In this document: positions 1 through 64,000 of the stretch, one piece after another
Layout of the letters: every line of letters starts with the position of its first letter
Numbering within the stretch: position 1 is the first letter of the stretch
Source of the DNA: Lytechinus pictus
Lineage: Eukaryota
Assembly: GCF_037042905.1 (NCBI RefSeq)
Contig: NC_087261.1
Location: forward strand, 24,986,001-25,050,000
Direction of reading: 5' to 3'
Length of the DNA: 64,000 nt
Made by a program: the position numbers and the translations under genes
Notes under the pieces: generated by a model
Told to the model about the DNA's origin: nothing
Database searches by the model: none
Seen by the model: only the letters and a program-made list of their open reading frames with translations

Positions 1-63
1 GGTCAAAACTATTGCCCTCCAAAAAATGGGATAATCAGGTAATAATTGGTGTAAATACATTAC

Positions 64-378
64 GTTCTCCAATACAGGTAGCACCAGCAAAATGTAAATC
101 ATCCCCGGCATCTCTGTTCACAAACTCAGACATGTTACAATGCGCAAGGTTAATCTCTGTGCCATTACAGTGAACCCACTCCAGAACCACAGAGTCATAC
201 ATCGACCAGGCCTCGACACGTGTGGCTTCCGAGGCCCCATCATGGCCCAGCATGCGACAGACCACGTTGGCTTCATTCATGCTCCACGAGTTGAAGGCTA
301 TTTTGCCCCACGCGGTGCCGTAGTATACCTGCACGAGCCCCTGTTGTCGCCTTGATGAGGTAAGAACTTTGACTGGCA
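64..378 (-). CDS. SRCR gene A exon 4: SRCR domain 3 (4-Cys variant); the gene continues beyond the window start
   Basis: Acceptor cacttgcag|, donor C|gtaatg, 315 nt, phase 1-1. Translates QGLVQVYYGTAWG..EANVVCRMLG..VHCNGTEINLAHC..AGATC. Confidence 0.9.
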
Positions 379-476
379 CTGCAAGTGATTGAAAAAAGAA
401 TATTCCTACGATGAGAAAGAATTCGATCTAATCGAGAATACTGTAGGAATTGTAATAAACAGAATAAGGGACTCAC

Positions 477-800
477 AAGAGAGACAGGTGAGCCACGCAA
501 CACGGTTCCTATTGTTAATGTGATCAATTCCGCCACTGGAAAACGGACAGTCGTTGAAGTGCATCTCTTCCCCCGTGCATTTGAACGAGCCGTTGACGAC
601 GTCATCTTGGTGATGCCCAGTTCGCTCGTGATCGCGAAAGCCTTTGGCCGTATGGTAGTCCAACATTCGACACAGTAGGACGGCGAGATTGAAATCCATG
701 GACTCTGCGTAGATGGCCAACCATTCCTGATCGCGAAGGATCTCAACCTTCCCCTCATGCATCGTTGGACCGTATGATCCGCCTTTCAATCGTACCTGGG
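477..800 (-). CDS. SRCR gene A exon 3: SRCR domain 2 (4-Cys variant)
   Basis: Acceptor ttttgtttag|, donor T|gtgagt, 324 nt, phase 1-1. Translates VRLKGG..EGKVEI..LLCRMLDY..FKCTGEEMHFNDC..AWLTC. Confidence 0.9.
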
Positions 801-1146
801 CTAAACAAAAGTAGAAAATCAATCAAAGATTTATTTTCAGCCATTTACGAAAAAAAAATGTCTATGGAAAAACTTGCCCGGTTTAGACTCAAAGTCTAAG
901 ACGTTCAGAATATTTATGGCATGATGTATACAGAGCGAGTTATTGAATTTCCGTAGATTTCTATTTCCTGGATACGTTTTTAAAATAGTTGTATAAGGTC
1001 GGGTATCAAGCTGTTATTCACTGCAATATTTTGTAGTGTCTGGCGTGGCTGGGGCAAGTTGTTTTTAAATTGTGATTGTGCTTAGAAATGATTAAACATT
1101 TCTAGCAGATGAAGTCGTACTTGTATCTGTAAAATGTTTAGCCTAC

Positions 1147-1506
1147 CTGGGTTGCATGTAAGCCCCACATCCTCCTCGTGGGCACAGAAATAAGTTGATA
1201 TCATAGATTCGTCATAATAGTGCTCTTTGACCAAATAGTGGCACTCTTCAATGCTACTTTCGTGGCCCTCGCAACGGACAGCATCAAGCACATACTCGCC
1301 CCATCCAGTCCCTAGTTCTCCACAACAGTGGTAGCTGATGGCCGACCCATGCCCGAGCATCCGGCAAAGAACGTTAGCTGTCTTGAAATTCATGGAGTCA
1401 TCGCAGATAGACATCCATTCATCGTTGATGAAAATTTGCACAACGCCTTCGTACGGGGTCGTTCCATCGGATAGTTGAATATCAAATTGCTCCGGACCCG
1501 TTTTAC
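1147..1506 (-). CDS. SRCR gene A exon 2: SRCR domain 1
   Basis: Acceptor ttggttag|, donor G|gtaggc, 360 nt, phase 1-1. Translates IQLSDGTTPYEGVVQIF..WMSICDD..ANVLCRMLG..VRCEGHESSIEEC..CAHEEDVGLTC, the SRCR consensus. Confidence 0.93.
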
Positions 1507-1759
1507 CTAACCAACAGATAAATGAGGAGCCTTATATAACAATCCCCTGGTTGGGCAAATTAAAGAAATTAACTAAAATTAGACATTTAAAGAATCATAG
1601 GAATTACGACACTTATCAAGTGCAAAATAACAGGTTTAGTTCTATATGCGTATGATAAATATGGATGAACAGAATATAGATATAAATTTCACATCAATTT
1701 GGCCCTAAGAAAGTTAGTACAAAAAGACAGTAAAGAGATCTACAGTAGTGATTGGAAGT

Positions 1760-1956
1760 GATTTTTTACCTGATTGCTAAAAAAGCATGGATGCTTGTAA
1801 GCAAGCAAACATAGGACCGACGGCTTAAGTTCCTCTCCGAGGGACCTGATGATGATAATTTAAATGCCTTGAATACCAAAGGGCACTAGCGCACCAAGTG
1901 GGAATCGAACCTGGGTCATCGGAATACAAAGCCCCGATTGAGCTATCGCGCCTCCC
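1760..1956 (-). mobile_element. tRNA-derived SINE in gene A intron 1
   Basis: Minus strand shows A box (TAGCTCAATCGG) and B box (GGTTCGATTCC) followed by a non-tRNA body; no complete cloverleaf. Confidence 0.75.
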
Positions 1957-2360
1957 TTTTTTTTTAACACTTTATTGGTTAGTCTTTTGGATTCCATTTT
2001 ATATTAGGCCGACTTAGGGGCAGGTTATCGTAATTTGTAGCAGTTTTTTAACCTTTAAATAACTTGTATAACAGTTCTAACGATATTTGTTAGAGTTATG
2101 GGCTGTACAACGTGCTTTGAATTTTCAACTCCAATTTGACAGTGTTTAAGGTTCGCTTCTGGCATGAGACCGAAGGCCAAGTCCAATATAACAACTCGTA
2201 TTTCAATCAGACTGACAAACGTATACTGATGAGCGAGCAAAAGATACACAAAGGAGACGTAAAGAAATGAATAAGGGAATACTGAAGAGTGAGTACAAAC
2301 GACGAAGATTTTGGTACGTTTATATGAATGCAAAATTCAATCTTATTTTGTTATAGTTAC

Positions 2361-2427
2361 CTTGGGCAAGCAAACATCTCATCCTATTGAGGAGGAGAAG
2401 GAAGATGGCTGCTCCACATATATTCAT
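2361..2427 (-). CDS. SRCR gene A exon 1: signal peptide MNICGAAIFLLLLNRMRCLLAQ-G
   Basis: ATG at 2427, hydrophobic core, phase-1 donor CAAG|gtaact; splices in frame to the phase-1 SRCR exon starting at 1506. Too short for the ORF track. Confidence 0.8.
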
Positions 2428-2741
2428 CCAAATTAGTCCTCAGGCTTATAAAGAAGGAAATTTGGTCTCAACAAGTCCATAGGCAGGTAGGACATCCGAG
2501 TGTGATATCGAGACTTTAAACGATGGAAATTTCGATAGGTACGTCAACGATCAAGAACCTTAAGGGTTAGGAATTTTCGGTCTCCACTTAACCTATCTTT
2601 GTCTTGTTTTCATCGAATGAGAATTTCTACACAGAACAAAGTGTAGATACGCAGAACCGATTATGTGACTTTTCAAAATAAATAGTTCCATATTGCCACT
2701 GCAGATGCAGGAAGGAAATGGTAGGTGTTAAGGCACTTCCT

Positions 2742-2898
2742 TGGTCCCGTAAAACAAAAGATGGCGATTAATCGCTAAATGAAATGGCCTATCATGACCG
2801 TCCTTGCACGCGAATTTCGCTCAGTAGACTTACTAGGAACCAATCAGAATTGTTCTTCCATATTAGCCATTAATCGCTAGCATTTGTGTTACGGGGCC
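2742..2898. mobile_element. MITE (Harbinger-like GGCCCCGT TIR family)
   Basis: ggtcccgtaaaacaaa ... tttgtgttacggggcc inverted ends, similar to the copies at 29340 and 48312. Confidence 0.6.
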
Positions 2899-3235
2899 CT
2901 GGCCTATCAGGAACCATTGTCGACCTTGTTCTCGACAGAACAGATGTTTATGTTTCGTTTGCCATTTACGGCAGGTGATTTTTATTGGTTTCCTTTACGA
3001 GTGTATTGCATTTCATGCATGCATGAAACTTACTTTTTCTTATTTCCTGTTTATAGAAAAACGGCACTTGCAAGTAAGATTAGAGGTTAAAACTTATTGT
3101 TTAGACAAAATGAAATATAAAATGGATTAATTGTAGACCTGTATACCGCGACGTCGTTTAACGGAACGTCGTATACATAATGCTAGAGCAACGATTTGCT
3201 ACAAAAGTCAAAGTACTTCGAGATGTATTCTCTTT

Positions 3236-4070
3236 GGTAAATTGCGAATCGTCTATTGCAAACTCTTCTACTCATCACATGGTCTATCTTCATTTAGTCT
3301 AATACCATTCCGTCCATCAACAGTTCGTCTACCAACCATTTGGTCCAAACCATTAGGTCCAATCATCACTTCGTCTTATCACCAGGTTTCACGGGCCTAA
3401 TGACAACTGGCAGGCAAAAGATATTCATTCGAGCCAATCCATTCTCAATTTTTAAATTTGATATTGCTGATTGACAAAAATGAATGAATATGGTTGACAA
3501 TCTAACACTGGTTCTAGAGAGGGTACCTACTGAAATTCATTTTTCCAAATTGGAAAGATATATCACTACTTTGGAACTACTTTTTTACTGGCGGAAGAAT
3601 TAGGGCCATTTCTGTCAGGTGTAGTCTTCATAAATGCCGATTTATTTTTAAAATGAGCCCGGTCGAGGTACCCTTTTCTGGTCAGATATGGAATGTCAGA
3701 CATATATCCTGTCCATTGGTAGTAAACATTGAACCCTCGAATTTCCTCCTTTTTTTGATGATTTTTTTTATGTGCCACTTTAACACACGAGTCTATGGGA
3801 AATGAATTAGGCCTGTGATAGCACCATTTCGTTTATGACTAGTTCGTCTCACAACCAGTCGGTCTGATATCCATTTTACTTTTATTCATTTCGCCAAATT
3901 AACACTTCTTTCAATAAGACCAACTTGTATATGGACTAAATGGCTATTGGACCAACTGGTTATCAGAAGAAATGGTGAGTGGGTGAAATGAAAATGTGAA
4001 TAGTGGACGAACTAATGGTAGACGAGTTGGTGATTAGACGAATTGGCATTAGACGAATTGAAAATAAACC
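3236..4070. mobile_element. Foldback-type element with ~15-16-bp subrepeats and a nested TIR element (~3390-3817)
   Basis: Left arm has (t)cgtcta/ggtcca repeats, right arm has the inverted tagacgaa repeats; inner cacgggcctaat / attaggcctgtg inverted pair. Confidence 0.6.
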
Positions 4071-4414
4071 TCTTCTTTCTCCTATATAAGATGCAACTTG
4101 GCCCTATTCTCATGATTCTACCACTTGTTAATTTAATCTTACTTATCATGCTTATGTTCGATACGGAAATGCAGGCTTACTTTCCAACAAGTTGAAAAAA
4201 CAGCTTTTTGCTTACGCCTCTCTTCACGATGAGACACACATCATATTTTCATATTTTTGGTATCATGCATTGGGTGCACACGGATGGTGCGTCGACATTT
4301 TTCTCAAATTTTTAAAGTAATTGATTATGGGTGGCTTTCATCTCCCCAGAGACATGTATTAATCATTGATACACTCTTGTCATTAGATCCTACTGTTTGA
4401 CAAATGAAGAGTTT

Positions 4415-5160
4415 TGTTCCCAAAGGAGCTAATTCCACTTTTGGAATTTTTATGTAAATCAAGGTTTTTTAATTCACCACTTTCCCTAGCCACTGTTGTT
4501 TAATTTCGATATATATAATAGTACTGTCATTTTAGATTAATTAAATCATTATTTAAAAAATCTAGCATTCATTATCAATTTTTTTAGAATTTTTGAAACT
4601 TTATTTTTCATGGATTTAGCTCCTTTTGGAACCAAACCTTAGTAAGATATCAATTTTTACCCATTTAAACATGTTTGATATTCGAAATTGAACACGAAAC
4701 ACATAAATATGGCTAGCAGAATACATTTCACATCATTTCTGATGTTTATCTATTGAAAACTACAAAAAGAAATGATATTTTGTCATCTTTTCTAATAACG
4801 GCGACTTTTCGTTATCAAATTCCAAAAGGAGCTAAATCCAAAAATATTAATAAAAAATGTAAAATTCTGTTATTTTCAGCAAAATTTGCACTGATGGTGT
4901 AATCTTGTATCCACAACATGTACCTAAAATATTAATGCAGAACTTTATGTAAAATAGGAAAAATAACAAATTTTAAATAACCGTATAGTGGATTTAGCTC
5001 CTTTTGGAACAAAACTCAAATTTGAAATCAAGTTTTACCAACCTTTCCCCCAAATAAATCAAAAGCGATATGTTGCATTTGATTCCCACGTCAAAGATAC
5101 ATGTATTTGTGTTAAAAAATCAATTTTTGTCAAAAGTGGATTTAGCTCCTTTTGGAATCA
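4415..5160. repeat. Dispersed TGGATTTAGCTCCTTTTGGAA motif in both orientations (probable DNA transposon remnant)
   Basis: Copies at ~4420 (rc), 4611, 4822 (rc), 4989 and 5137; related motifs at ~11720-11915. Confidence 0.5.
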
Positions 5161-5789
5161 AGCTCTTCAAACATTCATTGGATATATATAAAGAAATGAG
5201 AATCATTAAGAGTATAAGTAAATGTGGATCTCAAATTTACAAAATTGTAATAATATTTTATGCTTGGCTGGTCTATGCAGATTTTTTAAAATGTATATTG
5301 TGTTTTGCTTTTGAAGCAATAAAATCTATAACAATAACAAATAATTCAAGACACAGTTGGCTGCCTAGACCAGCCTAGATATGGGGTGTGGTATGTAAGA
5401 GGAGGGGTGTGTGAGTGTGTGCATTTGTACAAAACAGTGTTACTTCTCAATATAGAGGAACCTAGAAATTAATATAAGGCCTTATTCGCACTATAGCATG
5501 TGTATATGCATCTTCTTCTTGTGGTAAAAACTTAATTCCTGCCTCCTGACAACTTAGTCCAGGAAATTTAAGTTTTTTAAACAAATTGCAATATAATTTT
5601 TTTTTTACCACAGTGCATTTCTCCATATTGACATACTGAAAGTACAGATATATGCAAATGGTTGAAATATGTTGAATTTGCACAAATCCAAAATGGCTGT
5701 GCATGGTCGCATTTCTTTTCATGATTATTAGTGGTAGTAAATCATGAGACTTTTAGCCATAACCTTTTCGGGCGACATTCCTAATTCCG

Positions 5790-5942
5790 ATCGAAGTTTC
5801 GTTTATCCGAAGGTTCGTTAGTCCGAAAACGAAATAAGGCTCGTTAATCCGAAAGTTTGTTAGTCCGAGAGCGAAATAGGGTTCATTAATCCGAAGGTTC
5901 GTTGATCCGAAAATGAAACAAGGCTCGTTTTTCCGAAAATGA
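5790..5942. repeat. Minisatellite of CCGAAGGTTCGTTAGT / CCGAAAACGAAATAAGG-type units
   Basis: Tandem alternating units visible directly; they explain the repetitive ORF 5753-6097. Confidence 0.75.
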
Positions 5943-7266
5943 AAGTAATCTATTTTTGTAACAAAAACGGTGTTGAAATAAAAACATAACAGGATATCAT
6001 TTAGTAATAGTTTCAACGGAGGATTATACGTATGTTTATTGTGGTCAAGAATTGGCGCTTGGATCAAACATCTTAATTTTTTATTTTCCCTGAGCAATTG
6101 CTGTCAGATCGAGCGAATGGATTAAGAATATTGGGGACTGTATGTTGGTCACATGTGACCTTGAAGATAAGGGGATTTTAGGAGAAGGGTGTCATTTTTA
6201 ATAGCTTCTACTGGTTATGATAAAAAAAGATTGCCGTAGGGAAAAAATGCTTTTTTTCAAAAGGGAAAATACTTTTTTTCAAAATGAAATGGGCCCTTTT
6301 GGATATGAAATACTCAACATAATAAGTACAGCATAATACATTTCAGGTGAGAAAAATCCTCTTTTTTTGCCTCAATTATTACGTAGTAAGGAACTCACCT
6401 TTTTGCTGGTTATAAAAATGCTTAGAATGTCCAGTTTTCTGGTTGGAATATCATAAATTTTTAGTTTGCCCACTCGCTTCGCTCGCTCTCATATTGATAT
6501 GCATGTTCATTCCAACTGTAATTCAGCAATTTAAGTCACAATTCAAACTATCAACAAAAAGAAAATCCTGGTATAGGCTTTTACCGTCACCAGCGAATAT
6601 GATAGATGATGACGATATATACATATTCGTGTACCCCGTAGAACTTGATGCGGGGTTTGCGCTAAAATTTTAAATTTTCAGCTCAATATATTGCTATCAT
6701 CCCGCGACTGCTCGGACCAGATTTCACCACTGATGTTATGTTGCAACAATGTACATGTATTCACAAGGAAATAGTAACATGACGTTATTTTTTGGCCATC
6801 TTGAAGCCATCTTGAATAAATGACTTATCGCCATTTTTTTCTTTTTTGAGGGGAGGGGGCATCTTGCCTGTGTCTTGTTGACATCTATGAGTTCTGGGAT
6901 GGAAAGTTGGAAAAGGAATAGTGGGTCTCCTGGTGGTAGCTCCCCTTAAAATGCCCGTTGTTATGGTAATTTTGTTACCTATCAACAGGTACTTAGGAAA
7001 GTGTTCAAATTTTTTGTCAACACCCCTAAAAATAATCAGTATGAGGTGAAGAATGATTATAGCAAGTTTTATTCTCATAGCATTTTCTGAGCATTAGTGG
7101 GTATATTTTTTTTCACCTTCGCCTAAACTATCATAGACAATACGTAGTGGAAGGCCACTTTTGCCCTCGTTAAGATGGCGGACGCAAGTCAATTCCTCAC
7201 AGCATTTTGACGAAGTACACCCTCTAGTGTCAGTATGATACATCTCTGTGGTGTTGGTGCGTTTTG

Positions 7267-7728
7267 GGGCTCACATGAGTATTACAGACCCCCATTCACT
7301 CACGTTCTAAAATCATAGCTAATCAAAAAATCATCAAAACTCAATCCCACGATAGATTCTGCTTTAATTCACTGACATTAGTCTCAATCAACAGTACATT
7401 TAAACTAGGCATGTTAATCGGGTACTTGTCCAGCTCAATCAAAAGTTAAATGGCCTGAAATAAGACTAACCTTAATTTCGGTCATTTCATTGCCAGAAAA
7501 ACCGAAACTGCATTGTGGATAATAGAAATTAAATGACATACAAAAATGCAGTCTAGCCTCCCCAAAGGCTATAATTATGAGAGTATCAACATGAATTCTT
7601 TCATTTATATTTTGATATAAAAACACTTTGTCTGTTTTTAATGAATTATTATAATCAATAAAATCATGTGATCTTTACTTACGCCTGTCGGCATGCTTTG
7701 CGCGCGGATGAATTACTCTCATGTGCCC
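7267..7728. mobile_element. ~465-bp MITE with GGGCACATGAG TIRs
   Basis: Inverted homolog of 33332-33801 and 34806-35275; a further copy at 17534-17993 lies in duplication copy 2. Confidence 0.8.
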
Positions 7729-9099
7729 TTTGTTGATGTGCTTGTGTGAATATCATACGCCTATTTGAAGGGTAGGGTGTGTGTGAGGGTGTATGTATGT
7801 GTGCGCGCTGTTGATGTATGAATGAGTCCGTGTATGTTTGATGAGCGAGTGTTGTTAATCTTGAGAGAGAGTTCGAACGTCGGCGGGGGATCTATGATTA
7901 GCATACATGTCAGGATTTTAGGGGCGGGGACTGAGAAACTGAAACTGAAACTTTATTCTGTCGACCCCTTTCGGTGTATGAGAATATACACAGTTATACA
8001 TACATCATACATGTACATTCATACATAGTATGCATACGTACATAAATACATACATAACAAAACGTTAATAAATATAAAAAGCTATAACAAGATGGCAAAA
8101 AAGGCGAAGAAAGCCTTGAACACATGAATAACAAAAATAGATAGAAAAGGGATATAATAACATATTAATATACAATAATACAGGTATATACATTTGGTAC
8201 TTATCTGCGGAACTGTGTCATAATAATATTAACAAGAGAGAGATAGAGAGTGCATGAAAGAGAGAGGACGAGGGAGAAGGGGGGGGGGGGGGCGAGAGAA
8301 AGGAATTCATGGAAGCCTTCTGCCTTCAGGATCATGTTCACTGTCATGTTGCAAACGTACATGACGTTGATTTTGTTTATACATGTAAGTCTGAATGCTG
8401 ATCAGATCGCACTGCACTGACTCCATGCATTTTATGTAATGGAATGTAATACATGTAGAAAATCGTTTTCTTCGTTCTATTTTTTCTCTGTCTCTCTCTT
8501 ACATGCATATCATGTGGAATTTTTCATCATTATATTCATCACTTTTTTGCCATGAAGGAGCATGCATTTCATTGGTATTATAGTGATTAATAACGAGGTA
8601 GGCCTACAATTTCTTATTAGTTCTCAAGAAAACGTTCGACTTCGAAAATGAGATCATGATAATGGGGGTTCTAATTTTGTAAGTGCGAAAAACAGAATGT
8701 GCATTTGACAGTATGCAAAATTAGTGGTGTAAACCCGGTCCGAGCTGTGGGGGAGATATTTGGTGGTGATAGGTAATTCCTATATCACGATGCTTCTTCG
8801 ATGGCCGTTTTGATTGTTTCATAAACTGTTGAATTACAGTGCGGCTGACCATACACATTGGAATGCAAGCGAGTGAAGTGAGAAAGTAATTGGAAGTCTG
8901 AATGGTGTCCAAAATTATATTGTTTAACTTGTAGGAACATGTCGTTCATTATGCAATTCAAAATGCATTCCATAATGAAAGTCGTTTCAGTTAAATTTCT
9001 GCAGCATACATGTAACATGCAACCTCGGCAGAAATACTTCGGTGCTTCAGAAACCTTCCGCATCCCTGTTTCTCCGGGCCATGGTAACAAATTTGTATA

Positions 9100-10547
9100 C
9101 AGTGCGTCCCAGAATAAACGAAACCGAGATTAAGCGATGATTTATCATAACTGTCTTAATCACAAATACAATAGACAAATGACCTACCAATGTAAAGCTT
9201 AGAATCTCTTATTTCATCTGATATTACTAAGATTATTCTCCATTCACGCATGAGTGAGCAAAAATAATTTGAAAAAAATGATACCAAAAACTCATTTGGC
9301 TGGGGGTATCTGAATTTCAAAAACAAAATCACATGCCTAAAAAGTTTAATATCTGCTCTTTTATTTGATACCTTAATCACACAAAAAATGGTCAAGAAGT
9401 AAAAAAGTTATGTTTCCTCTAAATCTAATCTTTTTTCATTACCAGTTTCTATTAGTTGGAACCATGTATTTTTTTTTAAGTTGCATTTAATTGTGGATAA
9501 TATAATTAGACAATTAAGTTTTAAATTTTTGAACAAGATTTTACCCTCAAGAGAAAATTTATTTAAGTGGCATGTAGTAGAAAACAACTCATGTAACATT
9601 TGTGGAGAAGTTGATACCACTTTTCATTTCATACTGTATTGTAAATATGTTCGATTTTTTTGGAAAATTATAGAAAGGTTGGTATTTTATATTTTCAAGA
9701 TTACTATTTCTATAGATGAAAAAAACATTAATCATAGGTTATGATCTGCAAAGTTCCAGCAATGCTATGTGTAATTTATTTTGTGTTATTGCTCAATTTG
9801 TTATTTATCGAAATTACATGAAAAGCATATTCAAAGGAAAAAGATATGATGCGAATTCTTTATGGATTGAATTCAAGCTTACTATGATTATTTATTTAGA
9901 AAGTTTATGTAAACAAAAAAGCAAGTTCGGAATTTTGAAAAAATGTGATATTCAAAAAATTATTGCATTATTGAAGTGAATTGATTTTTTTTCTCAATTG
10001 TTTGTATATATATGTACATGTTATTGTGAATATATACCTCGATTAAGATGATAAAAGAAAAAAAAATGTTTCCTCTAAACAATGCTTGTATTTCCATAAT
10101 TTCATTAAATAAACGTGTTTTCAAAGACTTAATGCATGGCTGATCGTCAACAAAACGGAGTGTATTATGAGTTTGAACGCTAGCCTGTAGAACCTCTTAA
10201 TTTTATGAAATTGTTCAAATTCAAGCCTTATTTCAAATAACTATAACTTTGTTATTTTTTTACCATTTTCTGTAATTGAGGTATCAAAGTAAAGAGCAGA
10301 TATTGAACTTTTAAAAATGTGCTTTTATTTTTGAAACCCAGATACAGCCCGCCAAATGACTTTTTGGTATTCCCTCTTCAAATTGTTTTTGCTCACTCAT
10401 GCGTGAATGAGAAATAGTCTAAGGAATTTCAGATGAAAGAGGAGATTCTAAGCTTTACAACGGTAGGTCATTTGTCTATTGTATTTGTGATTTAATTATG
10501 ATAGATCATCGATAAATCTCGGTTTCGTTTTTTTGTGGGACGCACTG
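9100..10547. mobile_element. Tc1/mariner-like palindromic MITE (CAGTGCGTCCCA TIR, TA TSD)
   Basis: ta|cagtgcgtccca ... tgggacgcactg|ta. Absent at the paralogous site (~19243). Uninterrupted relative at 46691-47508. Confidence 0.92.
9424..10065 (+). mobile_element. 5'-truncated LINE (L1/Tx1-like) 3' fragment nested in the MITE
   Basis: Frameshifted ORFs 9481-9979 encode an RT-associated zinc knuckle (CNICGEVDTTFHFILYC..FW); A-rich tail; 14-bp TSD atgtttcctctaaa at 9410-9423 and 10066-10079. Confidence 0.88.
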
Positions 10548-13154
10548 TATATACAGTACATCTTCCTCATATCGTATGAATTGCCCTTTAATGGTTGTAC
10601 TTATTTAGCATACACTTTATATACATGCCTTGAAAGTGATGAGATCATGATCGTGCCCTTCTGACTCCAGGAAAAAAAAAGAAAAGGCATGACGGCCACT
10701 TTACTAACTTCCGCAAACATATTGACATGGCAATGATTTGTCTAGATCTACAACTTATTTCCTTATACTTCCACATATTAGAAACATTCACTTCGCTTTG
10801 CTTTTGAGCATGCGCAGTGTTTCGAAAGATGACATTCCTTCTCAGATAATATAACTATTGTATGTTTCAAACGCATTATCATCACTATCACTCACTACGT
10901 TTCAGTACCCAGATCGCTTAGGCTCTCTAAACATCTTAATTTTTATTTTCCCTGAGCAATTGCTGTCAGATCGAGCGAATGGATTAAGAATATTGGGGAC
11001 TGTATGTTGGTCACGTGTGACCTGAAGATAAGGGGATTTTTAGGAGAAGGATGTCATTTTTAACAGCTTCTACTGGTTATGTTAAAAAAAGATTCCCGTA
11101 GGTAAAAAAATCCTTTTTTCAAAAGGGAAAATGCCTTTTTTTTTTCTAAATGAAATGTGCCCTTTTGGATATTAAATACTCTTTTTTAAGTACAACATAA
11201 TACATTTCAGGTGAGAAAATTTTTCTTTTTTTGCCTCAATTATTACGTAGTAAGGAACTCACCCTTTTGCTGGTTATAAAAATGCTTAGAATGTCAAGTT
11301 TTCTGGTTGGAATATCATAAATTTTAAGCTAGTGCTTCGTGCTCGCATTAATTCTTTGGTTAAAATACATCTTTTTTCATGATAACGAGATCTGTTCGGA
11401 ATGTTTAATTTTCATTTCTTAATGAAATGTCCAAAAGTTTGAGCTTGCGATTAGCGCTCGCAACATCTCGCGCGGTATGCCCTTTGAACAGTATGGCCTA
11501 ATTAACCCCAAAAGCTAAATTTAGAATTTCAGATTTGATTTTTTCCAAACCGCGTAAAAAAGCTTAATTATATAATAATAATAATAATAATCATAATTCA
11601 CTTCAAAAACGCTTTGCTTACCTTACTACATAGTAAAACAACGACATAACACAGATCATAATCTTATGGTGAAAATATCATCAAAAGGCCCATTTTGACA
11701 TTATGAAGAGCTCAATTGCAAAAGGGGTTAGATCCAATATTCATCAAATTCAATTATTTATGGTCTCAATGTATAGATTTTTAGTCGCTCTGATGATACC
11801 AACGATTAGTTGAAACTCCAATCCTAATGTGAATAAAAATGGCAAAGAAAATAACTTTTTATTCAAAAGTGGTTGGATCCATTTCAGTTTGTTTGCAAAA
11901 GGCGCTAGATACACCATGGTAATTTTGTTCAAAAAGGAATATTTTATTTTAATGGAAATATTTCTTTTATACCCAATTTTATGTTCACATGATATAGGTG
12001 GTTTATCATGAAAATTTACTTCCGCACAAGAATATTGCAATATGGGTCTCGGTGGGACCTCCATAGTGTCACGCGGGAGTGAATTTGAAAAATAAAATAT
12101 TTACCTACTGCTGCTTGACACAAAAAGGGAATACGTAAAGCAGATAAATGCAGTTATTAAAAAGATTTAATCAAATCTCTTCACATCTTTCTGTTGTCTT
12201 ATTTTAATTTGTTTTACAACAATTTTACATGCCCAACTCGGCCCTGGTAGTCGGTCCAGTTCCTAGACTTCGCAGCTTGCGATGTCTCTTCCACTCGGCC
12301 TCGGCCTCCGCAGACAGTGTTATCCCTTGATGAGTAGCCCCCAAATCAGATAGATGTGGCCTTTACGAATTAGTGGGCGAGATCGAGCCCCCAAGGACAT
12401 GAATTTTGACTAATCATGTCGGGCGAGAACCCCCTAAGCTAGAATAGACCACATTATGTAGTGTAGGCAGTCGAAGTTAAAGCTGTGGGACAGGGACCTG
12501 GGAAGCGGGGGTGCTGGGGGTGCTGAATCCTGGGGGTGCTGCGTGTATTATTTTCCATAGGCAGCACCCCCACGAAATCAGGTTCCCCCTGTATTTTTTA
12601 AAATATGTTATAATGTACATAATTATCACATCCGACAACCGCAAATCATTTACATAGTCTTTCACATATTCCAATAACATCCCTCCTATAACGCGACTCA
12701 ATCAAGCTCCAGCGGGGCAGCGCTCAGATACAGACGTGGTCGCGCACAATACGTGATAACCATACACACTCTTCGGTAGCAGGGATGGACATGGGGTGGT
12801 TGGACTTGAAACTTCCAGGTTTTTTGTCGAATCAAGTGAGCGCGCGTCCGACCGCCCGTGTATTGTATACAAAAATTACAAGTCAGACAATAGAAATCAT
12901 ATTTCACAGTCTTTTTCGCCCTGCCCCATGGCCCTACGGGCTGGGAAGTGGGGGTGCTGGGGGTGAAGCACCCCCAAAATTTGGAGGTGCTGCGTGTGTT
13001 ATTTTCCATTGGCAGCGCACCTCCTGGAAATCTAGTGGTAGGTATGATAAATGACAGAATTGTAATGAAAATGAACGACGTTTTGTAGAACCCCCCCCCC
13101 CCCACTTCAGAATTTTCCGACACATTACTTGAAATAGTGTTTAAATTCACCCTC

Positions 13155-14560
13155 TTTCAGATCGGAATATCAAATATTTTCTGCTCGCGCTTCGCGCTCG
13201 CATGATTGATTTTTATAGTAAAAAAATGTATTTAGAATGCCCAGATACTAGGTCTAACTCTAAACACGCGCACGCATGTTTATTCAGATACGCAGCTTGG
13301 TTTGGGGGGGGGGGGGTACTCCGGGCTGAAAATATTTATATCAAATACATTTTATCAAAATAAATAAATTTTATCAAAATCTGATAACGATTAGTTAAGT
13401 TATTTAATTCTAAAGTTTAGCAATATTTTATGAAAATGGTGATATGCAGTGTCGTCATGAATATTTAATAGGTGGGCTGATGCTGTCACATCCCCACTAT
13501 CCTAGCTGTTCCTTGTGGAATCAAAATTCTTTCATTTTTTTCATACCAGAATGAATGATATGTCTCCCTTATAATGAAATAAGTTGCAGCAAAGAATATC
13601 TAATGGACTAAATCAGTTGTCAACTGTTTTGGTACTTGAAAGGAAAATATTGAATAAACCTAATTGTATATAATAAAATACAAAAGAACAAGTGGGGAAT
13701 AATGCTAATCTTTAAAATGCAATAACTGTGATATTCCTTGTCTGATTTTGATCAAATCTTTATTCTTATGTTCGTCTGAGTTTTTTTTATCTGTTTAAAC
13801 CATTTTACATTCAGTGTGGAGTTTCAGATCAGAATATCGAAAATTTTCTGCTCGCGCTTCGCGCTCACATTATTAATTTAAGAATATATCCAAATACCCG
13901 TCATTTTCTGGATTTACGAAACATGAATAGAATATCCCGTTTTCAGGTCTGAAATCTCAATTTTGTTTCCGCTCGCGCTTTGCGCTCGCATCAATTGTAT
14001 AGTTATATACCTATCCTGTTCATGATTAGACAAGTGCATAAGATGTCTCGTTTTTAGGTTTGAAATCTCATTTTTATTTCCGCTCGCGCTTCGCGCTCGC
14101 ATCAATGGTATAGTTTTATACCTATCCTCATCATGATTAGAAGAGTACTTAGAATCTCTCGTTTTTTTGGTCTGAAATCTCAATTTTGTTTACGCTCGCG
14201 CTTTGCGCTCGCATCAATTGTATATATACCTATCCTGTTCATAATTAAAAAATGTGCTTAGAATGTCCAGTATTTAGGTCGGAATGTCAACTTTTTCAGC
14301 CCGCGCTTCGCGCGCATTATTTGATTGTTGATATATGTATCATCTTTATGGGTAACTGCAAACAGTCCTTAAAACACGTCCCTTTCGATCAGGCCAGAGC
14401 GTATATAAAAAATATCTGCTCGCGCTGATCGCGCTCACAATTATTATTTGTTACATACGCATCTTGGACCACCGTAACATTGCTCAAAATGTTCAATTTT
14501 CAGGACAAAATACATGAAATTTCCACAAAAAATAGCTCGCACTTCGCGCTCGAATTATCT
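13155..14560. repeat. Tandem array of ~105-121-bp units centred on GCTCGCGCTTCGCGCTCGC
   Basis: Motif at 13183, 13850, 13971, 14082, 14194, 14299, 14418 and 14535. Confidence 0.9.
13315..13822. mobile_element. Degenerate TIR element inserted into the array
   Basis: actccgggctgaa ... ttcagtgtggagt imperfect inverted ends; interrupts the array periodicity between 13183 and 13850. Confidence 0.55.
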
Positions 14561-14662
14561 AATTATATATTTATGTTCTTTTATAAGAAGAAAGCTAAGA
14601 AGTGATTGATATGTATATTTATATATATAAATAATTTATTGGTTGGATTGCTTAACTAAGCT

Positions 14663-14702
14663 AGTCGTACAGACTGTTTCACCCTAAGGCTCATCAGCGA
14701 CT
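14663..14702 (-). ncRNA. Minimal type I hammerhead ribozyme (inverted copy)
   Basis: Exact reverse complement of 16189-16228. Confidence 0.88.
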
Positions 14703-15259
14703 GATTAGTATGAAGAACACAATTTTGGGACAGAATAAAGTATACAGAGCATGTGCATTAGGGTATAACATTGGGTTGACAGAGATGAAAGGGGTTACTG
14801 AAGGGGTACATGTGTATTGTTTATTACATCAGGGGTACTTAGGGGTCATTACTACATGTGAGGGGGGGGGGGGCTGGTGGGGCTATCCATATCCAGCAAG
14901 GAGGAACTTTTTCTTATGTCTACAGGTAGATATGAGTTCAGTTCGAGAGTTCAAATTGTTGTTTCTGTTTGCTGTGATGATGGAGTATTTCTCCCATAGG
15001 CAGAGGTTGCAGCGTTTTGTGAGTGGAGAGTAGGGTTGTGCATGGCGTACGATTCTCCAGGTTATCTTGTGGGGTGTGCCCTCATCTTTCAGTTTCCAGA
15101 TATGCTTACTGAGCTCGGTGCTGTGCCTCTTCTCTTTATCTTTGAATGACGCTTTGTGAGATGCATGTCTGGTTTTGAATGTGGTGGCGGTCAGTCCGAT
15201 GTAGGATTTTTCGTCGTGGGGGTGGTAACTTTGGCTTCGTAGATCACGTTTTTTGAGAT

Positions 15260-16009
15260 CACGAAAAAGCCCTGAACGAAGCAGGCCACAATGCTACCCT
15301 CACCTACAACCCCAAGAACAACACGGATACAAGGCCAAGCCAACAGAAAAGGAAAAGGACGATAACCTGGTTCAACCCGCCATATAGCCAAAATGTCAAC
15401 ACAAACATCGGGAAAAGATTTCTGGCCCTGGTGGACCAACACTTCCCCAAGGAACATGAACTCCATAAAATCTGCAACAGAAACACCCTAAAGATAAGCT
15501 ACAGCTGCATGGATAACATGGGCAAATCCATAAAGGCACACAACAACAAAGTATCGACAACAGAAAAAAGCCGAGAAACCGAAAAGTGCAACTGCCGGAA
15601 AACAGAAGACTGCCCTCTACCAGGAGAATGCACAACAAAAAACGTGATCTACGAAGCCAAAGTTACCACCCCCCACGACGAAAAATCCTACATCGGACTG
15701 ACCGCCACCACATTCAAAACCAGACATGCATCTCACAAAGCGTCATTCAAAGATAAAGAGAAGAGGCACAGCACCGAGCTCAGTAAGCATATCTGGAAAC
15801 TGAAAGATGAGGGCACACCCCACAAGATAACCTGGAGAATCGTACGCCATGCACAACCCTACTCTCCACTCACAAAACGCTGCAACCTCTGCCTATGGGA
15901 GAAATACTTCATCATCACAGCAAACAGAAACAACAATTTGAACTCTCGAACTGAACTCATATCTACCTGTAGACATAAGAAAAAGTTCCTCCTTGCTGGA
16001 TATGGATAG
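15260..16009 (+). CDS. Penelope-like element C-terminal fragment: linker and GIY-YIG endonuclease
   Basis: Open frame extends upstream of ORF 15431: WFNPPYSQNVNTNIGKRFL..HFP..CNCRKTEDCPLPGEC..NVIY..SYIGLT..FKTRHASH..CNLCLWEK..LNSR. Confidence 0.9.
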   Translation, partial: HEKALNEAGHNATLTYNPKNNTDTRPSQQKRKRTITWFNPPYSQNVNTNIGKRFLALVDQHFPKEHELHKICNRNTLKISYSCMDNMGKSIKAHNNKVSTTEKSRETEKCNCRKTEDCPLPGECTTKNVIYEAKVTTPHDEKSYIGLTATTFKTRHASHKASFKDKEKRHSTELSKHIWKLKDEGTPHKITWRIVRHAQPYSPLTKRCNLCLWEKYFIITANRNNNLNSRTELISTCRHKKKFLLAGYG

Positions 16010-16188
16010 CCCCACCAGCCCCCCCCCCCTCACATGTAGTAATGACCCCTAAGTACCCCTGATGTAATAAACAATACACATGTACCCCTTCAGTAACCCC
16101 TTTCATCTCTGTCAACCCAATGTTATACCCTAATGCACATGCTCTGTATACTTTATTCTGTCCCAAAATTGTGTTCTTCATACTAATC

Positions 16189-16228
16189 AGTCGCTGATGA
16201 GCCTTAGGGTGAAACAGTCTGTACGACT
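16189..16228 (+). ncRNA. Minimal type I hammerhead ribozyme
   Basis: agtcg-CTGATGA-gcc(ttag)ggt-GAAA-cagtctg-TA-cgact: intact core, stems I and II, palindromic stem III, predicted cleavage after GUA at 16223. Confidence 0.88.
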
Positions 16229-16313
16229 AGCTTAGTTAAGCAATCCAACCAATAAATTATTTATACTCAGCTCCTACACAGTCGAGCACTATTAGATATT
16301 GCAGTATATCACT

Positions 16314-16474
16314 NNNNNNNNNNNNNNNNNNNNNNNNNNNNNNNNNNNNNNNNNNNNNNNNNNNNNNNNNNNNNNNNNNNNNNNNNNNNNNNNNNNNNNN
16401 NNNNNNNNNNNNNNNNNNNNNNNNNNNNNNNNNNNNNNNNNNNNNNNNNNNNNNNNNNNNNNNNNNNNNNNNNN
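16314..16474. other. Assembly gap
   Basis: Run of N. Confidence 1.
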
Positions 16475-19389
16475 TGTCTGCCCCCCCCCCCACCTTGAGA
16501 AGAGATTTCAGCACCCCCACTGAAAAAATCGTTCCCAGGTCCCTGTTGTGGGACTACGTCGGTGACGAGATAACGACCCTAGCTGCCGCCGGTTCTCCTT
16601 CTTTCACATTTCACCCCATATTTCAACTTTCACCTCAACATTTCAATTGTTTAATCTTCATTTTCTCGTAATTTTAAAGAAAAAAACACGCTTTTTTACA
16701 CAATTTAGTCTTCCAAATACTGAAAGTTTGCTCACTCGCTTCCCTCGCTCTCATATTGATATGCATGTTCATTCCAACTGTAGTTCAGCAATTTATGTCA
16801 CAATTCAAACTAGCAACGAAAAGAAAATCCTGATATAGCGCTTCACTGCCACCAGCGAATGTGATAGGTGATGACAATGTGTACATACTAATGTACCCCG
16901 TAGAACTTGATGCGAGGTTTGCGCAAAAATTGATTTTTCAGCTCAGGATATTGCTATCATCCCCCGACTGCTCGGACCAGATTTCACCATTGATGTTATG
17001 TTACAATAATGTACATGTGTTTCAAAAGAAATAGTAACATGACTTTATTTCGTGGCCATCTTGAAGCCATCTTGAATAAATTACTTATGGCCATTTTTTT
17101 TTTTTTTGGGGGGGGGGCATCCTGTTTGTGTCTTGTGGACATCTATGATAGTTGATTTGGATTAGTTTTGGGGTGGAAACAAAGGAATAGTGGGTTTCCT
17201 GGTGGTAGCTCTCCTTAAAATGCCCGTTGTTATGGTAATTTTGTTACCTATCAACCGGTACTTAGGAAAGTGTTCAAAATTTTGGAAACACCACTAAAAA
17301 TTATCAGTATGAGGTGAAGAATGATTACGCCAAGTTTTATTCTTATAGCATTTTCTGAGCATTAGTGGGTATTTTTTTGCATCTTCGCCTAAACTATCAT
17401 AGACAATATGTAGTGGAAGGCCACTTTTGCCCTCGTTAAGATGGCGGACGCCTGTCAATTCCTCACAACATTTTGACGAAGTACACCCTCTAGTGTCAGT
17501 ATAATACATCTCTGTGGTGTTGGTGCGTTTTTGGGGCTCACATGAGTATATTACAGACCCCCATTCACTCACGTGTTAAAATCATAGCTAATCAAAAAAT
17601 CATCAAAACTCAATCCCACGATAGATTCTGCTTTAATTCACTGACATTAGTCTCAATTAACAGTACATTTAAACTAGGCATGTTAATCGGGTACTTGTCC
17701 AGCTCAATCAAAAGTTAAATGGCCTGAAATAAGACTAACCATAATTTTGGTCATTTCATTGCCAGAAAAAACCGGAACTGCATTGTGGATAATAGAAATT
17801 AAAATGACATACAAAAATGCAGTCTAGCCTCCCCAAAGGCTATACTTATGAGAGTATCAACATGATTTCTATCATTTATATTTTGATATAAAAACATTTT
17901 GTCTATTTTTAATGAATTATTATAATCAATAAAATCATGTGATCGTTACTTACGCCTGTCGGCATGCTTTGCGCGCGGATGAATTACTCTCATACGCCTA
18001 TTTGAAGGGTAGGATGTGTGTGAGGGTGTATGTATGTGTGCGCGCTGTTGATGTATGAATGAGTCCGTGTATGTTTGATGAGCGAGTGTTGTAAATCTTG
18101 AGAGAGAGTTCGAACGTCGGCGGGGGATCTATGATTAGCATACATGTCAGGATTTTAGGGGCGGGGACTGAGAAACTGAAACTGAAACTTTATTCTGTCG
18201 CCCCTTTAGGTGTATGAGAATATACACAGTTATACATACATCATACATTCATACATAGTATGCATGCGTACATAAATACATACATAACAAAACGTTAATA
18301 AATATAAAAAGCTATAACAAGATGGCAAAAAAGGTGAAGAAAGCCTTGAACACATGAATAACAAAAATAGATAGAAAAAGGATATAATAACAGATTTACT
18401 ATACAGGAATATACATTTGGTTCTCAGGCTTATCTACGGAACTGTGTCATAATAATATTAACAAGAGAGAGAAAGAGAGTGCATGAAAGAGAGAGGACGA
18501 GGGAGAAGGAGGGGGGTGGGGGAGCGAGATAAAGGAATTCATGGAAGCCTTCTGCCTTCAGGATCATGTTCACTGTCATGTTGCAAACGTACATGACGTT
18601 GATTTTTTTTTTATAAGTCTGAATGTTGATCAGATCGCACTGCACTGACTCCATGCATTTTATGTAATGGAATGTAATACATGTAGAAAATCGTTTTCTT
18701 CGTTCTATTTTTTCTCTGTCTCTCTCTTACATGAATATCATGTGGAATTTTTCATCATTATATTCATCACTTTTTTGCCATGAAGGAACATGCATCTCAT
18801 TGGTATAATAGTGATTAATAACGAGGTAGGCCTACAATTTCTTATTAGTTCTCAAGAAAACGTTCGACTTCGAAAATGTGATCATGATAATGGGGGTTCT
18901 AATTTTGTAAGTGCTAAAAACAGAATGTGCATTTGACAGTATGCAAAATTAGTGGTGTAAACCCGGTCCGAGCTGTGGGGGAGACATATGGTGGTGATAG
19001 GTAATTATTATATCACGATGCTTCTTCGATGGCCGTTTTAATTGTGTCATTAAACTGTTGAATTACAGTGCGGCTGACCATACACATTGGAATGCAAGCG
19101 AGATTCCCAGGAATTGGAAGTCTGAATGGTATCCAAAATTATATTGTTTAACTTGTAGGAACATGCAACTCCGGAATAAATACTTGGGTGCTTCAGAAGC
19201 CATCAAAATCCCTGTTTCCCCGGGCCATGGTAACAAATTTGTATATATACATCTTCCTCATATCTTATGAATTGCCCTTTAATGGTTGTATTTATTTAGC
19301 ATACACTTTATATACATGTTTTGAAAGTGATGAGATCATAATGGTGCCCTTCTGACTCAGGAAAAAGAAGAAAATGCACGACAGCCACT

Positions 19390-19624
19390 TTACTAACTTC
19401 CGCAAACATATTGACATAGCAATGATTTGTCTACATCTACGACTTATTTCCTTATACTTCCACATAAGAAACAGTCACTTTGCTTTGCTTTTGAGCATGC
19501 GCAGTTTTTCGAAAAATGACATTCCTTCTCAGACAATATAACTATTGCATGTTTGAAACGCATTATCATCATTATCACTCACTACGTTTCAGTACCCAGA
19601 TCGCTTAGGCTCTATTTCTGGAAT
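19390..19624 (+). promoter_or_regulatory. Putative proximal promoter / 5' UTR of SRCR gene B
   Basis: Immediately upstream of ATG 19625; ETS-like ACTTCCG (~19397) and NRF1-like GAGCATGCGCA (~19493). Motif matches only. Confidence 0.35.
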
Positions 19625-19709
19625 ATGGGGAGATTACATACAATGTTATGCATTTGTCTCCTGCTCTTCGTGTCAAGAGTGGCGGCCAACACCTTTCCAT
19701 CGCAGTATA
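19625..19709 (+). CDS. SRCR gene B exon 1: signal peptide MGRLHTMLCICLLLFVSRVAA-NTFPSQY
   Basis: AATATGG start context, hydrophobic core with a VAA cleavage motif, donor A|gtaagt (phase 1), in frame with the exon at 25082. Confidence 0.85.
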
Positions 19710-21050
19710 GTAAGTACATAAGATACGAGATTCCTCTTCATCTTTTAGGATAAAGAACGACAATGTTTTAAAATTCAAAGATGTTCTAAAATAGCTGGAA
19801 CGGAAATATCGGACAAACTTTAATAATGAAGTTCATTTCTTTGATGAGCTAGTGTAATGTTATATAAATCGTCATATCCGCATCATACTTTCATTGACAT
19901 TAATAGCATGGGGGTTTTGTATGTTTAAACTATTGATGCACAAACCAGTTTGTTCTTTATTAATCAATCTCACAACTTTCCCCATTTTACTCTCTTCTTA
20001 TCCATTTGTTTTCACTTCCCTCTTTTTTTATTTTCTTTTATTTTACCTCTTCTCCTTTCCTGATCTTTCTTTACTTATAATATTTCTCCGCCTTCCTTCC
20101 CATTTTCCTCTCCTTGTTCTTTAGTTCACTATATTTATTCATATTCCTCTTAGGTCATGTACCGACTTATCTTATCAGCACAGTCAACTTAATATATACA
20201 AATGTATTAATTTCAATAAGATTGGGTTATATCTGTAGTGAGATTAACCCAACAATCGTGGTTATAAGCATATGCATACATACTGAAGGTATGCTATATG
20301 TTTTTAAATATGCATTTGATTATATAGATTATAAAAAAAACAAATTTTTTTATTACCTGGTAAAAATTATGATTATTATACTTTCGATTTTATTCATGTA
20401 TTTAGATCGGGTGCCTTTTATTTTGCATATTTATTTATGGCACGGCCTCAATGCAAATCAGACATTGCATTTGTTTTTTGTTTTTTACCGTGTGAAAATA
20501 AGATTTATCTATCAATCTTATGCATGAATTTTTTTTTATTTATGAAATCAAGGTCGGAGGTGGCGTGTGGCACATTCACACTTTTCAAACACCCAAAGCA
20601 AGCCCCAGCTTCATCCATTAAAAATGTCGTCTTTTAATATTTATGTAAGCTACCCGCGGTTTAATCTGATACATGCAATATTTTAAAGGTAATTTATATG
20701 TAGAAGCACTCTTTTCCAATATGATTAATGGCCCTTTAAATCTTATTCATACTTGAGGGAGTCGGTGTAGTATTGTGTTAATAACCCACAGTTTTGTGAA
20801 AATGAGTTACATGTATTTACACCATCCTGAATCACTGCTCCATAGAAAAATTTCATCTTGATATTCAATCAATGAGTCGGTCTATTGATGCAGGCATGTT
20901 TTCCCCCGCCCCCAAAAATACATCTTTAAGCAGGAATATAATGCTAAACCACACTTTTCAAGACAGCTGTTTGTTCAGACATATGTTTTTGCCTTCATGA
21001 ATCTTAACCTTAGCATTTATCATGTATTAAAAAAAGGTTTGTTAGACCAA

Positions 21051-21208
21051 GGGCCGGTTTCATAAAGGACTTGCAACTGTTGTAACTTTTGCCATAATGG
21101 CAACTAGTGTGGTAACATGGCTCAGCAGCCAATCATAATCAATGTTCCCATGGTAGTTGCCATAATGGCAAAGTTACAACATTTGTAATTCTCAAATGTA
21201 ACGGGCCC
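21051..21208. mobile_element. Degenerate Harbinger-like MITE
   Basis: gggccggtttcat ... atgtaacgggccc ends; internal inverted ttgtaactttgccataatggcaac motifs. Confidence 0.55.
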
Positions 21209-21339
21209 CAAATAATGACTTTGTTGACCTTTTTATGACGAGTAGCTGAATGTTTGGATATATGTTTTCATTATCTTCATGAATCTTTATCTTAGCATTT
21301 ATCATGTGTGAAAATTTTTCTATGCTGATGATGAAACAT

Positions 21340-21607
21340 GATGAAATGATGATGAAAATCCATATTTTATTGTTCGAAATAAACATGAAATGAAATACTC
21401 CGAAAATTGGCTTTGCCCAATTGATCGTGTGCCCGGCAGCCGCTGTGCAGCGCCAAATCGACGAGGCTCTATCTCTTTAATCGTTGAACGCCAAACAGGG
21501 TAGCAGAACTCCCATCTTTTTTTAAGTATTTTGGTCTGACGCTGCCGGGGTTTGAACCCCCGACCTCCTGGTTGAGAGACGGACGCTCTACCAACTGAGC
21601 CAACACA
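21340..21607 (-). mobile_element. tRNA-derived SINE
   Basis: Minus strand TGGCTCAGTTGGTAGAGCG (A box) ... GGTTCAAACCCC (B box), unrelated body, then AATAAA and a (TCA)n-like tail. Confidence 0.8.
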
Positions 21608-21708
21608 ACAACATGTTGGACATGACTTTGCTTTTTAAAAGTTACATAATCATGCTTGCTTTTAAGATATTTCTTCAAAAAGGAAGTTACCTAAATATTT
21701 ATAGGAAG

Positions 21709-22022
21709 TTAAAGGGGGAGTGAACTGTGGGTGGTCTCTCATTGAATGCATGTTATCAATAAATATTCTTAAGATATGCATTTTCAGATAACTACTAATA
21801 CTACAGAGAATAAATTGACCTATAATTGTATTTGTATAGAGACACTAAAATGTTTTGAGTAACATAATAATTGCGGTATAAATGTATTGAGTAGTTAATT
21901 CACATGTTATCATTCAGGTGAGTCTATATTACTAGACTACACTAGCATTATGGGTCAGGAAACTGATCAGGTATGTGTAGTTGAGGACTCGGAATGGCAC
22001 TATTGGTTCGTATCTGCTTTAA
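21709..22022. repeat. Interspersed repeat ending in ATCTGCT-TTAA; second copy at ~28967-29273
   Basis: Collinear similarity between 21780-22022 and 29027-29273. Confidence 0.7.
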
Positions 22023-22719
22023 ATGATGATACATATTAAAATGTTCTGTGTAATTTCGTCATCAAAATGACTTATTGCCACAAGTGTATTGTTACGAAAT
22101 TATTTTTCATGATTAATTAGGAGTTAAATGACTGATGAAGCTTGATACTATTAAAAGCATATATTTTTTTCATATGATATTTGTCATCGTAATGGCTTAT
22201 AGTGACAAGTGTATTGTTTCTAAATGTTTCTTTAATTATCCATGTGTGGTTTGAAAACGTGTGTATGGGTGAAATATAGGTCAGCTAGCATTGATTGGGT
22301 ATAATTCAGCACATCGTATTGCAGATTTATAAGGGTTCAGACTTCCTTTTGGAATCGGTCTTTGACTTGTATGGATTTTTTTTTAATTCAAAGTTAGTCA
22401 TTGCCTCGTCTTACACTGTTGCATTTAAAAACAAATCAGGAGGGATGGTATTCTTTGAGATCTGTACAGCATCCACATTATGGGGGAACGTCATGATAAA
22501 AAATGATTGGAATAGTGGTGGTTTTGAATTGTTGATACCGTAAACCGGGAAACAAATCTAAATTTATAATATGAAATGCCGACCACAAAATCATTACCTT
22601 TGGTTTGATACCCTTTTACGTGATTTTCCAGATTTAGAAACTATCAAAGCTAAACTCGTATCACATGCATGATGCTGATGAATGGGTCATTAACTTGCTT
22701 TCATGTAGTCCTCAGGCCA

Positions 22720-24260
22720 GCTCGGTGTAAAAATGGCAGAGGAAAAAATGGCAGAGGTAATAATGGCAGAGGTAAACATGGCAGAGGTATGAATTGCAGA
22801 GGTAATAATGGCAGAGGTAAAATGGTAGGGTTTATAATGGGAGAGGTAAAAATGACAGCTCTCGGTAAAATATGGCCAGTCTTAAACCCCCATGCAATGA
22901 ATTGTCAAAAAGCCCCCGCATGTACATAGATTAAATTAGAAGTGCATGTCACGGTTAGGCATTTCATCATATCATTATGTCTTCATCGGCCTAACAATGC
23001 TATTTCCGAATTCGTTGGAGGTGTACCGTGAAGGCTTTTTATAAAGAAATCAAACGACAGATATTTTTTCATTCAATTTATCAGGAGCAAAATGAAACTG
23101 CACTATTCTCATTCATCATTTTATAACATTCCTTTTTGTCTGGCTGGTTTTTTATATCTAAAGTTTTGCTAGGTTTACCAATGCAAAAAGGAGGAAGAGT
23201 AGACATAAGAGGTGGAAAGACATAGATGGTTAGGGGGAGGGGAAAACATGATAACATAGCGGGAAAAGCTTAGACGTTGAAATTGTCATGAATGATTGTG
23301 GTTAAATATTATGTCCTTATTTTTAATGTCGTCTGTAATATTCTTTTTAAATATTTGAATGACAATAAGCATGCGTTCCCAGGCTTGGCACTGAATATGT
23401 AACTGATTGTGAAAATCAATAATAATCTTGTTTTGACTGGTAAACCAATTTGGGATCGATCGAGGGGGACCGTCTGGTTCAGATTCTTTGCATAAACGAA
23501 GACCCTGAACCTTTACCACTGCATCCAATATGATTTAAACGCCTTGATGGTCATAACCCTTCGAAGCGGAGGTGCTGTTGGGTATTTTTTACACCATAAG
23601 CAGCACCCTCTTGGTAATTAGCTTGGTATGCTAAAATGTAGAGATTTGATACAAATCTCTGTTATTTTTCAAACATAAGAAAAAACATTGTTTATTATAT
23701 AATTATTATTTTTGTTGTAATTCTTTTTTCTGACCTAAAAGAACTTCATTTAGTCGAAATAATTTTTATGTCATTTTCCCCCTCAACCAAATCCCCTTTC
23801 ATTTTGGAGTGAAAACTTTTTTTGCTCGGCTTTTTAACAAACCAGCACCCCATATCTCTTTCATTTTTGCCTCTGCCATCTTTACCTTTGCCATTTTCAA
23901 CTCCACCATTTTTTTACACTGTTAGAAAATTTATACTTAAAAATACAAAATTATTTGTTTTTTTCTGTAAAACCTGTTTTTTAATTTTTCTTCTGTAGAA
24001 TCTACTGTTTTTTTCTAATAGTGTACCTCAGCTACTTTTACCCCTGCCAGTATCACATCTTCCATTTTTACCTCTTGTCATTTATGCCTCTGCTCTTTTT
24101 ACCTCTGCCGTTTTTACCTCGGCCATTTTTACCTCTGCCATTATTACCTCTGCCATTATTACCTCTGCCATTTTTTACTTCTGCTATTTTTACCTCTGCC
24201 ATTTTTACCTCTGCCATTATTATCTCTGCCATTATTACCTCTGCCATTTTTACCTGGCAC
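22720..24260. mobile_element. Foldback transposon with 15-bp tandem subrepeats and a 9-10-bp TSD
   Basis: Left arm (GGTAAAAATGGCAGA)n at 22728-22878, right arm the inverse (TCTGCCATTTTTACC)n to 24258; flanking direct repeat cctcaggcca at 22710-22719 and 24261-24270. Confidence 0.85.
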
Positions 24261-25081
24261 CCTCAGGCCAACCCCATCAACAAATTATTTGACTTTTTTG
24301 TTTTACAGCGATTGCTTTTTTTTCTTTTTAAGACTTTAATCGTTGAATATAATTTCTTTTTTTCAAAATGTCTTTAGGCATACATCATTTATCCTGTGCA
24401 TATGCGTGCTTGTTTTTTATGCACAGTGATCGACAAAAGAAATTGTTGTATAGAGTTGCAATTTTAGGTCCCAAAGAGGCTAAATTCAAATCTAACATTA
24501 ATTCTTCATTTTAAGTGAAAAGGCATTGACAATTTTGTGGTGGATTTACTGTGACGGATTTGGCTGCAATAAAGTAATAATCCAGAAATTCAAAATGTAA
24601 TTAAAAAAAATCCTCTTTTAAATCCACCCAAATGTTGGCTAATATATTTCTTCAACAGACTATTTAATCGCCAGTAGTTAGAGGTTCCTGTAACAAAAAT
24701 TGCAATTCTTGAATCTTTAACCTGATTTATTGATTTTTTTTTCAAACTTTCAAAAGCGATTATCTCAAAATGAATATTGCGTGGGTTAGCACTATATTGC
24801 ATCGAACCCCTCAAATGTACCTTTTGAAATATAAAAACCCATTATATTAACAGAAATAGTAAGTTTTCATAATTGGGTCAGATTTGATAAACACGCAGCT
24901 TCCTAACCCTTAACCTGATAACCGAAATCCTCTTGTCCGATATGTTTGTTTTCAATTTTATTTTATCACATAATGAAAATGAAATTGACATGCTACTTCT
25001 TTTCTACCATCAACCCTATAGCTTATAACCCTCCTAATAAACACGAATTATTGGTTTTTAAATAATTTTCCCTGCTTGCAG

Positions 25082-25435
25082 AACCTCTCGAAATTCGCTT
25101 CAAAGGTAACCGCGAAAGCAAGGGTCCAGTTGAGATCTTCAATGACGATGACATATGGGTGCCATTGTGCGACGACTACCTGACAGACGCGGATATCAAA
25201 GTTGTGTGTCGGACCCTCGGCTACGCGGGCGGTGTTCGCCAAGCTTCCGATGCCAGTGTTGCCGAAGCCAGTGGAAGCGGCGCCATCGACCTTGACTTTC
25301 CTGATGATAGACGAGTGCCTTCTTTAAAATGCACTGGAAATGAGACGAACCTGGCTTTCTGCCCCTACAAGAATATCGGCATTCACGAGTACTGCGATAT
25401 ATATGAAAGTGTCACAGTCAACTGTAAAGGAAAAG
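25082..25435 (+). CDS. SRCR gene B exon 2: SRCR domain 1 (divergent)
   Basis: ttgcag| ... G|gtagga, 354 nt. Translates EIRFKGNRESKGPVEIF..WVPLCDD..VVCRTLGY..LKCTGNETNLAFC..EYC..VTVNC. Confidence 0.92.
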
Positions 25436-26231
25436 GTAGGATATTTTTTTAATTATTGGTCAGGTAATGATGCTAGTTTATTCAGAACCTGTTTATCTTG
25501 CTTAGTTTCAAATGCAAGGTACTGTGTCATAGGTGTTACAGCATTCCAATAACCGTTCCCGTAAAGATGTCTGTTCGGTGTAAGTTTTCTTTCTTTCTAT
25601 TTCTTTGATCGAATGATTCTTATTATCTGCATTTTAATGAAAACAATGGGCGAGGGGCACTAGCAGCAGGTAGTATCTCATGTGTGAGGGAGGATCTCAC
25701 TGGCAGACACTGTCTATACAATCTGTTAGGTTGTCCCTATCAATATGTTGCCTACTGGAATCAAGATGACCCCTTTATTAAAACATAATATAACTCAGTT
25801 TTGAAGGGTTTATGTACGATATTAACGGTTGGTATATATGAACAGTCATGACATGTTCATCATATATTGTATATGTCATTTATACATTTGTTTCAAATTA
25901 TCTAAAATATGCACGGCATAATGTAAATTAACATATATGATCTAAATCAATGCCTCCTTTCGCCAGAATCCGACTAAACGGATGCAATGTGTTGTTCCAT
26001 TTGCTCCTTTCCTGCAGTCCTCATTGTCATGATTGTTTTGCCTATGTTCACTGTAAGGATTAATAGTCAAAGGTTGCTTCCACGGTTGCTGCGGGAAGAA
26101 AGCTTATCTGACTTTTGACAAGGTTTCTTGTCTGATCCGACTTTATTTCCTATCCAATATCTACTCAAATCTACCATGAACCTACTATGGATGATCTCGT
26201 GAGATCTTATCTTGGATCTTCTTCTTCTTAG

Positions 26232-26540
26232 CAAACGTTCGCTTGCAGGACGGCAACTCCACAGAGGGAAGGGTCGAGCTGTTCCACAAGGGTTCTTGGG
26301 GTACCGTCTGTGTGCATAACTTCGGGATGTCCGAAGCCAACGTCGTTTGCCGAATGCTTGGGTTCGGGTTCGCTGAACGCTACTACGGAGCAGAGAAATT
26401 CGGTGCGGGTACCGGAGACATTGTGATTGGTGGTCTAGATTGCTCGGGAGATGAAGTGAACATTGATCGGTGTTCATCGTCTGCATATGGAGTCGAAAAC
26501 TGCACTCACCAGGATGATGTTGGAGTCAGCTGTGTAGCAC
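26232..26540 (+). CDS. SRCR gene B exon 3: SRCR domain 2
   Basis: ttcttag| ... C|gtaagt, 309 nt; canonical 6-Cys SRCR (VRLQDGNSTEGRVELFHKGSWGTVC...DVGVSC). Confidence 0.95.
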
Positions 26541-27084
26541 GTAAGTATTTCTAAAGTTATAAACACCACAAAAAGCACACTGTAGATATAATATGGGTTA
26601 GGGTTATTACTAGGCTATTACTTTGTAACATGAAATTCTATTTCGATTTCGAATCTGAAATACGAGTAATTAATGCAACTCCACAGACCAAGACCGTTGT
26701 GAAACCAATTCAGAGACAATTGAATTATGCTGTTTAGTCTCCGAAAGACATAAACAACTCGATGTGGCCTTGACAGAACATAGAAAATGTTAAAAGTGAA
26801 TCAGAACTTCAGGAGCGTGCCTTGTCAGGGGCCCCATTACATGATACAAACATGGTAAAGAAGGTCCATTTTCCACTTTGATGGATTTAGCATTCAGCAC
26901 GGACCGTGGCCCAAAGTGTTATGTGGGTTTGACACTCTTAGACCTTGAAGCGCCTTTTGTTTCTACGTCGTACGTATACCGCGGTGGTAGACTGGTAATA
27001 TATACACTTTATACTGATATATATATATATATATATACATGTATATATATATAAATATACATAATATTGAAACAAATGAGAAAT

Positions 27085-27783
27085 CCGGGGGGGGGGGGGC
27101 AGTAAAATTTATTGCTGTACACATGCGTGGCAAAGAAAACAAAAACTCGTTTAAAGGTTTTGGACGCGGACTGCGCGTGCACTCGTTAAGAGTATCGAAA
27201 ACATCGATTTTTTAAAAGTGGTTTTGAAGGAGTGGTCAATGGTCAACCGCGGGGTCAAACTTATTTAGGGTATTTTTTTCATTTTTTTTTAAAGACTAGC
27301 CAAACGTGTTTAGGGTATGTTTTTCCCCAAGCTTTTTCCCCCGGGGCTTTTTTATCCTCGTTTCTGAAAAGTGTTCGGGTTCTTCCCGATTGTAAGCAAC
27401 GACCCTGGGTACGGGCCTGGGAAAAGGAAAAACGATTATTGTTCAGGGGCCGCGGAAGGGGGGGAGCTTGAACCCCTCCCCCACTCTTTTCCAAAACCAT
27501 GTACAAAAACGTAAAAATAACCATATGATTGTGATTTTTTGCATGGTCAGCCCCCCCCCCCCCCCACTTTGAAAACCGTTCTGCGGCCCCTGTTGTTAGC
27601 AAGAAGACGATACTTGTTTAGGGGTCATATTTTGGCGACAACTTTTTTAGGGCCCAAAATGTGTAAAAGAAGCCCGCGAAAAACTTGTTAAGGGGGTTAT
27701 TTTACACAGAGAAAAACTCGTTTAGGGGGTGTTTGGAAATAATTTGGTCACGCATGTGTACAGCAATACATTTGACCCCCCGG
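27085..27783. mobile_element. Non-autonomous TIR element with an 8-bp TSD, containing a nested CAGGGG-TIR mini-element (27444-27592)
   Basis: ccggggg..tattgctgtacacatgcgtg / cacgcatgtgtacagcaata..cccccgg; TSD tgagaaat on both sides; inner caggggccgcggaa / ttctgcggcccctg. Confidence 0.85.
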
Positions 27784-28109
27784 TGAGAAATGAATGCATG
27801 TATTCAGGCTTGTATTAGCTCGGATCCAACTACTGCACGCGGCTAATCATTGTTCATAAACTCATCTGCACCAAGGACAAGATAATCATAAAAAGGTTGG
27901 TAATTTGCCTGCCGGTCAGTTGAACTCTGCGTCGCCTAACTCCTGGCACGCCTCCGAGGTCTAGTGCTTAAGGCATTGGCGTTCAGGGCCAACACTCTCT
28001 TTCGGATGTATATGTTCCTTTGGAATACTCGTTATTGCTTCAAAAATACGTGAACGCAATGTTCACTCTTTTTAGCCAATGATCACGATCATTCTTGTCA
28101 TCATTTCAG

Positions 28110-28424
28110 TTCCTGTTCGCCTTGAAGACGGGTCTTCACCCAATGAGGGTCGCGTTGAGGTGTACTACAACGGTGCATGGGGTACTGTTTGCGACGATGA
28201 ATGGGATACGGAAAACGCCCAAGTCGTCTGCCGAATGATCGGCTATCAGGGGGTCATCAGGTCGTACAGTAGGGCGTTTTTCGGTGAAGGGCAGGGCGAT
28301 ATCGTCCTCGACAACTCCCAGTGCAGCGGAGATGAAAGGCACATCGCTCTCTGCGGAAATCCGAAATATTTGAGTCATAACTGTGGACATCATGAAGACG
28401 CCGGTGTAGTCTGCTCTGGACCAG
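28110..28424 (+). CDS. SRCR gene B exon 4: SRCR domain 3
   Basis: tttcag| ... G|gtacct, 315 nt; VRLEDGSSPNEGRVEVYYNGAWGTVCDDEWD...CGHHEDAGVVC. Confidence 0.95.
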
Positions 28425-29339
28425 GTACCTAAATATTTTGATTTCATCATTTTTCGATATATAAAAATATAATTCTAATTATGTTCGACACCATATTGAG
28501 TATTGATTTCCAAAGATGAGAAGACATCTAGCGATTAAAAGTTATTGAATGAACAGATGAATAAATTAAACATATAACGGTAAAGAAGTTTACAAGAGCA
28601 AACGATGTACACAATAAAACACAAACAGCATGAACAGTTAGTAGATTCTCGGAGAATCATTAAGTAAGTGAATAATAAAATGAAATAGTTAACGCAAAGC
28701 AAAACTGTTTCTGTTTATGGTAACTCCCGTAGGAACTCGGCAGGACAGCTTTGCTGATAAACGACAAGCTATACTAACGTTTACACCTATATTAATTGTA
28801 ATAATGTATTATTCCCGCTTCGGCACAATTTTTTTTAATATTAATTCATATAATTGTATTCATTGAAATTATTTTATTGGCATTGTGAATACTGATTACT
28901 TACACATCCGCATTTTTGTCAGAATTCTCCATGTTTGATTGTTCAATTACACCTTCAAAATGATCTTTTAAAGTGTGTGCTCTCTCATTGACTGTGTGTT
29001 ATAAATATGTAGTCTCAAAATATACGTTTTCAGATATGCACTGATACTACAGAAAATAAATTGACACATAATTGCATTTGTGTAGAGAGAAATTAAAATG
29101 TTCTGAGAGGAAAAGTAATTGTTTTGCTACTTGGTAACATAATTATTGCGGTGTAAATTATCGTTCAAGTGGGTCTATATTACTAGACCACACTAGCATT
29201 ATGGGTCAGAAAACTGGCCAGGTATGAGTAGTTGAGGACTCAATGTGGCGCTATTGGTTCGTATCTGCTTTAATACCATGCTTTGTAAAATCGCCTATGG
29301 TATTGAAAAGGTGGGATAGGGAAGGGTGACTGACACCAG

Positions 29340-29455
29340 GGGCCCGTTGCAGAAAGAGTTGCGTTTAAACGCAAGTCAAAAAATCAATCGCAAGTCCCAA
29401 ATGCGCGCTGTTTTTTAAAGTTGCGATTGATTGCAACTTTTTTTGCAACGGGCCC
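29340..29455. mobile_element. Harbinger-like MITE, CAG TSD
   Basis: cag|gggcccgttgca ... tgcaacgggccc|cag. Confidence 0.85.
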
Positions 29456-29509
29456 CAGTTCAGGGAGAGTTTAGTTTATGACACATACATTGTAACGTTA
29501 AAACCACAG

Positions 29510-29836
29510 CTACAGCGAATATACGACTTGTTGATGGGCCTGATCCTAGCCAGGGTCGTCTCGAACTGTACCTGTTGGGGGCCTGGGGCACTGCCTGCCG
29601 GAAAGACTGGACACACATCGACTCTTCCGTGGCGTGTCGCAAGCTTGGCTACTTCGGTGCTGCGGATACCTTATCGCCACCAACTACCTATGGGAATGGG
29701 ACGGGAATGGTGTTGCTACGGGAACCCCGCTGCAAGGGCAAGGAAGCAGATCTCTTGCAGTGTAATGTTTCTTACCCCATAGGCGTCACCGACTGCACGC
29801 ATGATGATGATGTTTGGATTAGCTGTCTGCAAAAAG
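29510..29836 (+). CDS. SRCR gene B exon 5: SRCR domain 4
   Basis: Acceptor cacag| (an alternative in-frame tacag| gives start 29516), donor G|gtaaaa; IRLVDGPDPSQGRLEL..WGTAC..VACRKLGY..CTHDDDVWISC. Confidence 0.9.
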
Positions 29837-30246
29837 GTAAAACATGCATTTGATCTGTTAACATCCTTAGTCATTTGGCGCAGGGAAATTGAGCAAAGGA
29901 CCCAAGTTGTCAAAGTACATGCAGCTAGATGTAAAGCCAAAAACTGAAACAAAGTATAAAGATATTTTGGGGCCTGCCTTTTGGGGGTTTTAGTCGCATT
30001 TCGGTGTCTTTCGTCGCAGTATCTGTCTGCAAAAAGGTAATACATGTATTTGATCTTTAATGTTGTTTTTGTTCCTTCGGCGCCTAGAAGTTGATGGAAG
30101 GACTCAAGATGTCAAATTAGCAATATAGATTTGTTTAAAGACACATGTGGTAGTTCCTTCTGAATTTTTGTTGGGGGTGTTATTCCGATGTCTTTCGCCT
30201 CAGTGACAGACGTTCGTGTTTAAGCACTGTCCTTCCAATGCCACAG

Positions 30247-30573
30247 AAAACCTTGAAGTACGTCTTGTCGGCGGACCTGCTCCTGATGAAGGACGTGTCG
30301 AGGTGCAACACCGGGGCCATTGGGGGACCGTTTGTGATGACAACTGGGATATCCTGGACTCGCACGTCGTGTGCAGGATGCTCGGCTTCAGTGCCGCAAG
30401 GGACTACTCTTGCTGCGGACGTTACGGTAGGGGTTCAGAGTACATGTACATTCTCTTGGATGAAGTGCAGTGCAGCGGAACAGAAGAGAACCTTGGACAC
30501 TGCATGCGGCAGGACTACGGGGCCCACGACTGCGACCATTCGGAGGATGTTGGGGTTTCCTGTATAAGTTATG
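30247..30573 (+). CDS. SRCR gene B exon 6: SRCR domain 5
   Basis: ccacag| ... G|gttagt, 327 nt; VRLVGGPAPDEGRVEV..WGTVCDDNWD..YSCCG..CDHSEDVGVSC. Confidence 0.95.
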
Positions 30574-30971
30574 GTTAGTTTTGGTTACCCTGGCGGCATA
30601 GAAAGTATTATGATAACTCATGTAACTAGTGGTATAAGAAGTAGTGCAGTACCAAGCAGTATATAGTAGTAGTAGTAGTAGTATGGGTAGTAGTAATAGT
30701 AGTATCAGTCCGCAGCAGTATTTTCTGAAGTTGTTATTATTTATGTAGTTGCTCTGATTATTATCATTATTATCATTATTGGGTTTTTTTTTATTATCAT
30801 CATTATTATTTTTGTAATCGTTATCGTTATAATTGTTTTAAGTATAATTATACCATCATTATTATCATCATGTGCAGCAGTCAAAAAAAGTAGTGATGGA
30901 GTAGAGTTGTTATAGAAGTATTAAAACGTTATTTTTTCTACATTATATCCTTCTTTTTTTTCTTTTTTTAG

Positions 30972-31064
30972 AATCGACCACCTCCTTACAAGATGTCCAA
31001 AGTACGCCTACATCTGAACCTCGCGTGAGCGAACACTCGACGGCCCTATCGTCAACGTTGATAG
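30972..31064 (+). CDS. SRCR gene B exon 7: Ser/Thr-rich stalk (ESTTSLQDVQSTPTSEPRVSEHSTALSSTLI)
   Basis: Long polypyrimidine tract + ag|, donor G|gtaata, 93 nt, phase 1-1, open frame. Confidence 0.85.
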
Positions 31065-31272
31065 GTAATATACCTTAATTACTAATATTTCGAAGTCTTC
31101 TCGCAATTATGTTTGGCATGGATAAATAACATCGTGAATAAAGCACACGACAATTGCAAATGGTGATACCCATTTTCCCCCATATTGTTAGCTAGGGGTG
31201 GATTATGGATCTCAGAAGAAGTTAGGGGAACACATTTTGTTATTATTGACAGGCAAGCTCACGACCTCTACA

Positions 31273-31516
31273 CACTGCAAAAACTCCGGTGTTGATTTAA
31301 AACCAGCCCGGAATCTATATATATGTCCATAACAGAGAAGTATTAAAACAACGCCAGTTTGGAATCAAACCAATGCTGTTTTAATACTAATTGGTGTTGT
31401 ATAAACACCTTTCTGGTGTTAGACCAAAACGAAACTGATGTTGTTTGACACTTCTCTGGTGTGGACATATATAGATTCCGGGCTGGTGTTTAATCAACAC
31501 CGGAGTTTTTGCAGTG
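31273..31516. mobile_element. CACTG-ended MITE (EnSpm/CACTA-like), 2-bp TSD CA
   Basis: ~55-bp TIRs cactgcaaaaactccggtgttg... / ...caacaccggagtttttgcagtg. Confidence 0.85.
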
Positions 31517-31880
31517 CATGGATCAACCCCCCTCCCCTCCCCCCCAAAAAACAGAATTGAAGATCACGTAGAAAAAAATACTTCTATTCATTAAACATGT
31601 AAAAGGGGGCAAGTAATGGCCACACGCTCCCTTTTCTACCATTCTTGGATTCGCACCTGCATTTAGTCCAGGAAGATCCATGCAATTCTGCTTTCAAATT
31701 CCAATCTATTAGTGGGATCCGGATCATCATTGCCAGTGTTATTATAATGATAATCATTATAACCGGTATTATAATTCACCATTATCGGTGGTATGGTTAT
31801 TTGGGCGGGTCATTATCATTAACTTTACTACAACTTGTGCTATCACATCGCGATATCGCGTCAGGTCTTGTAATTGCGTA

Positions 31881-32139
31881 CACTGCAAAAAACACGAGTG
31901 TTAATTTAATACAGCCCAGAATCTATATAAGTCCACAGTTTTAAAATGTTAAAGTGTTATAAGTGTTAAACTACACCAATTTGGTTTTGGTCTAACACCA
32001 AATAGGTGTTTATACAATACCAAATAGTGTTAAAACAGCATCGGTTTGATTCTAAACTGGTGTTGTTTCAATACTTTTTTGGTGTGGACATATATAGATT
32101 CCGGGCTGGTGTTATATCAACGCCTGAGTTTTTGCTGTG
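31881..32139. mobile_element. Second copy of the same CACTG MITE, opposite orientation, TSD TA
   Basis: ta|cactgcaaaaa ... tttttgctgtg|ta; interior is inverted relative to the 31273 copy. Confidence 0.8.
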
Positions 32140-32813
32140 TAACACGCCCATTGAAGAAAAGGTCCTCCGAAAGACCCCAAAACGTCGGGCTCTGTTTATC
32201 CTACCCTTTGTATATTGGGCCTATAGTTTTCACGAAGCATCTGGTAAATTGGACAAGACCTTTCAGGATTTTCTGGGGCCACTTTCTCGAATGGTCGGGT
32301 TACACATTCACCTGACCTTACGCAATAACCCGATAATCATGATAGTGATGGCTCAAGCTCATTATTACTAGTATTACATGTATTTCTATAATCATTATCA
32401 TTACTTGGTATATCATGGACCCAGTAAATAATACCAAAACCGAACATTAGTTGGGAATCGTAATCATGTTGATAATGTGGTGATGTTGTTCCCAACAACA
32501 AAATAATGATATGTGGGCATTCTTTTATCAATTCGTGATGACTTTCTCAAGCTAGTAGTTTTCTTCTTACCCCCTCCCCCCCCCCCTTCCACCATTATAT
32601 TCTGTAGGTCACTTTATTTGGGTTACCGTTGCACATTTTGAATATCACCATCGTAATTTGAGATTTGTTCTCAGATTTGGAACTCTTTATTTCGTCGAAA
32701 AAAAAATTCATTGTAAATCAATTAGGATCCTATTTCAGAGAATATTAAGGAAATTCTTCTTCCTGCACATTCAATCATTTTTAAATAAGCATTCCTATTT
32801 TTATTTCATCTAG

Positions 32814-32895
32814 GTACTGTTGTATTATTTTTATTGCTTTTCCTGATTGCCCTCGCTGGTTTGGTCTATGAAAGGTCCAGAGAATTACATTACAA
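32814..32895 (+). CDS. SRCR gene B exon 8: transmembrane helix (GTVVLFLLLFLIALAGLVY-ERSRELHY)
   Basis: tttcatctag| ... AA|gtaaga, phase 1-2; hydrophobic run of ~19 residues. Confidence 0.85.
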
Positions 32896-33331
32896 GTAAG
32901 ATTCATTTTTAACTTCCTTATTATGCCATCGTACTAATTTATCAACCATACCATTGATTCGTTGTATTTCCAGAATCTAGAAAAACGTGATCATTGTAAA
33001 GGCATTAGGGACAATACTTCGTTCGTATCTCGCTTGAGTATTTACGATAAAATTGTAGACTGAACGCAACATTTGTTCTTTCTAAAAAAATCCTCATGTT
33101 ATCAAACTAATTCACGAATGATTCAATATATTCTTTTTAAAGTGGACGCGCCTCTATATGAGAATTTATGTTCAAGTCTCTTGCATCTTTCGATACCAAG
33201 TTTATGAAAATCGAACAGGGTGTCACAAGGTCACTGCACCCTTTGTTACCACATTTATGATAAATATTACCAAGACGCAAATTTTCATCGGTTGAGACTG
33301 CCAACTTCACACCCTAAGTTATAAGAATAAT

Positions 33332-33801
33332 GGGCACATGAGAGTAATTCATCTGCGCGCAAAGCATGTCGGACAGGCGTAAGTAAAGATCACATGACTT
33401 TATTGATTAAAATAATTCATTAAAAATAGATCAAATGTTTGTATATCAAAAGAAGAACGATAGAGATAATGCTATGTTCATACTCTTTCATAATTAAGGC
33501 GTTTGGGGAGGCTAGACTGTATTTTTGTCTTTCATTTTAAGTATTATTACCCATAATGCAGTTCTGTTTTTTCTGGCAATGAACTGGCCGAAATTATGGT
33601 TAGTCTTATTTCAGGCCATTTAACTTTTGATTGAGCTGGGCAAGTACCTGATTAACATATCAAGTCTTAATGTACTGTTAATTGTGACTAATGTCAGTGA
33701 ATTAAAGCAAAATCTATCGAGGGATTGATTTTTGATGATTTTTTGATGAGCTATGATATAACACGTGAATGAATGGGGGTCTGTAATACTCATGTGTGCC
33801 C
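33332..33801. mobile_element. GGGCACATGAG-TIR MITE
   Basis: Inverted ends; nearly identical to 34806-35275. Confidence 0.85.
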
Positions 33802-34152
33802 TATAGCGCGACTACACTTCTACACTGTCGTTGCTATGGCTGGGCGTCGTCTGCTAGAAATCAGTGGTGAGAATGCTTCAAACAGTTTTATACAAAGTGA
33901 TAGGTTATGTTTAACAGCAGTTGATAAGTATATAACTCGGCATTTGGTGCATTTATCGCTTACGATGCTGAAATGACGCTTTCAAATGTATATTCAATGC
34001 CTATTATCATTTATCATGCAGAAATGCGAGTTTCTACTGCCAATAGGAGATCAGATCTGGTTGGTTTGAGAGTGTGAAATTAAATAAGTAGGGATTTCAA
34101 AATGATACATAACTTCTAATTATCATCAAGGATTCCTATTTTCAATATTTAG

Positions 34153-34206
34153 AGCACGCCGAGAAAGAAAGATGAACAAAACATTAAAATACATAAACTT
34201 GTCTCA
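34153..34206 (+). CDS. Candidate juxtamembrane cassette exon of gene B (KARRERKMNKTLKYINLSQ)
   Basis: tttag| acceptor, 54 nt, phase 2-2, open and basic-rich; the donor CA|gtcaga is weak. Confidence 0.4.
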
Positions 34207-34805
34207 GTCAGATGTTATACATCATAGATTGCGCACTTGAATACTATTCACTTCGTTGAAAGCTACGCGGGGGGGGGGGGCGAGCTGAGTCGGGGTACAT
34301 ACCCCATCCTCCTAGCTTGTACGCAGGGCGGGGTTGATGGTATATGTCTATAGCACCCCCCCCCCCCAACTTGTGAGTTATAATGAGGAAGAGAGGCGAT
34401 ATGAGCACAATAATTGCTTACACTATTTGTTTGTTATCAATTTTCTTTTATTTACTTTGTTTATTTGTATGCGAATAAAAAAGGTAATAAATCACTTCGA
34501 ACAAAATTAAACATGCTAACAAGAAGTTGTAACTCCACACAATATATATTTTAGCCCATTGATTGACATCAAACAAGTAGAACTTGTAGCTGCAATACCA
34601 TAGCCTATAGGAAGCGCACAAAATATATGAATGGAACACTGTATTTTTACATTAAAATCAGGGGCGTCTAATGAGACGTTTTCTTTTCTTTTAACACGTT
34701 TAGTCAGATTAGGTATTGACTGCAAGGTATCAATCTCTTCAGGAGAACCCACTCTTTCTTTTGAGAGCATTATTTTCAACTTTTTGTCATTTGACCCTCA
34801 GTATA

Positions 34806-35275
34806 GGGCACATGAGAGTAATTCATCTGCGCGCAAAGCATGTCGGACAGGCGTAAGTAAAGATCACATGACTTTATTGATTAAAATAATTCATTAAAAA
34901 TAGATCAAATGTTTGTATATCAAAAGAAGAACGATAGAGATAATGCTATGTTCATACTTTTTCATAATTAAGGCGTTTGGGGAGGCTAGACTGCATTTTT
35001 GTCTTTCATTTTAATTATTATTACCCACAATGCAGTTCTGTTTTTTCTGGCAATGAACTGGCCGAAATTATGGTTAGTCTTATTTCAGGCCATTTAACTT
35101 TTGATTGAGCTGGGCAAGTACCTGATTAACATATCAAGTCTTAATGTACTGTTAATTGTGACTAATGTCAGTGAATTAAAGCAAAATCTATCGAGGGATT
35201 GATTTTTGATGATTTTTTGATGAGCTATGATATAACACGTGAGTGAATGGGGGTCTGTAATACTCATGTGTGCCC
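34806..35275. mobile_element. GGGCACATGAG-TIR MITE
   Basis: ta|gggcacatgag ... ctcatgtgtgccc|ta. Confidence 0.85.
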
Positions 35276-36909
35276 TAATATGTATTATGTTCACAACCTC
35301 GTTTTACTGCCCATCTATCGGGGAAGGAAAGAGGGCGCTCTTAGACTTTGGTAACCAGCCAAAATTCCCATGTTGTCAAACAAATATTTAGGTCTTTTTT
35401 TTATTCGATTTTTTTTGGCTCAAATTGCCCGGATCCCCCGTTAGGATATAATAATTGATTACCTGAATTTCTCTCACATGTGGCATTGGGAAGAGCTCCA
35501 TCTCGACGTAATCGTTCAAACATGTCTAAGGCTTGGTCAGACGTGTTTGCTCTAGTTTCTATATGAACTGAAGTTATCGAGCAAAATTCATGCAAATGTG
35601 CGGGTATGTAAACATGAACATTAAGGTGCACATCATTTGCATGACCTTTTATGCCGGACTACAGACCAAATTCGAAACTATACTGTATAGAGCAAGGACG
35701 AAGTTCGACTGAAAGTCTGGATAGAGTCGAGATAGAAGCAGTAATAGAACTGTTTTTGATACCCGATGGAACTGAAATTTAGCTGATCAATTATTGAATA
35801 TTGAAGAGTACATTTGAAGAGGCACTTAACTGAGAAACCAAGGGGAGAGTAGGTATATTTCTAGACTTGCTAGGTGAGGTTCGATACAAGAATAACCTAA
35901 GCTAAGTGTCAAAGTTTGCACGATGAGAAGTCAATCAAGCAGCTTATGATATAGGAAATAAAAAAACACTTAAGAGAGACGGCTAGCAGATCAGGCCTCG
36001 TACTTGTCGCTCGTGATATTTTATTGGCGCCATTATGACTTGCACAAGAAAAGAGAGGACACTTGAAATATACTGATGCACCAGAAGTTACTTTGTAACA
36101 TTATCACATGAAAAAGGGTGATAGTTTAGTCATAGCAATCATGAGACCTGGTAAAAAGTCTAGGATTTAGGGCTATCACAAATCAAGAACCCAAAGTAAA
36201 TGACGATCCAAATTTCGGTCGAGTTTGTTCTGTCCGAATTTTTATCCCATAAGTCCGTTGGGATAGCCCGACCATGCTACGGACAGATTATATGCAAATC
36301 AATAAAGACTTTTGCGTATTGAGTGGGATTCAATTTCCTGGCTTAAGATTCGGGAATTTCTAGTTTGCTAGTGCTTGCTAAAAATGGGGGGGGGGTGGTA
36401 TTTAGTACGGCTATATGAGATATCTTGCTACTTCTCTAAAATACATGTAGCATCAATATTATTTGCAAAACTCACTTAAATGCTCATTTTGAAGATATTA
36501 CCTGAACAAATTATATATATATTTCAAGTGGAACATCAGACGATATGATTATATCAGATACTTACAATTTCCTGTCATTATGTGGTATATTCAAACAAAC
36601 AGAGTCACACTTCTCTGTCATTCAAGAGGAAATAAACACTTCAACTTAGGTATTGAATGTGTTATTTTGCCTTATTATTCTATGTCGTTTTGCGGTAGAA
36701 AGCAATACCTAAAAAAGAATAAAGTTAACTATAATAATCCCGTAAAGAAACACACCGAAATTCGCACGCGCTTGTCAATGAATCTAGAACAAAAACAAAT
36801 CCATAATTTGATCTGTCGAAATGGTCAATCGCCAAACAAGGGAAATGCCTTTGAAAATAAGGAAAACCCCCTTTAAAAACATTGCATGTTCTGTATAAAC
36901 ATAACCTTA

Positions 36910-36997
36910 ATCCAAGTCCTTTGGAAGCGCATAGAGACATTATTCATAATCGTGATATGCGCTATACAAGAACTGTTTATTATTATTATTATTATTA
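36910..36997 (+). mobile_element. SINE/LINE 3' end (stem-loop plus (ATT)n tail)
   Basis: agcgcata ... tatgcgct inverted pair followed by (tta)n. Confidence 0.55.
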
Positions 36998-37656
36998 ACC
37001 TTATATTATTATTTGTTTAAAAATGATAACAGTGTTGTATATGATATCCAACACTGTTATCATTTTTAAACAATTAATAAGGATATCATTTACAATGCAT
37101 CAAGATCCAAACTTTTTGGTTGTCATTGCGCAGAAAGTGAACAACTGGATTTTCATTGCATTTATTTTCATTTATTTTTTTCACATTCACCCATGACGGT
37201 TAGTTCATACCAGAAATGTAAATTTCATGACTTTGATATTCTTATATAATATTTTCATCGTAATTTAATCGAAGATTTAATTGATGATTTATAAATCGAT
37301 TTCGGGGACGAAACGCAATTTCTCCAAAAATTATTAATCCATGTGCCTGCCATGGCGGGTGCTATAGTAATTCTAAACAATATTTATAATCATAATTATA
37401 CCTACTGTTTACAAATTACTCACCATTTTTACAGGTTTTTTTTAAATAGATTTCTGGGGGCAACTGGTGAGTGTGGGGAGTATTGGCAGTAATTCTTTCC
37501 CCCGTTCTGTCTATCTGAGCAATGCTGAGAGGGAAGTGATCTTTTCCATGATACTTCATTTTAGAGATTCCACATGTTGCAAGTAGTCTCTGCCATGTTA
37601 GTTGATGAATTTTTATGGCACAATTCTTTTACAAATTAGTGATTTTTTTTCTTCAG

Positions 37657-38047
37657 GAAAATGATGATAATGGCACAAAGGGATCTGAATCTCCAACCTG
37701 TATCGCGGAAGGGGGAGTCGTCAAACAATAGCTACGCCAAATCCTTCACCGGAAGTCACCGCGACCGGACGGAAACCAGTCCTGGTCCGAGCTGCAGCCA
37801 GGAAGCTTCGGCCTCCGCCAACGGACAAACCAATCATACCGTGTACGAGGTTGACAGCACCGACAAGGAGGTTGAAAAGCTCCTTTCTGTCACATCTAAG
37901 ACTGACCCATCTCCACCGGAGCTACCCAAGAGGGATCCGCCACCACGACCTGACTCACCAGCAACCTACGAGTGTCCTCTGGATGTTTACGAGCCTCCTT
38001 CGGACTATGAAGATGTCTTGACTGCTACGTGTAAAACTAATGTCTAG
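37657..38047 (+). CDS. SRCR gene B terminal exon: cytoplasmic tail
   Basis: tttttttcttcag| acceptor in phase 2, in frame with the TM exon; ORF 37661-38047 is Pro/Ser/Tyr-rich; AATAAA at 38389-38394. Confidence 0.85.
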
Positions 38048-39004
38048 ATATATATCCCAGAAGGAAATGTTGCATTGATCAGCATTAAACGAATACTTGT
38101 TTTGTGCATGTAACTCTGTCATGTGATGTCCATGCCTTAAAACGCTGTTTTAGATTTTAAGCAAGTTGTTTAAGTCACGCTCACAACAAGTTCTTTCATC
38201 TTTAAACGATTGTTTTTTTTAATTATTTAATCTTCCTTTAACAACTTGCTTAGAACTTTAAACAATAGTTGTTGGAGTGACAGGCTGACATGCAACGTGC
38301 CTGTATTTTTAAACAGCCTGTTTAGGCATACACATTGCATGACAGAGGTGCACACTGTACAACGCAATGTCTCCAGCATAGCGGACTGAATAAAACTTAA
38401 ATTTGCTGGGAAATAATGGAAATTCTTAATGCAAAATTTACGTGGTTCATATTCAGTATGTCAATACTGTCTTGCTTATAATATTATCGAAGAATCGTCA
38501 GTTTTGTATATTAAAGAAACATTTTTGTACACTTATGAATAATCCAGATAACAACATAACGTGACTAAGGAAAGGCAAGATATTTATAACCAGATGAAAT
38601 TGTACACTGTTTGATATCCATTTAATCAGTATTTACTTTTTATCATGTAATATTGTATTGGTCATACCGTTATCCAAAGTTATATTTACAGGCAATTAAG
38701 ATCATAAAGTATGTCACAAGGAAGGGAACGGATGCACCAGATCATTTATTTATTTGAAGCTTTGTAAAATTAATGATAGATTTTTAAATTTTCATTTTCA
38801 GCATTAAAAAAATCGATTTTTCTTATTTATTCTGATACTTAATTATTATATGAAAGGTTGGCGCATAGATGACCAAGAATTGTTTGAAAATTTCAATTTC
38901 AAATCAAGTTGGGTAGAAAAATAGGTCCTTAATTAGTAAGGATACGACGACCTGGTGTGAGCAAGAGATGCCTATTTAGCATTTATTTCGTATTCTTAGC
39001 TTAG

Positions 39005-39385
39005 AGTTCAACTAATCTCGAATTTGAGAGTGGATCTGGATTCACACTCGAGTGTCCGCGCAAAATAGTACCCAGTAGTTATGAGAGACTTTTCGCAATT
39101 GCAGCCTGGACTGGCTCAAGAACACAGCAAATGCATTGAAAATACCCGTCAAAGAACAATCAACGGCTGGGAGGTCTTGTCGAAAATTGATGAACTGGAA
39201 CAGCAGTTTCTGAGGTGATCAAAGATTGCAAATATGTATGTCGTTTGCCCAGAGTCACGACGAAACAGTCGCTCTGATTCACCAAATATCGACAAAGACT
39301 GCTTTGTTATGAAGGGCGCATTTGACAATAGATGTCCTATCTTCTCGAAGGCGTCATGCGCCGTGGAGGCAAAAACTATCTACTT
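39005..39385 (+). pseudogene. Probable decayed duplicate of the gene B cytoplasmic-tail exon
   Basis: Acceptor-like ttcttagcttag|; collinear weak matches to 37657-38047 (DLD/DLN, SYERLF/SYAKSF, WEV..ELEQ/YEV..EVEK, RSDSP/RPDSP) with stops and frameshifts. Confidence 0.45.
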
Positions 39386-39566
39386 ATATGCTTTAGTATT
39401 TGTTATTTGTAATCTGCCATTCTTCAATTATTTTGTTCGTTAAAAAAATTGACTTTAAATCATCGAAGCTATAATACTATTAGTGTAGAATCTGTTATAA
39501 AAACGTATTTAGTCATTGTTATATTTATATATGTAAACGGATTTAGTTTCACATTTCTTGCCGGGG

Positions 39567-39817
39567 CACTGTAAAAACTATTGGGTAAAATTTTAACCAG
39601 CACGAGGGTACTTATGAGTCCAACCAATTTGTGGCAATATTTTACCTATTGCGGGAAGCATTTAGTCCATTAAGGTTAAAAAAATAGCAGCAATTACTTT
39701 AGAATGGGCAAAATTTTCGTCACACTGGATAAATAAAAATGCCCAAAAGAAATGCCCAATGTTGGTTGGACACATGATTACCCTCATGGAGCATTTTATC
39801 CAATATTTTTTAGAGGG
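39567..39817. mobile_element. Degenerate CACTG-type MITE
   Basis: cactgtaaaaactattgggtaaaat..gagggta..gtccaaccaa versus ttggttggac..taccctc..attttatccaata. Confidence 0.6.
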
Positions 39818-41700
39818 AGGGGGGGGGGGCGCCCTGGGACGCCCTGGACAACCGACATTCATCGCCCATCTCTACTATGTGTGATATTAAAAATGTCAAC
39901 CATGAATTTAGATGAATTACATTTATATTACAACAGAGACATGTGGGTTTGTGAACAACTTCATGCTACTGTCTGACTGTAGTCAATTTAGTATGCTTAT
40001 AACTAAATAATAAATCACCATGGAAGGTGATGGAAAAAAGTGTAACTTCCAAGGTACATTGATGTATGTATGTAGTTGGCTATGCATCAGAAGTTGGGGA
40101 AATATAATGATCACATTCAGCTCGCCGTGAAAGTGATACATGCACAAAAAAATGATATTTTAAATCAACTGAAAGGTTTGAGAAGTGACAACCTTTGCTA
40201 AATGTTGCATTTTACAATTTTAAATGGTTCGATCCAACACATAAACACTTGGATCTAGCATAATGAAAGATTGGATATAATAATTGTTTGCAAAAGGTAT
40301 ATAATCCTTCAACCTTTCAACTGTTGATATAACATAATTTGTTTGCATCATCACCTGAAATGGGCGATTCTAAGGTTTGTCTACTACTTCTGGCATTAGG
40401 AAATACATCATCCCTTTCTCACTTTCAATACCCTTCTCTTTATTATATACTTTATGTATACCTATCATGCCCATGCGTTATTTAGATGTGGATTTGGTAC
40501 AATGGCATCTCCTTTTTCCAGCAGACATTTATAATGCTCCGCCAACATAAGTAAAACTTATGCCTTTTCTCCCTTGCACTTTTTCTTTATTTCAGAAATT
40601 GCATGTATACAAGAAAAAAAAATTACTGTAAATATAATTGATTTTATTTTCAAGATTTGTGCATGGACTTTACTTTGATTTTCATGTAAACATGGAAAGA
40701 TATTCAAACTATACTGTTATTGTTAATGATTTGATTTAAAGAATATAACCACACAGATTCACACAAGGAAAAAAAACTTTGTCATATTTGTTAAAAAGCA
40801 TTACACAATTGATTATGCACAACCTGTTATGTGTGAAACTTAGATGTATTACCTAGCTTTGCGGATATTTTGAACGAAATCGTATTTTTCACATTTTGCT
40901 TGTAAAAAACATGCCAATAAGAAATTAAAACGGATATTTATTTATACTATGCAAACTAATACTTGTCACCGATCGATGATATATCGGTTAATCAAGATAA
41001 AACGTAAAGTTAAGGACGAATATCATAGGACACGGAGATGCTCGAAGCAAAGTGCTTAGATTGCACATTGGGTTAAAATCGAAATCGAATGTTTGCCTAG
41101 AACTTTCGGGCCTTCCAATATATTCTCATTTTTTTCCTTCTTTTTACTTAATTTCATTTAATCTCCTTTCATTTACAATCTTTTTATTTCTTTTAAAATT
41201 CAAAATTCATTTACTTTCTCCATACTTTTGTTTTTCTCATTCTTTTTGTTCCTCCTGATAGCGGTGACCGAGCGCAAGCCTAATTTTTCACAAGCTTCGT
41301 CACTGCTTAAGATATGGTAATTACGCATATTGTGTGTATGTGTTTAAGTGATCATTCGATATACATGTATTATTTGCTGCTATATCATATAATTTACGTG
41401 GTGACCTACAGAGATTCAATAAAGCAACGAAGTATAAATAAATACCATGATCACTTCCCTGTTATTTTAATTTCATCACGGGTATCATGTCTGTCCACTA
41501 ATGACAGTCGATGGCTTTATAAATGTGTTTCCTTGTTCTACATTAATATTTTGGTAGAAATTTTAGCTCTATAGTAAACACCTAAATATCATTTACTCGA
41601 GGAAAAAATAATATGTGCTGGAAATGTACAAGTTTGTCGTAGGTTGTTCATTTTAAGGCAGTGATAATGAAATAAAATTGCTGCATGTTCATTTTTGTTC

Positions 41701-41758
<58 letters not shown>
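41701..41758. repeat. (TA)n microsatellite
   Basis: Directly visible. Confidence 0.95.
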
Positions 41759-41759
<1 letters not shown>

Positions 41760-42036
41760 CATTATAGAAAAAGTCTGCTTCGGCATATGGAATAAAATAG
41801 TCACAAATAGTTTTGAAAATAAAATCATAGATTTTAAAAGGTACATAGCACTCAGAATGAAAGGTAAAGTCACACTCTTCGTCAGTGCCCATGATGTGAA
41901 TACAAAAAAAGAGAATATATATATATGTATATATGTGCCTGAGAGAAGCATACCACCGACAGAGGAACATTTCTGGTGCTCTTCGACAGAGGAAACAAGA
42001 TATTGTCAATACAATTCAATCGGACGAAGCTGTTGA

Positions 42037-43558
42037 CCAATAAGCTGTTTTCCAACATCTCGAAAGGCAATTCACTGCTACGTCGAACCACTGCATGCAA
42101 CGAAAAAACGCAAGCTGAGTGGCCTGAAAGATTCCACCCATCGCCTGGTAGATGATACACCGTCGTGTAGTAACATTACTACCACGAAAAGCAACGTAGT
42201 CAATCTATCCAGCCATCACCTATCCCCGTCAGAGGAAAAGACCCTCAACCTCGGCCTGTCTTTCTGCCCTCCACAACGACTCGATAAGTTACGTCTCTGC
42301 CAGGACACTGTGGCATTCAACAGACGTGTGAAGCTCCGGGAATACTTCGCTGACAAAGATGAACTTGGTGATGCCCCTCCTCCTCAAGCTGCTAAGGCCA
42401 AGCCACCATTGTTGACGAGATCAAAATGGACCCCGCCAGCGGGAAGGAACTCGCACATCGACAATATCACCTCAACCGTCGAGCGACACCTTGACAACTT
42501 TCTTAGGGACGTCAAAGAGAATCCACCAAGTCATCAAGAGAAGGTACGAAAGAAAGCCATCAATTCGCTGAGGAACAACACCAACATCGTCATCAAGCCG
42601 GCTGACAAAGGTGGGGCGGTGGTAATCCAGGACGCCGACGATTACATCTCCGAGGCCCAACGGCAGCTCACCGACGAGGCATTCTCCTCTCCTTTGACAG
42701 AAGACCCCACACAGGAGTACCATCAGCAAGACCCACAATTTGGGGAGAATCTTAAAACTGTTACTGACTCTAGTAGTACGCTGGTGCCTGATAACCACAG
42801 GGTGAGTAAATTTTACCTGTTACCCAAGATGCACAAATTACCTCAGTTGGTTAAGAATATCTGTGGAAGCGACGAATCTGATGTACAAAAAATAGTCGAG
42901 AAATGTAGGGAGATTAAGATCATTCCCCCTGGTAGACCCATTGTCTCAAGCGTAGGTTTTTTAACAGAGCCAATGTCTAAGTATGTCGACGAAAAACTTC
43001 AGGCATTTCTACCTAATATTAATAGCTATGTGAAAGACACGACATATATTTTGAACAAGATCAAGTCTGCTCCCCTCACATCAGACTCCATACTCATAAC
43101 CATGGATGTTAAGAGCCTCTATACCAACATCCCCCACGACCAAGGTGAAGAAGCCCTTCGTACATTTCTTCAAAAACAGGGTACTCCCGAGCAGGAAATT
43201 GAGGACTTGTCCTCCATGGTGGATTTCATTCTAAAACACAACTACTTTGAGTTCAATGAGAAGTATTACCTTCAGTGCAAGGGTACAGCAATGGGGACAA
43301 AAATGGCACCAGCGTATGCTAACTTGTACATGGCTGTCCTTGAAGAGGATTTTATCTCCAAATGTAGTCTCAAACCGTCATTGTACATCAGATACATCGA
43401 CGACATCTTTTTGATTTGGCCCCATACCAAGGACGCTCTGGCATCGTTTCACAATGCTTTCAATGCCCACAACCCAAACATTCAATTTACCATTGAAAGC
43501 TCAAGAGAGAAAATCCACTTCCTGGATGTGAATGTTTCTAAGAATGATAATTCGTTAA
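42037..43558 (+). pseudogene. Penelope-type reverse transcriptase, N-terminal part (interrupted at 43558)
   Basis: ORF 42310-43665 plus in-frame upstream sequence; the last ~35 codons of the listed ORF are read-through into the inserted element. Confidence 0.92.
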
Positions 43559-45286
43559 AGGAGAAATATATTGATTATGAATATGGCCTTATTATATATC
43601 AGTGGAAAGGTCATGATGTGGGGATTATCATTTGGTCATTCAAAAATAACGAAAGTAATACATAAGGTGGAAATCGCCAATTAAAAGCGCTAAAATGCCT
43701 CTCCGAAATACGCCTCCCAGCGGTCTCTGAATTGACTCGAATTTGATGACGTGTATGAGTGTACGAGAGACGTGATTGGCTCTCCCACGTCAAGCTCCAT
43801 TGCATGCAAAACCTGTTGCGAGGGTACTTTTTCTTCACTGTCACTATACTTCGATCACGAAATAAAAGAAAACCCAGAAGTTTATCCAGATTTTGGATTT
43901 TCAAATTGATGATTTTGAAGATGAAGAGAATGATGATGAAGTTTCTAGCTCTAGTGACGTGGATGGAGGTAAATTACGCCTATGATGATGAGTCAGACAA
44001 TTCAATTTGCATGCCGATTCGCTACCAACTCATGGAGCTGATAGTGCTAGCTGCACGTACCGCGGGCCAAAATAAATTCATTAAAATGAATTCCAGCCTG
44101 ACAATCTAGACAGAGTCTCTTCCCTCATTTACTCTAAAGAAGGAAAATAATGATATAACTGTACTTACAAACAAGTGAATATATCCGAATCTGAAGGCAA
44201 CTCAACGAATAGCAGCAGACGATATGCACCGACGATAATCTTCACGTGTCTGGGATAAATATCATCCCCAACATGCGTAGCTCGTATGTGATTGTAAGAC
44301 AGCTGTGCAACACGTGCATCTACTCTCTCAGCTCAGCCAAGGCGAGCAAGCAATGTGTGTTTGTGATGGTTTGTTTACATAAATTGGGGATGATCTTTTA
44401 CATCTAATTTTAATTTACCTCAACTTTTTGCTTCTAAAAAGGTTTTATCGTAATTCAAAAATAGTACGAGGTGTTACTAAATTTTTATATAGATAAATAA
44501 TTCCCCGAGTTTCGTAATTTTGTCAAAATAATGAGATAGAAATTATATCTAACAGAACGAGTGACAATTTATCCCAGCCACGTGAATTATCGTCGGTGCA
44601 TATCGTCTGCTGCTATTCGTTGAGTTGATTTGCCTTCAGATTCAGATATATTCACTTGTTTGTAAGTACAGTTATATCATTATTTTCCTTCTTTAGAGTA
44701 AATGAAGGAAGAGACTCTGTCTGGATGGTCAGACTGGAATTCATTTTCATTGATTTACTTTGGCCCGCGGTACGTGCAGCTAGCACTAGCAGCTGCATGA
44801 GTTGGTTGCGAATCGGCATGCAAGTTGAATAGTCCGACTCATCATCATAGGCTTAATTTACCTCCATCCACGTCACTAGAGCTAGAAACTTTTTTACTTA
44901 AACAATTTTCTCTTCATCTTCAAAATCATCAATTTGAAAATCCTAAATCTAGATAAACTTCTGGGTTTTCTTTCATTTCGTGATCGAAGTATTCAGTGAC
45001 AGTGTGGAGAAAACGTACCCTCACAACAGGTTTTGCATGCAAGTGGAGCTTGACGTGGGAGAGCCAATCACGCCTCTCGTACACTTATACACGTCATAAA
45101 AAAAAACCAATTTCGCTGACGTAATTGTGCGTGTTTGAAGTATTCAGAGAGAGAACTTTAAACTATCAATTAAGTGAGTTTCATCGGTCTCCATGATAAA
45201 TGATGTACACCATCGTGTTCTTCTTATTTTCCCCTTTAATTTGATATATAATTCTTTATTTTTATGATTTTCAATATATTTCTACT
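43559..45286. mobile_element. TTAA-flanked non-autonomous element (Kolobok-like) with a long internal palindrome
   Basis: ttaa|aggagaaatatattga ... tcaatatatttctact|ttaa; removal restores the RT frame; internal arms ~43745-44270 and ~44570-45097 are inverted copies. Confidence 0.9.
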
Positions 45287-45290
45287 TTAA

Positions 45291-46213
45291 GTACTAGTGT
45301 ATACATCAAACCAACCGATTCCCTATTCTTATATTGAGTATAACTCATTCCATCCATCCCACACGAATAAATCGATTGTGTACAGACAACTCCTAAGGTA
45401 CAAACGTATCGCATCAGACCCCAAAGTGTTTGAGGCTGACGCTGCGAACCTCGGTGAACTTTTCATCAGACGAGGCTACCCATCTAGACTTGTCCACCAT
45501 GCCCTCGCCCAGGTTAGAAAAAATCAAGAGAGGATATCCTACCTGCAGAACCAAAACAAGGGACTAATGAAAGAATCCCTCTTGTTACTACGTACCATCC
45601 CCAGGCCAAAAGGTTTGACAATACCACAAAGAGGGAATGGTCTGCCAATATCAACCTAGACCTTAAACTCTCAACCGCTATGGGCGACCCTCCCCTTCAC
45701 TCACAATGCCAGCCCCCAAGCCTGAGAAAGCTACTAGTAAGCAGCGAACTGCCCAAGGCTTCGCCCCAAAAAGGCAACAAAAGATGTGGCAAGCCACGAT
45801 GCCAAGTGTGCACTCACGTAACCACCGACGGCACAGTAACAATTTCTCAGTCCCTTATTGTCCACCCCCCCCCTAACCACACATGTGACGCATAGAATAT
45901 TCCTGTATTGCATAATGTGTACCAAATGCCCGGGGGTCACTTATATTGGTGAAACCAGCACCACATTTAGCACCAGATTCAATAATCACAAAAGCTCCAT
46001 CACCAAAACAAAAATGACTTTCCTGTGGCCATCCACTTCAACCTCCCCAATCACTCTGTCAAATATATCAATGTCTGCATCTTCGGCGGAGGATACAGAT
46101 CGGCAGAGGAACGGAAATGGGCTGAGCTGAGACATATCGTTAAAGGCCGCACTTTTGAAAGCGGCCTCAACAAAGATCTGTCTTGGCTCAACGCATTCAC
46201 ATTCTATAGATAA
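45291..46213 (+). pseudogene. Penelope RT thumb, Cys-rich linker and GIY-YIG endonuclease (frameshifted)
   Basis: Fragments spread over ORFs 45297, 45680, 45858 and 46025; in-frame TAG after HTCDA. Confidence 0.9.
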
Positions 46214-46289
46214 TCATATCTTCCTCCTCTTTGCCCTAATTTCCTTAATTCAGCTATCATGTTTATTATGCTCTCTCTGTGCAATGTGC

Positions 46290-46480
46290 AGCGTGCGCGA
46301 TCTCAGCTAGACACTCTTATTATTACGAATTTTTTTTATTGTTACGAAACTTAAATCATACTCTTTTTTATTATTACGTAACTTACGTCATTAATGATTT
46401 TTTACCCAAAAGCGCGCTATATACATTCATAACAGTATTTTGCGCACCTAGCAGCAGTTACCGCTGAGATCGCGCACGCT
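46290..46480. mobile_element. Small TIR element in the Penelope 3' region
   Basis: Perfect 18-bp inverted pair agcgtgcgcgatctcagc / gctgagatcgcgcacgct. Confidence 0.75.
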
Positions 46481-46514
46481 TTAATAAAAACAACTGTCAT
46501 TTAAACTTGTCAAA

Positions 46515-46570
46515 ATTCACGAATCTTCCCTGAAGAAGGGAGATGTCTACCGAAAATTTGGAAAGTGAAT
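46515..46570 (+). ncRNA. Minimal type I hammerhead ribozyme motif
   Basis: attcac..ttcc-CTGAAGA-agggagatgtctacc-GAAA-at-TT-ggaa..gtgaat; core boxes and extended stem I present, stem II imperfect. Confidence 0.7.
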
Positions 46571-46690
46571 AAAATAACTTGTTGGCATTGCAAAAATTGC
46601 ATTACTCGTGGATTTGTTTCGCATTTCTGATGTCTTATTATTGCCAATACGTGGAAAACCAAGATGCCTCTATATATATATATATATATA

Positions 46691-47508
46691 CAGTGCGTCC
46701 CAGAAAAAACGAAACCGATATTTAGCGATGATTTATCCTAACTTAATAAAAAATAGAATAGACAAATTACCTACCAATGTAAAGCTTAGAATCTCCTCTT
46801 TCATCTGATATTATTTAGATTATTCCTCATTCACGCATGAGTGAGCAAAAACAATTTGAAGGAAGGATACCAAAAACTCATTTGGCGGGGGGTATATGAA
46901 TTTCAAAAAGAAAATCACATGTCTTAAAAGTTCAATATCTGCTCTTTAATTTGATACCTCAATTACAGAAAATGGTCATGAAATAACAAAGTTCTGGTTA
47001 TTTGAAATAAGGCTTGAATTTCCATAATTTCATTAAATAAACTGTTTTCACCGGTTTCCCACAGAAGCTATCGGATGGTTAACAAAATACTTAATGCATG
47101 GCTGATCGTAAACAAAACGGAGTGTCGAGTGAGTTTGAACGCTAGCCTGTAAAACATCTTCATTTTATGAAAGTATTGAAATTCAAGCCTTATTTCAAAT
47201 AACCAGAACTTTGTTATTTCTTGACCATTTTCTGTAATTGAGGTATCAAATTAAAGAGCAGATATTGAACTTTTAAAAAATGTGGTTTTCCTTTTGAAAG
47301 CTAGATACAACCCGCCAAATGACTTTTTGGTATCCCCTCTTCAAATTGTTTTTGCTCACTCATGCGTGAATGAGAAATAATCTAATTAATATCAGATAAA
47401 AGAAGAGATTCTAAGCTTTACATTGGTAGGTCATTTGTCTATTTTATTTGTGATTAAGTTATGATAAATCATCGCTAAATCTCGGCTCGTTTTATCTGGG
47501 ACGCACTG
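46691..47508. mobile_element. Tc1/mariner-like palindromic MITE inserted in (TA)n
   Basis: cagtgcgtcccaga ... tctgggacgcactg with long inverted arms; same family as 9100-10547. Confidence 0.93.
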
Positions 47509-47838
47509 TATATATATATATATATACATTGCTTTGTACGAATTATTTCATTCAGCTTTGAATCGAGCAAGTTCGTCACAACATCCGCCAAAAACTTTAG
47601 AAGACATTTTGCAGCATACTCAACATGTTCAAGTAATAGCGAGATCGGTAAACAACAGCAGTTAAATACATATTTTTTTAAGGTAGAAATGAAAAAGGTA
47701 AAAATTCTGACAATTCTTCTGCATTTGTGTCTTAAATGTAAAAAGAGCAAATGCAATTAAAACATGCTCAACACAACGACAGAAAGTTACTTTGGCAATC
47801 ACAAGAGGAATGGGGACGAGAATGATTTTGACGTTATT

Positions 47839-47996
47839 NNNNNNNNNNNNNNNNNNNNNNNNNNNNNNNNNNNNNNNNNNNNNNNNNNNNNNNNNNNNNN
47901 NNNNNNNNNNNNNNNNNNNNNNNNNNNNNNNNNNNNNNNNNNNNNNNNNNNNNNNNNNNNNNNNNNNNNNNNNNNNNNNNNNNNNNNNNNNNNNNN
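47839..47996. other. Assembly gap
   Basis: Run of N. Confidence 1.
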
Positions 47997-48311
47997 TAAC
48001 GGTGATGAAACGATAGCAAATATCATAATGACGTTACTGGTAAAAGAGTATGCCATATTTCAGTGTGTCTATAAACATGATAAACAGGGGGAAAAGGCTT
48101 TACAATTTTGAGTATTTTTTGTCATAAGGTTGCAAAAAATCACAATTACATGTACAGCAAAACATGAGGTATGTGTTTGGATAAAAATTCTTGCATTTTC
48201 TTGAATACATTATTATTTCGGAAACATGGTAAATTACTATTTCAACTTGCTTCGAAAGATTACATTTGGATGGATTCAAATTTGATTTTAATCATCATAT
48301 GTTCAAACCAG

Positions 48312-48582
48312 GGCCCCGTCTTACAAAGAGTTACCATTGATCCAATCAATCGTAACTCTATGGAAATCCATCAATGTCATAATTTATTTTGCAGGTGCTT
48401 GTACTCAATGACTTTTGTCAGCAAAGAAAAGCACACTAAACTTGCAAGAAAAGGATGAGTACATGAATATACAGCATATTTAGAAAATATTTTGAACCAA
48501 CATGCATTTCAGATGTTGAAATTGCTCGCTTTCCAAAGTTGCGATTGATCAGATCAATCGCAACTCTTTGTAAGACGGGGCC
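48312..48582. mobile_element. Harbinger-like MITE, CAG TSD
   Basis: cag|ggccccgtcttacaaagagtt ... aactctttgtaagacggggcc|cag. Confidence 0.88.
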
Positions 48583-48979
48583 CAGGAGTTTTTTAATAAG
48601 TAAACGTAAAAAAATGAGACAGAAGGAAGAAAAAATGAAGTAAAATGATGTCTTATGTGTTTAGCAAGCAAGCGAAGAAAGAGTAATCTTGAATGATATC
48701 TTCAAAACAATCGGGGTTTTTAATGATTTATCCTATAAAATATCATTTTAGGGAAAAGATGAGGAGATTTCTAATTCTAGTAAAATGTACTATTCGAGGA
48801 TATTATTGCTATTGATTTTTTTTCTAGAGGGATTCTATAAATGAAAAGTTTTGAAAGCATTTTTTTTCTGATAGGCCTTTACCCAGATTATATCAATGTA
48901 AAAAAAAAAAATTCAGGCGATCTTCTCCGTTGTCATGGTTGTCCTATTTTCTTTCTCACTAATTCCGTCATGCCCCCAT

Positions 48980-49001
48980 TCTCTCTTTACCTATCTTTGT
49001 C

Positions 49002-49038
<37 letters not shown>

Positions 49039-49130
49039 CCTCCCAAACACATACACACCAACTAACACAGACATATAAACTCACACATCCACACGCTCGC
49101 ATCTATGCAAGTACACACACCCCACACACA
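48980..49130. repeat. (CT)n followed by a CA-rich tract
   Basis: Directly visible. Confidence 0.85.
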
Positions 49131-49259
49131 ACTCGACATTTAACCTACTTCCCTCATCCTGTCTCCGTCTCTCTCATTCCCAACCAATTACGTCCTCTCG
49201 CCCATCAAATGCACCACACAAGGCGCGCGCTTTAATAAAGACACTGCGCTCCCCGTACT

Positions 49260-49625
49260 CAAGCAGGAGTAATCATGGTGAATCTTTACTAGTTTCCCTG
49301 GCCAGCAATCTGCGTGAACCATCCTCCGTTTCAGAGAGACAAGACGAGAGACGGGAGAAAGAGCTTGGATGATAAACATAGGGATCATTATCGTTCACTG
49401 ATGCGGGCAACCATCATCCCTCGGTGCTCCGGCGTTTGATCAGCATCTGGGTAGTACAGCGCCATTGGCAGAGCGCTTTAAAATCCTCTTGGGGCAATAC
49501 TAAACATCGTCTGAACGCAGAAAGAATACGGTGAACTAGCATTTGATTCATCATTAAGAGTTGTTTTAAACATCAGGCATTGCAATTTGAGGCCAGTGCA
49601 TTCATAAACCGCTGATGCCGTACAG
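49260..49625 (+). other. Candidate non-coding first exon of the neurensin-like gene
   Basis: Repeat-free, locally GC-richer block ending in a consensus donor CAG|gtaagt at 49625. The start position and the link to 59883 are inferred. Confidence 0.35.
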
Positions 49626-50354
49626 GTAAGTTTCTGTAGATCCCATTGCATTTTAATGAAGATACAATCTCAATGTGAAGGACGAACGTTCCATTATTTC
49701 AAGGTCAGGGGTAAAATCGTTGCCAATGAGGAAGTTGACTGAACCCACTCGTGTGTAATCCGTGTATAGTCACCCTCCTTATTTTACAGGCTTGTTGTTT
49801 AGTTTTATCTAAATTTATTCGCAATTTCTATGTGCATTTCTTTCACGATAAATTCATGCAGGCAGAATCGTCATTTGACTATATTCTTTCTTTTTTGTTC
49901 ATTTTCAAACATCTTTTCTAAGTTTTATCTAACTTTATTCGGAATTTCTAAGTGCATTTCTTTCATGATAAATTTATGCAGGCAGAATCATCATTTGAAT
50001 ATGTTCTTTCCTTTTTTTTATTTTTAAATATCTTTTCTAATGTTTTATGATTCACATTTTGCTGGCAGTGGAATGAATGACGTCATAAAGCCCTATAAAT
50101 GTATCTTCAAGTTCTATTTTAATCCATTTTCATTGAGCTTCGACTTTCTTAAATTTTGTGTTCTACCAACACTCCTAATTTATAGGATATAAAATGATTT
50201 AAATCAAGAGTGTCTTCGAATAGTGACGAAAGGATTATTGTATCAAAATGGATCCTAATAATACAAAGTCATTTAAATTCAGAATGACATGTAAATAAAA
50301 TTGAACCCTTTCATCCATCGCCCATTTAGTTTGATCGGGCACTTGATCCAAGAA

Positions 50355-50480
50355 GGTGCCGTGGCCGAGTGGTCTAAGGCGATGGATTGGAGATCCGAGG
50401 AGCGGGGGGTTGATTCCCGGCTAGGCACCTCTTCCCTTTAGCCAGGCATTTTATCCACATTGCTGTTTTATCGAGCATCA
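50355..50480 (+). mobile_element. tRNA-derived SINE head
   Basis: GTGGCCGAGTGGTCTAAGG (A box), degenerate B box GGTTGATTCCC, then a SINE-like body. Confidence 0.7.
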
Positions 50481-53400
50481 TATAAATGAAATTGCTATAT
50501 GCATCATGAATACCGATGTATGGTCTTTTTGAGAAAAAAAGAAATAAATAAATTACATTTTGTGAAATATAGGTAAATTGATTGTGTAGAGCACATTTTA
50601 AGATTATATCCCCCACCACAGTTGTTTCTGGGCGCATGTATGAATATATTCTAGTAAAGACATGGAATAGTGATTTGTACTTTAGGGCATGTTAGAAGGA
50701 TTTACCAAACCCATGAAGACGAAAGTTCGGCAAATGCAAAACATCTTTCCGAGAATCAGGTACAAAACACGTTTGTGACGAATTTAATAATCGAATTCAC
50801 AATCTTCAAAGTATGCTTAATCCACCCACGCTGTGTTTACACATCGAACCTCTCTACGCAAGGCCCTCTCATCAAAATTCAATTTCCATGGAAAATGGCG
50901 GAAACATGTACCTGGTGAATTATCTCTGAATACGAAATCAGAACCCCAGATCCCGTAAAAGGTTTGAGATGGATAGCAAATATCAAAGAACAATTCTGGT
51001 TAGTTCCTGGTTAGTGTTCTGAAAGAAACACGCATGTAACATTGATCTGGATTGGTCATCGTTTTGTGGAGATTGGTTGCTAAACTGTGTCGCCGAGCGC
51101 TTGATAATTTTCTTGCAAGGTGAAATCACTTCTCAGGTAAGTGCGTCTGGCCACCTGAGGCAATTCCACTTTTGATGGAAATTCGGCTACGTACGGTTTT
51201 ATCACGAAATGGGTATATGAACTGGTTTAATTTATTGTAATAATGGCCAGCACCTGATAAGATTGGCCAACGGTATAACCATTTTATCATTCAAGAATTC
51301 ATTGCATATTTGGGGATATGAAGTTCTCTTCACGCCATTTCTTGATATCGCATACTAAGTATATCGTTTACCTGCACCTATGCTATATCATGACATCAAC
51401 CGATTTTCACATTTGCCTTTACATTTCCTGAAAATGATTGAATATACAAATTGCTTAAGGAGTGAAAGTATGAAGACTGCAAAGATACTTAACTCATCGT
51501 TTTGTGTTTTATTTTATCACCAGTAAATGGGCACATTCGGCTACTAGGTCACCAACGAACCCACATTAAGCAATGCACGAACTTATTTACAACCCTTTAT
51601 AGGCTCTAAACCCCCCCCCCCTCTTAACAAGCTATGCTTTTCATGATAGAAGTTCCTATTTCATTTCAAAGTGTTGTATTACATTTCGTCTTCTTTGGCA
51701 TTTTTTGTTGAACTTGAAATGTAATAAACCCCTTATATCAATAAACCCTTCTTTGACTGAAAAACTTTAGCTGGCTTTGACTGTAGAGCGGGTTTTTGTG
51801 TGTCGCCTTCGGGGACACCTTTACCGTATTGGTGTACAACCCGAACTTGCTATATAATTGCACCCAACTTGAATGTGCAATGCAGAACACAACAACCTCT
51901 CACCGGAATCTTGGTTCTGTACTCACAAGAACCCTCGGAGATACCTTAATCGATCGTTAGAAGAACAGTGTCTCACTTTGCTCAAAGTGACGTTGAACAT
52001 GTTGAACATGAGGAAGTCCCTGAATTATTCATCGGAGCTAAGGCTACATCTTGCTGAATTTCAAGCACAATTAATTTCACTTAGGCTTTAATTTGAACTC
52101 GCAATTAACCAATTTGCAATCGGTTGACTGTGATGCATTTTATATGCATGTATCATGACTGTCATCGCATTAACCTACATGTATCATGGTGTGCATGCCC
52201 GGACAATGTGTTTACGCATGAATATTTTATCATGTCATTCTTTCGCGCTGATAAAGCTAATACCTTCTAGTTCAAAAAATAATGTTGATTTTAATTCAAT
52301 TCCTCCTTGTTCACATCCTAGGAAATTGAATCTGACATTTCCATATAGCTTTACATAGATATGAATGGATCATTTTCCTCAGATTTTTTATTATGATCCC
52401 ATTTTGACCTTTCCCTTGTCAGGGTCAATTGTAACAGGAATAGCTTTGGAATACCCAAGAAAATATATCGTAATGTTGTTGTCACCTTTACATAAACCTG
52501 AACTTAGATTCACGAGTGCATCTTTTTGTTAACCTAAATATAAGACATATGTTTAAACTATTAAAATCAATATTTTTTAGATGAAAACATGAACACGTAT
52601 TGGTAAAATAATCCCACATGACTACACTCGTTCGAAGAATCAATCGTGGAGATACACTCTACCTATAATGTGGTAATCATGGAAGACCGTGTCCAATTAT
52701 GCAGATAGTCTCTACGTCAAGGACTAAAATGTCTCTATCCATAACTGTCATATCTGTATGATTGTACCGTAGTTATAACATCAGGGCAACGGTGGTATTT
52801 TTTAAATCGTGTTACTGGAATCGCCACTCGATGAATCAGAAAAAACGGCATGTTGGCAAAGTTCGCTTTAAAAGATACACCAATCATGCCAACAATTATC
52901 GTGATTCTTGTGATTGAAAAAGTCTCGACATTTCCCTGATCCACTCAAGTAAGGTTTCGCTTCGAAACGGGGGCCAATATCAAACACTACTCCATGCAAT
53001 ATTCCCAATCTATTTCTAATTTATTGTCATGTATATCTCGTAAACCTTTGGGGAGTTGGGAGCAACGAATTACATAGATGCACGTTGCCATGGGCCCGAG
53101 ATGGAGGTCGCGGTCGAAGAGAAATTTAATGAATATTGATTCAACCCCCTCAAAAGGAGCAAATGCCAATATTGTAATAAGAAAACACATGAAGTAAAAG
53201 CAATTTGGAGGATTTAGGGATAAATGGGGACCCGTAGGGGATGTTGCCATGTTCACCTTGGATAGTCATGTGAGGTGAATAAAATGCAGCTGAGCAGAGT
53301 AATGGATGATAGTTCTAGATTTTTTTAAGGATGAACAGTGTGTGTTTATCCAGACTCTATTTTCATCGCTTCAGATAGATACCGTCCATCACAGAGTTGT

Positions 53401-55689
53401 GCTTTGATATGAAATGGATCGTAAATGAGGCGATGCCTTTAGTAAATAGTTTAGCTATACATTTATATATTAAAAAAACGTTTAAGCATTAATCTGAGCC
53501 AAAACACTGAATTTAGGCCAACACAAACCGAATGACTGTTCTCCGTCATTTGTAATCCCAAACTCATTTTCCTCCCCACCCCTCTACTCTACATACACAT
53601 AAACAAACACCCTTCTTAACACACACACATACAAACGTAAACCCACCCACGCTCGCGCACGCACAATCTCACACACTCACTTCAAGCCAATCAAGTTTAC
53701 AAATCTGCTTTTATCTTAATATCTCTGGAGTAACGCATGGTCGTGTGTATCCAGAGGGCTAACGTGTGTAATTAGATCCACAACCCTTAATTTTGTCATG
53801 TACACATCCTCTATGTATTTTTTTTCAAATTTATCTTCTGTGAAATGCCTATGAGTCCCGGGTGTCATATTAGGAAGTTTTCGCAAACACTACGGTAACG
53901 GATTCAAGAACACTCTAAATATATTGGAATTGTCCGTCAACTGACAAAGAACATGCGGGTTGTATTTGTCGAAAATGGGTGAACCGGAACAACAGCTACG
54001 TCCTAAGTTTCGGTGCTGACGAACAAAAAATACAAATAAGTCGGGTTTTTTTTTTTTTGCAGAGGCTACGACGGAACTGCTGTTTTGATTCACCAATGTT
54101 CGACTAAAACTTCTTAGGTGTACTTTGTCATGCAGGATATATATGACAATACGTTTTCTATGTTTTTTAATCAGTCGTGCATCGCCGAAGCGATAAATCC
54201 CAATTGTTGAAGTTTCTCGTGTCTTATTTGAACATTAGTACATGTGTGTGTAATTTGATTTGCATTTTACATGTATTATGAATTTAAAAACGACAAGTCC
54301 GCCTCTTTGCCAAATCGCGGTAAACATGGAATATTGTTGCTTATACATGTTCCCATCTTGTGTGTAATTTGTATGCCGGAATTTTCCATAAAAAATTGCC
54401 AATTGCCAGAAATTATTTAATTTTTCTTGTTTTACTCGAAATGGACTATCATAGGCTTGAGTCGTTGTTGTACTTATATAGTCATACACACATACTATAT
54501 GTGAGTTTAGCTTAATCAAATGTAGCTAAGCTTTTAATTGAATGTCCCTCTTATCATTGGAACTGTATTAAAGCTTATTATCATGGTTTTCTTCCCCTTT
54601 AAATATGGAGGAACGTTAACTGGTCGTCGCAGATTAATTACTTTGCCCCAGTCGCTTTTAATATCCGCCCTCATGAGATCGAAGTCATATTTGCTTTATT
54701 CGGTGGCGCTTTGTCCTGATGTTAGTATCCCCCTGATATTTTAGAACAAACAAAAGTAGTTTTCTAATCAAAAGGTCTCCTCTTTTTATGTACCCAGTGA
54801 TATACTTTTTCGTGATTTTTTTTTGTGATTTGATTTTCAGCTTGATCAGGGTTAATGAATTATCATATAACAAACAACGATTGTGACCATTCTTGTGGCT
54901 CATTTCTATTAATATTAAAAATTACACTTGACCCATCACTGTTGTTGATTTTAGTAATACCTACCAAACTATTTATTTTCTTCTATCCCACCAAAGTCAG
55001 TACTCCCCGAACCCTACACGAGTATCCTCTACTCCTTTTCTCATTCTCTCCCCTCCCCCCTCTCTCTCATACACACACACAATACATATGACCTTATTCG
55101 CAAATAGTTATTCCTAGGGGACGAGACGCGTAAAAAAATCGGAGAAACTAGAAAAAGCGAAGCGACCGAACTTGCCATAGGGGCGCTTTTAACATTCAAA
55201 AGTGCAATTGAAGGATTTTACTAAAAAAAATTTCAGTTAAAAAATGTAAGTTTTCAAAATTACTAAGAAAGAACTGCCCCTGCCTCCTCCCCACTGCATA
55301 CGACAATGCTCTCTCTTTCTTTCTTTTTATCTCTCTCTCTTTCTCTCTCTGTTTCTTCTTCTTCTCCTTCTCCTTTCTCTTCATCTATCTATACTCGATT
55401 ACCTATTTGCAACTTGCAAATAATCCATCCTTCATCTTAGAACATAATGACCATTTCAATTTTCATTCCTTCGTTGTCAATGACAGAATTTCTTCTTTAC
55501 TTATAGTTCTTCCTCCTACATGTACGTCAACAAATCTCTTGAAATTTGGTAAAAATTAACCTATCCGTTTTATATGCTTCTCCTTTCAATTCTTCTTATT
55601 TTTATATTCGCTATTACCTTTTTTTCTTCTTTGTCTACTTCTTTACCATTCTCCTTTTTGATTTCTCGTTCTTGCTTCTTCAATTTTCT

Positions 55690-55870
55690 AAATTCAATTC
55701 AAAATTTATTTCAATCAATCAGTCATGAAAATACAGGTATATACACATTTTAGAAAAACATGGGATTGGGAACCCCTGGAAGTCTTTATTTAAAAAAACT
55801 TGTAGGAGGGGTACCACCATGATACAATTAAATACAAATAAATATGCAACATACATAAAGAGTAAACAAC
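55690..55870 (-). mobile_element. Retroposon 3' end with a (TTGAA)n tail
   Basis: Inverted homolog of 58520-58676. Confidence 0.65.
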
Positions 55871-58519
55871 AAATAACATGGAAATGTGATGCAAAAAAAA
55901 CGGGTTCATTTATTTTAATCCTTCCATTTACCTTCACCCCTTTATTTCTCACATCATTCCCATGTTAACTCTATAAAAACTTTTCCTCTTTTCTTTTATT
56001 CTCATCTTCCCCCACGACACTGGTACATACTGAGACACCCCAGTCTGATTGACAGTTTCTTATATTCAGGCATGCATTATATTTTTTTAAGAAACAGCTT
56101 TCAAAATTCTAACTTGCATAAAAGAAAAAAAAAATATATTTTTACAGGGGGAATGCACGTTTTTTTTCGCCCAATATTAAGGGGTAAAATCGTTAAAAAC
56201 ACTAAAATCCTAATGTAATGGTTACGATAGCTTACATACCTCAAAGGTATACTAGCATGAACATTGGAAAGACAGAGTTGCCAGGAATATTCTGTGCAGA
56301 CACTGTTAATTTATTGCAACTTGCTGCTAGACTTTTCGCCGCCACTTTACTGGTTACTCTTAAAAGCTAAATTTCACTGGGTTTTTTTAACGGTATTTTC
56401 ATTGTAAAAATTGTACCCAAAAATACTGCTTCTCTCGTAAAAATACGGTGTTTTTTAACAATATGAAATTAGTTCAATTGTCGAAAACTATTTAAAAAAA
56501 TACGATTTTCTTTCACGGTTTCTCCATACCTGTGTAGGATGTTTATCCTTCCTTTTGCAAGGGGCTGCAGATTTCCCCTATTCCTTCCTCTCTCGCTCTT
56601 ACCAGGTAGGCAGGCCCCCATGTGTCCACTTCTCCAATTCCGGCCATGTCCTAACCGTCATGGCCGTTGACAATCAAACAAGTCAGTTACCTTCAGTACT
56701 TAGTTATTATGGCTTTAGAGTTTCTGTTAGCTTTGATTCCCATGGACCTCACCATAATGGATTTCTCATGACACCTGAGCTGAGTAATAATTGCTGTGAA
56801 ATAAGACTGGAGACGTTTTCTGAGTGAACTCAAGGACTCAATTTTCCTCGATAAAGAGAGATTCAGCTTCTCGGGATAATGAAGCTATTAGAGTCTGTGG
56901 AGGATATGCTACGTTATCAAAAGGAGTTGATCGTAGCCCAATGCCTCATGCAGCCACACCATCGAATCCATCTCCTAATCAACCGATAATATATAATTGG
57001 TCTTAACGTAGTAGCTTTTGTTTGTCTGGAGTCCGTTTCGACGGTGTGGCTTGGTCATAAGCAATGAAGCTGTCGTGCATGATGTTCGAAAACATATATT
57101 AGAGGATCCATCAGCAATACCAAAAAGAAAAATGGGGATTTATTTTTAAATGATAATGGCCATGAGATCCATTTTCAAACACGTTGCATGGGTTGCAATA
57201 GAAACATAGACCTATATCAAATATGGGATTTTATAAAACGCAGTTTACTGTATGAACCTTATAGTACATGCTTAGTAGTCTAAACCATCACTTGTGTGTA
57301 CATTATTTGTAACTGAAGTGACTGTTATGACGTTTATTCTGCTTTTTATATTACTTTTGTTTATATGTTTGTTGTTATGTTTATTATCTGAAAATTGAAA
57401 ATGAAATAAATTGAAATTGAAATTTGAAATTGAAAAATGTAATGTACCCTTTAAGCCTTTATGAACGCTATACTCTTCTCTGAATATTCAGAATGAAAAG
57501 GATGGTGTACGCAATGCAAATTCCTTTTCTCTTCTCTCTCTCTGAATTTCGCTGACCCTTCAGAGAAATCTTCCACGTCTGCATACCACACTAAAAATGA
57601 ACACACTTTGAGAAATGTCATATCGTACTGTCAGACCTTGTCTATCAGTTTATACGCTCATTGTATGGCGTTTTAGGCTCCAAGGCCGCATCTAAAAGCA
57701 TGGGCAATTCGTGAGTATTCGTAAATATTCCCTTTTAGGTAATAAATGCGACATGTACTACTTCACCTGTCTTCTCTCTCCTAAGAAATATGTGGGAGGA
57801 TACATTAGAGAATGATCTGGATAACGTTTATGTGTATTTAAATGATATAAGAACTTCTGTAATTCTTAATGGAATGAATGTTTCATTTTTTTCTCATTTC
57901 TTTTCAGAGTAGTATTAAAAACGTTAATTTCTGGAAATTCATTTCTGGTTATACAAGATGTACTAAATGGTCGTTACTCTGTATATCATAAGGCACCCTG
58001 AAGCGGGGGCGACATGTCTAGAATTATATGTTCCAAGTTCTTCTGCCATTTTCAGTGCGATAATTATTTGTCTGGTTTTATATTTTAATACGCCAAAATG
58101 CATTATTAAATCATACAGGATATACATGCCTCAAAATTTGATGTCTCAGATAAAGTTTATAGCATAGGCCAGACGCGGATATTTGGAGTAAGTGAATATA
58201 AATCACTCGAATGAAACCGACTCCTCATCAACCGATATCACGTCATAATAGTTTTGGACAGTCTTTAGTTGATTTACTTGGTAATATTACCCAAAATGAT
58301 CTACGTTGTAGAGGAATCAAGCTGTGGAATGATTTAAATAATGATATTAAACAAAGTAAAACCCTCAATAAGTTTTAAAAACTTTTGAATGTTGAATTTT
58401 TCTCTCAGTATAAAAACTCCTGCCAATAGCACACTGTAGGTCATTATGATTTATAATTATTACTTAAAAAAAATGTACTTCAATGTTATTTGTTGTTCAC
58501 TCTTTATGTATGTCTTATA

Positions 58520-58676
58520 TTTATTTGTATATAATTGTATCATGGTGATGCCCCACCCACAAATTTTTTAAATGAATACTTCCAGGGGCTCCCAATCCCA
58601 TTTTTGATCTAATTTGTATATACCTGTATTTTTTATGATTGATTGATTGAAATAAACTTTGAATTGAATTGAATTT
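58520..58676 (+). mobile_element. Retroposon 3' end with AATAAA and a (TTGAA)n tail
   Basis: Same family as 55690-55870. Confidence 0.65.
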
Positions 58677-59882
58677 AATATGTGAATGCATACCGTGTAT
58701 CAAATGGTTGGTAATAACCTCGAAGACGAAATATCCTGTCTCTGTAATTCACCATTCCTATTCCTTCTCTTCCCCTCATTGATTGCAGATCTCCATTCAC
58801 ACATCTTTCCGGGATGCACTGCTGGTCGTTAATCATCCTCACTATTGATCAGGACGATACTTACGTCATCCACCCTCGCACTTCCAGAAAACGAGCCGCA
58901 CATCATCCTTTAAGCATACACCACCTGAAGCCGTCTGCATCAAAACGACTCTGAAATAACTGTGGTCTGACTAAGACACTATAGAAGGAGGAAGACTGTG
59001 GTTTATCTCTACACAAGTGAATTGATTTACGAAAAGGACTGACGTAAAGGGATAGAAAAACGATGTATTTATCGTCTGCTTGTAGTGCTTTATGAAATTG
59101 GCGCCTCGACACATCAGAAGTAGGATTGCCGCTTCATCGTGTGTCATATGATAACAAGCTACCTTAGTTATAGAAAGCTAGTCTCATTCTGAAAAAAAAA
59201 CTGACCTCGAACATGCTGAATACTTCGTCATTCATCTCCTTACAATACTTTCGGATGTGGTGAGAGCATTCGAAATGAGAGCACTGTATCCTTCCCGGAT
59301 CTACTTTCCATGTGTGATTGTTCTTCATGAGAGTAGAAGCCATTTACCATTACATTATGCGTTCTACCGGGTTTCAGATTAATACAAATTGTAATTTCGT
59401 GATCTAAAACGATTCTCTTCGATTGCTATAGGAGTTGTGTATGATTGCTTTTCTTCATATTCATCAATCTACCTAGATATGATTGAAGCTTGATTATGCT
59501 GATACTATATTCAACGTTAAGGTATTACCATGGTGCTTGATGCAACTTAAGTGCAGAATTAGCAATTACTTAACTGGAATTTATTTGTGATTACTTGACC
59601 AGAAGCAAGGCCTCACTAACCATATTTCAAGTGCCATCTCTTGTGTACGTCACTCACTGATGTCATTTTGCTCGCTGGAACATAATTTGAAATTCTGAAT
59701 TGATTTGTAGGCAACCCACGCAAGAACGGTGTGTGATTTTTTCTTTTTCAAAATATCTTGCTTCGCAGGATACATCGATTCATTCAAAATATTATTCCGT
59801 GCCTTTGTATTTTCAGTTTGGATTAACTGCGGAATATAGGAAATTTTCTTCTAAGTGGAAACAACCAAATTAAATAGTCAAG

Positions 59883-60725
59883 ATGGAAGGCCACGACGAA
59901 AGTAGCAAAGATAGTCCGGGAACATCCCTTGGCGATGAAAGCAGCGGATCGCATGGTCCAAACAAAGCCCCGCGACATGTGCCTTCAACGTCAAAGGAAA
60001 GTCCAGTTGTAGCTAGACGGAAGATAACACGCCCACCACGTCTTGAGAGCGTGTCAGAGAGCGAAGTCAGCTCAAATGTCGAATCCCCGTCGTCAAGTTC
60101 AGAGTGGGGTGTCAGGTCCTACCTTCATAATTTCTACGAGCCCGAGAGAGGGATGCGAAGCAAGGATGATCTGTTCCTTGGGGCTGATCACCAATCATCC
60201 ATGAAGGACAGTCGCCATGATTCCTGCTCTACTCAGTGTTGGAGAAGACGGTGTGCCTGTGCTGCACATTGGTGGAAAGCGGGCGTTTTTGTCGGTGTGA
60301 ATATTCTAATCCTAGCGGTGCTTGCTCTGTTGATTGGTTACCTGGTAAAACCAAGACAGGATATTGTGGACTATCGGGCTGACGTCGCCGTGGTAGATCA
60401 GGAGGATGCAGCATTCAATCGCAAACTCGAAGCAGCGAAACTCGCAGGGCTTATCATGCTGTGTGTTGGAGGATTCATTGTCGCTATCTCTCTGCTGATT
60501 CCTAGTGTGCTAACCTCTTCGTCCGAAAGTGCCGGGCATCCAAGCGGGATAAATATTGATCCTGATGACAACTTCCCACCGTACCTGCCCTTGAAGACTA
60601 CAGACGACCCAACGGCCGAAGATGGGATACCTTATACTTCCGAACTGTCCAACGTGCAACCGCAAAGGTCAGGGACAGAATCAGTAGTAGCCGGTAAAGG
60701 AATGATTAAAGTTCAGGCCAGTTGA
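59883..60725 (+). CDS. NRSN1: Neurensin-family two-TM vesicle membrane protein (neurensin-1-like), 280 aa
   Basis: WGVRSYLHNFYE matches the neurensin YGVRSYLHQFYE motif; WKAG-TM1-GYLVKP, VVD..A.FN..L..KLAG-TM2 and a C-terminal NVQP follow the family layout. NRSN1 versus NRSN2 orthology is unresolved. Confidence 0.9.
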   Translation: MEGHDESSKDSPGTSLGDESSGSHGPNKAPRHVPSTSKESPVVARRKITRPPRLESVSESEVSSNVESPSSSSEWGVRSYLHNFYEPERGMRSKDDLFLGADHQSSMKDSRHDSCSTQCWRRRCACAAHWWKAGVFVGVNILILAVLALLIGYLVKPRQDIVDYRADVAVVDQEDAAFNRKLEAAKLAGLIMLCVGGFIVAISLLIPSVLTSSSESAGHPSGINIDPDDNFPPYLPLKTTDDPTAEDGIPYTSELSNVQPQRSGTESVVAGKGMIKVQAS

Positions 60726-63202
60726 AACTTTGCTGTATTGCGAAAGCTGAAACAGGCCTATGCGGCTAAGAATTAAGTTAAGTTGTAAGTAAAAAATTGC
60801 TGTCATTACGACGAAGCATTGGAATTGGTCAGAGGTTCCCAGAATGTTCAAAACATTCCTTTAAAGTATACATGTATTCTTCATTTCATTATGAAAATAA
60901 TTTCATAACTCAGAGTGAACTGGAAATTTGTACAATCGCTTTTATACAGTATTATTCTTTAAACCATAACGTATTATTGAATTCGAAGTGTTTTAAAATT
61001 GTTGGTAATGTACCATGACTTGGGTTGATTTAGCAAAACTTTGGAAAAAATTTTGAAGGATCTTAATGTATTCACATATTGAATTAAAATCATTATGTTG
61101 GCATATGCTTACGCCAGTTGTAACGTTTGGCTGAATGCAAAACAATGTCGATGGTTTACAGGTTTTTCCCTAAGCAGAGGCAAACGGTTTTTTATTAAAG
61201 TTTGTGCAAAAGAAATGCACGCAATCCCATAAAAATAATGTTCTGAAAATATTTTTCTGTTCATGTACCCAAAAGTAAGCACGAGGTTATGCGCAAGTAC
61301 ATAAAAGGGAAAACAACAGACGATTCAGATAGGTGTTGAGACATTTAATAAATCATACTGGCGATGCTTATTCCAAAATGTCGACATCAAACGCGAATCA
61401 GAAGATAGTGAATACTGAAGCTGACAGTAAAAAAATAAAAGGTGTCGATATTTTAGAGGTTGCTCGAAAATGTGTTTCAGAGCATACATGTACGTTCTTC
61501 TTACTGATCATGTTAGACTTTAAGAAAGATCGTGTGGTATTGATGGGAAGCAAAGAAAGTATTACTAAAAATGAGGACAGCATGTGATCCTGTCTCCATC
61601 AACATATCTCCCACGATATATTGAGTCAAGTCCAAACTGTCGCTCAAGACAAAGCGAACACTTATATTCACGAAGCAAAGCATTTTCATAAGTAGCTTAT
61701 ATTTACTTTTTGCTTCCAACTCACCTCAAGCGAGCATTTGATTTTGGTTTCAACAATAAGAACCATGTTGGTGTGAACATTGTAAGAGAAATGCAATTAA
61801 TCTAATCATAGATGGGGCATTTATATCAAACAAATATATCATATTTCAAGCAAAAGGTTATCAAACACCGGTGGCTAAAAGGGTTTCATTTGCAACTTCT
61901 TATGAGTACAGCGCAATGTTCACTGGTCCATTGTTAAAAGGGACAATCATCAATTTAATGGTCTTTTTGACAATTAGTGTGATTGTTCAGATGGCATAAT
62001 GTTTCTTTAATTAGACCCCCTAGGATTTTTTTTGTGCAACTCGAACACCGTCCATAGAAGATAATTTCATCATCAAGTGGCTTGTTGCCATGGATGGGAG
62101 TCAAGTTGATGAATCCTACGGGCGGGTGCCTCTCGGGAAACGTTTAATGAAGAAAATAGTCATGGATTTTCACTTAATAATCTGCTCTGAGCCAATCAGA
62201 TACACAGATTAAAGTAGCTTATAACAGTTTTCTGTGCACATGATTGACTCTTTCATCTGTTCCATGAAGTACTCTCTATGCCTATTATGTGCTATGATAT
62301 ACACCAGTATTGATTTATTGATTGTTAGAGCAGAGATTCTGTTACTGAGGTCCACGGATTGAATGGAATGACTGGACAATAAGATGAAGATGTGATTATG
62401 AAAGGGCATCGCTTTTGCTACCTTTACACCAACGACCAATGGGAGCACTTTCTCATTGGAAATAACGTTATAGCTTATCATTCAGTTTCGTTAGTGTGAG
62501 TGATCTGTTATTGCGAATGGTCGATACAATTACTTAAATAAAAAGGAATCCACGAAGTAATGACTGTTTTATTTCTAACAAAACTGCTACGATCTTTTTA
62601 TTTCAAAATTTGTAGTAAAAAAAAAATCTTATTTCTATACCTACGGGGATTCCAAATTTTACAAGAAGGTAATGTGATTTAGGTACTGGCAATCACTTTA
62701 TTTCTGCAAATAAATAGAATGACTAAACTGTCATCTATTTAAACACTTAAAATGTTCATTGTGTTGGGTAATGTATGTTGGTAAATATATATTCATATAT
62801 TCTGGGCAATTATTATCCGATCGAGCAAATTCATTACCCAATTATTAGTTTTTATATCCCAAGTCGGGCAGATTTTAACCAATATTTGTGTGGGCAGTAT
62901 GTTGCCCAGGGTTGGTTAATAGTTGGACATTTTTTTCAGTGCACATAAGCTTCTCTTAAGGTTGTATATTAAAATCGACCTCGTTTATTCCCCAGAACAC
63001 GTTAATCTGACTGAGCTGTCCATACTTTAACATAGGGGAAAGAAAAGGAAGGCTTCGATGAGCCAAATCTATGCCTGTGGCAATATGGCGTTCTACCTCT
63101 TTGGGCAGTCAGAGATATTCGGATACCATGTAAGTAATACCATGACTATACGATGGACGATAAACGATGAAAAGGAACATGGTTTTACCTCCCCCCCCCC
63201 CC

Positions 63203-63204
<2 letters not shown>

Positions 63205-63252
<48 letters not shown>

Positions 63253-63255
63253 TCT
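63205..63255. repeat. (CT)n microsatellite
   Basis: Directly visible. Confidence 0.95.
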
Positions 63256-64000
63256 GTATTTTCAATATTTTACTCTCACTATCTCTAAATTCACTCTTTG
63301 TCACGATTGTCGTTTCGGCGCTAGCGGTTTGTTTACGCTAGCAATTATAATGGAAGAAGAAAAATACAGCTTGGCATCCAAAATCTATTGATTAAAATCT
63401 CGGCATTCAACGGCCAACTACACTTTAAATCATCCATAGGACCTTCGTATCTTGTCATCGCTTGTGCTTAGTCGAGCGGTCCATGGATCACTTCATGTCG
63501 TGGGCGCCAGCGAACGAAAAATGCGGAGAACCGTCATCCGCGTTCTCTTTCTCGGTTTCCATGGTTATGTCGAAGAGCTCTTTGGAGCATGTGGAGATGG
63601 GAAATTTCGAGATCGACAAGTGGGTATCTACTCGTTGTTGTCAAGGAGGATGCTGGAGGCGTAATGATGACAACATTATTCTTGTTTTATGGGATTCGGT
63701 TATGTTGCATGGCATTTCCCCCTTGCCTTTGGATTCGATCCTTTTCCTTTATACCATTTATTTTTGTGATTAGTTTGCGTTGACAATTAGTCATACGGTA
63801 TAAAGCAAGGCACCCAAAGCAAAAACAATACTTTACCTTCGAATAAACGTAATGCAATATTTCTTAAATACATCCCTGTGCAGATTTATTTTGCAAGGTA
63901 GTATACGAAACGTATTTCTGTCATCGATTTTCAATAAAGCCTCATTCTTAAATACACAAACATCTTTACTTAATATCACCACAATCGAACTCCTATATAA

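Follow-up and report, generated by a model that had tools for sequence, protein, structure and literature searches.

A nine-exon gene encoding a membrane receptor with five SRCR domains

The window that we analysed, a 64,000-nt stretch of Lytechinus pictus DNA, contains a nine-exon gene on the + strand between positions 19625 and 38047 (Table 1), whose introns all start with GT and end with AG. Its spliced exons add up to 2283 nt and encode a protein of 760 aa with a single terminal stop, so that the nine in-frame exons and the lengths proposed in a first-pass annotation made from the letters alone were confirmed. Since RefSeq predicts exactly the same protein, residue for residue (XP_054773054.2, "DMBT1-like" [Lytechinus pictus]), this gene was already annotated and is not a new discovery. 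An SRCR gene is found next to it on the opposite strand, and a search with Rfam showed no RNA family between positions 19000 and 40000.

Table 1. Positions in the window of the exons of the 5-SRCR receptor gene and of associated features
Feature	Content	Position	Strand	Remarks
Exon 1	Start codon and signal peptide (aa 1-28, core CICLLLFV)	19625..19709	+	Ends in phase 1
Exon 2	SRCR domain 1 (aa 29-146), 6 Cys	25082..25435	+	Pfam E 1.8e-16
Exon 3	SRCR domain 2 (aa 147-249), 6 Cys	26232..26540	+	Pfam E 8.3e-27
Exon 4	SRCR domain 3 (aa 250-354), 6 Cys	28110..28424	+	Pfam E 1e-32
Exon 5	SRCR domain 4 (aa 355-463), 6 Cys	29510..29836	+	Pfam E 1.8e-23
Exon 6	SRCR domain 5 (aa 464-572), 8 Cys	30247..30573	+	Pfam E 6.7e-30
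Exon 7	31-aa Ser/Thr-rich stalk, phase 1-1	30972..31064	+	93-nt open phase-1 frame
Exon 8	Transmembrane helix (about aa 604-624) and basic juxtamembrane ERSRELHYK	32814..32895	+	Ends in phase 2
Exon 9	Cytoplasmic tail (aa 631-760) and stop codon	37657..38047	+	
Conserved C-terminal motif block (aa 723-760)	PRPDSP, TYECPLD, EPPxDYEDV, ATCKTxV-COOH	37931..38044	+	
3' UTR		38048..38420, at least	+	Contig pieces, runs X1-X3

The encoded protein is a complete 5-SRCR transmembrane receptor, as the same annotation had described; it is of type I and has a signal peptide, five Pfam domains, a stalk and a helix. The hydropathy of the signal peptide peaks at residues 3-7, and exon 1 is kept in L. variegatus and in S. 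purpuratus. Exons 2 to 6, all of phase 1-1, each correspond to one SRCR domain scoring 60.7-112.8 bits (E 1.8e-16 to 1e-32) against a curated cut-off of 26.1 bits for Pfam PF00530, which places the protein in the SRCR superfamily by this measure. Matches to SRCR domains in the PDB reached E values down to 1e-158, the strongest being with CD163; domain 3 matched SRCR domains of CD163, CD5L, CD6, neurotrypsin, Mac-2BP and DMBT1.

The five domains are not equivalent. A complete acidic site (CDD...N...E in domain 3, CDD...E in domain 5) is retained in the three species compared below, and the CDD pair is also present in domain 1, a domain with a long acidic insertion. This cation-site pair is missing from domain 2, as seen in the domain alignment, and also from domain 4, the most conserved module of the ectodomain (77% identity to S. 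purpuratus, dN/dS 0.16). Domain 5 has a CC doublet at residues 519-520 that is specific to Lytechinus and absent in S. purpuratus. The role of such an Asp-Asp...Glu cluster has been described (PMC7043408): it binds Ca2+/Mg2+ and ligands in DMBT1, MARCO, CD163 and CD6. Because the cluster is kept in domains 3 and 5 and partly in domain 1, these are the likely binding modules, possibly for polyanionic, microbial or self surface ligands.

Downstream of the SRCR domains, exon 7 is flanked by a strong polypyrimidine acceptor and a GTAATA donor, and it is found in the RefSeq model and in both orthologs. Exon 8 is 100% identical in L. variegatus; hydropathy reaches its maximum (2.94) over residues 603-621, and AlphaFold places a helix at 595-641, with mean pLDDT values of 86-97 per 10-residue block over about 600-629. 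The inner tail of roughly 130 aa, which matches no Pfam family, is predicted to be unstructured in this AlphaFold model, which was built from a single sequence so that low confidence in it is weak evidence of disorder. As the first-pass annotation had pointed out, four of the exons escape the list of open reading frames in whole or in part: exons 7 and 8 are absent from it, while exons 2 and 5 are listed only from an internal start codon onwards.

The joining of position 32895 to position 37657, which had been named as the test of this gene model, is present in RNA: each of three runs contains one spliced contig that crosses this GT..AG junction, skipping 4761 nt, and one of these contigs extends 1224 nt further upstream. 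The shorter contig side, of 85 nt, consists of the 82 nt of exon 8 and of 3 nt (TAG) that are common to the end of exon 7 and the end of intron 7; this side fits an exon 7 to exon 8 join. Since the tail exon has no second genomic copy, these contigs do not come from a retrocopy. Contigs also cover the 3' UTR, although not continuously (the largest gap, in X1, spans 38206-38244); an AATAAA is located close to position 38390, and contigs from X1 and X2 may extend past 38420. A raw-read RNA run (X21, about 6% sampled) gave 0 reads on exons 8-9, and a search of assembled contigs for exact matches to the 760- and 762-aa proteins gave no full-length transcript contig. Altogether, the locus is a real spliced gene, one among the several hundred SRCR genes of sea urchins, which are thought to serve innate immunity.

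Orthologs and constraint on the cytoplasmic tail

Our comparison covered three species belonging to two echinoid families (L. pictus, L. variegatus and S. purpuratus). The L. variegatus ortholog is annotated and has the same nine-exon structure; that of S. purpuratus, also intact with its nine exons, is divided by public annotation into a 594-aa 'DMBT1' (P0068) and a separate 157-aa gene. This division looks artefactual, and merging the two models is probably warranted. An SRCR neighbour is found in synteny upstream of the gene in both other species; a tblastx comparison of the S. purpuratus downstream flank with the window gave no match. The gene is a stable single-copy ortholog across the two families, not a recent tandem duplicate. 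A full-length search returned thousands of SRCR proteins, with P0068 (62% identity) as the only non-Lytechinus match at ortholog level; we rejected matches from Diadema, sea stars and vertebrates as orthologs, since these were paralog-level domain matches at 34-46% identity.

Searches with the tail itself returned little. A six-frame search of the L. pictus genome found only its own copy, and phmmer, run exhaustively on 1.84 billion representative proteins, retrieved the L. pictus protein and, apart from it, just two spurious matches (E 4e-4). Nothing further came from a word-indexed search for the tail region within full-length proteins, nor any further homolog from a profile of the three tails run against proteins of 71-236 aa, these blanks being weakened by the fact that the libraries lack the S. 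purpuratus 157-aa product with the transmembrane segment and tail.

Within the tail, all the short motifs listed in the first-pass annotation were located: PPELPKR (717-723), PPPRP (725-729), YECP (735-738), YEPP (742-745), SDYEDV (746-751) and KTNV (757-760). Their fate across species differs. Tyr735 and Tyr748, in TYECP and DYEDV, as well as PDSP and the T-x-V end, are invariant in the three species, the end reading KTNV, KTIV and KTNV, as in class I PDZ ligands. The other motifs were not conserved. S. purpuratus has a Trp at the position of Tyr742, in YEPP, and reads EDYEDV where both Lytechinus species read SDYEDV, with a Glu at the -2 position of the ITIM. Among the proline motifs, PELPKR is present in both Lytechinus species and absent in S. 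purpuratus, while RDPPPRP is interrupted in L. variegatus by four inserted residues and absent in S. purpuratus, which retains only PRPDSP. Since these motifs fail the conservation test that the first-pass annotation had itself proposed, the "possibly inhibitory" role and the SH3 ligands of the earlier proposal are weak readings: we retained neither the classification as an ITIM-bearing inhibitory receptor nor that as an SH3 ligand (PxxPx[RK] or [RK]xxPxxP), both PxxPxR and RxxPxxP being absent from the S. purpuratus ortholog. An ITAM was also rejected, as the first motif is a YxxP and the tyrosines lie 13 residues from each other.

Conservation is concentrated at the end of the protein. Between L. 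pictus and S. purpuratus, the last 38 residues are 80% identical (dN 0.12, dS 0.78, dN/dS 0.15), against 31% identity and a dN of 0.59 for the mid-tail. These substitution rates indicate that the C-terminal block is under purifying selection, with a constraint equal to that on the best SRCR domains. When the tail was shuffled with its composition preserved, PxxPx[RK], at least two YxxP, or an ITIM each appeared in 13-18% of shuffles (17% for a single ITIM match) and the PDZ end in 2.5%, so that none is remarkable by itself; all four motif types occurred jointly in 0.02%, a figure that is inflated because the motifs were chosen post hoc.

A possible signalling role and its alternatives

The best overall explanation, to which we give a little less than an even chance, is that the gene encodes a receptor of the expanded echinoid SRCR family that signals through its tail motifs. 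Five tandem SRCR domains would be carried on a short stalk of O-glycosylation type, and the unstructured 130-aa tail would work via short linear motifs grouped within the final 38 residues: the PDSP Pro-directed Ser site, Tyr735 (YECP, a YxxP), Tyr748 (DYEDV, an acidic YExV of Src/Fes type that is also a YxxΦ) and the T-x-V PDZ end. We infer that ligand-driven clustering may lead to phosphorylation of both tyrosines by Src-family kinases, that SH2 adaptors or kinases may then dock there, and that a PDZ scaffold may hold the receptor at a membrane site, possibly in an immune setting. At least 50 SH2-domain exon matches were found in the L. pictus genome. From sequence, a signalling role is plausible.

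Since YEDV also fits YxxΦ, conservation alone cannot separate signalling from sorting, and it is rather unlikely, though well worth weighing, that the protein is instead an endocytic scavenger receptor lacking phosphotyrosine signalling, in which the ectodomain captures ligands, DYEDV is a tyrosine-based sorting signal for AP-2, as in scavenger and clearance receptors such as CD163, and the PDZ end keeps the protein within a single membrane domain of a polarised cell. The invariance of YEDV, its acidic context near the C-terminus and an ectodomain nearest to clearance-type SRCR proteins, with CD163 giving the best PDB matches, are consistent with such a role. An acidic di-leucine type motif (EVEKLL, 702-707), present in Lytechinus, would fit as well, but it is not conserved in S. 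purpuratus. Furthermore, the equally conserved TYECPLD has a Pro at +3 that misfits YxxΦ and needs another explanation, and acidic residues flank both tyrosines, as is typical of tyrosine-kinase substrates.

That the motifs arose by chance in a low-complexity tail rich in Pro, Ser, Thr and acidic residues, the tail being a mere anchor and all function residing in the ectodomain, appears improbable. Such a view would account for the frequency of the individual motifs in shuffled tails, for the poor conservation of PxxPxR, of the YEPP tyrosine and of the ITIM Ser, and for a tail that has no homolog elsewhere; it sits badly with a C-terminal block that evolves so much more slowly than the adjacent mid-tail at a dS of about 0.8, and with a T-x-V end that is rare in shuffles yet kept in three species. 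We consider it very improbable that the main product is a soluble five-SRCR agglutinin made by read-through of the stalk-exon donor, with the membrane form as a minor isoform, even if P0068 ends through just such a read-through, if the same event in L. pictus would meet a stop after 3 extra codons (607 aa), and if no transmembrane segment is predicted in the majority of close echinoderm homologs. Indeed, the S. purpuratus models look artefactually split, the L. pictus contigs carry the exon 8 to 9 form in three runs, with an 85-nt side that fits the exon 7 to 8 join, and the exons for the helix and the tail are intact in all three species and evolve under purifying selection there. Secreted and membrane forms could coexist.

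Coming back to the signalling receptor, its most specific version is that echinoids independently built a CD6-like co-receptor, in which an SRCR ectodomain for pattern recognition or adhesion is coupled by a lineage-specific tail to a bipartite phosphotyrosine dock (Y735 in YECP and Y748 in YEDV) and a PDZ scaffold, a proposal that we regard as unlikely as it stands. We know of no route by which urchin SRCR genes pass a signal into the cell. This gene offers a tractable case, being single-copy with clear orthologs and a short tail with few conserved residues, in a species used for genetics. If the two tyrosines are phosphorylated docking sites, the protein would be a convergent counterpart of CD6-type co-receptors and would provide, in an invertebrate, a defined molecular link between SRCR recognition and signalling inside the cell; if they are not, it would be one more membrane-bound scavenger receptor.

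Comparison with known SRCR proteins

The label "CD5/CD6-style" given to the receptor in the first-pass annotation stands as an analogy of layout, closest to CD6, and falls as a statement of kinship. Like CD5 and CD6, the urchin protein is of type I and has a stalk after its tandem SRCR domains and, inside the cell, a tail that is long, unstructured and provided with tyrosine motifs. CD6 recruits adaptors through the two phosphotyrosines nearest to its C-terminus, while its C-terminal sequence is a ligand for the PDZ domains of syntenin-1 (PMC6305463); in the urchin protein, two conserved tyrosines lie shortly before the conserved T-x-V end. However, CD5 and CD6 have three group B domains of eight cysteines, whereas the urchin protein has five domains that lack the two extra group B cysteines, and the tail search gave no vertebrate protein. 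The likeness is therefore one of layout and not of descent, and the convergence with vertebrate SRCR co-receptors that had been suggested is a reasonable view of a tail with no detectable homolog outside the orthologs and of domains outside the 8-Cys group B.

Group B domains have eight cysteines each, with the extra pair placed before GRVEV and in the LGCG motif (PMC10855680). Domains 1 to 4 of the urchin protein have six, and the extra pair of domain 5 lies off these positions. In the classification of Sarrias et al. 2004, group B reportedly has each SRCR domain on a single exon, which is what exons 2 to 6 display. With its 6-Cys domains on single exons, the gene thus combines the cysteine pattern of group A with the exon pattern of group B.

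Like the urchin protein, CD163, WC1 and SCART combine numerous SRCR domains in tandem with one transmembrane helix and a short tail bearing Tyr/Ser motifs, but they are vertebrate-restricted group B proteins with 5-11 domains in fixed cassettes, and their tails show no similarity to the urchin one. With DMBT1 (SALSA/gp340), the urchin protein shares one exon per SRCR domain and the Asp-Asp...Glu cation site in some domains (PMC7043408). DMBT1 is secreted and has CUB and ZP domains, whereas the urchin protein has SRCR domains only, followed by a transmembrane helix and a tail; with this helix and no CUB or ZP match in any exon, orthology was rejected, the name 'DMBT1-like' simply reflecting the best hit. 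We also rejected membership of the class A scavenger receptors (SR-AI, MARCO, SCARA5): they are type II proteins with a collagenous stalk and a single C-terminal SRCR domain, whereas the urchin protein has an N-terminal signal peptide, five SRCR domains, no collagen repeat and a helix C-terminal to these domains.

The closest setting is the echinoid SRCR expansion itself, which in S. purpuratus comprises 359 SRCR genes, 70% of them in tandem clusters (PMC10855680), and to which the gene belongs, with its SRCR-only ectodomain, its one exon per domain and its adjacent SRCR gene. Unlike its closest echinoderm relatives, which are mostly predicted to be secreted, the receptor described here has a transmembrane helix and a conserved tail of its own.

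A nine-exon gene encoding a membrane-anchored receptor

Translation of the region in all frames revealed five SRCR-like open stretches and an N-terminal hydrophobic start, together with a hydrophobic 27-aa stretch and a terminal stretch rich in Pro, Ser and Tyr. The nine-exon model that accommodates them (see table) has GT..AG ends at every intron and gives 2283 nt encoding 760 aa with a single terminal stop. The SRCR exons and the stalk exon are in phase 1-1, and exon 7 was chosen for its strong polypyrimidine acceptor and GTAATA donor, signals missing from the rival 93-nt open candidates. Pfam matched SRCR (PF00530) in each of exons 2 to 6 (E 1.8e-16 to 1e-32) and no family in the stalk, membrane and tail exons, and single SRCR domains matched the structures of CD6, neurotrypsin, Mac-2BP, DMBT1, SCARA5 and MARCO at E 1e-25 to 1e-38.

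Features of the receptor gene and its surroundings (window positions unless a locus is named; L002 and L003 are the L. variegatus and S. purpuratus ortholog loci)
Feature	Position	Strand	Remarks
Exon 1	19625-19709	+	canonical splice sites
Exon 2	25082-25435	+	canonical splice sites; Pfam SRCR
Exon 3	26232-26540	+	canonical splice sites; Pfam SRCR
Exon 4	28110-28424	+	canonical splice sites; Pfam SRCR
Exon 5	29510-29836	+	canonical splice sites; Pfam SRCR
Exon 6	30247-30573	+	canonical splice sites; Pfam SRCR
CC doublet, residues 519-520	30410-30415		
Exon 7, stalk	30972-31064	+	93-nt open phase-1 candidate
Read-through of exon 7 donor	31064-31075		stop after three codons (...LIGNIP, stop)
Exon 8	32814-32895	+	canonical splice sites
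Exon 9	37657-38047	+	canonical splice sites
Intron 1 array	22669-22929	+	minisatellite-like
Intron 1 array	24068-24247	-	minisatellite-like
Intron 8 repeat copies	33620-33793; 35094-35294	-	near-identical, ORF-bearing, about 1.5 kb apart
Transcribed repeat sequence	33250-35450		seen in RNA contigs
Dispersed-repeat piece, intron 8	36910-36950		about 40 nt
L. variegatus upstream sequence, double match	6465-7936; 16547-17993		blastn
L. variegatus upstream sequence, double match	8279-8891; 18511-19102		blastn
Neighbouring SRCR gene, L. pictus	56-1513	-	at least 3 SRCR exons, running off window start
Neighbouring SRCR gene, L. variegatus	L002:1-3003		head-to-head
Neighbouring SRCR gene, S. purpuratus	L003:596-5429		head-to-head

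Hydropathy in 19-residue windows peaked at residues 3-7, corresponding to a signal peptide, and at 594-607 (maximum 2.94); since the basic stretch ERSRELHYKK follows the second peak, the C-terminus is cytoplasmic. In an AlphaFold model of residues 560-760, built from the single sequence, residues 595-641 form a single confident helix (block-mean pLDDT 86-97 over about 600-629), and the tail has no secondary structure except a four-residue helical turn at 703-706 (block-mean pLDDT about 50). The first-pass annotation had described this nine-exon gene with a CD5/CD6-style signalling tail, and all of its tail motifs were found in the claimed order and spacing, which confirms that observation.

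The model is identical to the 760-aa RefSeq protein XP_054773054.2. An exhaustive search with the tail exon returned one real match, a 762-aa protein, whose cluster has three members: XP_054773054.1 (762 aa, L. pictus), XP_054773054.2 (L. pictus) and XP_041484765.1 (766 aa, L. variegatus). Nineteen positions distinguish the two L. pictus versions, through 15 substitutions (6 in the tail) and two 2-aa gaps, with a net 2-aa indel in the mid-tail and no difference in the last 60 residues. The gene is thus real, read correctly and already annotated but unstudied.

Transcripts and orthologs

In each of three L. pictus runs of assembled contigs, which we presume to be RNA, a single contig leaves out 32896-37656, and the skipped stretch has GT..AG ends, so that the join of 32895 to 37657, on which the first-pass reading of the tail depended, is borne out. 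Upstream of exon 9, these contigs (1773, 1305 and 927 nt) extend for 1224, 951 and 404 nt, well beyond the 82-nt length of exon 8, and coverage within intron 8 was confined to repeats. The shorter side of the joint measures 85 nt, which equals exon 8 (82 nt) plus a TAG shared by the ends of exon 7 and intron 7, and this fits an exon 7-exon 8 join in the same contigs. Since the tail exon occurs only once in the 812-Mb L. pictus genome, the spliced contigs do not derive from a genomic retrocopy. A raw-read RNA run, of which about 6% was sampled, gave zero reads over exons 8-9. Of the sampled 31-mers of window 37657-38420 (exon 9 and 3' UTR), 5-15% were present in runs from another organism, coded B (15 runs, four studies), a signal that probably reflects expression of the ortholog in a close relative.

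Several repeats lie within the introns. Over the dispersed-repeat piece in intron 8, contig depth was 2000-3000, and raw RNA reads, in the hundreds, ran from it into unrelated flanks at either end; the piece belongs to a repeat that many transcripts contain and lies outside the message of the gene. The two other intron 8 copies translate into 57 aa that are alike save for one residue, one copy having 9 further aa at its N-terminus, and the two intron 1 arrays form a low-complexity inverted pair translating as GRGKNGRG repeats. Upstream of the gene, the double blastn matches within window 6066-19613 fit a duplication specific to L. pictus.

The L. variegatus locus has the same nine exons and encodes a protein 88.9% identical. 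The ectodomain is matched best in S. purpuratus by P0068, a 594-aa model with 62% identity, annotated as 'DMBT1', in which the stalk-exon donor is read through to a nearby stop, and a separate 157-aa gene call begins inside the membrane helix and includes the tail. Canonical donor and acceptors at this locus (L003:10001-36629, GCA_000002235.4) give a single intact nine-exon ORF of 747 aa; judged from the genomic sequence, the public annotation splits the ortholog in two. Orthology is further supported because an opposite-strand SRCR gene lies head-to-head upstream in all three species.

Reading through the exon 7 donor in L. pictus would yield a predicted 607-aa soluble form that parallels the S. 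purpuratus read-through model. Such a secreted isoform may exist in both genera, but it cannot be the sole product, and a membrane-anchored five-SRCR protein is made.

Conservation of the ectodomain and tail

Nei-Gojobori estimates between L. pictus and S. purpuratus gave a dN/dS of 0.27 for the ectodomain (65% identity), 0.31 for the mid-tail at residues 671-722 (31% identity, dN 0.59) and 0.15 for the last 38 residues (80% identity, dN 0.12, dS 0.78), where constraint equals that on SRCR4 and SRCR5. Across L. pictus, L. variegatus and S. purpuratus, the tail motifs AQRDLxLQPxS, NSYAKSFTGSxRxRTET (with a basophilic RxRxxT site), PRPDSP (a PxSP site), TYECPLD and EPPxDYEDV and the C-terminal ATCKTxV are invariant or near-invariant, so that YECP, YEDV and T-x-V from the first-pass annotation hold up in all three species. 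Other proposed motifs did not survive this comparison: S. purpuratus has neither of the SH3 motifs PELPKR and RDPPPRP (in L. variegatus, too, the latter is interrupted by 4 inserted residues), and it carries Trp in place of Tyr742 of the middle motif YEPP and Glu where the ITIM match has its -2 Ser. On these alignments, the SH3 and 'inhibitory' readings should be dropped. Tyr694 and the di-leucine match EVEKLL are also unconserved.

When the tail was shuffled 20,000 times with its composition preserved, PxxPx[RK] arose in 18% of shuffles, two or more YxxP in 13%, an ITIM in 17% and a PDZ end in 2.5%, and all four jointly in 0.02%; because the motifs were picked after the sequence was seen, the pattern of conservation carries more weight. 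No tail homologs were found among the closest echinoderm relatives. We conclude that the tail is unique to the ortholog group and that its C-terminal motif block is under selection.

In the ectodomain, which has five N-x-S/T sites, the SRCR domains of exons 2 to 6 (D1 to D5) combine the cysteine pattern of group A with an organisation of one exon per domain. D1 to D4 have six cysteines each and D5 has eight, its extra pair being a CC doublet off the group B positions. Both Lytechinus species have this doublet, which is absent from S. purpuratus, where the stretch is deleted or changed; it may provide a genus-specific extra disulfide or free thiols. Cation site 2 was located by motif position rather than by alignment with DMBT1, taking it to comprise CDD behind WGTVC and HxED ahead of the final Cys; by these positions, D3 and D5 carry the complete site in all three species, whereas D1 has part of it and D2 and D4 lack it. 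This Asp-Asp...Glu cluster is required for ligand binding by DMBT1, MARCO, CD163 and CD6 (PMC7043408).

Putative function and comparison with known SRCR proteins

Considering these features, D3 and D5 would bind ligands via cations, and clustering of the receptor could lead to Src-type phosphorylation at Y735 and Y748, both of which are flanked by acidic residues. SH2 proteins would then dock on the phosphorylated tyrosines, and a PDZ scaffold may bind the C-terminal end. YxxP fits SH2 domains of the Crk/Nck/Abl class and YExV those of the Src/Fes class; the L. pictus genome encodes the machinery for such docking, its SH2 exon matches numbering at least 50. As the chief competing explanation, the protein would be an endocytic clearance receptor whose YEDV acts as a YxxΦ sorting signal, and the conservation of the tail fits signalling and sorting alike.

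The gene belongs to the SRCR superfamily and to its large echinoid expansion. S. purpuratus has 359 SRCR genes, of which 70% lie in tandem clusters, according to a paper (PMC10855680) in which SRCR tail motifs of the tyrosine or ITIM type are not addressed. Three assignments were rejected: a DMBT1 ortholog, as the protein is membrane-bound and has no CUB or ZP domain; a member of group B or of the CD5/CD6/CD163 family, given the six cysteines of D1 to D4 and the position of the D5 doublet; and a class A scavenger receptor. Unlike the L. pictus receptor, most of its closest echinoderm relatives have no membrane segment. For the predicted function of the tail, the closest parallel is CD6, whose two C-terminal phosphotyrosines bind GADS, SLP-76, GRB2 and TSAD and whose C-terminal sequence is bound by the PDZ domains of syntenin (PMC6305463).
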